Source: a virus (lineage: Duplodnaviria > Heunggongvirae > Uroviricota > Caudoviricetes). From it: 33,624 nt of DNA. Positions within the stretch are counted from its first letter, which is position 1; every line of letters begins with the position of its first letter. Both the position numbers and the translations under genes were made by a program. Of this stretch, positions 1-33,624 are shown piece by piece. Under the pieces are notes generated by a model, which was given only the letters and a program-made list of their open reading frames with translations, ran no database searches and was not told where the DNA came from. The stretch lies in the IMG/VR virus record IMGVR_UViG_2531839474_000013, positions 1-33,624 of that record. The stretch is one strand, 5' to 3'.

Positions 1-492
1 CGGAAAAACAGCGCCATCCGTTTCCGTCGGCGTGGACAGTACAAAGGAGGCACTCACCGCGCTCAGTTCGCTGCACTGCTCGATGCGCCAGCGGCTGATC
101 ACCTCCTGCTCCGGATCGGCGTCACTGTTTCCGTTGACGAAGTTCACCGCATCCAGAAAACGGGCGTAAACCTTACGCCGGACCACCGTTCCGCCGACCA
201 GACTCTGCAGATCTTCCGCCATCCCTGTGACCATGCCGTGCATATTAGAGACTTTCAGCGTTGGCCTTGCACTGGCTCCTTTGCCGTTCATCTCAAATCC
301 ACTTCCCTGAATGGGATAGGCCTGATACTGCCGCCCCTGCCAGGTGACTGCTTCACCTTTTTCGTTCTGCTCATTACAGAAGAAATAACGATCTCCGCCG
401 ACCTCTGTCAGATCAATTTCCCAGAGCACGACCAGCGCGGATTGCTCCGTTTTAGTGCACTCATTGAGTGTTTCCTGCTGTATATCCTGCAT
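1..492 (-). CDS. L: minor tail protein L (lambda gpL-like), partial; 3' end lies beyond the window
   Basis: Minus-strand ATG at 492 overlaps the stop of the M-like gene (TGATG). Translation starts MQDIQQETLNECTKTEQSALVVLWEIDLTEVGG..., near-identical to my memory of lambda gpL. The frame stays open to position 1, so the ORF track does not list it. Confidence 0.85.
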   Translation of the reverse strand, partial: MQDIQQETLNECTKTEQSALVVLWEIDLTEVGGDRYFFCNEQNEKGEAVTWQGRQYQAYPIQGSGFEMNGKGASARPTLKVSNMHGMVTGMAEDLQSLVGGTVVRRKVYARFLDAVNFVNGNSDADPEQEVISRWRIEQCSELSAVSASFVLSTPTETDGAVFP

Positions 493-833
493 CAGTGAGT
501 GACCTCTTCAAAGGTACAGTTAAAATCGGTATACATGGCATTATCCGAAATGCTCCACTCCCTGCAGACAACCCGGACAGTCCTGTTGTGTTTTGGCGGA
601 CGCCACAAAAAAGCACGAATCCCGGCATGACGGGATAAAAAACTGTCCAGCGCGGCACGGGAATATTCATCTGTGACACGAAATACCGGTTTAAACGTTT
701 TCAGATCCGCATTCAGACCACCAGCCCGTCGCTGTTCATATCCGTCACCGAACTTTACCGTAATAACAGATGGCTTTCGTGTCGTCTCCATCCCCTCGCG
801 GGGGATCCAGTTAAAAACTTCAGACTCAGGCAC
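492..833 (-). CDS. M: minor tail protein M (lambda gpM-like)
   Basis: VKFGDGYEQRRAGGLNADLKTF and FLWRPP motifs match lambda gpM. I place the start at GTG 833 (GGAGGA 7 nt upstream, overlapping the tape-measure stop), not at the track's TTG 878 or the internal ATG 791. Confidence 0.8.
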   Translation of the reverse strand: MPESEVFNWIPREGMETTRKPSVITVKFGDGYEQRRAGGLNADLKTFKPVFRVTDEYSRAALDSFLSRHAGIRAFLWRPPKHNRTVRVVCREWSISDNAMYTDFNCTFEEVTH

Positions 834-3800
834 TGCATAATCCTCCGTCCCGACGTGATGACTGCATAATTGACACAACCCTGCTGTCGATCAGTTCCAC
901 CAGCCCCCTGGCTGACTGCGTATCTATCTCGCCATTGCTCCCTTTATTCTGAATACTGATGTGATACACGGGAGAATAAACAAATCCCCCGCCACCATTC
1001 ACATTGCCAATGGCTCTGACTCCAAGAGAGCCGTCCGCTGCCCGGGTCAGTGGCATGATAGCTTCAGGCCCTGCCTCGCCCATCAGCCCGGCACCTTTCG
1101 CAAAAGCAAAATACGTCGGGGTATCCACAATGGTGTTACTGTAAGCACTCAGATTTGCCGATGTATAAACACCACCTTTTGCGTTTGCCACTGCACCGGA
1201 AAGCCAGTCGCCGACCGTACCAAGCCATCCTCCGGCACCGGACATGCTTTTGGAAAGTGACTTCAGCCCGTTAACGATGGCAGCGTTCATCAGAATTTTT
1301 GAAACTTCCTGGAGAATTGAACTCCCCCAGTTTCTCCAGTCCACAACATTTCCGGCCAGTGCATCGGAAATATTTGATACCAGCCCGTCCATAGTGGAAA
1401 CGACAGCATCTGCCGCCTGCGAAGCATAATCAGTGGCACTGTCTGCCCAGTTCGTCAGCCCCTCCTGGAGTCCGGCATTCCAGTTACTGCGTAAAGCATC
1501 GGCCTTTGCATAATAATCCTGCTGATCGCTGAGACGCTCTTCCAGATACTTTTCATTCAGCGATTTTTCCTGTTTCCACAGGGCTTCTTCAATTTCTCCG
1601 GCCTGATACTGTCTCAGCAGCTCGTTATTTTTCTGCTCAAACGCCTGCCGGATACTCCACATTTCCTGGAGTCGTTCACGCATCCGTGAGCCTTCACCAT
1701 ATCCCAGCAACTGCGCATCGTTAGACGCCCGGGCACTGGCATTACTGTCCGCCAGGCTGCTTTCATAAGCAGCAAGCTGCTCACGAATCTTTTTCTGGTC
1801 AATGAGTGCCGCATTCTGTAAAAGCGTTTTTTTCTGCGCTTCTGACAGAGTTGATAATTCGCCCTGACTGACCTGATATTTCACCCTGGCCAGTTCAGTA
1901 TTCTGCCCTGCCAGTGCTATTTGTTCTTTTTGCTGTTTAATCAGCCGTTTATAAATATCTTCTGTTTTTTCCGCTTCGGTCTTTTTATGTGTTTTAGGTT
2001 TATTTGCCTGGTTATTTCGCCAGGCATCCAGTGAGTTATTGATATAATTCTGTCTGGCTGCCTGATACGCCTCTCCCACAAAGCCGAGATCATCCGCAGC
2101 ATAACCCAGGCGGGCACGCTCACGGGCTTCCCCCTTCAGGCGGGACAGAGCCAGTTCACGCTCGCTATTATTCAGCGCAGTCTGCTGTTTATCATCCAGA
2201 ATGGCCTGTGGCAGCCGTAATGGTACATTCACCAGCCCCTGACGCTGCTGAAGTAACTCATTACCAAGCCCGAGAAGACGATTAAACTCGGTATGCTGCC
2301 CATTCATGATCAACAGGGACTGATACGCTTTGTTTTGTTCTGCCGCCTGTTGACGGATTAACGCCACCCGTCGCTCCTCCAGCCCGGCAAGCACATCCTG
2401 AATGGATTGCGCTTTGCCCTGCATTTGAGTGAGGCGAGACTGTTCAACTGCCAGTTGATTTGTTGCTTCTGCAAGCCCTTCTGTGACAGTTTTTACCGAC
2501 GTCATGTGGTTAATCATAAAACCGTTATCGGTTGTCCAGCCCGGGTTTGCCAGCACATACTGATAGCCAGCAATTTTTTCCTGTAAGGATTTGATCTTAC
2601 TTTTCTGCTCGTCAATTAACCTGTTTTGCTCATCAAGTGCCTGCCGCGTCTTTTCCTCATTATCTGACGTTTCAGGAAGCGACATTGCCGACGTTTTCTG
2701 GCGAATTTCGTCGATTGTTGCGGCATACTGGCGTGCAGATTCTCTGGCCTGCTCCTGATTCTGATACATCGTGTACCAGGCCGTAGCCCCCAGCATGACA
2801 AGCCCCGGCACACCACCAACCAGCCCCAGTGCCCCACTTAACAGACGACTCCCCACTGACGTGACATTATTCAGCGTTGTCTGTGCTGCTGTTCTGGCCG
2901 CAATATTACGGGTAAGTGACGCCTGGGCAGCAGCCAGTTTCGATTCTGCGGCTGCCTGCCTTTCGGTACCGCGAGCAGCAGCAACCGCCTGTTGCGCACG
3001 ATAAACCGCCGCACGCGCCCTGGCTGTTGCTATCTGCGTCCCCCGGAGCTGCGCTTCCGCAAGAGCCACTTCGTTTCTGGCTGCAGTAATTAATCCGGCA
3101 GTTGCAGATCCAGCAGAAGACGCCATATTGCCAAAATATCGGGCTACCCCGACGGCAACCAGAGCACCGGCAGCGGTTGCCACGGTGTCAATATTGCCTG
3201 CAAGACCATTCAGCACCCCGGAGAGCGTCTTCGTCACTCCGCTTGCCTCGTTCGCACCACCAACCCAGGCCATAAAGGCGTTTTCAACTTTGGTTGCAGA
3301 GGATGAAACCGTATCAGGCATTGCTGCATATTCATCACGCAACGCCCCAAGCTGACTAATCAGTGCAGGAACAACCTTATCGGCGGTCAGTTTTCCGTTA
3401 TCCGCCATGGCCTTCAGATCCTTACGGGCAACGCCCATTCCCGCGGCCAGCGCACGAATAACACGATCACCGCTCTCATTCACGGCGTTAAATTCTTCAC
3501 CGCGCAGCACTCCCTGCGCCAGTGCCTGGCTGAACTGCGTGATCACCGAACTGGCTTCTGCTGTACTGGCACCGGATAATTTCAGGCCCGTGGAGATCGC
3601 CTCGGTGACTTTCAGTACCTCCTCAGAACTGTAGCCATACTCCCGCATGGAAGCTGCAGAGCGGGCAAAAAGGCTGGCGTTATCAGAAAACGCCGTTCCC
3701 GTTCTCTGGCTGATTGCCATTAATTCACGTTGTGATACCTGAAAATCATCACTGGACTGTGAAGCCTGCTTCAGACGGGCATTTACTGAATTCCACTCAT

Positions 3801-4065
3801 CGGCGAGAGAAATAAGATGACCGGTAGCAAAAGCTCCGGCAAATGCCCCCGCCATATTCAGTGCCGAAGATTTAGCTGTATTTATCTGATCCGTCACTTC
3901 TGCCAGTGCACGCCGCATTTCACGGGATGCAGCAGCGGACTGCCGGCCTCCGTTCTGCATGGTACGGTAGTAATCCTGCCCCATACGCGAAGCCCGGGCG
4001 ATCTCTGACTGGAATGACCGGGAGTTTGCCGAGATTTTAATAATCAGTTCACGTAATGTCGCCAT
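826..4065 (-). CDS. tail tape measure protein
   Basis: 1079-aa largely helical, Ala/Gln-rich protein lying between the G/T chaperone genes and gpM/gpL, the canonical tape-measure position. Confidence 0.9.
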   Translation of the reverse strand: MATLRELIIKISANSRSFQSEIARASRMGQDYYRTMQNGGRQSAAASREMRRALAEVTDQINTAKSSALNMAGAFAGAFATGHLISLADEWNSVNARLKQASQSSDDFQVSQRELMAISQRTGTAFSDNASLFARSAASMREYGYSSEEVLKVTEAISTGLKLSGASTAEASSVITQFSQALAQGVLRGEEFNAVNESGDRVIRALAAGMGVARKDLKAMADNGKLTADKVVPALISQLGALRDEYAAMPDTVSSSATKVENAFMAWVGGANEASGVTKTLSGVLNGLAGNIDTVATAAGALVAVGVARYFGNMASSAGSATAGLITAARNEVALAEAQLRGTQIATARARAAVYRAQQAVAAARGTERQAAAESKLAAAQASLTRNIAARTAAQTTLNNVTSVGSRLLSGALGLVGGVPGLVMLGATAWYTMYQNQEQARESARQYAATIDEIRQKTSAMSLPETSDNEEKTRQALDEQNRLIDEQKSKIKSLQEKIAGYQYVLANPGWTTDNGFMINHMTSVKTVTEGLAEATNQLAVEQSRLTQMQGKAQSIQDVLAGLEERRVALIRQQAAEQNKAYQSLLIMNGQHTEFNRLLGLGNELLQQRQGLVNVPLRLPQAILDDKQQTALNNSERELALSRLKGEARERARLGYAADDLGFVGEAYQAARQNYINNSLDAWRNNQANKPKTHKKTEAEKTEDIYKRLIKQQKEQIALAGQNTELARVKYQVSQGELSTLSEAQKKTLLQNAALIDQKKIREQLAAYESSLADSNASARASNDAQLLGYGEGSRMRERLQEMWSIRQAFEQKNNELLRQYQAGEIEEALWKQEKSLNEKYLEERLSDQQDYYAKADALRSNWNAGLQEGLTNWADSATDYASQAADAVVSTMDGLVSNISDALAGNVVDWRNWGSSILQEVSKILMNAAIVNGLKSLSKSMSGAGGWLGTVGDWLSGAVANAKGGVYTSANLSAYSNTIVDTPTYFAFAKGAGLMGEAGPEAIMPLTRAADGSLGVRAIGNVNGGGGFVYSPVYHISIQNKGSNGEIDTQSARGLVELIDSRVVSIMQSSRRDGGLCSA

Positions 4066-4078
4066 TTACTTTAACCCA

Positions 4079-4106
4079 TAAAAAAACCGCTTCTGCGGTT
4101 TTTTAA
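4079..4106. terminator. bidirectional intrinsic terminator-like hairpin between the moron and the tape measure gene
   Basis: AAAAAAACCGCTTCTGCGGTTTTTT: a 6-bp GC-containing stem flanked by an A-run and a T-run. Confidence 0.6.
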
Positions 4107-4114
4107 GATGATAA

Positions 4115-4456
4115 TTATTGGCAAAACAACTTATATTTTTCCATACCGCCCGGGTCATGGTCATTAACAATTGTTACAGTTCCATGACTCTTAACTTTTC
4201 CGTCCACAACTTCCAAATAAACAAAATATGGTTTCTTCCCTGTATATCCACCAAACGTGTTTTTTGAATTGACATCTCCACAAACATAGCCATATAAATC
4301 ACCTGACTTATGGAAAAAAGAATTAAACTTTGCACTATCAGGATCAATAAGTTTATCTTTAACTAAGTCTTCCCCTAAAGAAATAACATAATTATCTGAT
4401 GGTTTACATGCACTAATAAAGAATATACAAGCCAATGTCACCACTAAATTTCTCAT
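4115..4456 (-). CDS. putative lipoprotein encoded by an AT-rich moron
   Basis: 113 aa. N-terminus MRNLVVTLACIFFISAC has a signal peptide and lipobox (ISAC). AGGAGG lies 7 nt upstream of the ATG. The segment is visibly AT-rich relative to the flanking tail genes. Confidence 0.7.
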   Translation of the reverse strand: MRNLVVTLACIFFISACKPSDNYVISLGEDLVKDKLIDPDSAKFNSFFHKSGDLYGYVCGDVNSKNTFGGYTGKKPYFVYLEVVDGKVKSHGTVTIVNDHDPGGMEKYKLFCQ

Positions 4457-4514
4457 AATTAACCCTCCTGAGTTTGAATAATATATTCAATTTCAAAACG
4501 ATTAATAAATTATC

Positions 4515-4826
4515 TTATAATGAAGACATTAGAGCAACCTCTAATCCAATAAATGGATCATCGCATTTATTTTCTTCAGAATCTTGCCCCCACTGAAGAA
4601 GCGCATCATTCAGTGGTACTTTGACCCCCTGCGCACCGTAAACCGCAGAAACTATCTGGGCAGCCCGGATATCAGCCCGTTCGTCCCCCAGCGGGCTGAA
4701 CCTGTCAAATTCTGCCCACATCATGATTTCTGATGCGGACATTTCCCGGCGTAACTCTGACAATGTGCGCCCCATCCTGAGCGCCAGCATCATCAGAAAA
4801 CGCATCCCCGGAAGCGCTACTTTTTT
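4515..4826 (-). CDS. tail assembly chaperone T-frame segment, expressed as a G-T fusion by -1 frameshift
   Basis: The ORF is in the -1 frame relative to the upstream chaperone gene and stays open from the slippery site A AAA AAG (4820..4826) through the track's ATG at 4805. Confidence 0.65.
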   Translation of the reverse strand, partial: KKVALPGMRFLMMLALRMGRTLSELRREMSASEIMMWAEFDRFSPLGDERADIRAAQIVSAVYGAQGVKVPLNDALLQWGQDSEENKCDDPFIGLEVALMSSL

Positions 4827-5203
4827 TTAACCTCGCCGGCATCACTGATCAGTTCCAGAGACTGCCGAAGAAGCCGCGCATGCACCGGGCCATACACGGC
4901 AATCACCTGTTCACGATCATCCTCTGAAAATACAGGTTGCAGTCCGGTATCACACAGAACATCAATGAACAGTTCAACATCTGCCTCCAGATTTCGGCGG
5001 GCGCGCTCCGCAACGGATAACGGTGTCTCATCATCTTTTGCTTTAACGATCTCCTGCCAGCGCAACCAGGCTTCTGCAGAAGGTTCCCGTAATACAACCG
5101 TTGCCCCTTCCCATTCAGGCACATCAACAGTTTTATGGCGAAACCCCGACATCGTTGCCAGTGCCAGATTACGGATATTTTTAGTCATCACATCTATCCT
5201 CAT
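4817..5203 (-). CDS. tail assembly chaperone (gpG-like)
   Basis: 128-aa acidic protein directly upstream of the tape measure region; ends ...EVKKK* on the slippery heptamer. Confidence 0.7.
   Translation of the reverse strand: MRIDVMTKNIRNLALATMSGFRHKTVDVPEWEGATVVLREPSAEAWLRWQEIVKAKDDETPLSVAERARRNLEADVELFIDVLCDTGLQPVFSEDDREQVIAVYGPVHARLLRQSLELISDAGEVKKK
4820..4826 (-). promoter_or_regulatory. programmed -1 ribosomal frameshift slippery heptamer (A AAA AAG)
   Basis: Minus-strand GTT AAA AAA AAG TAG at the end of the G-like ORF; the -1 frame continues into the T ORF without a stop. Confidence 0.6.
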
Positions 5204-5907
5204 TAACTGACGGTAACAGTGCAGGAAGTGGAGGTCACCTTGTTAACAGGGCTTGCTGAATCAGAAATCTCGCAGGTATACGCACCGGCATCACCGGATG
5301 CTGCTGATGCCTTACTGAACGTTGCCGCCGTCTGTCCGGAAACAGGAGAACCACCTTTCTTCCAGACATAAGAATAAGGCGGCACACCACCGGCAGCCTC
5401 AACCACCATTTCGAGTTTCGCTCCGGCAGAAACCTGCAGCGTGCTGTTTAAATCGACCTTCACTTTCAGCGGCTCTGTCGTCAGTACAGGTTTACCTTTC
5501 AGGCGCAGGGAAAACGTTGCAGCCACAACACCATTGGTTCCTGCAGACCAGGTATGCTGACGCACCTCTGCCATAAAGGTAAATCCGTTGCCTGACGGAA
5601 AAATAACTTTAAAGCCATACGTGGTGTCATTGTCATAGGCACTGCGCAACGCGTTCTGGGCAGCATTCAGATAAAAGTTGCCTGACATGGAAATCTCTGA
5701 CGCGGCACCAAGACCGTTAATATTTTCCTGCTCAACAGAACACAGCGTGGTGACATCAATATCCTGTTTCTGCCCGGCGGTAAACTGAACCTCTTTAATC
5801 GTACAGCTCAGTTCAAGAAAACTGGCAGAACTCAGCGTTTCTGCCGTTACCGGTGCAGACGAGATCATGACTTTGGTCTGCTGAGAACGTTCAAAATTAG
5901 AGGACAT
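5203..5907 (-). CDS. major tail protein with C-terminal Ig-like domain
   Basis: 234 aa, positioned between the head-tail joining genes and the G/T chaperones; Thr/Ser-rich beta-type C-terminus; AGGAGA ribosome-binding site. Confidence 0.75.
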   Translation of the reverse strand: MSSNFERSQQTKVMISSAPVTAETLSSASFLELSCTIKEVQFTAGQKQDIDVTTLCSVEQENINGLGAASEISMSGNFYLNAAQNALRSAYDNDTTYGFKVIFPSGNGFTFMAEVRQHTWSAGTNGVVAATFSLRLKGKPVLTTEPLKVKVDLNSTLQVSAGAKLEMVVEAAGGVPPYSYVWKKGGSPVSGQTAATFSKASAASGDAGAYTCEISDSASPVNKVTSTSCTVTVS

Positions 5908-5923
5908 ACTCGTCTCCTGAAAA

Positions 5924-5947
5924 TAAAAAAACCCGCCAGCGGCGGGT
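5924..5947 (-). terminator. terminator-like hairpin upstream of the major tail gene
   Basis: Minus strand CCCGCCGCTGGCGGG followed by TTTTTTT, about 17 nt before the major tail ribosome-binding site. Confidence 0.4.
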
Positions 5948-5967
5948 GGGTAAAATCATTAACGATC

Positions 5968-6312
5968 TCAGGCTATTACCTGAAATTCAAGCGTGGCTCT
6001 GCTCAGACGGGAATCAGGATCATAACCCTGCGTTTTAGAAATAACGGAGGGTGCCAGTTGCCTTACCGCATCAAGCGCCTGCTCACGGATATCATCTGCG
6101 TCATCAGGTACTGTCGCCCAGACATCGATCTGCACGGTAATTCTTGATTCAGCCTGACCATCAAGCACATCAGATGCCGTGTCAGAGACCACAGAAAATA
6201 CCAGCCATGGCGGAGATACCGCAGGCTTTCCCTCCGTCAGCGGGACCACATAAGGATAAACCTGTCCTCCGGCCAGTTTAGACAGCAGGGAATACAGTGT
6301 GGTCTCTCTCAT
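5968..6312 (-). CDS. tail completion / terminator-type protein
   Basis: 114 aa at the synteny position between the HK97 gp10-like gene and the major tail gene. Confidence 0.5.
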   Translation of the reverse strand: MRETTLYSLLSKLAGGQVYPYVVPLTEGKPAVSPPWLVFSVVSDTASDVLDGQAESRITVQIDVWATVPDDADDIREQALDAVRQLAPSVISKTQGYDPDSRLSRATLEFQVIA

Positions 6313-6758
6313 TTACTTAAGACCTCATCAATAGCCTGATTCATTCGCTGTATGGCAATCTGTGCTGCCAGTTCCTCTGTCGTATCGAAAGCCGGGCGAA
6401 TGAACGGATGCGCGGGCATGTTTATCGTTCCCAGCTCCACAAAGCGCCAGTAAAACGCATTTCGGGGATCGCTGGCTTTCATGCTGTTATCACTGTTTCC
6501 GGTTCGCAGGTTACGTCCGCGAATGTGGACACCCGAGATAATTTCCCCCCGACGCTTTGAACGCTGAGTGAGAACAACCACATTTTTCTTCAGTTTCCCG
6601 GTTCGCTCCGGCGCACGTTCAACAACTGCATCCCGCATAGCTTCAGCACCGGCACGGGTGGCATCGCGCAGAACCTTATTGTTTTCTGCCCTGCTGAGCG
6701 TCTCCAGATCCCGTGCAATATCCGCCAGACCTGAAAAATCAAGACTGAAATCCATCAC
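6309..6758 (-). CDS. HK97 gp10-family head-tail joining protein
   Basis: 149 aa; position and sequence character match this family; 4-nt overlaps with both neighbours. Confidence 0.65.
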   Translation of the reverse strand: MMDFSLDFSGLADIARDLETLSRAENNKVLRDATRAGAEAMRDAVVERAPERTGKLKKNVVVLTQRSKRRGEIISGVHIRGRNLRTGNSDNSMKASDPRNAFYWRFVELGTINMPAHPFIRPAFDTTEELAAQIAIQRMNQAIDEVLSK

Positions 6759-7093
6759 ACATTCCCCTTCTGAGAACAGAGTATCTCAAGCCGGGTGGCA
6801 CGGGCATCCGGTATCGGCGGACCGTCTATACTCAGAATCGCGCCTTTGAATGCACCGGTCAGCACTTTCAGACGTGAAGTCGCTGTCACATCGCGCCGGA
6901 ATCTCGTCCAGACTCTGACCGTAGCCTGAGCGGTTTCTGCTCCGCCTGAGATTCTCTCCCTCCCGCTGATACCCTTAACTTCTGCCCATACGGTAGCTCC
7001 CTCCGTCACCGTCTCCACCGGATGCCCTGACGGAGAACGGGCGGTGGTGACATTCAGAATAGTTACGCGATCACGTAATCTGCCCGCCTGCAT
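6755..7093 (-). CDS. head-tail adaptor / head closure protein
   Basis: 112 aa at the synteny position downstream of the connector gene; translationally coupled. Confidence 0.55.
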   Translation of the reverse strand: MQAGRLRDRVTILNVTTARSPSGHPVETVTEGATVWAEVKGISGRERISGGAETAQATVRVWTRFRRDVTATSRLKVLTGAFKGAILSIDGPPIPDARATRLEILCSQKGNV

Positions 7094-7101
7094 GGTTCCT
7101 C

Positions 7102-7419
7102 CTACAAAGGAATAAAACGATAAGGCTCCAGCAGAGAAGAAAAACCAAACGGGACTGGTGCCTTACTGACATCTGAGGAATTTTCCCGGTTTTCGTACCA
7201 GTGCCCGACCAGCAACATGAGCGCCAGCAAAACATCATCAGCTATAAGCACCCCTTCAGGATCACTCTCTGGCACCGTCTCCTCATAAAGCTTACGGTTG
7301 ATAAAATTTTCTGCCTTGCGGCAGGCAGCCCGGAAATACAGCATCAGTAACTCATCATCAGTTGCATCATCTGTATCAATACGGCACTGCGCCCTGAGTT
7401 TTTCCACTATTGCTGCCAT
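7102..7419 (-). CDS. head-tail connector protein (gp6-like)
   Basis: Start placed at ATG 7419 (AGGAG 7 nt upstream), giving 105 aa. The track's longer form would run through the terminator that follows the capsid gene. Confidence 0.6.
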   Translation of the reverse strand: MAAIVEKLRAQCRIDTDDATDDELLMLYFRAACRKAENFINRKLYEETVPESDPEGVLIADDVLLALMLLVGHWYENRENSSDVSKAPVPFGFSSLLEPYRFIPL

Positions 7420-7441
7420 CAGAAACTCCTGCCCGCAACAC

Positions 7442-7465
7442 TGTGCGGGCATAAAAAAACCGCGT
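7442..7465 (-). terminator. intrinsic terminator after the major capsid gene
   Basis: Minus strand ACCGCGCCGACGCGGT followed by TTTTTTT immediately after the capsid stop. Confidence 0.6.
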
Positions 7466-7495
7466 CGGCGCGGTCTGTAACTGAACAACGAGTGG

Positions 7496-8713
7496 TTATT
7501 TGCCAGTGAGCGCCTTGATGGCTGCCACATCTTCCAGCACACAGTCAAAACGATGGAAAGCCAGAAATGCCACCTGATCAAACTCAGCATAACGCTCAAC
7601 CAGACGTTTCAGTTCCATATAAGTAACGCGGCGAATGATAAAGCGGTTGAAATCCCCCAGGAAAATGAATTTTTTTCCGGTACCAATCCCGTCAATAGCC
7701 TGATCAATAACATAAGGGATCCCCAGCACAGTAGCCGGCGTACCGCCTGCAATATCCGGCAGCCATAACGGGCGTTTCTGCCCATCCTCCATCTCTTCAA
7801 TAGTCTGCAATGTGGCATCATTGAATGCCCAGCGGTATTTCGGCCCACCACGATATGCCGGATCAATGGCATGTTTCAGGGCATTCATTTCTTTCCAGGT
7901 GAAAGCGGCAGAGGCTGCAGTCTGGATGGTTCCCGTCACCGACGCTGCCAGCCCTTTTGGCTGTAACGGTGATCCCGTTCCGGTCCCCTGAACCAGATAT
8001 TTTGCCTCTCCACGACCAATACGCTGGGCAATACGGTTTGCCAGATAAGATTCAATATCCACCCCACTATCCTGGAGCAGCTCATTGGACACACGAATTA
8101 TTTTTGATGACAGCTTTTTAGCCCCCAGAATAGCGGTCCCGAACGTCACATCTTGTTCCGTTGCGGCTGTATTTTCCGCCAGCAGTTCGCCCTCTTCAGT
8201 CGTGCCATCAGACGTTGACCAGGTGATATCCTGCCCGGTTGATGTGGTCAGAAGTTGCGCCACACTGGCAATCCCGCCATAAGCCTTCATGGTGTCAATG
8301 ATTTTGTTACGCATCTGCGTGGGCACCGTATATCCGCCCTGAGAATCCGTTGTTACACTCTGAGCCCGCAGTTCACGCATCAGATTACGCTCTTCAGCAT
8401 TCAGTTCTGCAAATCCGGCACGCAGAAAACGGTTAAATGCCGCAGCGCGCTTCTCTTCCACCGCCTTTTTCCCGTTCTCCGCCTCATTATTCTGGCGCTC
8501 TTCCGGCCCGGACTCATCCACATATGCCTGATCCTGACGGCGCAACTCTTCTTCACGGGCGATTTGCTCATCCAGCGCATCCAGCTCAGCTTTCGCCCTG
8601 TTCCACTCTGCCCGTTGCTCATCAGTCCATGCGTTATCACCAATTTTTTCATGCAGTGCACGCATATCCTTTGCAATGGTGTTTCGTTTTTGCTTCATCT
8701 CATGAAGTTTCAT
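7496..8713 (-). CDS. major capsid protein, HK97 family
   Basis: 405 aa with a coiled-coil N-terminal delta-like segment and an HK97-fold-like C-terminal region; follows the protease gene. Confidence 0.9.
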   Translation of the reverse strand: MKLHEMKQKRNTIAKDMRALHEKIGDNAWTDEQRAEWNRAKAELDALDEQIAREEELRRQDQAYVDESGPEERQNNEAENGKKAVEEKRAAAFNRFLRAGFAELNAEERNLMRELRAQSVTTDSQGGYTVPTQMRNKIIDTMKAYGGIASVAQLLTTSTGQDITWSTSDGTTEEGELLAENTAATEQDVTFGTAILGAKKLSSKIIRVSNELLQDSGVDIESYLANRIAQRIGRGEAKYLVQGTGTGSPLQPKGLAASVTGTIQTAASAAFTWKEMNALKHAIDPAYRGGPKYRWAFNDATLQTIEEMEDGQKRPLWLPDIAGGTPATVLGIPYVIDQAIDGIGTGKKFIFLGDFNRFIIRRVTYMELKRLVERYAEFDQVAFLAFHRFDCVLEDVAAIKALTGK

Positions 8714-8727
8714 CGTCAGTAGTATCC

Positions 8728-9327
8728 TTATGCATTAAGAAGGGTCAAAAGACGCTCACGCGCCATTCGTTCGTTAACAGCTTTCTTCAGCGCACCACTC
8801 GCCCGCGCTTCCTGCCAGGCTTTCATTGAGCGGACACCAGAGTCTGCGTCCTGATAGGCCGGATATGTCACCGGGCTGACGTCATACAGACGAGAAATGC
8901 GCGTGATTTCCCGGATAACAATCCCCTCGTCGTCTTCATACCAGCTCTCTCCATCACGGGCGACGCGAAACGCGAACGAGGACTGATTAATGTCACCACG
9001 CAACATTGGTGACAGCACCAGGTCACAAATCGTCGGCGTATCCGGTGCAACAATGTCATAACGCAAACCACGTTCATCCACTGATAATGACAACGTGCCG
9101 GCAGAACTTCGTCCGAGAATGAAATTAGGATCATGATTAAACAAGCCACGTACATCATCATTCAGCACGTCGTCAAAAGCCCCCGGCTTGATGATTTCAC
9201 GAAATCCCCACAGAGGTTCTGAACGACTGTTAAATACCGAGCCATACCCCAAAATATGAGTCGGGGCATTATCATATTGTTCTGCCCGCACTTCCCCGCA
9301 GTAACAGCGCGTTTCACGGTCATTCAT
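8728..9327 (-). CDS. prohead protease, HK97 family
   Basis: Start placed at ATG 9327 (AGAGGAAAAG upstream) overlapping the portal stop; sits between portal and capsid. Confidence 0.8.
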   Translation of the reverse strand: MNDRETRCYCGEVRAEQYDNAPTHILGYGSVFNSRSEPLWGFREIIKPGAFDDVLNDDVRGLFNHDPNFILGRSSAGTLSLSVDERGLRYDIVAPDTPTICDLVLSPMLRGDINQSSFAFRVARDGESWYEDDEGIVIREITRISRLYDVSPVTYPAYQDADSGVRSMKAWQEARASGALKKAVNERMARERLLTLLNA

Positions 9328-10546
9328 CGTTCTTTTCCTCTTTGCCTTTCGTATCTTTAAAATCATTCAACGGATTTGCTGCATTTACGCTGACCAGCAT
9401 TTCATCCAGACCATCAACCGGGTTCATGTCCTCAAATGCCCTGGCTTCATTCCGGCTCATCCAGCCATCTGTAATGGCAAAGTGATAAAACTGCGCACGC
9501 TCCTGTGGAGTCCCGCGGAGCAATCCTGTAAGGTTGAAACGAACGTAATACCCGGCAGCCCGTTCTGTGCGGGTAAACAGGCGACGGTTAAGCTCCTGCT
9601 CCCAGTTCGCAACCCAGGGCATCATCGTGTAGCGAACAAACTGAATCGCCTGCTGCGTAATATTCGAAAATGTGGCTTTTTCCAGGTCATTAATCATGTG
9701 CGCCGGGACATTAAAAATTCCGGCAATCATCGACCGGTTCAGCTTGGTCATATCAATGATCTGAGCATCCACCGGAGAAACTGTCAGGGCACGGTAATCC
9801 AGTTGCGCAGGCAGCAGCATGGTTTTATTTTCCTGACTGCGAAGCGCTGTCACCGCCCGCTGCCACATATTCTTGAGCCTGCTCCAGCTCTGTTCGTTCA
9901 GTTCATTTTTCACAGAGATAATCCCGGCAGGACGGGCATTACCGTTAAAAAAAGCACTGGTATACTGCTGACCACTCATTCCCATACCAATGGTTTCAGC
10001 ATGCTGCATGATCGGACTCAGTCCCATTTTTTGATTGTTTCCCAGCGCCCTGATATGGATCATGTCGTCCGGACTTACCGCAAATGCCCCCTCTTCGTTA
10101 TACACCCCGTAGGTATGACGCCCACCAGTATTAAGTAACGTGGTTTCCCATGGCATACAGCATTCAAGACTGGTAACCTCGCCACGACGATTACGTTTTA
10201 CCCACGTATAACCATTGCCCCACCCCAGCACATGACGCTGCTTCAGTTCCCGCCACTTATAGCTGGTCTGCCAGGCATTAGGTTCATCATGAACGAGCCA
10301 GAACAACGGATGATCGCGTGCCGGCTGAACATGCTCATTCGTTTTTCGCATCACATGCAGGGGCATCTGAGCCACACTGGATGAAATAACATAAATACAG
10401 GCATAGACAGCAGCCAGCTTCATGGATGTTTCCGGACTGACATACACATCCCGGGCAAAAATATTATCCGTCTCAGCGGCCTCTCCGGTTACCGGAACCG
10501 AGGGATTTTCCAGAGGCTCACTGCGAAACAGAGCATCAAGAAGCAT
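9320..10546 (-). CDS. portal protein, HK97 family
   Basis: 408 aa between terminase large subunit and protease. Confidence 0.9.
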   Translation of the reverse strand: MLLDALFRSEPLENPSVPVTGEAAETDNIFARDVYVSPETSMKLAAVYACIYVISSSVAQMPLHVMRKTNEHVQPARDHPLFWLVHDEPNAWQTSYKWRELKQRHVLGWGNGYTWVKRNRRGEVTSLECCMPWETTLLNTGGRHTYGVYNEEGAFAVSPDDMIHIRALGNNQKMGLSPIMQHAETIGMGMSGQQYTSAFFNGNARPAGIISVKNELNEQSWSRLKNMWQRAVTALRSQENKTMLLPAQLDYRALTVSPVDAQIIDMTKLNRSMIAGIFNVPAHMINDLEKATFSNITQQAIQFVRYTMMPWVANWEQELNRRLFTRTERAAGYYVRFNLTGLLRGTPQERAQFYHFAITDGWMSRNEARAFEDMNPVDGLDEMLVSVNAANPLNDFKDTKGKEEKNDE

Positions 10547-10676
10547 GTTTTCTCCTCATGGACACCACCAGTGCATAAAGCAGCAACAAACAGCCAGACA
10601 GCATCAGAGACGCTGGCAGACCTGCATAAAGATAAACGCCAGCAGTGAGCAAACCGAAACCGATCAGCCCGGTCAT
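10536..10676 (-). CDS. possible small hydrophobic protein (46 aa) between terminase and portal
   Basis: ATG-initiated ORF MTGLIGFGLLTAGVYLYAGLPASLMLSGCLLLLYALVVSMRRKHAS; its stop overlaps the portal start. Ribosome-binding site is weak; too short for the ORF track. Confidence 0.25.
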   Translation of the reverse strand: MTGLIGFGLLTAGVYLYAGLPASLMLSGCLLLLYALVVSMRRKHAS

Positions 10677-10693
10677 ATCAGTAATAAGCTGTT

Positions 10694-12451
10694 TCACAGA
10701 ATTAACAGGTCCTCATCAGGATCAAGCGTGGACAGAAAGTCATTCACGCCCCCACCATTTACCAGAAAGCGGCTCATGGCTGTAAAAAGCGCAACAGGGC
10801 CGTCGATTTTGGCTTCCGGCGTGGATTTATTCGGGAAGATATTGTCGTTTTTGTCCGGTTTTACCGTAACGTTAGACATCATCCAGTTCATGACCGGATG
10901 ATTGCTGTGATGGAAACGCCCGGCATAGACCAGTGATTCCGTTTCCTTCATGGCCTCTGACAGATTGCGGACCGTCTGCGGAACCTCCACCAGCGGTATC
11001 CCTTCTTCAGCCAGTGCCAGGCTGAACTGCATTGCGCTCCACGGGTCAAATCCCAGTTCCCTGAGGTTTTCACCGCCAATCCATTCCAGTAAGTCACTTT
11101 TTATCTGAGCATGATCGATAACATCACCATCCGTCAGGATGAGCTTATCCATCTCCGCCCACTTCCGGTAAAGTTCTGCCTGCTGCCGTGAACACCGTTC
11201 CAGTCGCCCTTCCGGAAGCCAGAATTTAAAATCAGCATGAACATGCCCGTTATCCGTTCGCCAGAGTTTTGCCACCGCACAGATATCAATCTTATGAGCA
11301 AGGTCGACGCCGACCCACATGGGATACGTTTTCAGCTCATGCTGTGGAGCGATGTATTCGCACTTCTCCCACTTAATCATATCCATCCAGGCAGATTCGG
11401 CAGTGACCCACACATTCATGTGTTTGGTAAAAAAATTCACCCGCGCAGAGACCTGTTCCTTCGCTTTTTTCGCCAGACGACGCAGATCATCCCAGCGTTT
11501 ACAGATGCCCAGGCCAGGATTCGCTTTCTGCCAGACCGTTTCATCAAACGGATCATCTCCCTCATCGAGGGTGTAAATAATCGCAAAGTAGGAGTCGTCT
11601 TTTACCGCGCCATCCACGTCGCTGTTATAGCCACGCAATACCTTGATGGCGTAATCGCGTTGCTCGTAACAAATCCCTTCCTTGTTAAAGCCAGCCGTGG
11701 TGATACCAAATAAAAGGGACTGCAGACGGGCACCGGTTGCCGTTTCCAGAACGTCCCACACGTCGCGGGTTTTATGTGCATGCAGCTCATCAATAATGGC
11801 GCAGTGGATGTTCAGACCGTCCAGGTTGTTTGCATCCGAGGAAAGCGGTTCAAATTTTGATGCGCTCTGCTCCTGGTAAATCGCCAGCTTGTTGAAATCA
11901 AACAACCGCCCGAGTGTCGACCGGGCTTTTCTGACCATATTTTTGGCGTCTTCAAACACGATTCTGGCCTGGTCACGCGTGGTTGCGGCTGAATACACCT
12001 CAGCCCCGCCTTCACCATCTGCCCCCGTCATATACAGACCGATACCCGATGACAGGGTTGATTTTGCGTTTTTACGGGCAACTTCGTTGTATGCTGTCCG
12101 GAACCGGCGCACCATCACCGGGCGCCCGCTGCCATCGCTGCGCATGACAACTTCCCCGGTCTCTTCATTGACCAGCGGAATGACAAAACCAAAAATATTA
12201 ATGAGGATAAATACATGCCAGTCCATCAACTCAATAGGCTGGCCTGCCAGCGCCCCTTTTACATGAGGCACAAATTTGTAGAAATTCAGGATGTGCTGCG
12301 CACGGGGTTCACTGAAATAAATCCCCCGCTCTTCGCCGTACTTCAGGTCATCAAGAAAACGCTGGCAGGCCAGGCGGACAAATTCGCCAGCAACAATTTC
12401 TCCTGCAACAACACGTTCGGCGTAGCGGATCCCGTCAGCCACTTTTGCCAT
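10694..12451 (-). CDS. terminase large subunit
   Basis: 585 aa in the canonical position upstream of portal; start overlaps the small-subunit stop. Confidence 0.95.
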   Translation of the reverse strand: MAKVADGIRYAERVVAGEIVAGEFVRLACQRFLDDLKYGEERGIYFSEPRAQHILNFYKFVPHVKGALAGQPIELMDWHVFILINIFGFVIPLVNEETGEVVMRSDGSGRPVMVRRFRTAYNEVARKNAKSTLSSGIGLYMTGADGEGGAEVYSAATTRDQARIVFEDAKNMVRKARSTLGRLFDFNKLAIYQEQSASKFEPLSSDANNLDGLNIHCAIIDELHAHKTRDVWDVLETATGARLQSLLFGITTAGFNKEGICYEQRDYAIKVLRGYNSDVDGAVKDDSYFAIIYTLDEGDDPFDETVWQKANPGLGICKRWDDLRRLAKKAKEQVSARVNFFTKHMNVWVTAESAWMDMIKWEKCEYIAPQHELKTYPMWVGVDLAHKIDICAVAKLWRTDNGHVHADFKFWLPEGRLERCSRQQAELYRKWAEMDKLILTDGDVIDHAQIKSDLLEWIGGENLRELGFDPWSAMQFSLALAEEGIPLVEVPQTVRNLSEAMKETESLVYAGRFHHSNHPVMNWMMSNVTVKPDKNDNIFPNKSTPEAKIDGPVALFTAMSRFLVNGGGVNDFLSTLDPDEDLLIL

Positions 12452-12933
12452 CAGTCTCTCGCTTTTAAAAGCTCCGCCAGCGGATCAACATCATCCGGTC
12501 CGGCAATATTTACTTTGGCCCGGCTTGCCGGTGACATACCAAACTCTGCAAGCATCGCCCGGATCCGCTTCCAGGCATCCGCCTTCATCGCAGCAGCCGG
12601 GTGTGCCTTAATCAGCACATCACCGTTCTGCGTTTCCGTGCGGTAGGTATAACCCTCAGCATCAAGTGTTTCGCAGTGATGCCGGTATTCGGTGTAGGCT
12701 TCCACCAGTAACTCGAGTGCACGCGCATCAAGCTGAGAAATGATCCCTTCCGCATTCAGTTCTTCCGCCATTCGCCTGAACCAGTACTTCCCCTGCGACC
12801 CTAAATGTTGCGGAATTTTAGGGAGACCTTTTTCATCCTTTTTAGCGGTTTTTTTGGGGTCTTTAACGGGGCGCTTTGAGGGGTTGCCTCGTATCAAATG
12901 CAGGCGTGGCGGGGTTTTCGGGGGTCCGGACAT
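12451..12933 (-). CDS. terminase small subunit (P27-family-like)
   Basis: 160 aa with a basic, Lys/Pro-rich N-terminus, directly upstream of the large subunit. Confidence 0.85.
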   Translation of the reverse strand: MSGPPKTPPRLHLIRGNPSKRPVKDPKKTAKKDEKGLPKIPQHLGSQGKYWFRRMAEELNAEGIISQLDARALELLVEAYTEYRHHCETLDAEGYTYRTETQNGDVLIKAHPAAAMKADAWKRIRAMLAEFGMSPASRAKVNIAGPDDVDPLAELLKARD

Positions 12934-13080
12934 AATCGGTTTTACCTATCAATCATTTAATCACATTCCAAAAAAAAGTTTTCGAACCTGCGGCGATGCG
13001 AGGAAGGGTCAGGCGGCGGTACTGAGCAGCCAGAGTTGCAGAGATTTGACCCGCCCCTCCCCTACAGATGGGAACTGTTA

Positions 13081-13431
13081 TCAATTGATGCGTTCGCGCG
13101 CTGTTTTTGCTTTATGACAGGGCCAGCACAGACTCTGCAGGTTACTGTCTGCATCCGTGCCACCATGAGCTTTCGGAATGATGTGGTCCACAGTTCTGGC
13201 TTCAACGGCTCTCCCATTGCGCAGGCAGTTCTGACACAGATGATTATCACGCTTCAGTATGCGCGCACGTATGGCATCCCATTTCGAGCCATAGCCTCGC
13301 TGGTGGCGACTCAGTCCGCGCTGATGCTGTGCCCATCCTTCGCCACGATGTTTATCGCAGTAACCAGAACTGTCTGTGGTTGTAGCTGCACATCCACGCT
13401 TACGGCAGGCGCGTGGGATTAGTGATGGCAT
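13081..13431 (-). CDS. HNH endonuclease (terminase-associated)
   Basis: CQNC...DHIIPKAHGG...N...CWPCH motif; lies immediately upstream of the terminase genes as in HK97-like phages. Confidence 0.85.
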   Translation of the reverse strand: MPSLIPRACRKRGCAATTTDSSGYCDKHRGEGWAQHQRGLSRHQRGYGSKWDAIRARILKRDNHLCQNCLRNGRAVEARTVDHIIPKAHGGTDADSNLQSLCWPCHKAKTARERIN

Positions 13432-13473
13432 AAATACCTCATACCCTGCGAAATGTTTACCACGATAAAAAGG

Positions 13474-13941
13474 CTACTTAATGCACTGAGTGCGGATATA
13501 CTCCTGTGCCCCTTCCAGTTGCATCTGCATCGTCATCAGCCGCTCTCTGAGGGTGAAATAATCCCGTTCAGCGGTGTCTGCCAGTCGGGGGCTGGTTGCA
13601 TTATCCACGCTGGTGGGTCCGGTGGCTTCACGCACGGCTGCGGAGCAACTGGCATTGACCCGCAGGCGCTTACGACCAGCGGCAACATCAGCGCGCAGAG
13701 TTTCATTTTCAGCTTTCGCATTAGCTAATTCTCTCGAGTACTTTGCATCGAGCGCAGCAACATCACGCTGACGCTGCTGCATGTCAGCGATGGTGGCAAT
13801 CACCTGCTTCAGCTCACCGACTTTTTTATCACGCTGTTCTTTGTAGGCGATGGCGTGATCACGGTAATGATTAACCGCCCATGACAGGCAGACGATGATG
13901 CAGATAACCAGAGCGGAGATAATCGCGGTTACTCTGCTCAT
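13474..13941 (-). CDS. Rz: i-spanin Rz
   Basis: [28 protein letters not shown]... is near-identical to lambda Rz. Confidence 0.9.
13536..13721 (-). CDS. Rz1: o-spanin Rz1 lipoprotein, embedded in the +1 frame of Rz
   Basis: [33 protein letters not shown]: signal peptide, lipobox and proline-rich segment, lambda Rz1-like. Confidence 0.85.
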
Positions 13942-14414
13942 ACCTCAATCTCTCTGACCGTTCCGCCTGCTTCTTTGAATTTTGCAATCAGGCTGCCAAC
14001 TTTATGCTCGAACTGACCATAACCAGCGCCCGGCAGTGAAGCCCAGATATTGCTGCAACGGTCGATAGCCTGACGAATATCACCGCGATCAATCATTGGT
14101 AAAGCGCCACGCTCTTTAATCTGCTGCAGTGCAACAGCGTCCTGGCTTTTCGGAGAGAAGTCTTTCAGGCCAAGCTGCTTGCGGTAGGCATCCCACCAAC
14201 GGGAAAGAAGCTGGTAACGTCCAGCTGCGGTTGATTTAAGTTGCGGGTTTAGCGTGACAAGTTTGCGAGGATGATCGGAGTAATCCGTGAATAGCTCACC
14301 ACCTACAATAACGTCGTAGCCGTGATTGCGGGTTGGCTGTCGCCCGTTATCCGTTCCTTCTGACCACGCCAACATATCGAGGAAAGCTTTACGCTGGGAA
14401 TTTAGTACCTGCAT
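13938..14414 (-). CDS. R: endolysin, lambda R-type lytic transglycosylase
   Basis: 158 aa; [22 protein letters not shown]...[18 protein letters not shown] is near-identical to lambda R. Confidence 0.95.
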
Positions 14415-14417
14415 AAA

Positions 14418-14753
14418 TTACTCCTTAGAGCCACCAAACTTGTTACCGATTACTCGCATTGCAGCCCCACGAATAGCATCGACACCGATCAGCCCCACGC
14501 CGCCACCAATAGCAACAGAAAGTGATTTAGGCCATCCGACATACTCAAGAGCGGATGCAAAGGTCAGCGTCAGAGCGCCACAGAGCAAAATCTCGAGCGT
14601 TTTTCGCTTCCAGCCACCACCACCGCCAAAATAGGCGATGCGCAAACCAGCCATAACGATCGACATAATCACTGCACCCAGCGGTGTGTCTCCACGCCAC
14701 CAGCTCTGAAACAACTCCAGCCAGTCCGGCCAGGTATTTGGGTTATGAGGCAT
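14418..14753 (-). CDS. holin (lambda S-family-like, three predicted TM segments)
   Basis: Start placed at internal ATG 14753 (GAGGTGAGAG upstream), giving 111 aa with hydrophobic segments and a charged C-terminus, directly upstream of the endolysin. Confidence 0.8.
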   Translation of the reverse strand: MPHNPNTWPDWLELFQSWWRGDTPLGAVIMSIVMAGLRIAYFGGGGGWKRKTLEILLCGALTLTFASALEYVGWPKSLSVAIGGGVGLIGVDAIRGAAMRVIGNKFGGSKE

Positions 14754-14829
14754 TTCGTCATCTCTCACCTCGCGATATTTGCGGGTGCTGTGTTGGAAAT
14801 AAAAAGGCCACGCAACGTGGCCACCAGAA

Positions 14830-15882
14830 TTATTTCCCCACCAGTTCACTTACCTCTTTCGCCGTCTGATTAAACCGCTCTGACTCAAGTTCAACACCTA
14901 ACGCCCGACGCCCCAGCGCCATTGCTGCTTTTATTGTGGAACCGGATCCCATAAAGAAATCAGCAACCAGATCACCAGGTCGACTACTGGCATTGATTAT
15001 TTGCCGGAGCATATCCGCCGGTTTCTCGCACGGATGTTTACCCGGGTAGAACTGAACGGGCTTATGCGTCCAGACATCGGTATAAGGCACGGAGACTGAT
15101 ACGGAGAAATAGCGCCGGAGAGATTTAAACTCATCCAGCAATTCAGAATATTTGCGATTCAGTGAATCATAAGATGCCACCAGCTGGTGGTGTGGTTGTT
15201 CCAGTTGTTGTTCCTGAAACTTCTCTGCCGCTATACGGGAAAACAGTGCCTGTAACTTCCGATAGTCAGCCTCATTCGGCAACTGCCACTGACTGGCACC
15301 AAACCAGTGGGAAACCATATTTTTCTTACCTGTGGCTTCGGCAATTTGTTTTGCCGTTATACCCAGTTCGGCACGAGCATCCCTGAAATACGATATCAGC
15401 GGTGCCATTATGTGCTGTTTGAGTTCCCTTTCTTTTGCCGCATAGCCGTCACTTTTGGGCTGATATGGTCCCTGATAATGTTCAGCAAACAGAATGCGTT
15501 CTGTTGCCGGGAAATACGCCCGCAGGCTTTCCTTGTTACACCCGTTCCAGCGCCCGGACGGTTTCGCCCAGATAATGTGATTCAGCACATTAAAGCGTTC
15601 ACGCATCATGATTTCGGTGTCAGATGCCAGGCGATGACCACAGAACAGGTAGAGACTTCCGGCAGGTTTCAGTACCCGCCAGAATTGCGCCAGACACTGA
15701 TCCAGCCATTTCAGGTAATCATCGTCGCCCTTCCACTGGTTATCCCAGCCCTCGGGCTTCACTTTAAAGTATGGCGGGTCTGTGACTATCAGATCGACAG
15801 AGTTTTCCGGTAAGGTCTGGATAAATTCCAGGCAATCAGCGTTGATTAACTCACAACTGGATATTTTTACAGTATTAACCAT
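14830..15882 (-). CDS. DNA N6-adenine/N4-cytosine methyltransferase, beta class, orphan
   Basis: N-terminal DPPY motif (VTDPPYF) and C-terminal FxGxG motif (FFMGSGST); no adjacent restriction endonuclease gene. Confidence 0.85.
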   Translation of the reverse strand: MVNTVKISSCELINADCLEFIQTLPENSVDLIVTDPPYFKVKPEGWDNQWKGDDDYLKWLDQCLAQFWRVLKPAGSLYLFCGHRLASDTEIMMRERFNVLNHIIWAKPSGRWNGCNKESLRAYFPATERILFAEHYQGPYQPKSDGYAAKERELKQHIMAPLISYFRDARAELGITAKQIAEATGKKNMVSHWFGASQWQLPNEADYRKLQALFSRIAAEKFQEQQLEQPHHQLVASYDSLNRKYSELLDEFKSLRRYFSVSVSVPYTDVWTHKPVQFYPGKHPCEKPADMLRQIINASSRPGDLVADFFMGSGSTIKAAMALGRRALGVELESERFNQTAKEVSELVGK

Positions 15883-16021
15883 AGATCAATAAGCACTTCT
15901 CTGATAGGCTCATACCGCTTTTGCGCAAAGCAGATGGGCCAGAGGTTTGCTTGTGACCCCAACGCATGAGCAGATGGCTGATAGGTGCCGCTAACACCCA
16001 CCAGCCGCCCATTACCACAAA

Positions 16022-16047
16022 TTAAAAAGCCTTCACTGCGGAAGGCG
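16022..16047 (-). terminator. terminator-like hairpin overlapping the stop of the small late gene
   Basis: Minus strand GCCTTCCGCAGTGAAGGC followed by TTTTTAATTT. Confidence 0.4.
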
Positions 16048-16230
16048 TCTGTAACAACCGAACTGATAATCTGCCAGACCCGCCATAACAAGCTGGGTCA
16101 GTATTAACTGGCAGCGTTCGCGTGAAAGGTAAGTATTCTGCGCAATTTCCCCGACGGTCGCCGGTTCGGTGACGCTTAATTCATTAAACACCACTCTGGC
16201 GGTTTCGGTCATATCCTGCTGTTTTAGCAT
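16033..16230 (-). CDS. hypothetical small protein (65 aa) between the Q-like gene and the methyltransferase
   Basis: Start placed at ATG 16230 (AAGGGA upstream); the track's longer ORF begins inside the terminator T-run. Confidence 0.4.
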   Translation of the reverse strand: MLKQQDMTETARVVFNELSVTEPATVGEIAQNTYLSRERCQLILTQLVMAGLADYQFGCYRRLPQ

Positions 16231-16353
16231 GTCTTTTTCCCTTTTCCGGTTAACGTGACATACCAATAACTCTTGTCGAAAAAGCCAGCAAGCTGAAAGA
16301 CCGGTATTCGCAACCATCAGCGCGTTTAACGTCCTGTACCGTTTTTCAGGCAT

Positions 16354-16381
16354 AAAAAAACCCGCAAAAAGCGGGCTCTTT
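16354..16381 (-). terminator. intrinsic terminator downstream of the Q-like gene (tR'-like position)
   Basis: Minus strand GCCCGCTTTTTGCGGGT followed by TTTTTTT, about 75 nt downstream of the Q-like stop. Confidence 0.6.
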
Positions 16382-16454
16382 CAAATGTCCATGTCTGCTA
16401 TTCGCCTCGCGGTACAGCTTTGCGAAGCGTACCGGAATTGAAGCAGTTTTTACG

Positions 16455-17021
16455 TCAAAAAGCAATAACTTTTTTCTCTATACCAAAAGCCATAACCATT
16501 GGTTTGTACAAAATAAATTCTGCCACCTTTAGCCAATGCTCAATGCGTCTTTCACAGGTTCTTAAACTCCATTCCGGATGTGCATCATTCAGCAGTTCAG
16601 CCATTTTGCGCTTAGTCATCCCCCGCTCCACATAACGCTGACTCAGAACATTGAGCAGCCCGGGATAACCTGCCAGTACTTCACCAATAACCCTGTCGAT
16701 TATTAACGCCTCTGAATCGGTACAATGTGCCAGCCAGCTTTTTTGATTGCCGTTGATCATATCCCGCAAAAAAGCCTCAAGTTCAGGTTTGTCCAGACCC
16801 GCTTTTTTCATCCTCCGGAGCGCCTCGTTAATTGCCGTTTTTGTCAGCTTTTTAGAGGTCAGTAATTGGTTGAACATATTTCCCGTCTTACCGTCGCCAA
16901 TATACGACCAACGCCCCCACATACGCAGTTTCCCCTGGATCCAGACACTTTCCAGCGTTTTCAGGCGTAAATGCTCACCGCTTTTGCCTGTAATTTCCGG
17001 GTATATCATATTTATGCTCAC
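16455..17021 (-). CDS. putative late-gene regulator (Q-like antiterminator, assigned by position only)
   Basis: 188 aa; lies between rusA and the late terminator/lysis genes, where lambdoid phages carry Q. I could not confirm the family by sequence. Confidence 0.45.
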   Translation of the reverse strand: MSINMIYPEITGKSGEHLRLKTLESVWIQGKLRMWGRWSYIGDGKTGNMFNQLLTSKKLTKTAINEALRRMKKAGLDKPELEAFLRDMINGNQKSWLAHCTDSEALIIDRVIGEVLAGYPGLLNVLSQRYVERGMTKRKMAELLNDAHPEWSLRTCERRIEHWLKVAEFILYKPMVMAFGIEKKVIAF

Positions 17022-17383
17022 TCACTTTCAATTTTGTAAATCTTCACGCCCAGCCGCCCACCAGAAACGAGCTGACCGCGCACAATATTGATTTCATCAA
17101 ACTGCTCGTCGTCTATAAGTAGTCCGGCATGCGTAAGCGCATCCAGTGGTGCCTTCAGGATATTGTCCAGGTCGCGGCGGCGCTTATCCGGTGGCTCTGC
17201 AATAATCTTTATCGCCAGCCTTCCGGACAGGTTTAATTTCAGCCGCTGCTGGCGAACAATAAGTGCCACATCCCGGCGATAACGCTCACCGGCTTTTGAC
17301 ACAAAATATGTGCTGCCACGACGTCGCCAGTAGGTGTTCACCGTCGGCGGGTAAGGCAAAACAAATTCTATGCGTTCAGTCAT
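17018..17383 (-). CDS. rusA: Holliday junction resolvase RusA
   Basis: 121 aa; PPTVNTYWRRRGSTYFVSKAG...RRRDLDN...GGRLGVKIYKI matches the RusA family. Confidence 0.9.
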   Translation of the reverse strand: MTERIEFVLPYPPTVNTYWRRRGSTYFVSKAGERYRRDVALIVRQQRLKLNLSGRLAIKIIAEPPDKRRRDLDNILKAPLDALTHAGLLIDDEQFDEINIVRGQLVSGGRLGVKIYKIESE

Positions 17384-18439
17384 TCATGCTTTCCACTTCA
17401 GGACACCCGAATTTCTCGCGTGCATTAAAAAACGAATCAGCAACAACAGCTGGCTGCCGTGTTTTTCTTCAAAATCTTTTACCCCGGCGTGCAGTTCGTT
17501 ATGACATTTACGGCACAGCGGAATAACAAACAAATCATCAGCCTTTGTTCCCATCCCTCCCAGTCCATGACCAATGATGTGATGCGGATCATCTGCCTGA
17601 TTACCGCACGTCATGCATTTCTGCGTTTTTACCCAGCGCGTGTATACAGGCATCTCTTCCCGTTGTGGTTTCTGGCGCTGGAGATACTGAGCCGGTGACT
17701 CCGGATCAACGGCAATGCTGACCACCGTCTTTTCCTGTGGCGGGTTTTGCTGGTGGGCGTGAGGCAGCAGCGCAAGATTTTTTGTGCGCTGCTTCAGTAT
17801 GCTGGTGGCGGTCTGCTCTCCCGGTACGATGTCGCTTTCGCGGTACACCGAGCGGATTTTTTCCGCACGCAATCCCAGAGAACGACGTAATACTGCCTCC
17901 GGCAATACGTCCGCTACCTGATTGCAGACCGCCCACCAGGATAATTCAGCCAGCGATAACTCCCGCTCCTGTGTGCCATTCATTGCGTGACGGATGACGT
18001 CAATCATCCATGCTGCCAGGTTTTGTTGAGCCAGATGTTCCAGTGAGTCGGAGGTCTGGTCGCGCAGCTGGTTGTCGCAGTGCCAGCACAACACCATCGC
18101 GCCAGCACCGTAACGATGTATGACGGTTTCGCTGTGGTGATAGTCGCCATGAGGCCACTGGCAGGATTTGACATGACGCAACAGCCAGTCAGAAAGTGCA
18201 CCAGCGCCGCCAGCAGCACGAATCACCCGTTCGTTACTGAAAAACGGCAGCAATGTTTTGTCTTCCGCCAGCGGCTGGCGAATGGCAGGAACGACTCCGG
18301 ACGGCAGACCGCGCATGCTTTTCGGTTCCGGCTCCACCAGCACTCGAGGGTTATGAAATACCTGCATGGATTCACGACCAGGCTTAAGGACCACCAGCCC
18401 GAGTTCCGGTACCGGAACAGGTCGAAGTAATACCCGCAC
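17384..18439 (-). CDS. DUF968-family phage protein (YdfU-like) with C-terminal HNH-like Cys/His motif
   Basis: 351 aa; C-terminal CMTCGN...HHIIGHGLGG...CRKCHNELH; GTG start with GGAGGT upstream; nin-region position next to rusA. Confidence 0.7.
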   Translation of the reverse strand: MRVLLRPVPVPELGLVVLKPGRESMQVFHNPRVLVEPEPKSMRGLPSGVVPAIRQPLAEDKTLLPFFSNERVIRAAGGAGALSDWLLRHVKSCQWPHGDYHHSETVIHRYGAGAMVLCWHCDNQLRDQTSDSLEHLAQQNLAAWMIDVIRHAMNGTQERELSLAELSWWAVCNQVADVLPEAVLRRSLGLRAEKIRSVYRESDIVPGEQTATSILKQRTKNLALLPHAHQQNPPQEKTVVSIAVDPESPAQYLQRQKPQREEMPVYTRWVKTQKCMTCGNQADDPHHIIGHGLGGMGTKADDLFVIPLCRKCHNELHAGVKDFEEKHGSQLLLLIRFLMHARNSGVLKWKA

Positions 18440-18440
18440 G

Positions 18441-18740
18441 TTACCTCCAGATGCGTTGCTGGAATGTGCGGGACGGACGCGGCGGACGTTCGGAATAAGG
18501 GAGCCTGACGGAGATTATCCAGTGGCGACGGTCAAGGCTGAGGTCTTTCTCAAACTCATACCCACGTCTGCGGTAGTTCTGAATCAGCCATTCGGCCTGT
18601 TCTTCAGTGCAGGGGTCATGCTGGAACCAGTCATATTTGAATGTGTGAGAACGCCGCCCGTGCCTGCTGGCAAAGACGGCTGAATTATCAGAATTGTGTA
18701 ATTTGGTCTTGTGCGCCATCTGTTTTCTCTGCTGGCGCAT
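18441..18740 (-). CDS. hypothetical nin-region protein
   Basis: 99-aa basic protein; stop is 2 nt from the DUF968 start; start codon uncertain (ATG 18740 or 18719). Confidence 0.45.
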   Translation of the reverse strand: MRQQRKQMAHKTKLHNSDNSAVFASRHGRRSHTFKYDWFQHDPCTEEQAEWLIQNYRRRGYEFEKDLSLDRRHWIISVRLPYSERPPRPSRTFQQRIWR

Positions 18741-18804
18741 CTTTGTCAGGTAAAATGGTGTTCAGCCATTTTGGGTGGCATTATTGTTGATACATACAAC
18801 TTGT

Positions 18805-19017
18805 TCAAGTCCGCATAAACTGATACACGATCTCCCTGAGCACTGTTTTCGATACAATTCGCTCATCAGCCCGCAAAGCTCTTACCCTAAGCATGTTCCC
18901 TTTTCGATGCCATACAGCTCTGGCTCCATCCGGAAAACAATCCATTTCAGCTACAACCGACATATCGTCACAACGAATAACTGCGTACTTACAATTCGCG
19001 GCGATCAACTTCTGCAT
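18805..19017 (-). CDS. hypothetical small protein
   Basis: 70 aa; ATG with AGAGG 8-9 nt upstream. Confidence 0.4.
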   Translation of the reverse strand: MQKLIAANCKYAVIRCDDMSVVAEMDCFPDGARAVWHRKGNMLRVRALRADERIVSKTVLREIVYQFMRT

Positions 19018-19114
19018 TGTAAAACCTCTGGTATTGGATAAAACATGGCTGGAATATATCCACTACAAATAACGATTTCACTCCCAAAAAATGCGTATTT
19101 CATGAGAAAAAACA

Positions 19115-19156
19115 ATGACTTTTTCTTTCTGTCATTTGTATACTCTAAAAATAGAG
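19115..19156 (+). promoter_or_regulatory. candidate promoter and palindromic operator of the toxin-antitoxin operon
   Basis: -35-like ATGACT, 18-nt spacer, -10 TATACT (19139..19144), then the palindrome CTCTAAAAATAGAG (19143..19156). Confidence 0.3.
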
Positions 19157-19258
19157 TGTTTTTTGAGCCGCCATTCCTTAGCAAGTCCTCTGTATGGATA
19201 TTGCCTGCCCTATTTAATTGTGTCACACTATGTATTACACAACGGTATGGAACCAAAC

Positions 19259-19630
19259 ATGCGCATTTTCAAAAATGCCTGGTTTGAACGCTTCGCACGA
19301 AAAAATCGGATTTCCGATAAAGCTCTGCGAGAAGTCGTGGAACTAGCTGATAAGGGACTCATATCCGCAGATTTGGGTAGTGGTGTCATTAAGCAGCGAT
19401 TAGCCCGAAGAGGTGGCGGTAAATCAGGCGGTTATAGGACAATAATTTTTTACCGCGTCGCAGAAAAGGCTTTTTTCATCTATGCGTACGCAAAGAATGA
19501 GAGAGAAAATATTACAGCCATCGAGGAAAACGCATTTCGAAAAGCTGCGCATCACGTTCTCAATCTTACTGATGAACAACTGGCGCAATTGATCCTGCAA
19601 GGTCAGTTTACGGAGGTACCCAATGAGTAA
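19259..19630 (+). CDS. type II toxin, RelE/ParE superfamily (HigB-2-like)
   Basis: GSGVIKQRLARRGGGKSGGYRTIIFY...YAKNERENI resembles V. cholerae HigB-2. Start placed at ATG 19259; the track's ORF from 19115 has a long, implausible leader. Toxin gene precedes the antitoxin. Confidence 0.75.
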   Translation: MRIFKNAWFERFARKNRISDKALREVVELADKGLISADLGSGVIKQRLARRGGGKSGGYRTIIFYRVAEKAFFIYAYAKNERENITAIEENAFRKAAHHVLNLTDEQLAQLILQGQFTEVPNE

Positions 19631-19940
19631 AAATTACCGCAGTGATGCACTTGCATCCGTACATGAAATGATGGAGTCACTTCAGGATATTGGCGCAGTT
19701 ACAAAACAAACTATGAGAGAGTTTGATGAACTCTGTCTGCAACCAGCGCCAACAATGTCGCCAGAAAGAATCCGGGCACTTCGCGAGCGCGAGCATCTGT
19801 CTCAACCTGTTTTCGCCAGATATCTTAATGTCAGTAAAAACCTCATTTCAGACTGGGAAAGGGGAATAAAGCGCCCTGGTGGCCCTGCCCTTCGTTTGCT
19901 TTCTGTGGTTGAGAAAAACGGAATTCAGTCAATCTGTTAA
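19623..19940 (+). CDS. HTH-XRE antitoxin (HigA-2-like)
   Basis: 105 aa; C-terminal HTH SQPVFARYLNVSKNLISDWERGIKRP; overlaps the toxin stop by 8 nt. Confidence 0.75.
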   Translation: MSKNYRSDALASVHEMMESLQDIGAVTKQTMREFDELCLQPAPTMSPERIRALREREHLSQPVFARYLNVSKNLISDWERGIKRPGGPALRLLSVVEKNGIQSIC

Positions 19941-19961
19941 TAAAAATTCACCATGAATAGC

Positions 19962-19995
19962 AAAACCCCGGACCATCAATCCGGGGTTTTTGTTT
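19962..19995 (+). terminator. intrinsic terminator after the toxin-antitoxin operon
   Basis: CCCCGGACCATCAATCCGGGG followed by TTTTTGTTTG. Confidence 0.6.
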
Positions 19996-19996
19996 G

Positions 19997-20080
19997 TTAT
20001 CCCCAGCGGCAAATCGAATACACCACCAGCGCCACCGCCATCGCAATTCCTACCGTTGTGAATGCTTCAGGCCAGGTCAT
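19997..20080 (-). CDS. possible 27-aa hydrophobic peptide, translationally coupled to the upstream gene
   Basis: ATG overlaps the stop of the 131-aa gene (ATGA); AGGAGGTGA 5-7 nt upstream; product MTWPEAFTTVGIAMAVALVVYSICRWG, a single TM-like segment. Confidence 0.3.
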   Translation of the reverse strand: MTWPEAFTTVGIAMAVALVVYSICRWG

Positions 20081-20472
20081 CGATTCACCTCCTGCTCAAT
20101 ATTTTTAAGGTCATTTTCCGCATACAGTATTGCTGTCCTGGCTGCTCGTAACCGGGCTTTGGCATTTTTCTCTTCACGTTCAAGTTTTGCCACAGCTTCA
20201 CGAAGAGCATCCCGCTTTGCATAGAGTGATTTAATCTCAGACACTATGTTTTCACCGTTTCTCGCACGGTCGAGAACAAGTTCGAACGGATCTAAAGCCA
20301 ATCCACACCGTTTGCAGGTAATCGTACGATTCACTTCTGAAATTGTTGTACGGATATGCTGACAGCATTTTTGCTCGACACTTTTTTCGTCGGTTATCAC
20401 AACGTTGAGGAGTCCTTCCTCCTCTGATTTTGGCTGTACCAGAGTGATAACATTGTCGACTTCATTTTTCAT
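20077..20472 (-). CDS. hypothetical protein with CxxC...CxxC zinc-ribbon-like motif and coiled-coil C-terminus
   Basis: 131 aa; CCQH...CKRCG; AGGAGG 7 nt upstream; start overlaps the DUF551 stop (ATGA). Confidence 0.5.
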   Translation of the reverse strand: MKNEVDNVITLVQPKSEEEGLLNVVITDEKSVEQKCCQHIRTTISEVNRTITCKRCGLALDPFELVLDRARNGENIVSEIKSLYAKRDALREAVAKLEREEKNAKARLRAARTAILYAENDLKNIEQEVNR

Positions 20473-21401
20473 CCGTTCACCTCCTGCGGTGGTTCCGGTA
20501 GCGGCATCCAGTGAGTTGAGCTCTCTACTTCGACGCCGTCTTTGTCCACAAAAGCCATCTTATTCCCGCCACAAGTGGGGCAAAAAACCTTATCCCAAGA
20601 ACCGGGGAATACATTACCGAGATCATCGAGAAGAATCACATCGCAATATTCAGCAGGAACTGCATCACTACAGCTTATCCAGCCAGCCGGAGTTACCGGA
20701 GGGGTACCCGATAGCGCATTCTGCTCCAGTGATGCTTTTACAAACCACGCTGCCTGAACTATAACGCCATGAATCCAGCGCAAATCAGCATCGCGATCTT
20801 TCTTTTTCATCTTCTCGCCACTTAAAGCCTGGCTTATGTGGCTGCGTACCAAGTCTTCATGTAACGCCTTCGCATCCTCAATGGTGAAACCACCAGGCAG
20901 GCGAGTCGGGGTTACATGAGGGTTGCCTTCCCCCTGACTCTGAAGCATGGCGGCACTCCGCTCTATACCATCCAGCGCGATTCGCAGTGCCTGAATTGTG
21001 GTAGAGCTATCGTTTGGGGCTATTCCATATCGCTCGAATACAGCGATATGACCGCGCATAATCTCAGGCGTAAGCTCTTTGTAAGCATAAGCAAGAGACC
21101 CTGATACATTATCCGGCACAACCGGAACTGACGGCGCAGACAGTAAAGCCTTGGCCATACACATTGCTTCCAGTCCTGTAGCCTCAGCTATACCGTCACG
21201 AATAAGTTCAAGCCCCTCTTTTGTTAACAGTTTCATTCCTTTATACATGACGGGCACCAGCGGTTCAGCTACCAGCGATGCCAGTGCAATTTTGAATAAC
21301 TCGCCCTCTACCCGCGCCATCTCTGAATTGGGGTGGCATTTCGCAATCGCTATTTTTAATTTCGCTTCTTCGATTAATTGTTCTTTGGTTAATTCAGTCA
21401 T
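20469..21401 (-). CDS. DUF551-family phage protein
   Basis: C-terminus ...FCPTCGG...THWMPLPEPP is typical of DUF551. Start placed at ATG 21401 (AAGGAAA upstream), giving 310 aa; the track's longer ORF overlaps the upstream gene. Confidence 0.6.
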   Translation of the reverse strand: MTELTKEQLIEEAKLKIAIAKCHPNSEMARVEGELFKIALASLVAEPLVPVMYKGMKLLTKEGLELIRDGIAEATGLEAMCMAKALLSAPSVPVVPDNVSGSLAYAYKELTPEIMRGHIAVFERYGIAPNDSSTTIQALRIALDGIERSAAMLQSQGEGNPHVTPTRLPGGFTIEDAKALHEDLVRSHISQALSGEKMKKKDRDADLRWIHGVIVQAAWFVKASLEQNALSGTPPVTPAGWISCSDAVPAEYCDVILLDDLGNVFPGSWDKVFCPTCGGNKMAFVDKDGVEVESSTHWMPLPEPPQEVNG

Positions 21402-21402
21402 T

Positions 21403-21621
21403 TCAGTTTTCCTTATATGGATTAATTTTGTTGTGTAGCGCCCTGAATGGTTCCCATACCATATCGATATACAGTTCAACAATCGGCTCAAATATTTTTC
21501 CGATTATCCAAACCAGAAACAGCAGGTTTATCGGTATCATCAACACGATAAACAGAATGAGAAACAGAAATTCTGTTGTTCTACTCTTTCGCGGATATTC
21601 TTTTCTGAATAATGCAGTCAT
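21403..21621 (-). CDS. hypothetical small membrane protein
   Basis: 72 aa with a hydrophobic core FLFLILFIVLMIPINLLFLVWIIG; AT-rich; ends 2 nt before the DUF551 start. Confidence 0.4.
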   Translation of the reverse strand: MTALFRKEYPRKSRTTEFLFLILFIVLMIPINLLFLVWIIGKIFEPIVELYIDMVWEPFRALHNKINPYKEN

Positions 21622-21748
21622 TTATTACCGCCCTTTCGGGCGGCCTCCTGATGTTTTGAGGGTGCAGGAATCCCTCCGGTTAAGGATTTAATAAAAATCA
21701 CTTCTGATTTAAATTTTCAGTGTTTTGTTGCCAGGGGATTTATCGCCT

Positions 21749-22060
21749 TTACGCTTCAGCCTTATTTCGCAACCAGACACAAACCGGGCCATCTTCGGTG
21801 TCATGTATTGAACCAATAAACCATCCATCGCCCTCTGGTCGTTCCGGTTCCCAGGTGGAAATATCAGGACCATCTGCATCAAGATTAAAATCATCTTCAT
21901 CCATAGTTCTGATGGTCCATTGAAGATTATTTTCCTCCATCCATGCGTTAAACTCTTCCGTTGAAATATGTTCTCTACCATCACAGAATTTTTCATATTC
22001 AGGATGCGTCCAGCAGCCATATTCATCACGTACTACTGGTATTTCTTTAATTTCATTCAT
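21749..22060 (-). CDS. hypothetical acidic phage protein
   Basis: 103 aa; start overlaps the stop of the reconstructed IS-disrupted gene (ATGAATGA). Confidence 0.5.
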   Translation of the reverse strand: MNEIKEIPVVRDEYGCWTHPEYEKFCDGREHISTEEFNAWMEENNLQWTIRTMDEDDFNLDADGPDISTWEPERPEGDGWFIGSIHDTEDGPVCVWLRNKAEA

Positions 22061-22204
22061 TTCTGTTCTCCCACGTTTTCAGACTTTCACCACAGAACGG
22101 ACAAAATGAAACCCGCACTGGTGATTTAGAAAATTCACCGGAACGCAACATCACCAAATCAGGGCCGCGAGTTAAACTCTCATTCCAGATTTTGTATATC
22201 AGCA
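22053..22204 (-). pseudogene. C-terminal fragment of a zinc-ribbon gene split by the IS insertion
   Basis: Reads in frame with the fragment at 23515..23620 once the IS and one copy of the GCA duplication are removed; ends ...VRVSFCPFCGESLKTWENRNE*. Confidence 0.65.
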
Positions 22205-22243
22205 TGAACCGCCCCGGTTTTCCTGGAGAGTGTTTTATCTGTG
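22205..22243. repeat. terminal inverted repeat of the IS (orfB-distal end)
   Basis: TGAACCGCCCCGGTTTTCCTGGAGAGTG... is the reverse-complement match to the other end. Confidence 0.7.
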
Positions 22244-22246
22244 AAC

Positions 22247-23134
22247 TCAGGCTGCCAGATCATCGTTTCTGATGGAAGCATAATAAGCTTTTTCTGCTTC
22301 TGCCGGAGGGATATGACCCAGCCTTCCCAGCAATCGTCGATTGTTATACCAGTCCACCCACGTGAGTGTGGCCAGTTCCACTTCTGCACGGTTTTTCCAG
22401 CTCTTACGGTGTATTACCTCCGCTTTGTAAAGACCATTGATGCTCTCCGCCATCGCGTTGTCATACGAGTCACCTGTACTCCCTGTTGATGCCAGCAGTT
22501 TTGCTTCTTTTAGTCGCTCCGTATAGGCCAGTGATACATACTGAGAACCTTTATCACTGTGATGGACTGTGCCGGACGGCCGACGGGCCCACAACGCCTG
22601 CTCCAGTGCATCCAGCACGAATGTCGTTTCCATAGACGATGAGACTCGCCACCCCACGATACATCCGGCAAACACATCAATGATGAACGCCACATAGACG
22701 AAGCCCTGCCATGTGCTGACGTAAGTAAAATCAGCCACCCACAGCTGGTCAGGACGTTCTGCCACGAACTGACGGTTTACGCGGTCGCCTGCGGAAACGG
22801 CTTTCCGGCTGACGGTAGTACGGACCTTTTTACCCCGGAGAACACCGGCAAGTCCCATAACCGCCATGAGGCGCGCCACTGTACATCTGGCCACCCTGAT
22901 ACCTTCGCGTAACAACTGGCGCCAGACTTTACGCACACCGTACACCTGATGATTTTCATCGTATACGCGCTGTATCTCTCTCTTCAGCCAGTCATCGCGC
23001 TGAGCACGGGCACTGCGTTTATCAGGATGATGTCGCTGTTGCTGACAGTGGTAATACGTTGACGGGGCAATATGCAGTTCACTGCATACCGGTCCGACCC
23101 CGTACTGCTCACGCAGCTTATCCAGCAGCGGCAT
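22247..23134 (-). CDS. IS3-family transposase OrfB (DDE catalytic domain)
   Basis: 295 aa with integrase-core-like motifs (ADFTYV, HSDKGSQY, DNAMAES); in the -1 frame relative to orfA. Confidence 0.9.
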   Translation of the reverse strand: MPLLDKLREQYGVGPVCSELHIAPSTYYHCQQQRHHPDKRSARAQRDDWLKREIQRVYDENHQVYGVRKVWRQLLREGIRVARCTVARLMAVMGLAGVLRGKKVRTTVSRKAVSAGDRVNRQFVAERPDQLWVADFTYVSTWQGFVYVAFIIDVFAGCIVGWRVSSSMETTFVLDALEQALWARRPSGTVHHSDKGSQYVSLAYTERLKEAKLLASTGSTGDSYDNAMAESINGLYKAEVIHRKSWKNRAEVELATLTWVDWYNNRRLLGRLGHIPPAEAEKAYYASIRNDDLAA

Positions 23135-23460
23135 TATTTTTTCCAGAGGCGGTCGAACTCCGCCTTCGCAAAATAAGCGGAAGCCTGGCGAAGGATATCG
23201 TTACTGCGGCGCAGTTCACGATTTTCACGTTCCAGCTCTTTCAGACGCTGACGTTCAGCGGTGGTGAGTCCACCATCACCACTCCCGGTATCCCGCTCAT
23301 GCTGACGAACCCACACACGCAGAGTCTCTGGTGTACAGCCAATCTTTGGGGCAATGGAACAAATTGCCGCCCATTGTGAGTCATATTCGCCCTGACTTTC
23401 CAGAACCATACGAACTGCCCGTTGACGGACCTCGGGGGAAAAACGTGTATTTTTAGTCAT
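23134..23460 (-). CDS. IS3-family transposase OrfA (HTH domain)
   Basis: 108 aa with HTH and leucine-zipper-like C-terminus; ends TGG AAA AAA TAA, where orfB continues in the -1 frame. Confidence 0.9.
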
Positions 23461-23475
23461 CCTGTTTACCTCTTT

Positions 23476-23514
23476 CTCAGGGAGTTTAGTCTCCAGGATT
23501 CCCGGGGCGGTTCA
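23476..23514. repeat. terminal inverted repeat of the IS (orfA-proximal end)
   Basis: Minus strand TGAACCGCCCCGGGAATCCTGGAGACTAAACTCC..., 54 nt upstream of the orfA ATG. Confidence 0.7.
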
Positions 23515-23620
23515 GCAGACCTTTTCGCGTCGTGTATTCAGCATCATGCTCAAGGGATTTTGCCAGTGCTGCACATGGTTCTATCTTGTTGCCATTAATT
23601 TGGCATTTTGACTCACTCAC
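23515..23620 (-). pseudogene. N-terminal fragment of a zinc-ribbon gene split by the IS insertion
   Basis: GTG at 23620 with AAGGAGA 6-7 nt upstream; 35 codons (..SESKCQINGNKIEPCAALAKSLEHDAEYTTRKGL) then runs into the IS and stops after about 9 codons. Confidence 0.65.
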
Positions 23621-24297
23621 TGGTTGTCTCCTTTGCGAATCTGTTCCGCCCATTCTTCAAGGGATTTCTCCGCATATTCACCGGACAGACCATCAATCGG
23701 GTGCGGTTCATTAGCCAACTCTTCTTTCGCTGACAGAATCATGCGCGTAACGTCGAAAACTTCACGTAAAGACTTATTGATAAATCCGTGATTGAACGCA
23801 GCAGCAAGACGGCTGGCGGTATAGTTAATCCCCTCGTTGCGTGCTTCCGCACGTACATCAGCCAGGAAAGCATCTGTAGCCGGGGTTTGCGGCATCCTTC
23901 CGTCTATTGCACAGATATACGCATCAGATAGTTCATCCTGCTCGCCATCAAACACGTAGCAACTCTGTACGATAAATTTATTCAGCCCCGCATTCTCCGC
24001 CGCAAGCGCAGCAAGATTAGTCTCCAGCCCTGCAATGCGTTCCTCCAGTTCGTAGACTCTGCATTGCTCTTTATCATCAATCAGATATAACCCAAGACAT
24101 TCGCTTTCTACCCAACCGCCGAAATCATGATCGTAACGCTCACATGAAAACTCACCATCGCTGTCCCTTGTTGGAATGGTGTAACTGTCTAATGGGCCAC
24201 CGTACGTCGGTACATTTCCCAATTTCGGATGCTCAATCCACATGAAAAATGCACGTCCGGTTATAGGGCAAATATCTGGTCGCCATTGATTACTCAC
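23617..24297 (-). CDS. hypothetical phage early protein with coiled-coil segment
   Basis: Start placed at GTG 24297 (AGGAGG 6 nt upstream), overlapping the upstream stop; about 226 aa. Confidence 0.5.
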   Translation of the reverse strand: MSNQWRPDICPITGRAFFMWIEHPKLGNVPTYGGPLDSYTIPTRDSDGEFSCERYDHDFGGWVESECLGLYLIDDKEQCRVYELEERIAGLETNLAALAAENAGLNKFIVQSCYVFDGEQDELSDAYICAIDGRMPQTPATDAFLADVRAEARNEGINYTASRLAAAFNHGFINKSLREVFDVTRMILSAKEELANEPHPIDGLSGEYAEKSLEEWAEQIRKGDNQ

Positions 24298-24589
24298 TGT
24301 TTGCCTCCTGGAAAATAACTGCATGCCCCAGCTTCTCCGCCAGTGCCAGTTCTGCCTTAGCGCCTGTTGACCACTGCCAGCCTTTCAGCATGTAAATCGC
24401 ATCCACACAACGAATCATTGCCATGCAAATATCCATGTAGTGTGGCTGTGTCAGCCCGTCTGGAAGTACTGCCGGGTTTAAGACTGTATGCCCTTCCCGT
24501 TTCAGTTCCTCTTCCGCATTGTGGAACGCCTCACGGTTGAAATTTTTATACCCGGTCATCGGACCAGCGATATAAACCCTTACCCTCAC
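24290..24589 (-). CDS. DUF4406-family protein (nucleoside 2-deoxyribosyltransferase-like)
   Basis: 99 aa; N-terminal VRVYIAGPMTGY motif typical of this family. Confidence 0.65.
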   Translation of the reverse strand: MRVRVYIAGPMTGYKNFNREAFHNAEEELKREGHTVLNPAVLPDGLTQPHYMDICMAMIRCVDAIYMLKGWQWSTGAKAELALAEKLGHAVIFQEANSE

Positions 24590-24987
24590 ACCATCACCTC
24601 CTGAAAATCTCCCTGATAGAACGCCAGTACACGCTGCATAACCTCACTCTGACGGCACTCACGGCAAATTATGTTCTGGTGCCGGTCGTAGGGTTGTGCT
24701 CCGGCTTTACCCTGTTTTTGTGCTGGTTTGCGGATAACCCTTGCTTTTCTTGCCGAACTTGCCAGCCATTCACGGTAAACTCCCTCTGAAAGGAACACCC
24801 CTTTTCCGCTGACAACATACACTTCGCCCTGGCTCACCAGCATCTTCAGGTACCGGCGAATGGAATCATGTGAAGCATATGTTGTCGATGCCAGTTGTGG
24901 CATTGTCATACGCCCGTTTTTACGTACAAGGTCAACGATGTGACGCTGTAATCTTTCCCGCTGTTCTTCGGTATAAATAGCCCCCAT
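24586..24987 (-). CDS. hypothetical protein, possible winged-helix DNA-binding
   Basis: 133 aa; translationally coupled (ATGA overlap) to the DUF4406 gene. Confidence 0.5.
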   Translation of the reverse strand: MGAIYTEEQRERLQRHIVDLVRKNGRMTMPQLASTTYASHDSIRRYLKMLVSQGEVYVVSGKGVFLSEGVYREWLASSARKARVIRKPAQKQGKAGAQPYDRHQNIICRECRQSEVMQRVLAFYQGDFQEVMV

Positions 24988-25029
24988 AAACTCTCCTGAG
25001 AAAATAACTTCATAACCTCAAATCAACAC

Positions 25030-25995
25030 TTACCCCCTGAACCCCGGCGGAATTTCGGTGTCCGGTTCAGAAATGTGATTCACGCAACGCTGTACAGGCG
25101 AACGCCCCAGACGAATAACCAGCTCATCCCATTTTTCGCGAAGCTTTGACGGGCTCATGACGTTTTTTACCCAGAAGGGATCCCGCTGCACCCGACCAAA
25201 CATTTCGCAAATTTGTCTGTGAGTTCTGCCATCCAGCATCCGCATTGTGCGCACATCATTGGCCCATGCAGTCCAATTGGGTTCTTTCGGTCGCATGATT
25301 TCGCCATCATCGCTGGCAGCCTGCTCGTAAAGACTCACGATTCGTCCCCAGATCCACTGCGCACACGCTAAATCTTCCTGGCTGCCCCACTGGCGTTTTT
25401 TCGCACTGAACACAACCGCGTCAGGATGTCGGGTCAAAAAATCCTGTTCAGCCGTCTGCATGTCCGGTTGCAAAGCTTCCGGACGAGAAGTGTTTTTATT
25501 CTCTGTAGTAATCTCTGTTGTATTCTCTGTAAGATCATCAGGCCATTTTGACCCGATGACATTGTGTCGTTTTGAACCAATGGAGCGTGTCATTTTGGCC
25601 TCTTCCATCGTGTCATTTTGACCTGATGGAGCGGCGCATTTTGACCTGATGGATTCGCTCACTTTGCCACCATCTAAAAGCTCGCTCTCGTAATTAATCG
25701 TGTAAAAATTAGTCATGTCACGCTTTGATTTGTTGAGCTTTTCGCAACGCAAAAGCCCCAGCGCTTTCAGACTTGCAAATGCGCGTTTTAACGTTGACTC
25801 TGACCAGAACGGGAACTGTTCCAGCCATTGTTCTGTTGTGTTATAAATCCAGCGAACACCATCACATTCCATGCCGGAACCGGTATCTCTCAACCAGTAA
25901 TGCAGCTGCTGCAACACGATGGCTTCGTTCAGACCAATTTTCATCGCCAGCTGCGTGTTAATAACCAGTGGGCGTTCAGCAAAAAGAAGACTCAT
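25030..25995 (-). CDS. replication initiator (lambda O-like role) with iterons inside the gene
   Basis: Start placed at ATG 25995 (MSLLFAERPL..), about 321 aa; immediately downstream of the immunity region; the coding sequence contains the repeats listed at 25544..25680. Confidence 0.65.
   Translation of the reverse strand: MSLLFAERPLVINTQLAMKIGLNEAIVLQQLHYWLRDTGSGMECDGVRWIYNTTEQWLEQFPFWSESTLKRAFASLKALGLLRCEKLNKSKRDMTNFYTINYESELLDGGKVSESIRSKCAAPSGQNDTMEEAKMTRSIGSKRHNVIGSKWPDDLTENTTEITTENKNTSRPEALQPDMQTAEQDFLTRHPDAVVFSAKKRQWGSQEDLACAQWIWGRIVSLYEQAASDDGEIMRPKEPNWTAWANDVRTMRMLDGRTHRQICEMFGRVQRDPFWVKNVMSPSKLREKWDELVIRLGRSPVQRCVNHISEPDTEIPPGFRG
25544..25680. repeat. candidate replication origin: five to six iteron-like direct repeats
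   Basis: CATTTTGACC(C/T)GATGGA-like units at 23-24 bp spacing, followed by an AT-rich stretch at 25681..25720; they encode the repetitive peptide ..SIRSK..SIGSK..VIGSK... Confidence 0.6.
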
Positions 25996-26497
25996 AATTC
26001 CATCCGACTTTTTGTTGATATTGCTGACGATACGCACGCTTGAAAGCAATGGCTTTTTCTATAAGCTCGTCAGTCTCACGTTCCACAACAGCTGGATCCG
26101 CAAAAAGCAGCCCGGACTCCACCACATCGCCATATTCTTTGTTTAACCCGGCGATCATGTACGTAATGCTTTTTCCGTCAGTAATTTCACAATACAACCT
26201 GAAATCGCTGATCCGGATAGCCTCCATAATTGCCGGAATCAGCGCCGTGAATTTTTCACGCTTATCCCTGGTGTCGATAGCTTTCCAGCGTTCGAATATC
26301 TTCACCCTGTTAACGCCCAGCGCCCGTTGATCAACCGCGCCATCATCAAACGTGACGCGATGAACATCGATGTTCGGGCGTTCTTTCAGAGCCCAGAATG
26401 CTTCCGTGATTAATATCGTCGCCTGCTCCTGCGTCATTCCTGGTCGGCATACCCAGGCATCCAGAGCCTCGCGAGCCTGCTCAGGAGTGAATATCAT
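25976..26497 (-). CDS. YdaT-like protein (Rac prophage ydaT position)
   Basis: 173 aa; REKFTALIPAIMEAIRISDFRLYCEITD resembles my memory of E. coli YdaT; follows the YdaS-like gene. Confidence 0.5.
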   Translation of the reverse strand: MIFTPEQAREALDAWVCRPGMTQEQATILITEAFWALKERPNIDVHRVTFDDGAVDQRALGVNRVKIFERWKAIDTRDKREKFTALIPAIMEAIRISDFRLYCEITDGKSITYMIAGLNKEYGDVVESGLLFADPAVVERETDELIEKAIAFKRAYRQQYQQKVGWNYESSFC

Positions 26498-26756
26498 TGT
26501 TCACCGCCAGTGATTCATTCGACATACACTTATTTTCACAAGGTAGTCCATCTGTTGGGTTGGGATAAATGTCAGGGCGAAGTTCGTGGGGAGTAATTTC
26601 CCAATTCAGTAATGCACAGAGTGACGACACGCGTTCAGCAGGAACCTTGCCTTTAATGAACCACTTGCCTACGGCCTGGGAGCTAATGCCAAAGTGTTTG
26701 CCAATGTCAGTTTTCGACATTTTTTTAGAGATCTTATCGTGAATTTGATTACTCAT
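26481..26756 (-). CDS. Cro/YdaS-like HTH regulator
   Basis: HTH (IGKHFGISSQAVGKWFIKG); divergent from the repressor gene; start placed at ATG 26756 (GGTGGAAAG upstream). Confidence 0.65.
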   Translation of the reverse strand: MSNQIHDKISKKMSKTDIGKHFGISSQAVGKWFIKGKVPAERVSSLCALLNWEITPHELRPDIYPNPTDGLPCENKCMSNESLAVNNDIHS

Positions 26757-26796
26757 ACTTTCCACCAGTACTATTAATTTCACCTACGCTACCATC

Positions 26797-26832
26797 AAAA
26801 ACTATAAGTTTCAACACAAAACCTATAGTTTT
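26797..26832. promoter_or_regulatory. operator region with two related palindromic 15-mers between the divergent regulator genes
   Basis: AAAAACTATAAGTTT (26797..26811) and AAAACCTATAGTTTT (26818..26832). A -10-like TATACT at 26857..26862 sits 7 nt before the repressor ATG, suggesting a leaderless mRNA. Confidence 0.5.
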
Positions 26833-26868
26833 GCTGATTGGTGAAACCTTTGGTTGTATACTTAAAAA

Positions 26869-27279
26869 ATGAGTAAAATAAACCATCCAATATTTGCTGA
26901 GAGAGTTCGGCAAGCAATGAGCGAACATGGCTGGTCGTTAGCCGGTCTGGCTAAAAAGGTTATGCTGTCCCATACCGCTGTGCGTAAGTGGGCAACAGGA
27001 GAAACCATTGCCAGCGGAGAAAGATTAAAAAGACTTGCCGCGGTAACAGGAAAACCAGAACATTGGTTTTTTATGCCGCTAAATGAACATTCAAAGGAAG
27101 AAGATGCACCACCACTAATCCAGCTTGACGACAAAGAAAAGGCGCTATTGTCCCTTTTTAATCAGTTGCCAGAAACGGAAAAGCTGAGACTAATCATGCA
27201 CACAAAAAGCATTCTTCATGAAATGGATCTTCTAAAAAACGATGTATACGACATAATCAATGATATTCAAAAACAATAA
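26869..27279 (+). CDS. prophage repressor, HTH-XRE, RacR/DicA-like (no S24 peptidase domain)
   Basis: 136 aa; N-terminal HTH; C-terminal EKALLSLFNQLPETEK resembles DicA; divergent from the Cro-like gene. Confidence 0.8.
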   Translation: MSKINHPIFAERVRQAMSEHGWSLAGLAKKVMLSHTAVRKWATGETIASGERLKRLAAVTGKPEHWFFMPLNEHSKEEDAPPLIQLDDKEKALLSLFNQLPETEKLRLIMHTKSILHEMDLLKNDVYDIINDIQKQ

Positions 27280-27286
27280 GTTACAT

Positions 27287-27316
27287 GAAAAAAGCGCCTC
27301 CCTGGCGCTTTTTTTA
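27287..27316. terminator. bidirectional intrinsic terminator after the repressor gene
   Basis: AAAAAAGCGCCTCCCTGGCGCTTTTTTT. Confidence 0.65.
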
Positions 27317-27350
27317 TCCTCACAAATAAAACTTTATGTTCCATTGCCTA

Positions 27351-27379
27351 TTGACCAATAAAACCAATAGTTTTACCAT
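27351..27379 (+). promoter_or_regulatory. candidate repressor-controlled promoter with a third operator copy
   Basis: TTGACC, 17 nt, TACCAT; the spacer contains AAAACCAATAGTTTT (27360..27374), a 14/15 match to the operator at 26818..26832. Confidence 0.35.
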
Positions 27380-27596
27380 TCATTCCATCAACAACGAACC
27401 GCATCGTTGTCAGGCTAAAGTTCCGCTACCCCGGCGTTAAGGGGAAACAGAGGATTTCTCAGTGGGCGAAGTCAAACATCAGAATGGAAGGCATCAAGGG
27501 ATCAGCAAAGAAACAGCGATGGCGCTTTATATTGATATCAGCGCCATTGCCGGACAGGTAAGAGTTATCAGAGCGGTAACTAAGCGGTATGCGCCT

Positions 27597-27797
27597 TTAC
27601 TTCAGAAAGTCTCTGGTGAGTGCACCGAAGATATTGTCAACGATTTCGTCATCGAACTGCGAGGACTCATCTTCAGTTACAAGGTGACCACAATTTTTGC
27701 AGATGGTTCCCGCGAAACTGTCAGAGCCATGCGGTTTAAAGGATGTGTCAAAGACTTCGCCGCCACATTCTGGGCAAGAAAACTTGATTGTATTCAT
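27597..27797 (-). CDS. hypothetical zinc-ribbon protein (66 aa)
   Basis: CPECGG...CKNCG pair with acidic C-terminus; ATG 27797 with AGAGGAAA 7 nt upstream. A 118-aa plus-strand ORF overlaps it completely, so the assignment is uncertain. Confidence 0.45.
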   Translation of the reverse strand: MNTIKFSCPECGGEVFDTSFKPHGSDSFAGTICKNCGHLVTEDESSQFDDEIVDNIFGALTRDFLK

Positions 27798-27889
27798 AAC
27801 CAATTTCCTCTCGAGTAACAGATCCCTCAGAGGATACCACCTCGCCTGACGTGGTTAAAAGCAGGCAACGCTAACCACAAGGAGCCGAC

Positions 27890-28108
27890 ATGCAGAAACG
27901 AGAACCCGTCATCATCGCGCCAGACTATACCGATGATGAACTTTATGAGTGGATGCACCAGAAAATTAAGGCAGCGCAGGACCTGAAATGGGCCAATGAA
28001 GCCAGGGCTAAGCAGGCTGAAAATCTGTCCGCTCTGGAGCAGGATATCACCAGGCTGGAAAAAGCAGCGGCATTAAGCATTGCCAGAATGATTACATACC
28101 CGCGTTAA
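27890..28108 (+). CDS. hypothetical protein (72 aa)
   Basis: ATG with AAGGAG 6 nt upstream; helical, charged sequence. Confidence 0.5.
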   Translation: MQKREPVIIAPDYTDDELYEWMHQKIKAAQDLKWANEARAKQAENLSALEQDITRLEKAAALSIARMITYPR

Positions 28109-28130
28109 TAGCTAACCAACGAGGCTAATA

Positions 28131-28460
28131 ATGGAATTTAAAGATTTACCAATGCAATTCCAGGAAATGGCAGCGAATATAGTTCGTTCCCAACTGGCGA
28201 CTCTTGACCTGAGTACCGTAGAAAAAGAAACCATCGATACTATATCCGGTAACGTGCGTCGTGCCTTTATCGGTCTGTACGAAGAGAAGCAGCTCTCTGA
28301 TAACCAGGATTTACATGAAAAATACTTCCTGGATCTAATGGACATCATTAATAAGGGGTTTGGCTTGTTAATGGAAAAGAAAGGGATTCGGATAGAACCC
28401 CTTGAAAATTGCTTCGTAACAAGAAGCATCAATTCTTTTGATTCAAAACAAGAGAATTAA
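28131..28460 (+). CDS. hypothetical protein (109 aa)
   Basis: ATG with GAGG upstream; 3' end overlaps the convergent ORF by 32 nt. Confidence 0.45.
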   Translation: MEFKDLPMQFQEMAANIVRSQLATLDLSTVEKETIDTISGNVRRAFIGLYEEKQLSDNQDLHEKYFLDLMDIINKGFGLLMEKKGIRIEPLENCFVTRSINSFDSKQEN

Positions 28461-28704
28461 TTACAGATTTAACATGCTCTTTCTCATGATTGAAGCTCTC
28501 AGGGTTGAAAGTGCCCGGCTGAAGCGAGTCGATATAATCAACGAGATTCTTTCGTACCGTTTCATCTTTATTCATGGCAGATGCAAGGTATGAAATTGCT
28601 AACAATGTTATATCACTACGCGCCGCAGCATGCTGTAGTGTTTTATCAAAATCATTAATTTTCCGTATAAGAGAGTTAAGAGTTTCATTGACATCAAACC
28701 CCAT
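28429..28704 (-). CDS. hypothetical helical protein (91 aa)
   Basis: Start placed at ATG 28704 (AGGAGG 5-6 nt upstream). The track's 202-aa form starts at TTG and reads through the GC-rich structured region. Confidence 0.5.
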   Translation of the reverse strand: MGFDVNETLNSLIRKINDFDKTLQHAAARSDITLLAISYLASAMNKDETVRKNLVDYIDSLQPGTFNPESFNHEKEHVKSVINSLVLNQKN

Positions 28705-29265
28705 TTCATCCTCCTGAGGGTTAGTAATTAAGGAGTTCTCCACGGGTGAGGTGGAGTGCGTGCGCCGGACACGGGTGAGCATCCGGCACTGACAGTTTAC
28801 TGAAAGGATATCTCCCTGAAAAGTCAGGGCATAACGCGAAAGCGCACGGCGAAGTTGTTGGTTCATAGATAGCCTGTCGTTAAATTTTCGTCGACCGTGC
28901 GCTTCCGGTTGTGGCACTCCGCGAAATGGCGCGGCGGTAAGTATGGCGGGGTTATTCCTTCCCCGTTGAGGACACCGGGTTGTCAGGTTGACCATACGCT
29001 TAAGTGACAACCCCGCTGCAACGCCCTCTGTTATCAATTTTCTGGTGACGTTTGGCGGTATCAGTTTTACTCCGTGACTGCTCTGCCGCCCTTTTTAAAG
29101 TGAATTTTGTGATGCGGTGAATGCGGCTAAGCGCACGAGGAACAGTTAAAACCAAAAACAGTGTTATGGGTGGATTCTCTGTATCCGGCGTTAATTGTTA
29201 ACTGGTTAACGTCACCTGGAGGCACCAGGCACTGCATCACAAAATTCATTGTTGAGGACGCGATA

Positions 29266-29454
29266 ATGGAAACGTTATTACCAAACGTTAATACGTCTGA
29301 AGGTTGTTTTGAAATTGGTGTCACTATCAGTAACCTTGTATTTACTGAAGATGCCATTAACAAGAGAAAACACGAACGGGAGTTATTAAATAAAATATGC
29401 ATTCTTTCAATGCTGGCCCGTTTACGTCCGATACAAAAAGGATGCTGGCAATGA
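29266..29454 (+). CDS. hypothetical small protein (62 aa)
   Basis: ATG 29266 with GAGG upstream; stop overlaps the next start (ATGA). Confidence 0.4.
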   Translation: METLLPNVNTSEGCFEIGVTISNLVFTEDAINKRKHERELLNKICILSMLARLRPIQKGCWQ

Positions 29455-29642
29455 ATACAGCATTTGCACTTGTTCTGACATTTTTTCTTGTTTCCGAAGA
29501 GCCAGTTGATATTGCAGTCAGTGTTCACAGGACAATGCAGGAGTGTGTGACTGCAGCAACCGAACAGAAAATTCCCGGTAACTGTTACCCGGTCGATAAA
29601 GTTATTCACCAGGATAATAACGAAATCCCGGCAGGTCTTTAA
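29451..29642 (+). CDS. hypothetical small protein with N-terminal hydrophobic segment (63 aa)
   Basis: MNTAFALVLTFFLVSEEP...; AAGGA upstream; coupled to the preceding ORF. Confidence 0.4.
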   Translation: MNTAFALVLTFFLVSEEPVDIAVSVHRTMQECVTAATEQKIPGNCYPVDKVIHQDNNEIPAGL

Positions 29643-29734
29643 AACAGTTCCGTAATAAACATCCGATTTCATTCTTATATGCCAGAAATGGCAGGGATTT
29701 GTTCACCCTTAAATCTGTAATGAGGTAAAACAAA

Positions 29735-32206
29735 ATGAGTAAAGTCTTTATTTGCGCCGCCATTCCGGACGAACAGGCAATAAAGGAAGAAGGTGCAGTC
29801 GCTGTAGCCACTGCCATTGAAGCCGGTGATGAACGTCGCGCCCGCGCAAAATTTCACTGGCAATTCCTGGAACATTATCCGGCTGCTCAGGACTGCGCTT
29901 ATAAATTTATTATCTGCGAGGATAAACCTGGCATACCCCGCCCTGCCCTCGATTCATGGGATGCTGAATATATGCAGGAAAACCGCTGGGATGAGGATTC
30001 TGCTTCTTTTGTCCCGGTTGAGACTGAATCCGATCTGATGAACGTCACTTTTGACAAGCTGGCCCCTGAAGTACAGAACGCTGTCATGGTTAAGTTCGAC
30101 ACATGTGAAAACATCACCGTTGATATGGTGATTAGCGCGCAGGAATTGTTGCAGGAAGACATGGCAACATTCGACGGACATATCGTTGAAGCGTTGATGA
30201 AAATGCCAGAAGTTAACGCCATGTATCCGGAGCTTAAGCTGCATGCCATCGGGTGGGTTAAGCATAAATGTAAGCCTGGTGCCAAATGGCCCGAAATTCA
30301 GGCAGAGATGCGCATCTGGAAAAAACGTCGCGAAGGTGAACGCAAGGAAACCGGAAAATACACGTCTGTTGTTGATCTCGCCCGCGCCAGAGCCAATCAA
30401 CAGAACACTGAAAATTCAACAGGAAAAATCAGCCCGGTCATTGCTGCCACTCATCGCGAATACAAGCAGACATGGAAAACACTGGATGACGAACTGGCCT
30501 ACGCTCTCTGGCCTGGTGATGTGGATGCCGGAAACATTGACGGCAGCATCCATCGCTGGGCAAAAAATGAAGTTATCGACAACGACCGCGAAGACTGGAA
30601 GCGTATCTCGGCATCAATGCGCAAACAGCCTGATGCCCTTCGCTACGACCGCCAGACTATTTTTGGCCTTGTCCGTGAACGTCCGATCGACATTCACAAA
30701 GACCCCATAGCACTGAACAAATACATCACCGAATACCTGACGACAAAGGGCGTGTTTGAAAATGAAGAAACAAACCAGAGCACAACTGATACTCTCCAGT
30801 CACCAGAAACACAAACTGATGCAGTGGAAACGGAAATACCGGACAACCAAAAAAACGAAACCAAACCGGAAGCCGAACCATCTGTAGAGCGTGAAGGGCC
30901 GTTCTACTTCCTCTCCACAGACAAGGACAGAGAAAAATACGGTCGCGCAAACAAACTTTCTGGTCTGGATAAGGCACTGGCTGCAGGCGCCACTGAAATC
31001 ACAAAAGAAGAATATTTCGCCCGAAAAAACGGCACATACACAGGCTCACAACAAAATACAGATACAGCTGAAAAGACAGAACAACCAGAGCCGATAAAAG
31101 TTACCGCTGACGAAGTAAACAAAATTATGCAGGCAGCCAATATCAGCCAGCCTGACGCCGATAAGTTGCTTGCTGCATCACGTGGTGAATTTATTGAAGG
31201 GATTAGCGACCCGAATGATCCGAAATGGATTAAGGGGATCCAGACCCGCGATACTGTGAACCAGAACCAGCAAGAAACGGAACAGAACGACCAAAAAGCG
31301 GAACAAAACAGCCCAAATACGCAACAAAACGAGCCAGAAACGAAACAACCTGAACCAGTAGTGCAACAGGAACCGGAAAAAATCTGCACCGCCTGCGGTC
31401 AGACCGGCGGCGGCAACTGCCCTGATTGTGGCGCGGTGATGGGCGACGCAACATACCAGGAAACATTCGATGAAGAGAATCAGCCTGAAGTTCAGGAAAA
31501 TGATCCGGAGGAAATGGAAGGCACTGAACATCAACACAAGGAGAACACTGGCGGCAATCAGCATCACAATAGCGATAATGAAACTGGCGAGACGGCAGAT
31601 CACTCAATTAAGGCGAACGGTCATCAAAAAATCACATCCACCAGCAGAACGGGGAACCATCTAATGATCGACCTTGAAACCATGGGAAAAAATCCCGATG
31701 CCCCGATCATCTCAATAGGTGCAATATTTTTCGATCCGCAAACCGGAGATATGGGACCGGAATTTAGTAAGACTATCGATCTGGAAACTGCTGGCGGAGT
31801 CATTGATCGGGACACCATTAAATGGTGGCTTAAGCAATCACGCGAAGCGCAATCTGCCATTATGACCGATGAAATCCCGTTAGATGATGCACTGTTACAA
31901 TTGCGGGAATTTATCGACGAAAACTCCGGTGAATTTTTTGTTCAGGTCTGGGGAAATGGAGCCAACTTCGACAACACGATTTTGCGCCGTTCATACGAAC
32001 GGCAGGGGATCCCCTGCCCGTGGCGTTACTACAACGATCGCGATGTACGCACAATCGTTGAGCTGGGGAAAGCCATAGACTTCGATGCCAGAACGGCTAT
32101 TCCATTCGAAGGTGAGCGCCATAATGCACTTGATGACGCCCGTTACCAGGCAAAATACGTTTCAGTTATCTGGCAAAAACTGATCCCGAGTCAGGCTGAT
32201 TTTTAA
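29735..32206 (+). CDS. large phage exonuclease: N-terminal region of unknown function, low-complexity linker with C4 zinc ribbon, C-terminal DEDDh 3'-5' exonuclease domain
   Basis: 823 aa. C-terminal motifs IDLETMG (Exo I), [12 protein letters not shown] (Exo II), HNALDDARY (Exo III). Linker is Q/E/N/T-rich with [16 protein letters not shown]. Lies in the exo position upstream of xis and int. Confidence 0.8.
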
Positions 32207-32267
32207 TGTTCAACCGTCGCCAGTTGTCGTTGATATTCTGCAACTGGCGCGTTCCGGAGTGATAGCC

Positions 32268-32537
32268 ATGAGCGAACAGTACCTGATAACGCTCGACGAG
32301 TGGAAACCAAAACGGTTCAGTCTCCCAATAACAAACACTACCCTGGTGAAATACGGAAAACTAGGATACATCGTTCCAAGGCCACAAAAAATTCGTGGGC
32401 GTTGGCTGATAGATCGCCGAGCAGTATTTGTTGGGCCTGGTGAAACGGGAATTGCGCCGGAAATTCATACTGGCGATGATGATGCACTGAAGGAGATTTT
32501 AACTCATGTCACCGAGGCCACGAAAAAACAGCACTGA
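32268..32537 (+). CDS. xis: excisionase-like protein
   Basis: Begins MSEQYLITLDEW, similar to lambda Xis MYLTLQEW; immediately upstream of and overlapping int; GGAGTGA ribosome-binding site. Confidence 0.65.
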   Translation: MSEQYLITLDEWKPKRFSLPITNTTLVKYGKLGYIVPRPQKIRGRWLIDRRAVFVGPGETGIAPEIHTGDDDALKEILTHVTEATKKQH

Positions 32538-33624
32538 CGTAGCCGGTCTTTACGAAAAGTTTGATCGCAGAACTGGCAGAGTTTACTACCAGTATAAAAA
32601 TCCTGTGACTGGAAAATTTCACGGACTCGGAACAGACAAAGGTAAGGCAGAAAAAATCGCTTCCACAGCCAATCAGCGAATAGCTGCAGCAGAAGCTGAA
32701 TATTTCATGCGCAAAATTGATGAAAGTCCGTCAGCAACAAAACGTCGGGGTATCAGATTAAAGGCATGGGTTGATCGATATCTGAAAATACAGGACACAC
32801 GACTGAAAAATGGAGATATTGCAGCTACAACTCACAAAGAAAAAACTCGAATGGCTGCATACCTGGTTTCCCGTCTGGGAAACCACCCATTGAAAGAACT
32901 GGAAGTAAGAGACTTTGCATTAATACTGGATGAGTGGCTGGATAAAGACATGGTCAGCACAGCGAGAGTAAATCGTGGATTATGGGTTGATATTTATAAA
33001 GAAGCACAGCATGCAGGGGAAGTTCCTCCTGGATGGAATCCTCCGGAGGCTACCCGTAAACCGATCCCTAAAGTAACCAGAGCCAGGCTCACCATGGAAG
33101 ACTGGCAAAAAATTTACAATGCAACGCCTGAAAAACACTTTATCCGTAACGCAATGCTTCTTGCGATTGTTACTGGTCAGCGCCGTGATGACATTTGCCA
33201 CATGCGTTTTTCAGATGTGTGGAACGAACACTTGCATATCACCCAGGGAAAAACCGGAATGCGTCTGGCGTTACCGCTTACACTACGCTGTGATGCCATT
33301 GGGATAACGTTAAAAGAAGTTATTGATGGGTGCCGAGACAGAATATTAAGTCCATATCTAATCCATAGTCGGCACCAGAAACAACCGAAGCCGATGAGTA
33401 AAGACAACCTGAGCGACTACTTTGCCAAAGCACGGGATCTGGCTGGGATAATTCCACCAGCAGGAAAAACTCCGCCAACATTTCATGAACAACGCTCTCT
33501 ATCAGAACGGCTGTACCGTGCACAGGGTATCGATACAAAAACATTACTAGGACATAAAGTCCAGGCAACCACCGATCGCTATAACGATACTCGAGGTCAG
33601 GAATGGGTTAAGTTGGTTATTTGA
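32506..33624 (+). CDS. int: tyrosine integrase, lambda Int family
   Basis: 372 aa; C-terminal HEQRSLSERLY...LLGHK...DRYNDTRGQEW matches the lambda Int catalytic region; AAGGAGA upstream; stop at 33622..33624, so the attachment site should lie just beyond the window. Confidence 0.9.
   Translation: MSPRPRKNSTDVAGLYEKFDRRTGRVYYQYKNPVTGKFHGLGTDKGKAEKIASTANQRIAAAEAEYFMRKIDESPSATKRRGIRLKAWVDRYLKIQDTRLKNGDIAATTHKEKTRMAAYLVSRLGNHPLKELEVRDFALILDEWLDKDMVSTARVNRGLWVDIYKEAQHAGEVPPGWNPPEATRKPIPKVTRARLTMEDWQKIYNATPEKHFIRNAMLLAIVTGQRRDDICHMRFSDVWNEHLHITQGKTGMRLALPLTLRCDAIGITLKEVIDGCRDRILSPYLIHSRHQKQPKPMSKDNLSDYFAKARDLAGIIPPAGKTPPTFHEQRSLSERLYRAQGIDTKTLLGHKVQATTDRYNDTRGQEWVKLVI

Follow-up and report, generated by a model that had tools for sequence, protein, structure and literature searches.

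The window analysed here (IMGVR_UViG_2531839474_000013, a single stretch of 33,624 nucleotides) contains what is very probably the region governing the choice between lysis and lysogeny in an E. coli lambdoid prophage, together with its origin of replication; the arrangement follows the cI-cro-cII-O/ori logic of lambda with other protein families. The gene modules of this region have been described before, and in part characterised, in Gifsy-2, Qin, Rac and CP-933P; the locus is accordingly an ordinary switch, and the module does not represent a new toxin or addiction system. The functions assigned below are backed by experiments on homologues (PMC8630535, PMC9986795, PMC11879457, PMC3121763, PMC10448788). 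The main value of the analysis lies in annotation: the "toxin YdaT/YdaS" labels of RefSeq and Pfam are corrected, and a common E. coli immunity type is now placed beside the antirepressor-controlled Gifsy-2 type.

Gene order and identity of the regulators

A repressor gene diverges from three genes on the minus strand, the first two of which overlap by 17 nt:

26869–27279, plus strand: prophage repressor (CI analogue), 136 aa, identified from its ORF, an HTH_3 domain and homology to Gifsy-2 GtgR
26481–26756, minus strand: Cro analogue of the YdaS family, 91 aa, identified from Pfam, phrog_35 and Gifsy-2 Cro
25976–26497, minus strand: YdaT-family regulator (functional analogue of CII), 173 aa, identified from Pfam, phrog_163 and fold
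25030–25995, minus strand: O-like replication initiator, 321 aa, identified from phrog_391 (the mechanical ORF reaches 26049)

ORF calling recovered the reading frames where an earlier note on this DNA had placed them. The same synteny is found in 45% identical relatives from other enterobacteria (L007 and L009 among the loci compared), and isolated phages such as PhiR42_1 annotate the corresponding genes as cI, Cro, cII and O. Gene order and logic are those of lambda cI-cro-cII-O, but homology searches detected no similarity between any of the four proteins and its lambda counterpart.

The repressor matched only HTH_3 (39.3 bits) and HTH_31 in Pfam; its N-terminal HTH_3 domain is followed by a short helical C-terminal part, and the S24 peptidase domain is absent. 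Unlike lambda CI, it lacks a RecA-sensitive C-terminal domain. It is 63% identical to Gifsy-2 GtgR over 136 aa (E=1e-58), 30% identical to DicA over 100 aa (E=2e-11) and 28% identical to the PaaR2-like repressor of the related locus L005 (E=3e-19). Judged by these alignments, it is a short repressor of the Gifsy-2 GtgR type, with the PaaR2-like repressor and DicA as more remote kin. Full-length homology, small size and the lack of an S24 domain all group it with the non-cleavable Gifsy-type repressors GtgR/GftR and GfoR; that of Gifsy-2 is uncleaved and is inactivated by an antirepressor (PMC3121763). The description of this protein as DicA-like therefore holds as a matter of relatedness. Assignment to the DicA subfamily itself was rejected, NCBIfam NF007257 giving 47.6 bits against a cut-off of 101.

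For the Cro analogue, the mechanical ORF spans 26481–26783 on the minus strand. Translation probably starts from the ATG at 26756: RefSeq places the start there in a 100% identical genome, and the alignment with the Gifsy-2 Cro begins at this position. The protein matched Pfam YdaS_toxin (PF15943; 39.0 bits, cut-off 30), phrog_35 (E=5.9e-22), the Xylella prophage Cro structure 3bd1 (E=4.9e-6) and the Gifsy-2 Cro analogue (58% over 74 aa, E=5e-29). Its score, its similarity to known members and its position divergent from the repressor all place it in the YdaS/Cro family. Upon infection or derepression, it would compete for the operators of the repressor.

The 173-aa protein matched Pfam YdaT_toxin (PF06254; 26.5 bits, cut-off 21) and phrog_163 "CII-like" (E=4.3e-40). 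The sequence of the CP-933P YdaT structure 8bt1 was rebuilt from the Rac YdaT search and then used in BLASTP (36% identity over 90 aa, E=2e-7) and hhalign (probability 97.3%, E=2.5e-11); phmmer of the PDB with the 173-aa protein gave no match. A fold search was also run. An AlphaFold2 model built from 11 aligned sequences was too poor to use (pLDDT 51.7), and the one obtained with a 30-sequence alignment reached a pLDDT of 88.2, with helices at residues 5–16, 23–35, 57–73, 77–97, 99–107, 111–130 and 135–164. In the model, an all-alpha POU-like HTH domain precedes a long C-terminal helix, which is the YdaT fold. The top Foldseek match in the PDB was 8bt1_C (probability 1.00, target-normalised TM 0.65, 138 columns) and the next had E=0.29 and a probability of 0.14, leaving 8bt1 as the sole real structural match. 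Compared with the CP-933P protein, the alpha2-alpha3 loop of the modelled one is longer, and there is one additional helix (111–130). In the 30-sequence family alignment R70 is invariant and W71 nearly so, and both residues line up with RW in the YdaT proteins of Rac and CP-933P (R57-W58 in Rac), a recognition-helix Arg-Trp pair that is needed for DNA binding and fold (PMC11879457). Sequence, profile, fold and Arg-Trp pair agree that the protein is a true YdaT. Its length, set in the earlier note against the ~140 aa of Rac YdaT, is normal for the subfamily, full-length family members having 143–173 aa. YdfX of Qin is 90% identical to residues 1–93 of the 173-aa protein, and Qin ydfX is a truncated remnant of a CII-type regulator.

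The earlier note had proposed a Rac-like trio, RacR, YdaS and YdaT, and pairwise BLASTP against the Rac K-12 proteins upheld two of its members, both as distant relatives: YdaS (35% identity over 51 aa, E=7e-8) and YdaT (45% over 29 aa, E=8e-7). For RacR the search returned E=9.5 with just 13 residues aligned, and the claim of a RacR-like repressor fails. Rac is nevertheless similar in pairing a YdaS-family Cro with a YdaT-family CII analogue.

The note had also suggested that toxic YdaS/YdaT expression could make the region an addiction module. According to this reading, the YdaS-like protein, the YdaT-like protein or both would be dedicated toxins that the repressor keeps under control, and the region would exist to render loss of the prophage or of the repressor lethal. 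The Pfam family names YdaS_toxin and YdaT_toxin point in this direction, and the "toxin-repressor" idea was first proposed for RacR-YdaS-YdaT itself, silencing of Rac racR being lethal and ectopic YdaS or YdaT toxic (PMC5700373, PMC5700377, PMC11879457). However, sequence and fold alike mark both proteins as DNA-binding regulators, and they lie in the cro and cII positions. YdaS and YdaT of Rac and CP-933P are equivalents of Cro and CII (PMC5917428, PMC8630535, PMC9986795, PMC11879457). The CP-933P proteins regulate promoters and do not form a toxin-antitoxin pair, and CP-933P YdaT is non-toxic (PMC8630535); the critique of Jobling makes the same argument from genetic context (PMC5917428). A type II toxin-antitoxin system combines a known toxin fold with a cognate antitoxin, and here both "toxins" are HTH regulators. 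A true addiction cassette, a ParE-type toxin-antitoxin pair, follows the repressor gene in the relative L005, where the present locus has a terminator, and PADLOC yielded generic HTH matches only. We consider the addiction reading highly improbable; the suggestion of the note goes back to the old toxin label, and the experiments on Rac and CP-933P show transcription regulators. Its alternative proposal, a lysis-lysogeny switch, is borne out: the module is an immunity region with a YdaS-family Cro analogue, a YdaT-family CII analogue and an iteron-bearing initiator without a loader.

Among the named systems, the closest repressor and Cro are those of Gifsy-2 (and of LT2 Gifsy-1), which likewise has a divergent layout and a short repressor without a cleavage domain, the repressor and Cro identities being the 63% and 58% given above. 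With repressors 63% identical, Gifsy-2 and the present prophage are probably heteroimmune. Gifsy-2 differs in its CII analogue, a P22 C1-type protein of 106 aa unrelated to the present YdaT-like protein. The PaaR2-YdaS-YdaT region of CP-933P (E. coli O157:H7) has the same three-regulator architecture, and there the CI, Cro and CII roles and bistability were shown experimentally (PMC8630535). It differs in its repressor (the present one is just 28% identical to a PaaR2-like repressor) and in the paaA2-parE2 toxin-antitoxin pair that follows it, of which the present locus has none.

Operators, promoters and the candidate YdaT box

The following control elements were located by sequence:

26798–26812, 26818–26832 and 26843–26857: right operator region, three near-palindromic 15-bp candidate binding sites related to AAAACCTATAGTTTT
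26857–26862, plus strand: candidate -10 element (TATACT) of the maintenance promoter, from sequence and hexamer scan
26770–26814, minus strand: candidate PR analogue for rightward early transcription; the first operator overlaps it, and its hexamers are uncertain
27285–27317, plus strand: intrinsic terminator 3' of the repressor gene, a 14-bp stem with an A-tract on one side and a T-tract on the other
27351–27379, plus strand: candidate leftward early promoter (PL/dicBp analogue), TTGACC-17-TACCAT
27360–27374 (in the PL spacer) and 27328–27342 (weak): candidate operator copies at PL
26487–26504, minus strand: candidate YdaT box, GTGAAC-AATGAT-ATTCAC on the coding strand, with inferred binding

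The weakest of the three right operator sites is 26843–26857. With up to 3 mismatches the operator motif matched 8 times against 0.78 expected; relaxing the limit to 4 gave 22 matches across the whole window, of which 9 fell in the two control regions (170 bp). Gifsy-2 has related operator half-sites at the corresponding positions and a similar PL region; the tripartite PR/PRM operators and the second operator set at PL also recall lambda. We infer that in a lysogen the 15-bp sites at OR and OL are occupied by the short repressor, which in this way shuts both early operons. Silencing would extend to the cro-like, ydaT-like, O-like and DUF977 genes and onward in the rightward operon, and to the ydfC-like gene, dicF, dicB, the DUF1482 gene and the exonuclease gene in the leftward one.

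TATACT lies 6 nt ahead of the repressor ATG, with no visible Shine-Dalgarno sequence. This spacing suggests that the repressor mRNA, made from its own maintenance promoter, is probably leaderless, as for lambda cI and PaaR2 (PMC8630535). In Gifsy-2 too, the repressor start codon seems, on reading the sequence, to follow a -10 element closely. For PR, the hexamer scan gave TTGATG-17-AATAGT and sequence reading TTGAAA-17-TAGCGT, both weak matches; PR and the reverse promoter fit the sigma-70 consensus poorly, and PR, PRM and the reverse promoter are only weak candidates. The sole promoter found by the consensus scan was PL, whose -35 element and transcribed leader align with Qin dicBp, the operators being different. 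In the PL leader no convincing conserved RNA structure was found, only a 4-bp hairpin supported across three sequences. The consensus promoter/terminator scan did not detect a terminator; folding later supported the one at 27285–27317 (-19 kcal/mol, z=-6.5, equalled by 0 of 200 shuffles).

The gene of the YdaT-family protein comes after the cro position and before the replication genes, with a 6-N6-6 repeat over its start, which is the placement typical of the YdaT family. Its start codon lies inside the 6-nt spacer of the candidate box. In all 10 loci examined, the pattern xTGAxx-N6-xxTCAx is found at offset -7 from the ATG, which occupies spacer positions 2–4. The Rac YdaT box, ATGATT-CATGAA-AATCAA, likewise with the start codon in its spacer, is DNase-footprinted (PMC11879457) and has the same offset as the candidate box. 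In lambda as well, a CII-type site overlaps the start of the gene in the cII position. The published Rac/CP-933P box TTGATT-N6-AATCAA is absent at the cro-ydaT junction, the half-sites here being GTGAAC/ATTCAC and those of CP-933P TTGATT/AATCAA. The window contains a single copy of the core TGAA-N8-TTCA, roughly the number expected by chance; hence the case for the box is one of positional conservation and not of counts. The box also overlaps coding sequence (the C-terminus of Cro and YdaT codons 1–4), and protein constraints could therefore explain part of its conservation. In the Qin/HannyBb variant the dyad symmetry is weaker.

The 12-mer CAATGATATTCA of the box recurs at the 3' end of the repressor gene. 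Since the left half-site is missing there, it was not retained as a second box.

Tetramer formation, box binding and activation of a reverse promoter are known for the CP-933P and Rac YdaT proteins only (PMC9986795, PMC8630535, PMC11879457). By analogy, the predicted POU-like HTH domain of the YdaT-family protein would bind the inverted repeat over its own start codon, and the bound protein would be expected to activate a reverse, establishment-type promoter directed towards the repressor gene. This conserved box, which spans the ydaT start codon, offers a testable specificity variant for the YdaT family.

In phages PhiR42_1, HannyBb and mEp460_ev081, the YdaT-like gene and the O-like initiator gene are ~90% identical in DNA to the present ones, whereas the immunity genes are of the DicA/DicC type instead of the Gifsy-2-type pair. 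The recombination joint relative to these phages lies just upstream of the ydaT start, at ~26508.

Left operon, induction and state of the prophage

The left operon carries two genes of known type:

29040–29091, plus strand: DicF sRNA (Rfam, 76.7 bits against a gathering score of 48)
29266–29454, plus strand: DicB, 87% identical to Qin DicB (Pfam DicB, E=1e-36)

The Rfam search of 24000–30000 returned nothing besides DicF. Together, dicF and dicB are left-operon cargo under predicted repressor control. Qin has a homologous left operon (PL leader, ydfC-like gene, DicF and DicB) and, in DicA, a related short repressor. In contrast, DicC is unrelated to the present Cro, Qin ydfX is truncated and the replication genes of Qin are lost. 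Repressor loss would probably still harm the cell, for reasons common to prophages: both early operons would be derepressed, the left one with dicF and dicB.

As the repressor lacks an autocleavage domain, induction is expected to need an antirepressor, as with the Gifsy repressors and DicA/Rem, or a spontaneous repressor/Cro flip. Tblastn of the window, which covers part of the prophage, with Gifsy-2 gftA (the gene after dinI, named by its position), DinI and Qin Rem gave a best E of 0.16. Neither the LexA-controlled dinI-gftA antirepressor unit of Gifsy-2 (PMC3121763) nor the Rem antirepressor of Qin thus has a counterpart in the window. No LexA box was found near the immunity region; the sole perfect LexA-type box lies among the late genes, at 9565, and is at chance level. 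An antirepressor encoded by another prophage can also act in trans (PMC3121763). Placement in the Gifsy-2 type predicts that the prophage does not respond directly to RecA and that it may be induced in trans by other prophages.

An IS3-family element of ~1.3 kb (~22190–23514) interrupts the rightward operon, separating the replication genes from Q, so that the prophage may no longer complete a lytic cycle. This raises the question of whether lytic growth has been lost and the main role of the module is now bistable control, at the level of the host, of the cell-division genes dicF/dicB, like that of DicA-DicC in Qin. Besides the IS3-family element upstream of Q, such a cryptic state would be in keeping with the position of DicF and DicB under a PL-like promoter whose leader is homologous to Qin dicBp, with the failure to find an antirepressor in the window, and with Qin itself, a cryptic element in which a switch of this kind has been maintained (PMC10448788). 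On the other hand, an IS insertion need not be polar, and the window holds seemingly complete early, replication, Q, lysis, terminase, head and tail genes together with an integrase. The immunity genes are all full length, unlike the truncated ydfX of Qin, and near-identical modules occur in isolated phages. We therefore regard a domesticated switch as unlikely and retain the phage lysis-lysogeny switch.

Replication initiator, origin and DnaT-like tail

The replication part of the locus comprises, in addition to the initiator gene:

25429–25651: putative origin inside the initiator gene (iterons and tandem repeats)
24586–24987, minus strand: DUF977 winged-helix gene directly after the initiator gene (Pfam DUF977, E=2.6e-25)

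The initiator matched phrog_391 "replication initiation O-like" with E=6.8e-96 and no Pfam family. The lambda ori lies within gene O, and an origin of this type has at least four iterons in the initiator gene. Here five direct iterons with a 23–24 bp period (25536–25651, core CATTTTGACC) and one inverted copy (25429–25446) all lie within the gene, confirming the iteron-containing initiator of the earlier note. Three tandem 12-mers are present at 25497–25532. As in lambda, where iterons adjoin a short tandem-repeat stretch, iterons and 12-bp repeats fall within the stretch coding for the inter-domain linker. The O-like protein would bind these iterons within its own gene.

The absence of a DnaC-like loader, also pointed out before, was confirmed: no DnaC-, P- or DnaB-like gene lies between the initiator gene and the Q antiterminator gene. 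Among the ORFs examined in 16033–24987, none encodes a loader or helicase; they correspond to DUF977, DUF4406, the IS3 transposase, DUF551, DUF968/HNH, RusA and Q, or are unmatched. The locus consequently lacks the two-gene replication module of initiator plus loader or helicase, and differs in this from lambda with its P-type loader, from L005, L007, L009 and Gifsy-2, which have a DnaC-like gene, and from Rac, where the DnaC-like YdaV comes after a DUF1376 initiator. The DUF977 gene occupies the slot where L005, L007 and L009 have the DnaC-like gene. Loader absence is not a defect, because phages PhiR42_1 and HannyBb share the layout, the same initiator being followed directly by the DUF977 gene.

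The last 20 residues of the initiator are identical to residues 160–179 of E. coli DnaT at 14 of 20 positions (E=7e-8). A DnaT-like tail ends at least four otherwise different phage initiators: the present O-like protein, Rac YdaU and those of L007 and L009. The genes of the last three, like host dnaT, sit directly upstream of a dnaC-type gene. It is conceivable, although we hold this only tentatively, that the initiator needs no phage loader since its last ~12 residues (SEPDTEIPPGFRG) reproduce the C-terminus of host DnaT. This tail could be a handle recruiting DnaC-DnaB, or PriA, and loader-less phages (the present prophage, HannyBb and PhiR42_1) would capture the host loader through it. The DnaT literature consulted does not state a binding partner for the extreme C-terminal tail, and a text search for PPGFRG or PPGFKG found neither string in any of the papers searched. 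The route by which DnaT hands over to DnaB/DnaC is still unknown (PMC13377028). A DnaT-like tail on a loader-less initiator is the sole lead of wider reach in this locus; if its proposed role is true, phage initiators would point to how this hand-over takes place.

Gene layout and prophage setting

The window is an E. coli lambdoid prophage, with late genes, lysis genes, Q, nin-type genes and replication genes on the minus strand and the leftward early operon and the integrase on the plus strand. The ORFs named in the earlier note are real, being recovered by ORF calling, and the region comprises the following genes.

26869-27279, plus strand: repressor, 136 aa
26481-26756, minus strand: Cro-like gene, 91 aa from the RefSeq ATG, where the alignment with the Gifsy-2 Cro also begins
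25976-26497, minus strand: YdaT-family gene, 173 aa
25030-25995, minus strand: O-like initiator, 321 aa

Neighbouring minus-strand genes share 17 and 20 nt, indicating that the three form one operon. When 5,426 complete E. coli genomes were searched, positions 24500-27447 were found at 100% identity in two chromosomes, and at least some part of 3,962 genomes matched the 3.4-kb stretch around the module.

Between the replication/nin genes and Q, the rightward operon contains an IS3-family element some 1.3 kb long (about 22190-23514; orfA 23134-23460, orfB 22247-23134). The element is multicopy in E. coli, with a median of 4 places in each genome, and could have a polar effect on expression of the late genes. 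At 19115-19940 the plus strand bears two overlapping genes, one RelE-like (Pfam PF06296, E=1.3e-46) and one of the HTH_3 type, while the nin-region genes around them run on the other strand; this pair is probably a toxin-antitoxin moron, not related to the immunity module.

A mosaic of regulator and initiator types

The K-12 Rac genes were retrieved and compared directly with the window proteins. The Rac resemblance proposed earlier was right, at a distance, for the two downstream proteins (35% identity to Rac YdaS over 51 residues, E=7e-8; 45% identity to Rac YdaT over 29 residues, E=8e-7) but wrong for the repressor, which showed no similarity to RacR (E=9.5). The observation is partly confirmed and its interpretation partly supported. 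The Cro-like protein matches Pfam YdaS_toxin with 39.0 bits (cut-off 30) and the 173-aa protein matches YdaT_toxin with 26.5 bits (cut-off 21).

The best phage-genome matches to the repressor in tblastn were Gifsy-2 and LT2 Gifsy-1, with 63% identity over the full length. In direct comparison the repressor matched GtgR with E=1e-58, and the Cro-like protein and the Gifsy-2 Cro analogue were 58% identical (E=5e-29). More distant relatives of the repressor are the PaaR2-like repressor of another E. coli prophage, L005 (28%, E=3e-19), Qin DicA (30%, E=2e-11) and the repressor of the isolated phage HannyBb. Assignment to DicA proper was rejected, since the repressor scores 47.6 bits with the NCBIfam DicA model, whose cut-off is 101. 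At its C-terminus the Cro-like protein matches that of L005 exactly for 35 residues; identity is only about 40% in the HTH part and 62% overall (26481-26590 versus L005:2955-3060). The cro 3' end thus belongs to the ydaT-linked module, with a recombination joint inside cro. DicC, though not related to the Cro-like protein, has a similar ...NNENHS tail.

The 173-aa protein aligns with CP-933P YdaT over residues 6 to 94 (36% identity, E=2e-7; 97.3% probability in profile-profile comparison), so that it has no extra N-terminal domain. Its AlphaFold2 model (pLDDT 88.2 from a 30-sequence alignment) has a sole meaningful PDB match, the YdaT regulator structure 8bt1 (probability 1.00, target-normalised TM 0.65). 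R70-W71 are the counterparts of R57-W58 in Rac YdaT, residues required for DNA binding and fold (PMC11879457). Compared with Rac YdaT, the extra length lies in the alpha2-alpha3 loop, described as variable in the structure paper (PMC9986795), and in one more helix (111-130) ahead of the long terminal helix. The family is narrow (83 cluster representatives among 1.84 billion proteins), with full-length members of 143-173 aa; the length of 173 aa, remarked on earlier as departing from Rac, is the norm in E. coli and has thousands of member sequences. Qin YdfX of K-12 (96 aa, L003:4347-4637) is 90% identical to residues 1-93 and hence a truncated copy of the window's ydaT gene; K-12 "protein YdfX" is a truncated CII-type regulator.

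Taken together, the region is mosaic: its repressor and Cro are of Gifsy-2 type, its CII analogue is of YdaT type, and its O-like initiator is shared by known phages. The earlier note had suggested, from toxic YdaS/YdaT expression in Rac, an addiction or lysis-lysogeny switch. The addiction reading is poorly supported: both proteins are regulators by fold and position, CP-933P YdaT is non-toxic (PMC8630535), and genetic context has also been argued against it (Jobling, 2018; PMC5917428). In relatives that have a real addiction cassette, a ParE-type toxin-antitoxin pair comes after the repressor, as beside the PaaR2-like repressor of L005; no such pair follows the repressor here. Repressor loss would probably still be harmful, because dicF, dicB, the DUF1482 gene and the replication genes would be released together.

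Candidate control sites and a probable lambda-type switch

In the 112-bp divergent region between the repressor and Cro-like genes, a 15-bp near-palindrome related to AAAACCTATAGTTTT occurs three times, and further copies lie 3' of the repressor gene. The control sites and left-operon features are listed below.

26798-26812: candidate operator, divergent region
26818-26832: candidate operator, divergent region
26843-26857: candidate operator, divergent region, weak
Directly after the repressor gene: intrinsic terminator (14-bp stem, -19 kcal/mol, z=-6.5)
27328-27342: candidate operator 3' of the repressor gene, weak
27360-27374: candidate operator 3' of the repressor gene
27351-27379: PL-like promoter, TTGACC-17-TACCAT, with a candidate operator in its spacer
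29040-29091: DicF sRNA gene, Rfam 76.7 bits
29266-29454: DicB gene, 87% identity to Qin DicB
29397-29642: DUF1482 gene, overlapping the dicB end in another frame

With up to 3 mismatches the near-palindrome has 8 matches in the window (0.78 expected); with up to 4, 9 of the 22 matches fall inside the 170 bp of the control regions. Gifsy-2 has related operator-like sites at corresponding places. There is a TATACT hexamer 6 nt ahead of the repressor ATG, and no Shine-Dalgarno sequence was seen; this suggests that the repressor mRNA is leaderless, like those of lambda cI and PaaR2 (PMC8630535).

The PL-like promoter is followed by a ydfC-like gene, DicF, DicB, the DUF1482 gene and an 823-aa exonuclease gene. 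Its -35 element and transcribed leader align with those of Qin dicBp, whereas the operators differ; these homologies, with those of DicF, DicB and the ydfC-like gene, make the left arm Qin-like. The leader at 27386-27450 (GTTCCGCTACCCCGGCGTTAAGGGGAAA and an upstream dyad, ACAACGA/TCGTTGT) is kept in Qin dicBp (the dicA-ydfA spacer) and partly in Gifsy-2 (L013:4030-4100), again with different operators. It slightly resembles a boxA/boxB nut site, the three sequences together supporting a 4-bp hairpin only, and no N-like gene was identified. The sole Pfam domain of the exonuclease (29735-32206, plus strand) is a C-terminal Rv2179c-like DEDD 3'-5' exonuclease; equally long proteins at this position in L007 and L009, relatives from other enterobacteria, have instead a RecE-type Exonuc_VIII domain.

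Rac YdaT footprints the inverted repeat ATGATT-CATGAA-AATCAA, with the ydaT start codon in the spacer, and from this site stimulates a reverse promoter directed at racR (PMC11879457). The sequence at the Rac offset (-7 relative to the A of ATG) is GTGAAC-AATGAT-ATTCAC in the window, TTGAAC-AATGAA-AATCAC in the Qin, HannyBb, PhiR42_1 and PPompW variants, and GTGAAC-AATGAT-GATCAG and CTGAAC-AATGCT-GATCAG in two 45%-identical relatives from other enterobacteria, each with unrelated sequence upstream of the box. The recombination joint between immunity types lies just upstream of it, at about 26508, and the box thus travels with ydaT. Because coding sequence runs through it and its core is no more frequent in the window than expected by chance, we regard it as a well-placed candidate site. 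An exact 12-nt inverted repeat (CAATGATATTCA, 26488-26499 and 27258-27269) ties the ydaT start region to the last codons of the repressor, 758 bp apart; by our own estimate about 0.08 such pairs are expected in the 1.6-kb region. The second copy holds the right half-site of the box only, and looping by a YdaT tetramer between the copies is one idea.

The best-supported reading of the module is a lambda-type switch, whose binding and promoter steps we infer from tested homologues (PMC8630535, PMC9986795, PMC11879457, PMC3121763, PMC10448788). The repressor would keep the rightward and leftward early promoter analogues (PR and PL) off, sustain its own synthesis and face competition from the Cro-like protein at the operators. 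Acting at the box that covers its start codon, the YdaT-family protein would drive establishment transcription towards the repressor gene, and the initiator would fire an origin inside its own gene.

Induction would proceed via an antirepressor or a spontaneous flip, not RecA cleavage. Pfam found HTH domains only, and no S24 peptidase domain, in the 136-residue repressor. Gifsy repressors remain uncleaved on induction and are inactivated by an antirepressor (Lemire et al., PMC3121763); the same logic applies to DicA with its antirepressor Rem, and DicC makes a bistable switch with DicA (Ragunathan and Vanderpool, PMC10448788). The sole perfect LexA-type box in the window, at 9565 in the late region, is at chance level. 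Tblastn of the window with Gifsy-2 DinI, gftA (taken from its position as the Gifsy-2 gene after DinI) and Qin Rem gave a best E of 0.16; an antirepressor gene may be located elsewhere, beyond the window or in a different prophage.

Initiator, origin and DnaT-like tail

The O-like initiator matches phrog_391 (E=6.8e-96) and no Pfam family. The linker-coding part of its gene contains these repeats.

25536-25651: five direct 23-bp iterons
25497-25532: three 12-bp tandem repeats
25429-25446: one inverted iteron

The lambda ori sits within gene O, and the window iterons likewise lie inside the initiator gene. As noted earlier, the initiator is single: Pfam and phrog searches found no DnaC-, P- or DnaB-like gene after it. 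The loader's position is taken by a DUF977 winged-helix gene (24586-24987, minus strand), labelled "Ren-like exclusion protein", "LygF" or "phage replication protein" in related phages. The same initiator has a DnaC-like gene after it in L005; in HannyBb and PhiR42_1 DUF977 comes next and no loader is present, a layout suggesting that the one-gene replication form is enough.

The last 20 residues of the initiator (SEPDTEIPPGFRG, codons in 25030-25092) are identical to the E. coli DnaT C-terminus at 14 positions (70%, E=7e-8). This tail also ends Rac YdaU (L002:4120-4977) and the L007 (4528-5361) and L009 (4940-5884) initiators, whose genes, like host dnaT, each lie immediately upstream of a dnaC-type gene. 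The DnaT literature found does not state which partner the extreme tail binds. The DnaT-like tail on a loader-less initiator is the one lead that merits bench work; an O-like protein with a DnaT C-terminal motif has an earlier precedent, in domesticated form (PMC5509034).

What the first reader, a model, noticed from the sequence alone, without database searches (positions are those of the whole stretch)
26797..27379. Three copies of a 15-bp palindromic operator flank the repressor gene, which appears to be leaderless
AAAACCTATAGTTTT and AAAAACTATAAGTTT lie between the divergent Cro-like and repressor genes. A 14/15 match, AAAACCAATAGTTTT, sits beyond the repressor's terminator inside a TTGACC-17-TACCAT promoter-like arrangement. 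This is an OR/OL-like layout around a repressor that lacks a peptidase domain. The -10-like TATACT sits 7 nt before the repressor ATG, suggesting a leaderless mRNA like lambda cI from PRM.
Basis: seen in the sequence. Interest (0 to 1): 0.4.

Follow-up and report, generated by a model that had tools for sequence, protein, structure and literature searches.

The report
Gifsy-type prophage immunity switch, leaderless repressor
This is the on/off switch of a lambda-like prophage, built around a short repressor that cannot cut itself; it has five repressor-binding sites and a repressor mRNA with no leader, and it is an ordinary new member of a well-studied class (Salmonella Gifsy phages, E. coli Qin/DicA).

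Summary
All three 15-bp palindromes, the TTGACC-17-TACCAT promoter, the terminator, and TATACT 6 nt before the repressor ATG are at the stated coordinates and far exceed chance.

There are five sites (consensus RAAAC-N5-GTTKY): OR1-OR3 between cro and the repressor gene, and OL2 and OL1 at PL. The repressor is 63% identical to Gifsy-1/-2 GtgR and 30% identical to DicA.

In 50 distinct relatives, 49 have a TAnnnT hexamer 6-7 nt before the ATG and none has a Shine-Dalgarno motif; among control ORFs the figure is 1 of 322. Site positions are conserved. Half-sites are kept in relatives that share the recognition helix and differ in distant helix classes.

Published TSS mapping shows that dicA, racR and paaR2 mRNAs are leaderless.

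PL drives a dicBF-type operon that contains a DicF sRNA.

No dinI/LexA antirepressor operon is present. An unannotated 70-aa ORF is a candidate antirepressor.

Verdict: a new immunity specificity within a known kind, of low to moderate interest. Nothing here was tested experimentally.

The parts
26481..26756 (-). cro analogue (YdaS family, 91 aa), first gene of the PR operon. It is followed by a YdaT/CII-like gene (25976-26497) and replication genes.
   Evidence: Pfam YdaS_toxin 5.6e-10. phrog_35, transcriptional repressor, 2e-21. RefSeq annotates the same 276-nt CDS in SLK172.
26786..26814 (-). PR: -35 TTGAAA (26814-26809), 17-nt spacer, extended -10 TGgTAGCGT (26794-26786). Predicted start near 26779, giving a 23-nt leader with the SD GGTGGA.
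   Evidence: Read from the sequence. Equivalent TTGAAA/TTGGAA-17-TAnnnT hexamers lie at the aligned position in relatives, several with TGn. It was not called by the consensus scan because the -10 matches only 3/6.
26798..26812 (.). OR1: GAAACTTATAGTTTT (read on the minus strand). It overlaps the -35 and spacer of PR. Its centre is at -64 from the repressor ATG.
   Evidence: AAAACTATTAGTTTC lies at the same offset in the same-helix relatives L026 and L029.
26818..26832 (.). OR2: AAAACCTATAGTTTT, a perfect 5-N5-5 palindrome. Its centre is at -44 from the predicted PRM start, the position from which lambda cI at OR2 activates PRM.
   Evidence: A site occupies the same offset in all relatives.
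26843..26857 (.). OR3: GAAACCTTTGGTTGT. Its last T is the first T of the PRM -10. Its centre is at -19, where occupancy would shut off PRM.
   Evidence: It has 2 mismatches in the 10 half-site positions. It is nearly identical (GAAACCTTAGGTTGT, GAAACCATAGGTTGT, AAAACCATTGGTTGT) at the same offset in relatives.
26857..26871 (+). PRM -10 TATACT (26857-62), 6 nt, then ATG (26869). The predicted transcript start is the A of the ATG, so the mRNA is leaderless. No recognisable -35.
   Evidence: 49 of 50 relatives have TAnnnT at 6-7 nt, 0 of 50 have an SD motif, and controls give 1 of 322. Experimental precedent for the class: PMC4681348, PMC9638921, PMC8630535.
26869..27279 (+). Repressor, 136 aa: XRE HTH domain (residues 7-68), linker, C-terminal helical hairpin (88-135). 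Gifsy GtgR/DicA-type, no S24 peptidase.
27285..27317 (+). Intrinsic terminator of the repressor gene: a GC stem flanked by an A-run and a U-run.
   Evidence: RNA fold gives -19 kcal/mol, z = -6.8, and 0 of 200 shuffles fold as well.
27328..27342 (.). OL2: AAAACTTTATGTTCC, 32 bp (centre to centre) upstream of OL1.
   Evidence: A palindrome lies at the same place in relatives. It is 14/15 identical to Gifsy-2 OR1.
27351..27379 (+). PL: TTGACC, 17 nt, TACCAT. OL1 (AAAACCAATAGTTTT, 27360-27374) fills the spacer and shares its last T with the -10.
   Evidence: Same geometry in Qin dicBp (TTGACC-17-TAATCT with TTAGTCATGGCTAAT), Gifsy-2 and phage contigs.
27391..27410 (+). Conserved inverted repeat or 5'-terminal hairpin of the PL transcript (ACAACGA accgca TCGTTGT), starting about 4 nt after the predicted start (27386/7). 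It also marks the right edge of the immunity-specific DNA.
   Evidence: No Rfam match.
29040..29091 (+). DicF sRNA within the PL-driven early-left operon.
   Evidence: Rfam RF00039, 76.7 bits against a gathering score of 48.

Best explanation
Window 26480-27410 is the immunity switch of a lambdoid prophage of the Gifsy/Qin (GtgR/DicA) type.

The repressor is a 136-aa protein with an XRE HTH domain and a C-terminal helical hairpin. By homology it should act as a dimer. It is inferred to bind 15-bp 5-N5-5 palindromes (consensus RAAAC-N5-GTTKY) at five places.

Inferred roles of the sites:
- OR1 covers the -35 and spacer of PR, so occupancy blocks transcription of cro (YdaS type), the CII-like ydaT gene and the replication genes.
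- OR2, centred at -44 from the repressor's own start, is placed to stimulate the PRM-like promoter, which has no -35. This is inferred by analogy with lambda cI and with published DicA and PaaR2 autoactivation.
- OR3 overlaps the PRM spacer and -10 and would limit repressor synthesis. It is also the likely preferred target of Cro.
- OL1 fills the spacer of PL, and OL2 lies 32 bp upstream. Occupancy would silence the early-left operon (ydfC, DicF sRNA, exonuclease, xis, int).

The repressor mRNA is inferred to start at the A of its ATG and so to be leaderless.

Because the protein has no peptidase domain, induction should work through a small antirepressor that binds the repressor rather than through RecA-stimulated self-cleavage. 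The Gifsy dinI-gftA operon and its LexA box are absent here. An unannotated 70-aa ORF (18805-19017, minus strand) is the only candidate.

Shown here: sequence anatomy, statistics, conservation, homology. Inferred: binding, promoter activity, transcript starts, activation, induction route.
For: Sequence anatomy and statistics.

Homology: 63% identity to Gifsy-1/-2 GtgR over the full length, 30% to DicA with a shared LLxLFNxLPExE motif, and a family of about 135-aa HTH-only proteins.

Conserved architecture: three OR sites at about -64, -44 and -19, and two OL sites, in Gifsy-2, 13 genomic loci and phage contigs.

Same helix, same half-sites: L026 and L029 (76-79% identical, helix SHTAVRKW) keep AAAAC..GTTTT at all five positions although the flanks have diverged.

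Different helix classes have different half-sites: ACAAG..CTTGT, TGAAA..TTTCA, CAAG..CTAG.

OL-versus-OR best matches: self 13.1 of 15, other helix groups 11.5, shuffled 10.9 +/- 0.8.

Leaderless geometry: 49 of 50 relatives against 1 of 322 controls, and 0 of 50 with an SD motif. The start codon is unambiguous.

Published experiments on relatives:
- GtgR binds the Gifsy-2 right operator and is released by GftA; GfoR elutes as a dimer (PMC3121763).
- DicA binds the inverted repeat Oc, represses dicC and dicBp, activates dicA, and is antagonised by Rem (PMC3441716, PMC10448788).
- dicA, racR and paaR2 mRNAs are leaderless (PMC4681348, PMC9638921, PMC8630535).

Structure: HTH domain plus helical hairpin. 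The best full-length PDB analogue is SinR/SinI, and the N-domain superposes on P22 c2 at 0.9 A.

DicF lies downstream of PL.
Against: There are no binding, footprint or TSS data for this particular immunity type.

The PR -10 (TAGCGT) matches only 3/6 and needs the TG extension. PRM has no -35. The consensus promoter scan found no more sites in the region than in shuffles (3 against 3.0).

Only two OL sites are visible, whereas three are reported for lambda, DicA and PaaR2.

Half-sites of helix groups A, B and C share an AAC..GTT core and cross-match at 12-14 of 15, so the link between operator and helix is clear only for distant groups.

OR1-OR2 spacing is 20 bp here against 22-24 bp in relatives.

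In DicA, only one of the three sequence-predicted OR sites bound in vivo (PMC3441716). racR has additional leadered promoters (PMC9638921).

No recognisable dinI/LexA/gftA or rem homologue is present. ORF70 is linked to GftA only through an intermediate.
Confidence: 0.82

Rival explanations
1. The palindromes are mainly Cro (YdaS) sites, or the repressor recognises a different or overlapping repeat set, so the 15-mers are not the true repressor operators.
For: In CP-933P, the PaaR2 and YdaS footprints overlap, and the authors could not decide between inverted and pseudo-symmetric repeats (PMC8630535). RacR sites were modelled as nine monomer sites (PMC9638921). DicA bound only Oc of the three predicted OR sites in vivo (PMC3441716).
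Against: OL1 and OL2 carry the same motif about 540 bp from cro, at the promoter a repressor must silence. The motif tracks the repressor's recognition-helix class across loci. In lambdoid switches Cro and the repressor share operators, so this is a refinement rather than a contradiction.
Confidence: 0.1
2. The repressor mRNA is not leaderless. It is made from promoter(s) further upstream, or from a CII/YdaT-dependent PRE-like promoter, and is translated without an SD motif from an A-rich leader.
For: racR has two additional upstream promoters (PMC9638921). PRM here has no -35. A CII-like YdaT is encoded next door, so an establishment transcript is plausible.
Against: The TAnAAT hexamer is held at 6-7 nt from the ATG in 49 of 50 diverse relatives, while the bases in between vary and none carries an SD motif; controls give 1 of 322. 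Leaderless starts have been mapped for dicA, racR, ymfK and paaR2 (PMC4681348, PMC9638921, PMC8630535). Extra leadered transcripts could coexist with the leaderless one.
Confidence: 0.08
3. The repeats are chance AT-rich palindromes in AT-rich intergenic DNA and have no regulatory role.
For: The region is AT-rich. Near-matches also occur elsewhere: at 19021, 19109, 19148 and 23440. The one upstream of ORF70 does not track immunity type.
Against: Shuffles of the same intergenic segments give 0.015 and 0.25 hits against 3 and 5 observed. Positions are conserved across more than 50 loci, and half-sites are conserved in diverged same-helix relatives.
Confidence: 0.02

Closest known systems
Salmonella Gifsy-1/Gifsy-2 (LT2) repressor GtgR and its immunity region (Lemire et al. 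2011, PMC3121763)
   Same: Both repressors are 136 aa and they are 63% identical. Both have an HTH domain, the C-terminal LFNQLPE helical region and no cleavage motif. Both have a divergent cro and the same five-site layout: three OR sites, two OL sites, OL1 in the PL spacer. Both have TAAAAT or TATACT 6 nt before the ATG, and the same PL leader hairpin.
   Different: The recognition helix differs (SHTAVRKW here, SHTSVRKW in GtgR), and half-sites lean to AAAAC..GTTTT rather than RGAAC..GTTCC. OR1-OR2 spacing is 20 bp against 24 bp. The cro and cII genes are of the YdaS/YdaT type. The early-left operon is of the dicBF type. No dinI-gftA-irsA operon or LexA box is present in the window.
E. coli K-12 Qin prophage dicC-dicA-dicBp (DicA/DicC/Rem; PMC3441716, PMC10448788)
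   Same: Both have a short non-cleavable repressor with an experimentally leaderless mRNA, a divergent cro analogue, and a TTGACC-17-TAnnnT promoter downstream of the repressor terminator with a palindrome in the spacer. In both, that promoter drives a ydf/DicF operon. The leader sequence gttccgctacccc(g/a)gcgttaaggggaaa is shared.
   Different: Identity is only 30%, and the window's repressor scores below the NCBIfam DicA cut-off (47.6 against 101 bits). The operator is unrelated (TTAGTCATAACTAA). dicB is absent from the window's operon. There is no rem homologue.
CP-933P PaaR2/YdaS/YdaT switch of E. coli O157:H7 (PMC8630535), and RacR/YdaS of Rac (PMC9638921)
   Same: Both have a leaderless repressor gene divergent from ydaS-ydaT, with PR, PRM and PL analogues and shared operators. 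In both, YdaS acts as Cro and YdaT is CII-like.
   Different: PaaR2 and RacR are only distantly related to this repressor. PaaR2 has 18-bp repeats, forms octamers, and is co-transcribed with a toxin-antitoxin pair.
Phage lambda cI/cro OR-OL switch
   Same: Both have divergent PR and PRM with three operators, OL at PL, a leaderless cI mRNA, and an OR2-like site near -42/-44.
   Different: There is no S24 autoprotease domain here, so no RecA-mediated cleavage. The sites are 15 bp rather than 17 bp. Two OL sites are seen rather than three. No rexAB and no N gene is recognisable.
B. subtilis SinR/SinI (PDB 1b0n)
   Same: This is the best full-length structural analogue: an XRE HTH domain plus a C-terminal helical hook that is the target of a small antagonist protein.
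   Different: The resemblance is weak (E 3e-4, TM 0.42-0.54, 15% identity). SinR is not a phage repressor. The similarity is in fold and architecture only.

Membership tests
Gifsy-type (GtgR/GfoR/DicA/RacR) short non-cleavable prophage repressors | About 130-150 aa, N-terminal XRE-type HTH, no S24 peptidase domain or Ala-Gly / Ser-Lys cleavage apparatus | tested here: met
   136 aa. Pfam finds HTH_3/HTH_31 only. The model shows an HTH domain plus a helical hairpin. The family alignment shows no peptidase segment.
Gifsy-type (GtgR/GfoR/DicA/RacR) short non-cleavable prophage repressors | Sequence homology to a characterised member over the full length | tested here: met
   63% identity over 99% of the length to Gifsy-1/-2 GtgR, E 8e-54. 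30% identity to DicA, E 2e-11.
Gifsy-type (GtgR/GfoR/DicA/RacR) short non-cleavable prophage repressors | Occupies the cI position: divergent from a cro analogue and upstream of the early-left (PL) operon of a lambdoid prophage | tested here: met
Gifsy-type (GtgR/GfoR/DicA/RacR) short non-cleavable prophage repressors | Inactivated by binding of a small antirepressor protein | tested here: inconclusive
   No homologue of Rem, GftA, DinI or IrsA. ORF70 (18805-19017) matches the L029 ORF in the gftA position (E 3.6e-10), and that ORF matches GftA (E 2e-6), but ORF70 has no direct match to GftA and falls in a different PHROG. Binding itself cannot be tested with these tools.
Gifsy prophage induction module (LexA-controlled dinI-antirepressor-irsA operon) | LexA box in front of a dinI homologue followed by the antirepressor gene | tested here: not met
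   No dinI or irsA homologue. The only good LexA-like box (15855-15874) lies inside the DNA methylase gene. The module is present in the closest relative L029 and in Gifsy-2. The prophage may extend beyond the window.
DicA (NCBIfam NF007257 / PRK09706) | Score at or above the curated cut-off of the DicA model | tested here: not met
   47.6 bits against a cut-off of 101. The protein is related to DicA but not equivalent to it.
Lambda-type OR/OL operator architecture | Multiple copies of one palindromic operator overlapping divergent PR/PRM and a separate PL | tested here: met
   Five sites with the geometry described, conserved in relatives. This is sequence-level evidence only.
Lambda-type OR/OL operator architecture | Sequence-specific, cooperative repressor binding and OL-OR looping | not testable with these tools
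   Needs EMSA or footprinting and looping assays.
Leaderless mRNAs | The primary transcript 5' end coincides with the start codon | not testable with these tools
   The geometry fits: -10 hexamer, 6 nt, ATG, and no SD motif. 49 of 50 relatives show it against 1 of 322 controls. TSS have been mapped for dicA, racR and paaR2 (PMC4681348, PMC9638921, PMC8630535) but not for this gene.

The most novel reading that the evidence does not exclude
Induction of this prophage is uncoupled from SOS. Its switch would be flipped by an unannotated 70-aa GftA-like antirepressor (ORF70, 18805-19017). ORF70 has lost the dinI/LexA context, sits beside a RelE-type toxin-antitoxin pair, and is shared unchanged by prophages with two different immunity specificities whose repressors keep the same C-terminal LDDxEKxLLSLFNQLPETEKLRL hairpin. 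Separately, the invariant hairpin at the 5' end of the PL transcript is found in at least 87 phage contigs, in 72 of 75 evaluable cases 106-143 nt after a Gifsy-type repressor gene, and is absent from Rfam. It could be an undescribed cis-regulatory element of this switch family.
Probability: 0.2. Interest if true: 0.5.

Novelty: new member of a known kind. Interest (0 to 1): 0.25.

Why it matters
This defines the operators, three promoters and probable leaderless start of a rare immunity type, found in 5 of 5,426 complete E. coli genomes. The type belongs to the Gifsy/DicA class of prophage switches, which control cell-division inhibitors (DicF) and prophage induction in enterobacteria.

The comparative set assembled here (about 50 distinct switches) gives a table linking recognition helix to operator, and a family-wide rule for leaderless geometry. 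Both could guide immunity typing and annotation. The biology itself is already established for close relatives.

The side leads (an antirepressor without LexA control, and the conserved PL-leader hairpin) are the only parts with real discovery potential.

Tried and rejected
1. Repressor-controlled antirepressor. The best operator-like site outside the immunity region (AAAACCTCTGGTATT, 19021-19035) lies just upstream of ORF70. However, the identical ORF70 module sits next to a repressor with a different helix and different operators in L030 and L031, so the site does not track immunity type and is probably chance.

2. Search for a LexA/dinI/gftA or rem module in the window. None was found. The one good LexA-like box is inside the methylase gene.

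3. ORF99 (18441-18740), which occupies the position of rem. It shows no similarity to Rem or GftA.

4. Known RNA family for the PL leader. No Rfam hit even at E<=1. RNAalifold did not call hairpin 1. Explicit pair counting shows a mostly invariant stem with only two covarying inner pairs, so RNA-level and DNA-level function cannot be told apart.

5. Clean operator/helix covariation. It holds only partly: groups A, B and C share an AAC..GTT core.

6. Solved structure by sequence. There is no meaningful PDB relative.

7. DicA equivalence. Rejected by the NCBIfam cut-off.

8. The consensus scan tool missed PR (its -10 matches 3/6) and missed the terminator, whose stem extends into the A and U runs. 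Both were verified by other means.
Full report
**Observation**

The region was read directly. AAAAACTATAAGTTT lies at 26797-26811, AAAACCTATAGTTTT at 26818-26832 and AAAACCAATAGTTTT at 27360-27374. TTGACC (27351-56) and TACCAT (27374-79) are separated by 17 nt, and the consensus scan finds this pair. TATACT (26857-62) is followed by 6 nt and then the ATG at 26869.

A search with up to 3 mismatches gives 8 matches against 0.78 expected (0 of 100 shuffles reach 8). The five rows covering the three sites in the immunity region (two sites match on both strands) include every match with fewer than 3 mismatches. When only the two intergenic segments are shuffled, AAAAC-N5-GTTTT with at most 1 or at most 2 half-site mismatches occurs 3 and 5 times against 0.015 and 0.25 expected.

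The repressor's terminator is a -19 kcal/mol hairpin flanked by A and U runs (27285-27317, z = -6.8).

First, the first site reads better as GAAACTTATAGTTTT at 26798-26812 on the other strand. Second, there are two more degenerate sites: GAAACCTTTGGTTGT (26843-26857) and AAAACTTTATGTTCC (27328-27342).

**Genes and context**

- The 136-aa ORF at 26869-27279 has only an HTH_3/HTH_31 domain.
- The divergent 91-aa ORF (26481-26756, minus strand) belongs to the YdaS family. It is followed by a YdaT/CII-like gene and replication genes.
- Downstream of the putative PL lie an antisense ECs_2282 zinc-ribbon gene, ydfC, a DicF sRNA (29040-29091, Rfam 76.7 bits), a Rv2179c-type exonuclease, the excisionase and the integrase.
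- To the left lie the nin, Q, lysis and morphogenesis genes.

The window is thus most of a lambdoid prophage. The immunity segment (about 26510-27410) is rare: it occurs at 99% identity or more in 5 of 5,426 complete E. coli genomes. Its flanks are common mosaic modules. In strain SLK172 the same module precedes ydfA-ydfB-...-dicB, as in Qin.

**What the repressor is**

It is 63% identical over its full length to the Gifsy-1/Gifsy-2 (LT2) repressor GtgR. It is 30% identical to DicA, and the two share a C-terminal LLxLFNxLPExE motif. About 130 relatives across Enterobacteriaceae are all roughly 135 aa and carry only the HTH domain.

Lemire et al. (PMC3121763) showed that these repressors lack the cleavage motif. 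They also showed that GfoR elutes as a dimer, that GtgR shifts the Gifsy-2 right operator, and that a small antirepressor releases GtgR from the DNA. That antirepressor is encoded in a LexA-controlled dinI-gftA-irsA operon. DicA is likewise antagonised by Rem (PMC10448788).

An AlphaFold model (mean pLDDT 79.5) shows a five-helix HTH domain (residues 7-68), a low-confidence linker and a helical hairpin (88-135). The N-domain superposes on P22 c2 at 0.9 A. The best full-length analogue is SinR in its complex with the antagonist SinI. The protein scores below the NCBIfam DicA cut-off, so it is a relative of DicA and not DicA itself.

**Operators: comparative test**

I collected these loci:
- 13 genomic loci with repressors 51-67% identical
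- Gifsy-2
- the closest relatives, from Citrobacter braakii and Yersinia enterocolitica, 76-79% identical
- 80 listed IMG/VR phage-contig loci (of 87 matching stretches), found through the conserved PL leader

An unbiased scan for 5-N5-5 inverted repeats places sites at about -64 to -68, -43 to -45 and -19/-20 from the repressor ATG, and two sites about 30 bp apart downstream of the terminator, in locus after locus.

The close relatives share the window's recognition helix (SHTAVRKWATG). They keep AAAAC..GTTTT-type half-sites at all five positions although the surrounding DNA has diverged. Loci with SPQA/TPQA helices have different half-sites at the same positions: ACAAG..CTTGT, TGAAA..TTTCA, CAAG..CTAG.

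Quantitatively, the best OL-versus-OR 15-mer match is 13.1 of 15 within a locus, 12.9 within a helix group, 11.5 between groups, and 10.9 +/- 0.8 in shuffles. The test is only partly clean. The three SHT-helix groups share an AAC..GTT core and cross-match at 12-14. The window's OL2 is 14/15 identical to Gifsy-2 OR1, so partial cross-recognition cannot be excluded.

**Promoters**

- **PL.** This is TTGACC-17-TACCAT, with OL1 filling the spacer. Qin dicBp has the same geometry (TTGACC-17-TAATCT around TTAGTCATGGCTAAT), as does Gifsy-2.
- **PR.** Read on the minus strand, it is TTGAAA (26814-26809), 17 nt, then TGgTAGCGT (26794-26786). OR1 begins inside the -35. The scan tool missed it because the -10 matches only 3/6. 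However, the aligned position in relatives carries TTGAAA/TTGGAA-17-TAnnnT, often with a TG extension.
- **PRM.** It has a good -10 (TATACT) and no -35. OR2 is centred at -44 and OR3 at -19 from the ATG. These are the positions of the activating and the self-limiting sites in lambda. Autoactivation is published for DicA (PMC3441716) and PaaR2 (PMC8630535). For this window it is inference.

**Leaderless mRNA**

The ATG at 26869 is the only possible start. A TAA stop lies two codons upstream, and the invariant residues F9 and R12 precede the next in-frame Met. No Shine-Dalgarno motif is present.

Across 50 distinct family members, a TAnnnT hexamer lies 6 nt (29 cases) or 7 nt (20 cases) before the ATG. 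None has an SD-like 4-mer. The intervening bases vary. Among 322 control ORFs in the same loci, only one has such a hexamer.

Leaderless starts have been mapped experimentally for:
- dicA, racR and ymfK (PMC4681348, Fig. 2)
- the strongest racR promoter (PMC9638921)
- paaR2, by RACE and N-terminal sequencing (PMC8630535)

Additional leadered transcripts, as seen for racR, remain possible.

**Induction route**

No Rem, GftA, DinI or IrsA homologue is detectable in the window. The only good LexA-like box (15855-15874) lies in the first codons of a DNA methylase gene.

The closest relative, L029, does have a LexA box, then dinI, then a 68-aa ORF. That ORF matches GftA (E 2e-6) and the window's ORF70 at 18805-19017 (E 3.6e-10; tblastn against the window 4e-8). 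ORF70 is therefore a candidate antirepressor by transitive homology.

RefSeq does not annotate ORF70. It lies beside a RelE/HTH pair, roughly where rem lies in Qin.

The ORF70 module occurs in 10 of 5,426 genomes, including all five with this immunity type. In L030 and L031 it sits unchanged next to a heteroimmune repressor that shares the C-terminal LDDxEKxLLSLFNQLPETEKLRL segment. The operator-like site just upstream of ORF70 is unchanged there too, so I reject the idea that the repressor controls ORF70.

**PL leader**

A conserved inverted repeat starts 2-4 nt after the predicted PL start. The family consensus is CGACAAC-aagcgcaNc-GTTGTCAGG, and in the window it lies at 27391-27410. It is shared by heteroimmune loci and marks the right edge of the immunity-specific DNA.

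It occurs in at least 87 phage contigs. In 72 of 75 evaluable cases, the gene ending 106-143 nt upstream is a Gifsy-type repressor. The stem core is almost invariant, and only two inner pairs show compensatory changes. Qin has a different hairpin at the same place. There is no Rfam match.

It could be a 5'-terminal mRNA-stabilising hairpin, a protein-binding site, or a module-junction sequence. This is unresolved.

**Verdict**

It describes a new immunity specificity of a class whose logic is already published: short antirepressor-controlled repressor, OR/OL layout, leaderless mRNA. Novelty: new member of a known kind. Interest: 0.25. The open points are the induction route (ORF70, apparently without LexA control) and the conserved PL-leader element.

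Noticed in passing
window 27391-27410 (family consensus CGACAACaagcgcaNcGTTGTCAGG; for example L024 9535-9560): A conserved inverted repeat or 5'-terminal hairpin at the very start of the PL transcript. It is shared by heteroimmune Gifsy/Qin-type switches and found in at least 87 IMG/VR contigs. In 72 of 75 evaluable cases it lies 106-143 nt after a Gifsy-type repressor gene. It has no Rfam match. It coincides with the right-hand mosaic boundary of the immunity cassette.
   Followed up: partly
window 18805-19017 (-): An unannotated 70-aa ORF (phrog_1813). It is homologous to the ORF that follows dinI behind a LexA box in the closest relative L029, and that ORF matches the Gifsy antirepressor GftA. 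ORF70 is thus a candidate antirepressor, but here it has no dinI and no LexA box. The module occurs in only 10 of 5,426 E. coli genomes, including all five with this immunity type, and also with a second, heteroimmune repressor.
   Followed up: partly
window 19021-19035: AAAACCTCTGGTATT is the best operator-like match outside the immunity region and lies just upstream of the ORF70 ATG. It is unchanged in prophages with a different repressor, so it is probably coincidental.
   Followed up: yes
window 29040-29091 (+): A DicF sRNA gene (Rfam 76.7 bits) lies inside the PL-driven early-left operon. No dicB gene was seen between it and the exonuclease gene.
   Followed up: partly
window 15855-15874: A LexA-box-like sequence, AACTGGATATTTTTACAGTA (16/20, both CTG and CAG cores present), lies in the first codons of a DNA methylase gene (14830-15882, minus strand), downstream of the Q antiterminator gene.
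   Followed up: partly
window ~22200-23500 (ALIL pseudoknot 23063-23179, -): An IS3-family insertion sequence (orfA/orfB with a frameshift pseudoknot, Rfam 120.9 bits) is inserted in the nin region of the prophage.
   Followed up: no
window 19115-19940 (+): A RelE-family toxin (PF06296, 1.3e-46) and an HTH antitoxin-like gene are oriented against the surrounding nin genes, analogous to relBE/hokD next to rem in Qin. Two operator-like near-matches (19109, 19148) lie in the upstream region of this pair.
   Followed up: no
window 27462-27818 (+) and 27597-27803 (-): An ECs_2282-family CxxC zinc-ribbon gene lies antisense within the PL operon. It is overlapped by a 118-aa plus-strand ORF that starts at GTG 27462 behind a GAGGA, exactly where ydfA starts in Qin. 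Which of the two is expressed is unclear.
   Followed up: no
window 27328-27342 vs L024 8925-8939: OL2 (AAAACTTTATGTTCC) is 14/15 identical to Gifsy-2 OR1 (AAAACTTTAGGTTCC). Operators of the three SHT-helix groups share an AAC..GTT core, so partial cross-immunity with Gifsy-2-type repressors is conceivable.
   Followed up: partly
window 26798-26832: The OR1-OR2 centre-to-centre distance is 20 bp here, against 22-24 bp in every relative examined.
   Followed up: no

Follow-up and report, generated by a model that had tools for sequence, protein, structure and literature searches.

An ORF-poor segment of a lambdoid prophage matches the DicF locus of Qin and carries a conserved RNA fold upstream of DicF

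The ORF-poor segment at positions 28705–29265 of the window (the whole 33,624-nucleotide stretch of viral DNA analysed here) is, in all likelihood and as judged from its sequence, the untranslated middle of a Qin-type dicBF operon, the early-left, pL-like operon of a lambdoid prophage. The locus itself is already known: it is the DicF site, which was first described in 1989–1990 and is among the oldest known bacterial sRNA loci. As a finding, the ORF-poor segment is therefore of little weight; it is the DicF locus found again, and a matching sequence is present in most E. coli genomes (4745 of 5426 complete ones). One item alone may be new: a folded, conserved RNA domain a short way 5′ of DicF, referred to below as M2.

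Operon context and composition of the segment

Positions 28722–29300 align with the ydfC-dicF-dicB region of E. coli K-12 prophage Qin at ~97% identity; together with an Rfam DicF match, this removes the novelty that the initial annotation had implied. Like Qin (RF00039; b1574), the prophage has the gene order ydfC-dicF-dicB-ydfD. The ydfC 3′ UTR, dicF, the spacer and dicB are ~97% identical between the two, dicF being fully identical, and the promoter block and leader hairpin are held in common. Unlike K-12 Qin, it lacks ydfA and ydfB, has an immunity repressor that shares only 30% identity with DicA, and carries a 595-bp insertion, a cassette of two genes, between ydfC and the region of the DicF precursor. 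In addition, the exonuclease gene is intact (823 aa), whereas K-12 has the ydfE pseudogene and IS2 at this place.

A promoter scan identified one promoter-like site, TTGACC-17-TACCAT, at 27351–27379 on the plus strand. It aligns with the TTGACC block of the K-12 dicA-ydfA intergenic region and corresponds in position to dicBp of Qin, which DicA represses; we presume that the transcript crossing the segment starts here. The leader hairpin at 27419–27447 is also conserved between K-12 and this prophage. The neighbourhood is that expected of DicF, with ydfC (phrog_1744) upstream, dicB downstream, ydfD (DUF1482, 81.6 bits) beyond it, and a divergent HTH repressor/Cro pair at 26481–27279. The dicB gene (29266–29454, plus strand, 62 aa; Pfam DicB PF05358, 124.8 bits, E 1e-36), which lies directly 3′ of the segment, had initially been missed. 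Its ribosome-binding region spans 29251–29265 (plus strand), with GAGGA at 29254–29258; dicB is also annotated by RefSeq in near-identical genomes.

The order promoter, ydfC, DicF, dicB, ydfD, exonuclease places the segment in the interior of the early-left operon, not upstream of a separate exonuclease operon as was originally proposed. Transcription would run rightward from the repressor-controlled promoter near 27351–27379, via ydfC, into the untranslated segment. The intrinsic terminator at 29054–29096 would stop most polymerases, and the remainder would continue into dicB, ydfD and the exonuclease gene.

Every hairpin and repeat listed in the initial annotation is present, with coordinates off by 0–2 nt. 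They include the hairpins CCCTGA-aaag-TCAGGG (28814–28829), CCGCG-aaatgg-CGCGG (28919–28934) and CCTGG-aggca-CCAGG (29215–29229), the inverted pair GCGCACGG/CCGTGCGC (28842–28849/28895–28902), and GGCGG...CTGCCGCC (29054–29090). The direct repeats are ACGGGTGAG (28742–28750 and 28771–28779) and AAGCGCACG (28840–28848 and 29129–29137), and the palindrome-rich stretch is GTTAATTGTTAACTGGTTAAC (29189–29209). A repeat search recovered the same repeats and one further inverted repeat, 29101–29119/29230–29248, which is 19 nt in length and 95% complementary. The GC content of the region is 0.52–0.55, compared to 0.34–0.45 in the flanks. The minimum free energy (MFE) of 28720–29270 is −210.9 kcal/mol, versus −179.7 ± 6.5 for 100 shuffled sequences, none of which folded as well (z = −4.78); in agreement with the original suggestion, the region is non-coding and more structured than chance.

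The 5′ part of the segment, named U1 (28722–28836, plus strand), was delineated from sequence and fold; it contains three hairpins and is ~97% identical to K-12. The first two (28738–28743/28751–28756 and 28764–28769/28782–28787) have the repeated ACGGGUGAG in their loops, and the third, CCCUGA-AAAG-UCAGGG, is that at 28814–28829. In other prophages, U1 is either present or swapped out as a block.

DicF, its processing sites and the dicF-dicB spacer

The initial annotation had offered a structured non-coding RNA as one option and a covariance-model search as a way to identify it; both turned out well, as DicF and a structured precursor and spacer RNA are encoded here. The 53-nt dicF (29039–29091, plus strand) is identical to K-12 b1574, and 29040–29091 (plus strand) scores 76.7 bits with the Rfam RF00039 model, whose gathering score is 48 (E 1.7e-16, model positions 1–52 of 52). 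The fold of 29036–29098 has the seed-plus-terminator architecture of DicF: 29036–29053 are unpaired, followed by the stem and UUUUU. The Rho-independent terminator (plus strand; −15.9 kcal/mol) is formed by the stem 29054–29060/29084–29090 and the U-run 29092–29096.

In K-12, the dicF seed pairs with ftsZ. The RNA originates from a polycistronic transcript at dicBp; its 190-nt species depends on RNase III and its 53-nt species on RNase E, and inactivation of RNase E leads to a build-up of the 190-nt form (PMC10448788). A 72-nt DicF is the RNase III product of the read-through RNA (PMC9438474, PMC6582626). Arithmetic mapping places the four published DicF RNA ends on the hairpins of the initial annotation, all on the plus strand. 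The RNase III 5′ end of the 190-nt species falls at ~28903–28907 (190 nt back from the DicF 3′ end), the RNase E 5′ end at 29039 (from the K-12 dicF annotation via the alignment), the terminator 3′ end at 29091–29096, and the RNase III 3′ end of the 72-nt species at ~29110 (29039 + 71). By this arithmetic, each RNase III end falls within one of the two long helices, and that of RNase E in an unpaired linker.

The first long helix, which is imperfect, spans 28837–28907 (plus strand) and pairs GAAAGCGCACGG-CGAAG... with ...UCG-A-CCGUGCGCUUCC; it was recognised from a 13-nt, 92% complementary inverted repeat and from the fold, and is retained with differing interiors in other prophages. Assigned by distance only, it would be the RNase III substrate that gives the 190-nt 5′ end. 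The linker (CGCCCUCUGUUAUCAA|UU; 29023–29038, plus strand) is A/U-rich and single-stranded in the folds. The second long helix closes the dicF-dicB spacer element (29097–29250, plus strand); it is 19–21 bp in length (29101–29119/29230–29248) and encloses the hairpins GCGUUAAUU...GGUUAACGU (29187–29213) and CCUGG-AGGCA-CCAGG (29215–29229) as well as one hypervariable central hairpin. Folded alone, the spacer (29099–29248) has a z-score of −5.55, and RNAalifold analysis of 24 spacer variants kept all helices, with wobble-compatible changes only. Likewise by distance alone (29039 + 71), the closing helix may be the RNase III site for the 3′ end of the 72-nt DicF.

With transcripts, RNases and targets taken from the K-12 literature, we infer by analogy that the RNA of this prophage is processed in the same way. 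RNase III would cut within the 28837–28907 helix, giving a 190-nt species composed of M2, the linker and DicF, and RNase E would cut the A/U-rich linker at 29038/29039 to yield the mature 53-nt DicF. On the read-through RNA, RNase III cleavage at 29101–29119/29230–29248 would produce the 72-nt DicF and split off the dicB mRNA. DicF and Hfq would then pair with the ftsZ, xylR, pykA and manX mRNAs, leading to a division block and altered metabolism.

The spacer also resembles STnc100 (RF02076). The alignment of 29089–29298 is full-length, but its score of 31.4 bits (E 2.5e-4) is below the gathering score of 47, and the family is missing from the gathering-threshold Rfam scan; the spacer is probably a distant relative of STnc100, not a filed member. 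Like STnc100/PasD, it spans the full 206-position model, has the same outer helix and CCUGG-AGGCA-CCAGG hairpin, and is prophage-borne (Zhu, Shabalina and Storz, bioRxiv 2026). Different from PasD and STnc100, which have been reported to lie close to Q, lysis and Fels-1 genes, it is an operon-internal spacer running up to the dicB ribosome-binding site and does not stand alone as an sRNA with a terminator of its own. Pas sRNAs were also considered as kin of M2 and rejected; they map to late regions and have no relationship to M2.

The M2 domain and its possible roles

M2 (28908–29022, plus strand) makes up the 5′ domain of the 190-nt precursor of DicF. It is 115 nt in length and folds into a four-way junction with one pseudoknot. 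Helix P1 pairs 28908–28915 with 29015–29022, P2 pairs 28919–28923 with 28930–28934, P3 pairs 28935–28938 with 28974–28977, P4 pairs 28947–28951 with 28961–28965, and P5 pairs 28978–28985 with 29005–29012; the pseudoknot is formed by 28941–28946 (GUAUGG) and 28992–28997 (CCAUAC). The MFE structure of the M2 segment folded alone gives the same junction. In an alignment of 77 homologues, biased in that its seeds were chosen for a conserved P5 loop or J2/3 linker, 95.9% of the cells are paired, compensatory double changes occur in 14 of 36 pairs compared to 5.3 ± 1.6 in shuffles (reached in 0 of 500) and 1–4 in slid-alignment controls, and the unpaired nucleotides are nearly invariant. Covariation across homologous prophage regions, proposed at the outset as a check, thus came out in favour of structure, with the stems conserved and the M2 pairs covarying. 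M2 is a genuine conserved RNA fold. Loop-loop contacts between P2 and P5, and of the P4 UCCUU with GAGGA, were rejected, as they are not conserved in P1-type or L026-type variants.

Rfam scans returned no family matching M2. The four-helix topology and a 7–8 bp closing stem are all that M2 has in common with tRNA or tmRNA, and such an identity was discarded after negative ARAGORN and Rfam results; ARAGORN found no tRNA or tmRNA gene in the whole window, and none in the T-arm-like sequence that precedes M2 in Erwinia, Izhakiella and F1055. In the literature searched, we found no description of M2 as a module; Faubladier 1990/1994, King 2011 and Lobocka 2004 may hold one.

M2 is carried by phage P1, by Qin-type and Stx2c-type lambdoids, and by Citrobacter, Trabulsiella, Erwinia, Izhakiella and Serratia prophages. 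Of these, the P1 Pban leader, the Stx2c-type phages and the prophages of Citrobacter, Erwinia and Serratia have M2 without DicF. Each of the 88 distinct loci searched has one copy, and a candidate second copy on the pR side was rejected: the best other match in the window, 21504–21642 (minus strand), scored 13 bits and is devoid of P2 and P4. M2 is always on the operon strand; downstream of it, 107 of 111 distinct contexts have an operon-internal intrinsic terminator, compared to 34 of 555 control windows. The spacing between M2 and the terminator ranges from ~15 to 100 nt, with unrelated inserts, and the terminator interior varies. Immediately 5′ of M2, a boxA-like GUGCUCUC is found in non-Qin contexts only. 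The terminator region of the Erwinia-/F1055-type variants displays an unexplained nucleotide conservation. One small ORF starting within that terminator (MF[YC]R...FTQQ.RASP.DGLITQSTR) was rejected; it is 36–43 aa in size, has inconsistent ends and is absent here.

One close parallel is the "dicF-like region" of the P1 Pban leader (AF234173.1, 68472–68573). It belongs to an early operon under repressor control and has a full M2 (95.9 bits with our own model), after which comes an intrinsic terminator. Compared to the locus described here, it has neither the DicF seed nor a DicF Rfam match, its terminator is GCCCAUC-UUCG-GGUGGGC, and the next genes are tRNA, tci and ban instead of dicB. The P1 M2 lies ~45 nt past the promoter, whereas here it is >1.5 kb downstream. 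These loci raise the question of how N-less lambdoid prophages and the P1 ban operon pass a strong early-operon terminator, and the conserved M2 fold before that terminator is one concrete candidate for read-through control. Our working view, which is unproven, is that M2 acts in cis and works together with the terminator downstream of it. A classical attenuator was rejected, since by inspection only, M2 has no conserved complementarity to the 5′ strand of the terminator and the spacing varies.

M2 may instead be a passive or protective precursor domain, which sets the RNase III and RNase E cuts and modulates maturation or stability of the sRNA, with no effect on transcription and no trans-acting role; we consider this possible but not probable. 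The start of P1 at 28908 meets the mapped RNase III end, the RNase E end lies 16 nt after P1, and the build-up of the 190-nt species upon RNase E inactivation fits as well, as does the finding that M2 travels with terminator-ended units bearing differing "seed" segments. However, a mere spacer needs no pseudoknotted junction with loops invariant from Escherichia to Erwinia and Serratia. In P1, with the promoter only ~45 nt away, no upstream helix comparable to the RNase III stem is evident, and a plasmid-borne 53-nt dicF is functional without M2 (PMC6582626).

A bolder version of the cis-acting view, which we regard as rather unlikely, is that M2 is a factor-independent antiterminator or anti-pausing RNA that works like HK022 put or Bacillus EAR. 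Nascent M2 would modify RNA polymerase and allow partial read-through of the DicF-type terminator, an analogue of tL1, and the read-through would serve the dicB, recombination and int/xis genes in phages without N. The complexity of the fold and its near-invariant unpaired nucleotides speak for such a role, and so does the recurrence of an operon-internal terminator after an operon-strand M2. The variable spacing and terminator interior fit an element that acts on polymerase, not an overlapping attenuator; in P1, M2 follows C1-controlled Pban promoters and precedes a strong terminator ahead of 2.6 kb of tRNA/tci/ban. No N-like protein was recognised by Pfam and PHROG scans in the examined pL operons, although N proteins are too divergent for such scans to prove their absence. 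Other evidence also argues against antitermination by M2: DicF and the spacer are retained in some phages in which M2 is truncated or missing (Shigella Stx phages, Rac-SA53), and M2 has no pR-side partner. The reading is compatible with the dicBF-operon explanation of the segment and touches its non-DicF part.

The resemblance to HK022 put is one of functional analogy only: both are structured early-operon RNAs of N-less lambdoids, located upstream of terminators that need read-through. However, put consists of two stem-loops of ~70 nt with a triplex and is present in both early operons, after PL and PR, whereas M2 is a 115-nt pseudoknotted four-way junction present once. Blastn (word size 7) of 28700–29270 against the whole HK022 genome gave chance matches only, and on HK022 no match to the M2 covariance model exceeded 11.5 bits, so that M2 has neither sequence nor model similarity to putL/putR. 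King 2011 (J Bacteriol) reportedly deals with put-like RNAs.

In position, the locus is also similar to lambda tL1/nutL, with the same early-left place between the immunity region and the kil/recombination genes and an operon-internal terminator. A lambda-type nut site has a boxA (CGCUCUUA-like) a few nucleotides upstream of the boxB hairpin, and the N gene is in the same operon. The hairpin CCCUGAAAAGUCAGGG (28814–28829) starts like lambda boxB, which we take to be GCCCUGAAAAAGGGC; however, no boxA precedes it, its loop and stem lengths differ from those of boxB, and the ORFs of the operon matched no N-like family in the Pfam and PHROG scans.

At its widest, the antitermination reading would make M2 a new class of phage cis-regulatory RNA, an N-independent, put/EAR-like device with DicF as the by-product sRNA of the switch, a proposal that we hold as doubtful as antitermination itself. 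If true, M2 acts on polymerase or terminator and sets the early-operon flow past the DicF-type terminator.

DNA-level palindromes, minus-strand frames and the cassette

The initial annotation had also raised a recombination site or protein-binding palindromes, for which we found no support; that the palindromes (GTTAAC repeats, CCTGG/CCAGG) act as DNA operators or as a recombination site is very improbable. The segments at 29189–29229 are indeed short perfect palindromes, and phages swap modules across this region, which forms a mosaic junction zone. However, the same segments are arms of conserved RNA hairpins inside the 21-bp closing helix, in which G-U pairs are tolerated on the plus strand only. 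Operator-like repeated spacing was not seen in them, and the immunity-region repressor gene and promoter are >1.3 kb upstream.

The 595-bp cassette (28127–28721) is one clean gap in the K-12 Qin alignment and borders the 5′ edge of the segment. It contains a 109-aa ORF on the plus strand (28131–28460; phrog_6937, 4e-67) and a 91-aa ORF on the minus strand (28429–28704) with an AGGAGG-N5-ATG start, for which Pfam and PHROG scans gave no family match. The 202-aa ORF with a TTG start noted previously does exist (28429–29037, minus strand); it is an over-extended form of the 91-aa antisense gene. The accompanying claim that the segment has no ATG-initiated ORF fails literally, because ATG 28866 opens a 145-aa minus-strand ORF, but holds in substance, this ORF being very probably an over-extension of the same gene.

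That the segment codes for protein on the minus strand, as the 145-aa or the 202-aa ORF, is barely credible: in its favour are the frame open over 28429–29037 with ATG at 28866 and the PGAP entries WP_261205548.1 and WP_103745425.1 over the equivalent of 28429–28866, while against it are the strong start at 28704 within the cassette, the Arg-rich, low-complexity N-terminal extension that overlaps the RNA helices, and the missing family match of the 91-aa ORF. The K-12 homology starts at ~28722 and K-12 has neither such an ORF nor the cassette; the extension past 28704 corresponds to non-coding sequence in K-12, whose annotation has no CDS in the DicF-precursor region. Homologues keep the stems and not the frame, in line with compensatory pair changes, and the M2 core ranges from 113 to 120 nt in increments not divisible by three; an ORF conserved through synonymous changes, which would have spoken against an RNA, was not what we found.

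In near-identical genomes, PGAP leaves dicF unannotated and calls the 145-aa CDS over 28429–28866 instead; automated annotation thus drops dicF and puts a spurious CDS over its precursor. Terminator-like hairpins were detected by a terminator scan at 28381–28428, between the 109-aa and 91-aa ORFs, that on the plus strand at 28410–28428. Owing to this plus-strand hairpin and the convergent antisense gene, the amount of DicF transcript could differ from that in K-12, and the cassette in the ydfC 3′ UTR may alter how much DicF and DicB this prophage makes.

The dicF locus in its operon

An Rfam scan of positions 27500-30500 (E <= 1) gave two matches. One of them is DicF (RF00039), matched over its full length at 29040-29091 (+; 76.7 bits, gathering score 48, E 1.7e-16); scanning the whole window at gathering thresholds recovered it again. 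Its score, its architecture of a seed followed by a terminator, and its dicB context, the testable criteria of membership, all assign it to this family. Window 28722-29300 aligns with ~97% identity to the ydfC-dicF-dicB region of Qin, the cryptic prophage of E. coli K-12 MG1655, and 28922-29118 is identical to it, all of dicF included (b1574 = window 29039-29091). Megablast with 28400-29500 found matches in 4745 of 5426 complete E. coli genomes, the annotated features beneath the match being dicB and DUF1482/ydfD. In the window, Pfam and PHROGs identified DicB (29266-29454, 124.8 bits) and DUF1482/YdfD (29451-29642), and the 72-aa ORF upstream is YdfC (phrog_1744). The Rfam match, the K-12 alignment and this gene context thus place the segment inside a Qin-type dicBF operon, as an untranslated part of it, and not upstream of a separate exonuclease operon, where the initial annotation had placed it. 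[quoted passage not shown] The 'exonuclease' itself (29735-32206, +) is 823 aa in size; its sole recognised domain, an Rv2179c-like 3'-5' exonuclease domain, is C-terminal (residues 641-813), and the N-terminal 640 residues are acidic, of low complexity and without family match.

Different from Qin, the window lacks ydfA and ydfB, and its HTH_3 repressor (26869-27279) is just 30% identical to the Qin repressor DicA. Despite such low identity, one promoter-like site, TTGACC-17-TACCAT (27351-27379, +), and one leader hairpin block at 27419-27447 (+), AGUUCCGCUACCCCGGCGUUAAGGGGAAA with the hairpin CCCC-GGCGUUAA-GGGG, are common to the window and the K-12 dicBp region. On the pR side, one ALIL pseudoknot, which serves IS3-family insertion sequences as frameshift element, was found at 23063-23179 (-; Rfam RF01497, 120.9 bits); therefore, an insertion sequence is located within this part of the prophage.

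The window also carries one 595-bp cassette (28127-28721), absent from K-12 Qin, in the ydfC 3' UTR, where it separates ydfC from the DicF precursor region. It contains a 109-aa ORF on the + strand (phrog_6937, family of unknown function) and a convergent 91-aa ORF (28429-28704, -), which starts with the ATG at 28704 after AGGAGG-N5 and has no Pfam or PHROG family; terminator-like hairpins on both strands are located inside the cassette at 28381-28428. The cassette may reduce or alter the transcription reaching DicF and dicB. The 202-aa TTG ORF of the initial annotation does exist, on the minus strand; it is the 91-aa gene extended into what in K-12 is non-coding sequence, and the same is true for one PGAP 145-aa CDS (strains E2 and TUM1880). 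This PGAP/RefSeq 'hypothetical protein' (window 28429-28866, -; 3030-3467 in both comparison loci L001 and L002) spans conserved non-coding RNA, and dicF is left unannotated by PGAP in the L001 and L002 genomes. On sequence grounds, we regard the 202-aa and 145-aa ORFs as over-extensions of the 91-aa antisense gene, the PGAP call probably combining a start-site error with a missed ncRNA.

Proposed processing helices and the dicF-dicB spacer

The segment is GC-rich as described (0.52-0.55 GC versus 0.34-0.45 in the flanks), and all motifs previously listed in it were found, with coordinates shifted by 0-2 nt; a repeat search recovered them too, together with one additional 19-nt inverted repeat of 95% complementarity, 29101-29119 / 29230-29248. 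Compared to shuffles, the fold of 28720-29270 gave z = -4.78, equalled by 0 of 100; for 29099-29248, z was -5.55 against shuffled controls.

[quoted passage not shown] Since the two transcript types end at dicF or ydfD, the DicF terminator is partially read through; the 72-nt DicF is the RNase III product of the read-through RNA (PMC9438474, PMC6582626). We transferred the published K-12 lengths onto the window by arithmetic. The 190-nt 5' end falls at ~28903-28907, in the 3' arm of one long imperfect helix (28837-56 / 28886-28907; the GCGCACGG...CCGTGCGC stem), here called the RNase III helix. The 53-nt species would start at 29039, the end of the unpaired A/U-rich linker, and finish at 29091-96, the terminator (GGCGG...CTGCCGCC); the 72-nt 3' end would be at ~29110, halfway along the 5' arm of helix 29101-19 / 29230-48 (19-21 bp). 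From these distances we infer which window helices carry the cuts, the RNase dependencies being those published for K-12.

One imperfect 24-nt direct repeat was observed at 28828-28851 (GGCAUAACGCGAAAGCGCACGGCG) and 28913-28936 (GGCACUCCGCGAAAUGGCGCGGCG), and in the IMG/VR variant L016 (1625-1759, -) the entire RNase III helix between both copies is missing. The repeat and this loss suggest that the 5' arm of the helix is a partial duplicate of the 5' part of M2, the structured 5' domain of the 190-nt DicF precursor.

In the dicF-dicB spacer, the GTTAAC-rich and CCTGG/CCAGG palindromes are hairpins within the 21-bp helix. Among 24 spacer variants every helix is kept, with wobble-compatible changes only, and the central hairpin is hypervariable. 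The second Rfam match, STnc100 at 29089-29298, is sub-threshold (31.4 bits against a gathering score of 47, E 2.5e-4); the spacer is probably a relative of STnc100, below the gathering score. STnc100 and PasD have been linked as a prophage sRNA family (2026 preprint). The spacer is a structured element that moves independently, its 5' and 3' parts conserved and its centre hypervariable: it is also present in P7 (NC_050152.1 72453-72568) and D6 (NC_050154.1 6915-7035), and in some prophages it precedes genes other than dicB.

The M2 domain

The residual interest of the locus is M2. In distant blastn against phage genomes the region is a mosaic, and the M2 block (~28908-29030) was found alone in Stx2c phages, Ayreon, 2H10 and Salmonella F1055 and likewise in phages and plasmids of the P1 type, where it is located directly downstream of the C1-controlled Pban promoters, part of it being labelled 'dicF-like region' in AF234173.1. 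Pattern scans, which required a conserved P5 loop or J2/3 linker, located M2 in 120 IMG/VR stretches and 17 GTDB-genome loci, the genome loci being from Escherichia, Shigella, Citrobacter, Trabulsiella, Erwinia tracheiphila, Izhakiella and Serratia symbiotica. Searched with the model, all 88 loci contain exactly one copy. Rfam scans found no family matching M2 and, some key older papers aside, no description of it was found in the literature.

From the sequences, M2 is predicted to fold into a four-way junction of helices P1, P2, P3 topped by P4, and P5, a junction that the MFE structure of 28908-29024 taken alone also has; GUAUGG of the P3 internal loop would form a 6-bp pseudoknot with CCAUAC of the 19-nt P5 loop. 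The covariance model was built from 69 variants, and covariation was scored on a model-guided alignment of homologues (n=77, 95.9% of cells paired). Compensatory double changes were observed at 14 of 36 pairs, compared to 5.3 +/- 1.6 in column shuffles (0/500) and 1-4 in slid controls, the alignment being fitted to the model and its effective sequence number low (1.51). Covariation extends to the pseudoknot (UA 68, UG 4, CG 3), and helix P1 contains U-G and G-U pairs, which are possible solely in the + strand RNA. The core varies from 113 to 120 nt among homologues, which excludes a conserved reading frame and speaks against any conserved protein-coding ORF. As a conserved RNA fold M2 is well supported, and it occurs widely in prophages of Enterobacterales and in phage P1.

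The exact 9-nt repeat GTTGAGGAC is present in M2 (28965-28973, junction after P4) and in the dicB Shine-Dalgarno region (29251-29259). By complementarity, both copies are possible pairing partners of the pyrimidine-rich P4 loop UUAUUCCUU; M2 of the P1 type does not conserve this pairing. The module CACCUCGCCUGACGUGGUUAAAAGCAGGC (27838-27866, +; 5-bp stem, 13-nt loop), immediately 5' of ydfC in the window, lies directly 5' of M2 or of the RNase III helix in many other prophages. Serratia and Izhakiella have related versions of this module, which may represent a further conserved RNA element of the leader.

Surroundings and possible role of M2

Helix P1 of M2 starts 1-5 nt past the RNase III end, and the RNase E site is 16 nt 3' of P1. 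That M2 serves as a processing or stability scaffold of the precursor is a tentative reading. An intrinsic terminator follows M2 within 170 nt in 107 of 111 distinct contexts, compared to 34 of 555 control windows from the same loci; the other four are decayed copies or near-misses. In every inspected context the terminator lies within the operon, preceding dicB and the exonuclease gene in the window, tRNAs, tci and ban in phage P1, and rdgC in F1055. The M2-to-terminator segment (the DicF 'seed' in the window) and the terminator interior differ between lineages, and only 1 of 15 diverse M2 loci passes the DicF gathering score. Because of this terminator pattern, and because no N-like protein was recognised in the operons checked, M2 might act in cis, coupled to the terminator, controlling antitermination or read-through by analogy with the antitermination RNAs put (HK022) or EAR (Bacillus). 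However, M2 has no similarity to HK022 put, no second copy exists on the pR side, and some phages keep DicF and the spacer while M2 is truncated or absent; we consider this role rather unlikely. M2 could equally well act in trans or bind proteins, or have some further role; these readings take up the rest of the probability. M2 as a put RNA was rejected for lack of HK022 similarity, and as a tRNA or tmRNA by ARAGORN.

Several other elements were observed around M2. Hairpin 28814-28829 starts like the lambda boxB sequence, with neither boxA nor an N gene found alongside. In non-Qin contexts (L006, L008, L139, L142, L144, L145, L133), one boxA-like (A)GUGCUCUC(U/A) is located ~10-20 nt 5' of helix P1; farther upstream, a T-arm-like GGCAGGUUCAAUUCCUGCC is present in Erwinia, Izhakiella and F1055, and ARAGORN called no tRNA at these sites. 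One short ORF of 36-43 aa (...FTQQ.RASP.DGLITQSTR...), absent from the window, starts within the post-M2 terminator hairpin in Stx2c-, F1055- and Erwinia-type loci (L008 2690-2812; L144 4713-4823; L006 ~2680-2760); strong nucleotide conservation, ACAGAAAAGAGCAUCACCGGGCGACGGGCUCAUAACCCAAUCCACCCGG, continues downstream, and this may be a peptide or an RNA element. The isrK and C4 antisense RNAs, above Rfam gathering scores, are located at L097 1171-1359 (+) and L061 4732-4920 (-), ~300 nt past M2 in the same orientation, the position of dicB in the window; in L006 and L140, they are >2 kb upstream of M2 on the opposite strand.

Follow-up and report, generated by a model that had tools for sequence, protein, structure and literature searches.

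An intact ydfE-type gene with a predicted DEDDh exonuclease domain occupies the exo position of a Chi-rich prophage in which no annealase gene was found

What would a 3'-5' exonuclease do in the 'exo' slot of an annealase-free lambdoid phage, though such enzymes normally oppose recombination? The puzzle is posed by a gene for an 823-aa protein in a virus record of 33,624 nt, which was analysed over its whole length and is called the window here. The gene is already known: it is annotated by PGAP, the Pfam domains of the protein bear the ydfE name, and a survey from 2025 already lists the module type. The protein matches phrog_2082 ('exonuclease') along its full length (PHROGs), and genes that are 93–97% identical, from E. 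coli and from phages, are named 'exonuclease' or '3'-5' exonuclease'. Its first 256 residues are 96% identical to K-12 ydfE, and the gene is the intact orthologue of the Qin pseudogene ydfE (b1577). YdfE homology extends to both scaffold domains, PF27430 (YdfE_N) and PF27432 (YdfE_C), which are present on close homologues, as read from the precomputed annotation of the 87–93% identical cluster representatives P0001–P0120.

A ydfE-type gene could be a decaying remnant, a functionless domain-swap accident that is passively carried. It is a pseudogene in K-12, the adjoining int is frameshifted in strain 14EC020, and the Q/E/N-rich linker of the protein, with a dN/dS of about 1, appears to evolve neutrally. 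Already disfavoured, this reading is barely credible when set against the rest of the record: dN/dS is 0.10–0.21 in all three folded domains, which points to purifying selection, the catalytic residues are conserved, and thousands of genomes, as well as plaque-forming phages, have kept all 823 codons open. Plaque-forming carriers of the gene, available for genetics, are Tritos, HannyBb, and mEp460. Among 5426 complete E. coli genomes, 3534 (about two thirds, ~65%) contain 80% or more of the gene. The stretch from 29735 to 32206 is a real, maintained gene and no chance ORF.

The genes and the small RNA that define its setting are as follows.

26869..27279, + strand: cI/DicA-like HTH repressor, which marks the immunity region where the early-left operon begins (Pfam HTH_3; tblastn with K-12 DicA)
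29040..29091, + strand: DicF sRNA (Rfam RF00039, 76.7 bits against a cut-off of 48, E = 4e-16)
29266..29454, + strand: dicB, cell-division inhibitor (Pfam PF05358, E = 5e-36, residues 36–97 of the ORF at 29161–29454)
29451..29642, + strand: ydfD (DUF1482), 92 nt before the exonuclease gene, as in K-12 (Pfam PF07358, E = 8e-23)
29735..32206, + strand: whole exonuclease gene (823 aa), beginning with ATG and preceded at a distance of 8 nt by GAGG
32259..32537, + strand: excisionase gene xis, 52 nt after the exonuclease gene (Pfam Exc; phrog_629, E = 5e-26)
32506..33624, + strand: int, putative tyrosine integrase (position and synteny with annotated integrases)

The exonuclease gene comes last in a repressor-controlled dicF-dicB-ydfD early-left operon, in the order cI-like repressor, ydfC-like, dicF, dicB, ydfD, exo, xis, int, and K-12 Qin shows the same gene order around ydfD. 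DicF is separated by 580 nt from a 109-aa ORF that ends at 28460. From the gene order, the exonuclease would be made after induction or infection and be silent in a quiescent lysogen. Scans of the flanking sequence for promoter and terminator consensus gave no more matches than expected from shuffles.

The protein consists of a YdfE_N/YdfE_C scaffold (aa 1 to about 440), a disordered acidic linker with a zinc ribbon (about 465–640), and a DEDDh domain (641–823). Its parts map to the gene as follows.

29735..30349, + strand: N-terminal alpha/beta domain, aa 1–205 (Pfam YdfE_N in homologues)
30467..30769, + strand: helical domain, aa 245–345 (AF2, BLASTP against RecE, dN/dS 0.21)
30887..31033, + strand: conserved motif, aa 385–433, GPFYF...GRANKL...EI..EEY.ARKNGTY (37-sequence alignment A3)
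31127..31609, + strand: RecE-like acidic segment, aa about 465–625 (BLASTP against K-12 RecE; partial match to NF007259)
31385..31429, + strand: C4 zinc ribbon, C551, C554, C562, and C565 (regular-expression match, C-x2-C...C-x2-C)
31655..32173, + strand: DEDDh 3'-5' exonuclease domain, aa 641–813, Rv2179c-like/DexA-like (Pfam PF16473, DexA match, catalytic residues)

In the AF2 model, helices span residues 247–338 with a pLDDT of about 78–90, and BLASTP found weak similarity between residues 262–340 and RecE (aa about 278–350). Columns G-P-F-Y...R-A-N-K...E-I..E-Y..K of the conserved motif are nearly invariant across the scaffold family (37 sequences), including fusions to a Rad52-like domain. 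Residues ~465–625 are about 80% identical to residues ~448–591 of K-12 Rac RecE, as read off the BLASTP alignment, and a megablast match to the recE of Rac-SA53 covers nt 1453–1856 of the gene. Linker residues 511–640 comprise 15% E, 13% Q, 11% T, and 10% N. The CxxC..CxxC zinc ribbon is present in RecE too, and in 123 of 127 DEDDh-type homologues.

The C-terminal domain was assigned by profile, catalytic residues, and matches to PDB sequences. Pfam PF16473 (Rv2179c-like 3'-5' exoribonuclease) matched aa 641–813 over the full model (1–177 of 177) with E = 9.4e-68 and a score of 227.8 bits against a cut-off of 27. All five DEDDh positions are filled, by D646 and E648 (DLET), D746 (NFDNT), and H796 and D801 (HNALDD), which align with D7/E9, D119, and H186/D191 of T4 DexA. 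The DexA paper prints 'E12' for E9; residue 12 of DexA is Gly in both alignments. Catalytic motifs are retained in 118 of the 127 DEDDh-type homologues, and the dN/dS of the domain is 0.16–0.18. A phmmer search of PDB sequences with the whole protein had the T4 DexA crystal structure 8KEL as its sole match (E = 1.8e-6) and did not recover Rv2179c itself; a profile of the domain gave one further PDB match, 7T2S, a '3'-5' exonuclease'. By these sequence criteria the domain belongs to the DEDDh/DnaQ-like exonucleases, subfamily PF16473, with a predicted exonuclease activity, and an RNase H-like alpha/beta fold would be expected for it. Rv2179c, the founder of the PF16473 family, is an RNase, and an RNA substrate is conceivable for YdfE.

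An earlier note on this DNA, made from the sequence alone, had described an 823-aa ORF in the exo position upstream of xis and int, with a C-terminal DEDDh rather than PD-(D/E)XK domain and a Q/E/N/T-rich linker containing a C4 zinc ribbon; each point is borne out above, and the domain search of the C-terminal region that it proposed gave the full-model PF16473 match. The resemblance to part of RecE that it proposed proved correct as well.

Searches of the early region with Pfam, PHROGs, and tblastn, which took in the stretch between the exonuclease gene and the repressor, yielded no Bet, RecT, Erf, or Rad52-like gene, and the Pfam and PHROGs results for that region list no SSB gene. The earlier note had likewise seen no adjacent Bet/RecT/Erf-type gene; the small ORFs that it saw upstream include dicB, ydfD, and a ydfC homologue, and its ORF-free structured region is the DicF sRNA. 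Neighbourhoods of homologues were surveyed for a conserved partner, as that note had suggested, in 80 IMG/VR loci and the window. Among these 81 sequences, which are mostly close relatives (at least 92% identity) and no independent samples, DicB and YdfD are present in 80, and RecT, Bet, Erf, Rad52-like, lambda Exo, Gam, and GamL genes are present in none. A comparable operon context occurs in phages Tritos, HannyBb, vB_EcoS-640R1, and Evi, and the diverged relatives P0243 and P0142 directly precede xis/int or int, without an annealase. Chi (GCTGGTGG) occurs 16 times in the window, compared to 1.34 expected, and none of 100 shuffles reached 16.

This combination has a counterpart in print. Tritos, whose gene has 95.7% nucleotide identity over the whole gene and lies in the same neighbourhood, is listed as the prototype of a nuclease-only module with no SAP, SSB, or anti-RecBCD gene and abundant Chi (Zheng et al., Genome Res 2025, PMC12315714, Table 1 class B). 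The window also has the nuclease, is rich in Chi, and has no SAP, Gam, or GamL gene. DnaQ-like nucleases in lambdoid Rec modules are already published in that survey (PMC12315714), and the Tritos nuclease is the same gene type; the survey leaves the domains of the protein undissected. It also cautions that DnaQ-type genes beside int may lie outside the Rec module (PMC12315714). The intact Qin-type ydfE, the DicF/dicB/ydfD/ydfC-homologue setting, the published module type, and a scaffold common to RecE-type proteins and Rad52-like fusions are points that the earlier note missed.

The gene could still be half of a classical two-component recombinase if its annealase partner had gone unrecognized among the small upstream ORFs or elsewhere in the prophage. 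Three + strand ORFs upstream (118, 72, and 109 aa) have no assigned function and are conserved in phages (phrog_21318, phrog_1744, and phrog_6937). They matched no SSAP family and no recombinase was recognized among the adjacent small ORFs (Pfam, PHROGs), they are far below known annealase length, and the remaining early-region genes are for replication, methylase, HNH, Q, and transposase functions only. Moreover, 3'-5' polarity would yield 5' tails, the wrong substrate for partners of the Bet/RecT type. No annealase is annotated in the complete phage HannyBb, and Tritos is scored SAP-negative in the tabulated survey (PMC12315714). We therefore consider a hidden annealase very improbable.

Literature searches on PF16473, on ydfE with dicB and exonuclease, and on ydfE alone found no functional study of a YdfE-type protein, and the decision of the earlier note to leave the function open was a fair one. 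The reading that we put forward tentatively, as somewhat short of probable, is that intact YdfE is the sole recombination-module gene of Qin/Tritos-type prophages, a 3'-end-trimming DNA exonuclease for phage DNA metabolism, with recombination proceeding via host RecBCD/Chi. By analogy with DexA and EcD, YdfE would digest DNA from its 3' ends (3'->5') by two-metal catalysis, and it is more likely to be a DNase than an RNase because these closest tested relatives are DNA exonucleases. Rich in Chi but with neither an annealase nor a RecBCD inhibitor of the Gam type, the phage would leave strand exchange to host RecBCD-Chi-RecA. During replication and packaging, its nuclease would trim 3' tails or flaps of linear intermediates, which might keep ends blunt enough for RecBCD entry or tidy the intermediates. 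The scaffold may direct the nuclease to its target, a role presumed because RecE has a 5'-3' exonuclease on the same scaffold and other prophages join it to a Rad52-like annealase. A role in favour of recombination is not obvious, because the 3' tail that recombination needs is generally lost to 3'-5' exonucleases, which according to the same survey 'usually inhibit homologous recombination' (PMC12315714).

If the substrate were RNA, the protein could serve in counter-defence, as a lytic-phase 3'-5' exoribonuclease or oligonucleotidase that clears away host or defence RNAs or nucleotide signals, or that processes an operon RNA, for example DicF. The M. tuberculosis exoribonuclease Rv2179c gave the Pfam family its name, and many copies of the gene are called '3'-5' exoribonuclease' by NCBI, but these names are carried over from the Pfam family and are non-experimental. 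The gene would be made early, with the host-manipulating dicF, dicB, and ydfD, but it is also found without dicF/dicB: in phage Evi it follows Kil, and in the prophage of P0243 an Rrf2-family gene. The nearest tested relatives are DNases, and no tie to any known defence signal was seen. Such an RNA-directed role is improbable. A part in DicF processing was considered separately and is unlikely, given that the gene occurs without dicF or dicB as well.

A role in superinfection exclusion was weighed through the closest relatives of the domain. The nuclease would then degrade incoming foreign nucleic acid, like EcD ('HREX', which digests 5hmC T4 DNA) or the prophage 'TONDO' exonucleases that trim the 3' ends of RNA phages. 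EcD from E. coli (PMC12153337) is in the same Pfam family as YdfE and is 38% identical to aa 644–823, and plasmid-expressed EcD protects against T4 (PMC12153337). T4 DexA (8KEL/8KEN) is in this family too, with 32% identity to the domain in a pairwise comparison and 24% in a six-sequence alignment (A4). Both DexA and EcD are 3'-5' DNA exonucleases of phage or prophage origin, and all DEDDh residues are common to them and the YdfE domain. They stand alone (189–227 aa) without a scaffold, whereas the domain here is fused to a 640-aa N-terminal region; the EcD gene sits in a P2-like early operon. The proposed 5hmC-reading residues of DexA, W152 and D169, correspond to Y766 and K779 here and to W132 and E145 in EcD, in a three-way MAFFT alignment whose D169 region crosses an indel and leaves that position uncertain. 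The tetramer residue D90 of DexA is A78 in EcD and D718 here, so that the 'dimer-only' substitution is missing. The YdfE protein therefore has neither the stand-alone form, nor the D90->A loss, nor the 5hmC residues of the HREX/EcD type. EcD was also considered as this very C-terminal domain and rejected: its gene, recovered by way of the cloning primers, encodes a distinct protein of 189 aa from a P2-like prophage. The EcD reverse primer as printed has one A more than the recovered gene.

More generally, prophages encode DEDDh exonucleases that bear auxiliary domains and protect against MS2 and Qbeta, and about 65% of complete E. coli genomes retain the gene, many of them in prophages that are probably defective. 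Its position argues against exclusion, deep in a repressor-controlled early-left operon and not that of a lysogenically expressed moron, as do a scaffold common to recombination proteins and the tolerance of an IS2 disruption by K-12. PADLOC defence models gave no significant match to the 823-aa protein (best E = 0.018 over 23 residues). An exclusion nuclease is unlikely, and trimming of phage 3' ends remains the preferred reading.

Relatives with the YdfE scaffold carry three C-terminal modules: the DEDDh domain, the RecE PD-(D/E)XK nuclease/DUF3799, and a third domain with a Rad52 fold. For the third module, a search with the predicted structure gave human RAD52 as the top six PDB matches (E = 3.6e-6 to 2.5e-5, probability 1.0), and weak Pfam Rad52_Rad22 matches occur in 9 of 14 members; a PDB sequence-profile search had no match, and the likeness to RAD52 emerged solely from the structure-based search. 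Genes for these fusions adjoin GamL and Gp157 genes, and the neighbours of Rad52-like fusions (GamL, Gp157, KilR, and Mu gp6-like genes) were not found in the window. Some other relatives have the RecE N-terminus (Pfam Exonuc_VIII) fused to the same DEDDh domain.

A broader and more doubtful extension of the 3'-end-trimming proposal is that the YdfE/RecE scaffold is a dedicated targeting module, by which exchangeable effectors that act on DNA ends would reach the ends of phage DNA or a partner in the host, for instance RecBCD, SSB, or the replisome. The DEDDh version would then represent an annealase-free strategy of a phage 3'-end trimmer with host RecBCD-Chi, or would double as an exclusion nuclease against competing phages. 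If true, the DEDDh form would define an unstudied annealase-free phage strategy. With the same or related scaffolds on three DNA-end effectors, the role of the large RecE N-terminal region, a long-standing puzzle in recombineering, becomes directly testable. For annotation it also matters that many Enterobacteriaceae entries that go under 'exodeoxyribonuclease VIII' are apparently fusions to a Rad52-like annealase rather than nucleases.

Three further known systems place the protein. K-12 Qin YdfE (PF27430, PF27432) occupies the same slot of the dicF-dicB-ydfD operon, with ydfD ending 92 nt ahead of it and the integrase gene lying beyond, but IS2 cuts it after about 256 aa, with loss of the linker and nuclease that the window gene retains. 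RecE (exonuclease VIII) of Rac is likewise large and acidic, with the same operon position. It differs from YdfE-type proteins in its N-terminal 260 aa, and its nuclease domain (aa about 600–866), a 5'-3' exonuclease of the PD-(D/E)XK type, has no relation to the DEDDh domain; the YdfE-type protein showed no similarity to that part of RecE. The RecE equivalog NCBIfam NF007259 scored 284.8 bits against a cut-off of 1269, with a match to aa 452–625 alone, which places the protein outside that family. In Rac, recT directly follows recE, whereas in the window xis comes next, and tblastn with RecT was empty in the window and in the 80 related loci. The 'RecE-2' proteins (P0139, P0270, and P0332) of Enterobacter, Citrobacter, Klebsiella, and Pantoea prophages have the same scaffold and operon position, with 27–50% identity to the YdfE scaffold over aa 1–350 and the GPFY..RANKL..EEY motif common to both. 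Their C-terminal 275 aa are modelled as a RAD52-like annealase, with no nuclease and no zinc ribbon, in the place where YdfE carries its DEDDh domain.

An ORF at 29735-32206 (+) has an ATG start with GAGG 8 nt upstream and encodes an 823-aa protein. Residues 641–813 cover the whole Pfam model PF16473 (Rv2179c-like 3'-5' exoribonuclease; E = 9.4e-68), with DEDDh residues D646 and E648 (DLET), D746 (NFDNT), and H796 and D801 (HNALDD). These line up with the active-site residues of T4 DexA (8KEL), the sole solved structure matched by sequence search (E = 1.8e-6). An earlier note had described this C-terminal domain and a Q/E/N/T-rich linker with a C4 zinc ribbon, and both were recovered; the linker (aa 511–640, E/Q/T/N-rich) holds C551-x2-C554 and C562-x2-C565. 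A resemblance to RecE, suggested in the note, was also borne out, as aa ~465–625 are ~80% identical to residues ~448–591 of K-12 RecE and share the same peptide and zinc ribbon. RecE's nuclease domain is unrelated to the C-terminal domain here, as the note had held. Structure prediction of the N-terminal 350 aa, which it had proposed along with a domain search, gave a confident model (pLDDT 81.6) with an alpha/beta domain (1–205) and a helical domain (245–340) separated by a disordered loop; no informative structural neighbour was found for this model.

Residues 1–256 are 96% identical to the E. coli K-12 Qin pseudogene ydfE (b1577), which likewise sits after ydfD and has been cut short by IS2. 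Genes with 92–97% identity occur in phages Tritos, HannyBb, PhiR42_1, and mEp460 and in PPompW prophages, and the corresponding protein cluster has 23,183 member sequences. Matches covering at least 80% of the gene are present in 3534 of 5426 complete E. coli genomes, annotated as 'exonuclease' or '3'-5' exonuclease', and the N-terminal parts are named YdfE_N (PF27430) and YdfE_C (PF27432) in newer Pfam releases. This gene type is thus abundant, annotated, and recently catalogued. A literature search turned up no experimental work on YdfE or this nuclease. Compared with Tritos, HannyBb, and Evi, purifying selection acts on every folded part of the protein (dN/dS of 0.10–0.13 in the N-terminal domain, 0.21 in the helical domain, and 0.16–0.18 in the DEDDh domain) but not on the Q/E/N linker (~1). 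That the gene is a functionless relic, as the truncated K-12 copy might suggest, is hardly credible.

The exonuclease is the last gene of the early-left operon, in the exo position before xis and int that the note had assigned to it.

Features of the early-left operon
26869-27279: cI/DicA-like repressor, start of the operon
between the repressor and DicF: three small conserved ORFs, one a ydfC homologue
29040-29091 (+): DicF sRNA (Rfam RF00039, 76.7 bits)
29266-29454: dicB, after DicF
29451-29642: ydfD, followed by a 92-nt gap
29735-32206 (+): exonuclease; xis and int follow after a 52-nt gap

The stretch that the note had called an ORF-free structured region contains DicF, which the note had not recognised; dicF here belongs to a Qin-like dicBF operon. 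A 202-aa ORF directly upstream (28429-29037, −), ending 3 nt short of DicF, has no Pfam match over its whole length and no PHROGs match over its C-terminal 91 aa, and is probably spurious. Two overlapping antisense ORFs both have phage-family matches: 27462-27818 (+; 118 aa; phrog_21318, E = 2e-66) and 27597-27803 (−; 68 aa; phrog_4852, E = 3.5e-10), the latter with two zinc-ribbon-like CxxC pairs. A 295-aa transposase ORF (22247-23134, −; phrog_157, E = 3e-139) lies within the early-right region, which may mean that the prophage is disrupted or that it carries an IS element.

The absence of an adjacent annealase, also claimed in the note, was upheld. The small upstream ORFs have no annealase family match in Pfam or PHROGs, and no Bet, RecT, Erf, or Rad52-like protein was found in the remaining early region, which encodes an O-like protein, a CII-like protein, the transposase, an HNH/DUF968 protein, Q, and a methyltransferase. 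The homologue neighbourhoods, whose survey had been suggested, were covered by the window together with 80 IMG/VR loci that had flanks of up to 8 kb. None of these 81 sequences encodes RecT, Bet, Erf, a Rad52-like domain, lambda Exo, the RecE nuclease, Gam, GamL, or Gp157, and DicB and YdfD are present in 80; the surveyed loci are close relatives, so the survey shows consistency rather than independence. A diverged DEDDh-type representative (P0243; 60% identity in the nuclease domain) lies at icd after an Rrf2-family gene, and it and the similar P0142 directly precede xis/int or int without an annealase. The complete phage HannyBb likewise has no annotated annealase. A partner annealase hidden from these searches is very improbable.

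A class of lambdoid recombination modules with Tritos as prototype has a nuclease, lacks an annealase (SAP), SSB, and anti-RecBCD protein, and carries many Chi sites (PMC12315714). The window fits this class as a Chi-rich, Gam-less lambdoid: it lacks both Gam and GamL, and its Chi octamers (GCTGGTGG) number 16, where shuffles predict 1.34. Eleven of the 16 lie on the strand that carries the late genes.

718, 897, 10987, 14697, 15177, 15998, 18334, 18391, 20023, 31638, 33454 (−): examples of Chi octamers

The analysis shows the domain content, an intact active site, and an operon position free of annealase and Gam in a Chi-rich genome; the mechanism proposed here goes beyond these. After induction, the exonuclease would be produced along with the other early-left genes and would remove nucleotides from DNA 3' ends, with the N-terminal scaffold serving in targeting. 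As the phage would depend on the host's RecBCD-Chi-RecA, the most plausible task of the enzyme would be to trim 3' tails or flaps from linear intermediates, which would be kept as RecBCD or packaging substrates. We tentatively favour such 3'-end trimming of phage DNA; an argument against this is that recombination is usually counteracted by 3'-5' exonucleases (PMC12315714).

An exhaustive HMMER search with aa 1–640 returned only 250 of 1.84 billion representatives, which marks the scaffold family as narrow, and its named sources are Enterobacterales only. Among long representatives, domain-wise BLAST revealed free shuffling of a YdfE-type or RecE-type (Pfam Exonuc_VIII) N-terminus with one of three C-terminal modules. 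The first is the DEDDh domain (P0122, P0128, P0142, and P0243); phage vB_EcoS-640R1 joins a RecE-type N-terminus to a DEDDh domain 99% identical to the window's, in the same dicB-ydfD-exo-xis-int setting. The second is the RecE PD-(D/E)XK/DUF3799 nuclease. The third is a ~275-aa domain with a conserved KKSLTDAxKKALSxLGFSAD motif and no Pfam match above threshold; 9 of 14 members have weak Rad52_Rad22 matches, and the six best PDB matches of its AlphaFold model (pLDDT 81.7) are human RAD52 (E = 3.6e-6 to 2.5e-5, probability 1.0). Three ~780-aa representatives, P0139, P0270 (L009:6001-8370), and P0332 (L010:6001-8364), carry the NCBI name 'exodeoxyribonuclease VIII'. They have the YdfE_N/YdfE_C scaffold, a RAD52-like annealase model, and no detectable nuclease domain, and judging by these models are probably mis-named. 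Such fusions come from Enterobacter, Citrobacter, Klebsiella, Pantoea, and Kosakonia prophages and lie after Kil/KilR in a recombination-module setting. GamL directly precedes the fusion gene in two Citrobacter loci (L010 and L011), and Gp157 (Sipho_Gp157) follows it directly in Enterobacter and one gene later in Citrobacter. They are probably the 'RecE-2' proteins without a nuclease domain of a 2025 survey (PMC12315714).

Compared with phage Evi, dS changes sharply between modules, from 0.07 in the N-terminal domain to 1.06 in the DEDDh domain. This jump and a linker (31127-31609) ~80% identical to Rac RecE (L004) point to recombination breakpoints at domain borders, and sequence comparison makes the low-complexity linker a likely crossover zone. 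The top conserved stretch across the scaffold family, Rad52-like fusions included, is aa 385–433 (30887-31033; GPFYF..GRANKL..EI..EEY.ARKNGTY); it has no alignment in K-12 RecE and may be a partner-binding peptide. Reviews label the RecE N-terminal region 'of unknown function' (PMC11611040), and one scaffold carrying three DNA-end effectors offers a handle on this long-standing question. The interest of the gene rests on this shuffling and on the function of the predicted exonuclease.

Among known systems, the RecE NCBIfam model matches only aa 452–625 of the exonuclease, with a score far below cut-off, and PADLOC has no model for it. A preprint reports that prophage DEDDh exonucleases of < 500 aa defend against RNA phages. 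T4 DexA and E. coli EcD are reported to be 3'-5' DNA exonucleases, and EcD to digest hmC-containing T4 DNA and to protect cells (PMC12153337). A defence or exclusion role for the 823-aa protein is unlikely, and an RNA-directed or counter-defence role more so. EcD was recovered via its cloning primers as a stand-alone 189-aa PF16473 protein with the reported A78 (HAK9828821.1; L032:5682-6248, −; IMGVR_UViG_2579778812_000023); the reverse primer printed in the PMC12153337 supplement has one extra A compared with this gene. EcD and the genes around it (in the order Cox, DUF4761, DUF4754, EcD, ParE-like, Dam methylase, and DUF4406) form a P2-like prophage early operon, so EcD is a phage gene rather than a chromosomal one. 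EcD and the window's DEDDh domain are 38% identical. In the latter the catalytic residues are conserved, whereas the proposed HREX signature is missing: at the positions of DexA W152 and D169 it has Y766 and K779 (the D169 alignment is uncertain), and at that of DexA D90, an A in EcD, it has D718.

Follow-up and report, generated by a model that had tools for sequence, protein, structure and literature searches.

The short inverted repeat that precedes the excisionase gene (xis) in the prophage analyzed here is a real and conserved hairpin of a familiar kind that has apparently gone undescribed. The DNA is a 33,624-nucleotide stretch, positions 1 to 33,624 of IMG/VR record IMGVR_UViG_2531839474_000013, and is referred to as the window. 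Comparison of related loci supports the identification of the repeat as a sense-strand RNA stem-loop maintained by selection, and RNA on the exonuclease-xis-integrase transcript is the simplest reading. A search of the literature on stem-loops upstream of xis, tL terminators, EHEC prophage sRNAs, and the exo-xis region found no description of the element.

The repeat occurs once in the window, in the 61 nt that separate the exonuclease gene from xis. Its arms, CGCCAGTTG (positions 32218 to 32226, plus strand) and CAACTGGCG (32241 to 32249, plus strand), were reported by a repeat finder as 9 nt long and 100% complementary with a 14-nt spacer, in agreement with the preliminary description of this DNA; the absence of a following T run, also noted there, was borne out by the next bases, CGCGTTCCGG, and by a terminator scan that was empty at this site. 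From the stop codon of the exonuclease gene onward, the order is TAA (32204 to 32206), TGTTCAACCGT, the 5′ arm CGCCAGTTG, the 14-nt loop TCGTTGATATTCTG (32227 to 32240, plus strand), the 3′ arm CAACTGGCG, CGTTCCGGAGTGATAGCC, and the ATG of xis (32268). U32227 and G32240 could form a tenth pair. The extended Shine-Dalgarno sequence of xis, GGAGTGAT (32256 to 32263, plus strand; core GGAG at 32256 to 32259), begins 6 nt past the hairpin, and RGTGATRG at this position is common to all of the type-1 leaders (those of Xis type 1) that were compared.

The last gene before xis (29735 to 32206, plus strand, taken from the ORF list) encodes an 823-residue exonuclease with a Pfam Rv2179c-like 3′-5′ exoribonuclease domain at residues 641 to 813 (E = 9e-68). 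An 18-bp perfect palindrome, GGCAGGGGA followed without a spacer by TCCCCTGCC, lies within the coding region of this domain at 32001 to 32018. The xis gene (32268 to 32537, plus strand) encodes an 89-residue protein resembling lambda Exc (Pfam PF07825, E = 7e-5); its start was taken as the ATG at 32268, and the ORF lister starts the frame at a GTG at 32259. In the identical phage record vB_EcoS-640R1 its counterpart is annotated as an excisionase, and potC follows int there. The int gene (32506 to 33624, plus strand) encodes a lambda-type tyrosine integrase of 372 residues with Pfam Arm-DNA-bind_1 and Phage_integrase domains. Since the gene for the small RNA DicF (29040 to 29091, plus strand; Rfam RF00039, 76.7 bits) lies upstream on the same strand, the three genes just described are the tail of an early-left operon of the DicF/dicB type.

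As judged from sequence, the repeat is not a product of chance, and the strong evidence for this is comparative and not thermodynamic. By chance, about 0.004 perfect inverted repeats with arms of 9 bp or more and loops of 3 to 20 nt would be expected in 60 nt; over the whole window, 15 k-mer positions of such repeats were observed, compared to 2.5 ± 2.0 in first-order Markov simulations. The 61-nt sense RNA folded at −19 kcal/mol with a z score of −1.9, which is only mildly unusual. The nine stem pairs, six of which are G-C, had pairing probabilities of 0.93 to 1.0 when folded in 280 nt of context, and the G+C-rich stem was assigned −17 to −19 kcal/mol.

To compare this site among related phages, about 400 IMG/VR loci were examined for the exonuclease-xis junction. 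Among the E. coli prophages that carry the hairpin of the window (family A), arm position 5 covaries with position 32245: the distinct variants comprise five A-U, four G-C, one G.U, and one A.C, while the other eight pairs are invariant. The single A.C variant is a recombinant with a crossover inside the loop, in which an A-type left arm is joined to a right arm of the type found in Tritos phages. The Tritos repeat itself, CGCCGGTTG-14 nt-CAACCGGCG, represents a two-sided change from A-T to G-C. Loops differ even among close relatives (GATATT, GGTATT, or GCTATT; TCG, TAG, TGG, or TGA), and stem columns show less variation than loop or flank columns.

A second hairpin family, designated B-F, occupies the same position in other prophages and was represented by 22 distinct variants. 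Of the stem cells in this family, 96.3% were paired, and four pairs had both sides changed. The covariation score was reached by 0 of 500 shuffles, and slid registers reduced pairing to 20 to 80%. In both families the pairing survives compensatory and wobble changes; selection acts on the pairing and not on the sequence. Of the stem cells, 37 of 242 (family B-F) and 34 of 308 (family A) are G.U combinations, each of which would become an A.C mismatch if read from the opposite strand. Folding averaged −17.4 kcal/mol for the sense strand versus −15.4 kcal/mol for the antisense strand; 22 of the 34 variants were more stable as sense and 12 as antisense. The G.U wobbles thus make the sense-strand fold more stable on average, as would fit RNA on the exo-xis-int transcript, with the caveat that G.T wobbles are partly tolerated in a single-stranded DNA hairpin as well.

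More distant relatives of Xis were collected by protein searches with contig look-ups and by a pattern scan of metagenomes in which the hairpin region was left unspecified; a scan of genome contigs with Xis gave three loci only. A Salmonella relative (Xis 87% identical) has the same hairpin, and an Enterobacter relative (69%) has GCCAGCUGC-13 nt-GCAGCUGGC. In Citrobacter and one metagenome lineage (73%) a 13-bp stem that includes three or four G.U pairs closes a 5-nt loop; in Citrobacter, four to five additional pairs are made from loop bases. In one further lineage (72%), this place is taken by another stem, GCCUGCCCA/UGGGCAGGC. Across genera (Xis 87 to 69% identical) the outer pairs, GCCAG/CUGGC, are retained, and pairs 6 to 9 show compensated changes in Citrobacter and Enterobacter (69 to 73%). 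A more remote locus (L423, Xis 62% identical) lies in a P2/Mu-like neighborhood with no long operon ahead of xis-int and contains only a remnant, GCCGGTTGCAGCCGGT, at about 1455 to 1475; by its sequence, this remnant looks like both arms of a Tritos-type hairpin with the loop deleted.

Pairs were counted across genera with a script that used a register hand-set from the base of the stem, and not an unbiased alignment, because MAFFT placed the cross-genus 3′ arms in inconsistent columns. In this register the distinct variants comprised 24 A-U, 5 G-C, and 2 G.U at pair 4; 17 U-A, 13 C-G, and 1 U.G at pair 6; 29 U-A, 1 C-G, and 1 U.G at pair 7; and 16 U.G, 11 C-G, and 3 U-A at pair 9, counts that overstate the number of independent events because most of the sequences come from closely related E. 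coli prophages. Compensatory and wobble changes, occurrence in independent lineages, and strand asymmetry, the features by which a conserved cis-acting RNA stem-loop is recognized, were all found here, in a set that includes many close relatives and relies on the hand-set register across genera. Conservation among homologous prophages had been proposed as a check on the repeat, and pairing proved to be kept from E. coli to other genera. Of the two interpretations offered at the outset, an RNA structure gained support from the compensatory and wobble changes and the greater stability of the sense fold, whereas a protein-binding site did not, given the variable spacing and the unrelated Xis and Int proteins encoded downstream.

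The latter interpretation would make the repeat a DNA operator at which a dimeric regulator (Xis, Int, a repressor, or a host factor) controls xis/int transcription. The perfect 9-bp dyad is intergenic and upstream of xis, as an operator might be, and the paired changes at arm position 5 preserve dyad symmetry as well as RNA pairing. The geometry of the element is not that of an operator, however: the center-to-center spacing of the arms is 23, 22, 18, or 16 to 17 bp, arms or stems measure 9 to 13 bp, loop length varies between 5 and 14 nt, and the arm sequences differ by lineage. Wobble positions, with T opposite G, break the symmetry of the DNA. Identical hairpins precede unrelated Xis and Int proteins (types 1 and 2), while pairs of Xis proteins that are 46 to 47% identical (types 1 and 3, types 2 and 6) are preceded by different hairpin families, and neither a promoter-like site nor CII sites are found nearby. 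Variable arm length and spacing, together with unrelated Xis/Int partners, make an operator very improbable.

The hairpin is one part of a leader of about 75 nt with a constant order: CUGAUU-N7-UUCAA, 3 to 9 nt, a G+C-rich hairpin of 31 to 32 nt (9 to 13 bp), 4 to 6 nt, the Shine-Dalgarno sequence, and the xis AUG. In the window, the first of these components, the single-stranded motif CTGATT-N7-TTCAA (32196 to 32213, plus strand), overlaps the stop codon of the exonuclease gene and is unique, with 0.09 matches expected. Relatives from E. coli, Salmonella, Citrobacter, Enterobacter, and metagenomes all have the motif with unchanged spacing, wherever and in whichever frame the upstream stop codon falls; in Enterobacter the motif lies downstream of the called upstream gene. 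Its form across lineages is CTGATT-N7-WTCAA, placed 3 to 9 nt ahead of the hairpin, and its distance to the xis ATG is constant at 75 to 76 nt. No conserved leader peptide or pseudoknot common to the lineages was found on inspection by eye.

The genes upstream of this leader are not constant. In Enterobacter and Citrobacter they encode DUF4060, DUF7740, or a 75-residue ORF, with no exonuclease domain, and the hairpin still stands before xis. In phage mEpX2, which has a homologous exonuclease gene followed by a gene other than xis, no hairpin follows the exonuclease gene. In these arrangements the hairpin goes with the 5′ side of xis and not with the exonuclease gene. The junctions of E. coli K-12 prophages e14 (at xisE) and DLP12 (exoD-xisD) contain no such hairpin.

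Placement so close to the start of xis raises the possibility of translational modulation, in which a rigid hairpin would limit or standardize 30S standby binding and thereby set a low, context-independent rate of Xis synthesis. Several features are consistent with this idea. All type-1 leaders place the Shine-Dalgarno sequence 4 to 6 nt past the hairpin and have the same overall length, and the element accompanies xis when the upstream genes differ. Moreover, in Enterobacter, Citrobacter, and the metagenome L415 lineage (L417 to L422, L209, L210, and L415), a second small hairpin abuts the first and holds the Shine-Dalgarno sequence in its loop; its compensatory changes are CUAUC/GAUAG, CCAUC/GAUGG, and CUAUC/GAUGG. 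The E. coli leader, however, does not contain this second hairpin, and the distance from hairpin to ATG varies from 13 to 29 nt in the other five xis-int cassettes. Deletion or disruption of the hairpin in silico also altered the accessibility of the Shine-Dalgarno sequence and AUG little: the computed accessibility of the ribosome-binding site was 0.41 for the wild type versus 0.27 to 0.45 for mutants and is hardly hairpin dependent. A role of the hairpin in insulating the ribosome-binding site was rejected on the same grounds, accessibility being nearly the same without it. We consider translational modulation as the main role of the hairpin quite unlikely.

Hairpins ahead of xis are not restricted to the phages described above. 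In lambda, AAGCCGCC-TGAT-GGCGGTTTTTTT (29109 to 29128; 1410 to 1429 of locus L412) lies about 30 nt before the xis ATG and just upstream of the CII sites of pI, and pre-xis hairpins of differing sequence, with compensatory changes and a T run, were found in HK022, HK97, an Stx1a phage, Salmonella SI8, and Tbat2_3 (compared with lambda as the set L493 to L497). A pre-xis hairpin is therefore general in lambdoid phages, and the one studied here is a longer variant that has no T run and abuts the ribosome-binding site. Both kinds are located where the early-left operon ends, immediately ahead of xis, and both have G+C-rich stems with compensated changes. The lambda-type hairpins differ in having a 5- to 7-bp stem, a 4- to 5-nt loop, always a run of 4 to 7 T residues, and then TTGC-N6-TTGC CII sites, whereas the hairpin studied here has 9 to 13 bp, a 5- to 14-nt loop, and neither T run nor CII site.

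This resemblance suggests by analogy that the hairpin might act as a weak, antitermination-sensitive terminator or pause site, a counterpart of the lambda-type hairpin and T run that would keep unmodified RNA polymerase out of xis-int. Terminator-like hairpins stand 25 to 40 nt before the xis ATG in lambda, HK022, HK97, Stx1a_1602, SI8, and Tbat2_3, and the HK97 record labels its own, at 22612 to 22631, a putative terminator. A terminator-like hairpin lies about 90 nt upstream of xis in mEpX2, mEp460 has a short hairpin followed by TTTT, and the G+C-rich stem and the position of the hairpin in the window match those of the lambda type. No variant of either family has a T run, however (tails CGCGTTCC, ATGATTAG, ATGAGATA, and ATGCTGTA), the terminator scan was negative, and the loops, at 8 to 14 nt, are longer than is typical of terminators. 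Neither the conserved motif upstream nor the invariant spacing to the ribosome-binding site is characteristic of terminators. Overall, we regard a terminator or pause function as unlikely, although it carries more weight than the other alternatives to the favored role set out below. A conventional intrinsic terminator was rejected outright: the G+C-rich hairpin is present and the U run is absent. Elsewhere in the window, three perfect inverted repeats that open with an A run (4081 to 4104, 19962 to 19990, and 27288 to 27314; examples, AAAAAACCGC, AAAACCCCGGA, and AAAAAAGCGCC) look like intrinsic terminators of minus-strand genes.

Other classes of element were examined in turn. RNase III usually needs about 20 bp, or about two helical turns, of mostly double-stranded RNA, and a stem of 9 to 10 bp (at most 13 bp in relatives) falls well short of that length; RNase III sensitivity, which had been suggested as a check on the repeat, is therefore unlikely, and a sib-like or T7 R-site-like cleavage site was rejected. 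A scan of 31500 to 33624 found no sigma-70-like promoter. A −10-like TATNNT does occur in every loop, 17 to 20 nt past TTCAAY. A promoter in the loop was nevertheless rejected, since the spacing varies, GGTATT and GCTATT are common, the scan was negative, and a transcript started there would omit the covarying 5′ arm. The CII/pI pattern TTGC-N6-TTGC occurs nowhere in the window. N-utilization sites have a boxB with a 5-bp stem and a 5-nt loop, preceded by a boxA (CGCTCTTA-like); the stem of 9 to 13 bp and the loop of 5 to 14 nt differ from this consensus, and no boxA-like sequence is conserved across the aligned leaders. An Rfam search of 31800 to 32700 at an E value of up to 10 returned only chance eukaryotic matches. 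At the Rfam gathering score, the whole window contained only DicF and the ALIL frameshift pseudoknot, both away from the hairpin. The ALIL element (RF01497; 23063 to 23179, minus strand; 120.9 bits) falls between the overlapping minus-strand ORFs 23134 to 23460 and 22247 to 23134, an arrangement that suggests an IS3-family insertion sequence within the prophage. Pairing of DicF with 32176 to 32184 was dismissed as being at chance level, the 9-mer being one of several such matches in the window.

BLAST comparison with phage genomes placed the hairpin on a mosaic joint. Similarity to PPompW-type phages ends at 32215 to 32216 (query position 316 of 31900 to 32600 and 116 of 32100 to 32400), three bases ahead of the repeat, and similarity to Tritos-type phages ends at 32250 to 32251 (query positions 351 and 151 of the same two intervals), one base past it. 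The Tritos-type phages have the hairpin of the window followed by an unrelated xis-int, and the PPompW phages have a different, imperfect hairpin at the same place. The general arrangement is a shared exonuclease end, then a hairpin of family A or family B-F, and then one of six xis-int cassettes. Xis of types 1 and 2 is preceded by family A, and the remaining types, 3 to 6, are preceded by family B-F; the Xis types are related pairwise (types 1 and 3, 46% identity; types 2 and 6, 47%; types 4 and 5, 28%), and the hairpin families cut across these pairs. The exonuclease 3′ end was found in 4,191 of 5,426 complete E. coli genomes, and the hairpin with the xis of the window was found in 1,627 of those, including O157:H7 and other Shiga-toxin strains.

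These joints could mean that the hairpin is mainly a recombination linker, a palindrome with no role in expression that persists because phages that exchange cassettes through the patch are the ones that survive. The breaks at 32215 and 32250, the two families ahead of six cassettes, the lack of correspondence between hairpin family and Xis family, and the chimeric hairpins (those joining A and Tritos arms and type E of family B-F, which consists of a D base and a B top) all agree with such a history. A neutral patch would not, however, be expected to retain pairing through compensatory and wobble changes or to show strand-asymmetric G.U pairs, nor to keep its hairpin across genera despite diverged flanks. 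Exchange at this site more probably follows from the presence of a functional element that is conserved, and a purely passive linker is accordingly an improbable account, slightly more so than the translational one. As a by-product, the conserved patch would supply short homology for recombining xis-int modules onto the same phage backbone. The hairpin marks to the nucleotide where six integration cassettes met one backbone and offers a concrete case in which to study how short conserved noncoding patches guide mosaic exchange among lambdoid phages.

The likeliest role, which we favor tentatively and at somewhat less than even probability, is that of a cis-acting boundary element on the mRNA ahead of xis-int, acting as a processing or stability determinant. 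The inverted repeat would then be the DNA image of a stem-loop in the sense RNA of the early-left operon, in the exonuclease-xis leader. Such a stem-loop could block 3′-to-5′ exonucleolytic decay that began in xis-int from reaching the upstream genes, or it could cap the xis-int segment after an endonucleolytic cut in the conserved A/U-rich stretch upstream. Because it lies 6 nt ahead of the ribosome-binding site, the hairpin may in addition set the level of Xis translation from read-through transcripts. A simple decay barrier leaves unexplained the conserved upstream motif and the constant 75 to 76 nt to the AUG.

Intercistronic mRNA stabilizers are known from the REP elements of malE-malF and the hairpins of the puf operon. 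Like these, the hairpin studied here is a stable G+C-rich sense-strand stem-loop without a U tract, set between cistrons of a polycistronic mRNA. It differs from them in being a single copy and not a dispersed repeat, in having a conserved single-stranded motif upstream, and in keeping a set distance from the ribosome-binding site that follows. In lambda, the retroregulator sib/tI lies downstream of int, across attP, and forms a long duplex that is cut by RNase III. Both sib and, in its putative role, the hairpin would be cis-acting RNA elements for posttranscriptional control of integration genes in a lambdoid phage, whereas the hairpin is upstream of xis and too short for RNase III. No convincing sib-like long hairpin was found beyond the attachment core in strain M217, which leaves a link to retroregulation without support. 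A further parallel is offered by the promoter/stem-loop (PeSL) cassettes of T4-type phages, which are reported (PMC2839356) to be likewise short conserved stem-loop motifs at the borders of exchanged modules; they belong to another phage group and are reported to include an early promoter, whereas no promoter was detectable at the hairpin.

A broader proposal, which we offer as speculation of low probability, is that the leader of about 75 nt as a whole may be an undescribed cis-regulatory RNA that binds a factor of host or phage origin (an RNase, a chaperone, or the 30S subunit) and gates Xis synthesis and excision. The same leader might also serve as a standard docking joint for swaps of integration cassettes by which enterobacterial lambdoid prophages of the DicF/dicB type change insertion sites. 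Should the hairpin tune Xis and Int production, it would affect how readily these prophages excise and spread and would provide a simple, mutable handle on the control of excision; if it is only a passive stabilizer, it would represent ordinary operon punctuation.

Just beyond int and outside the window, a 14-bp core, TGAATAAGAAGGTG (4870 to 4883 in locus L003 and 9226 to 9239 in locus L492), marks the insertion of the prophage at the 3′ end of potB. The potC and potD genes are codirectional with xis-int, and the entire prophage lies between them and the potA promoter. Insertion in potB raises the question of how potCD is expressed in lysogens.
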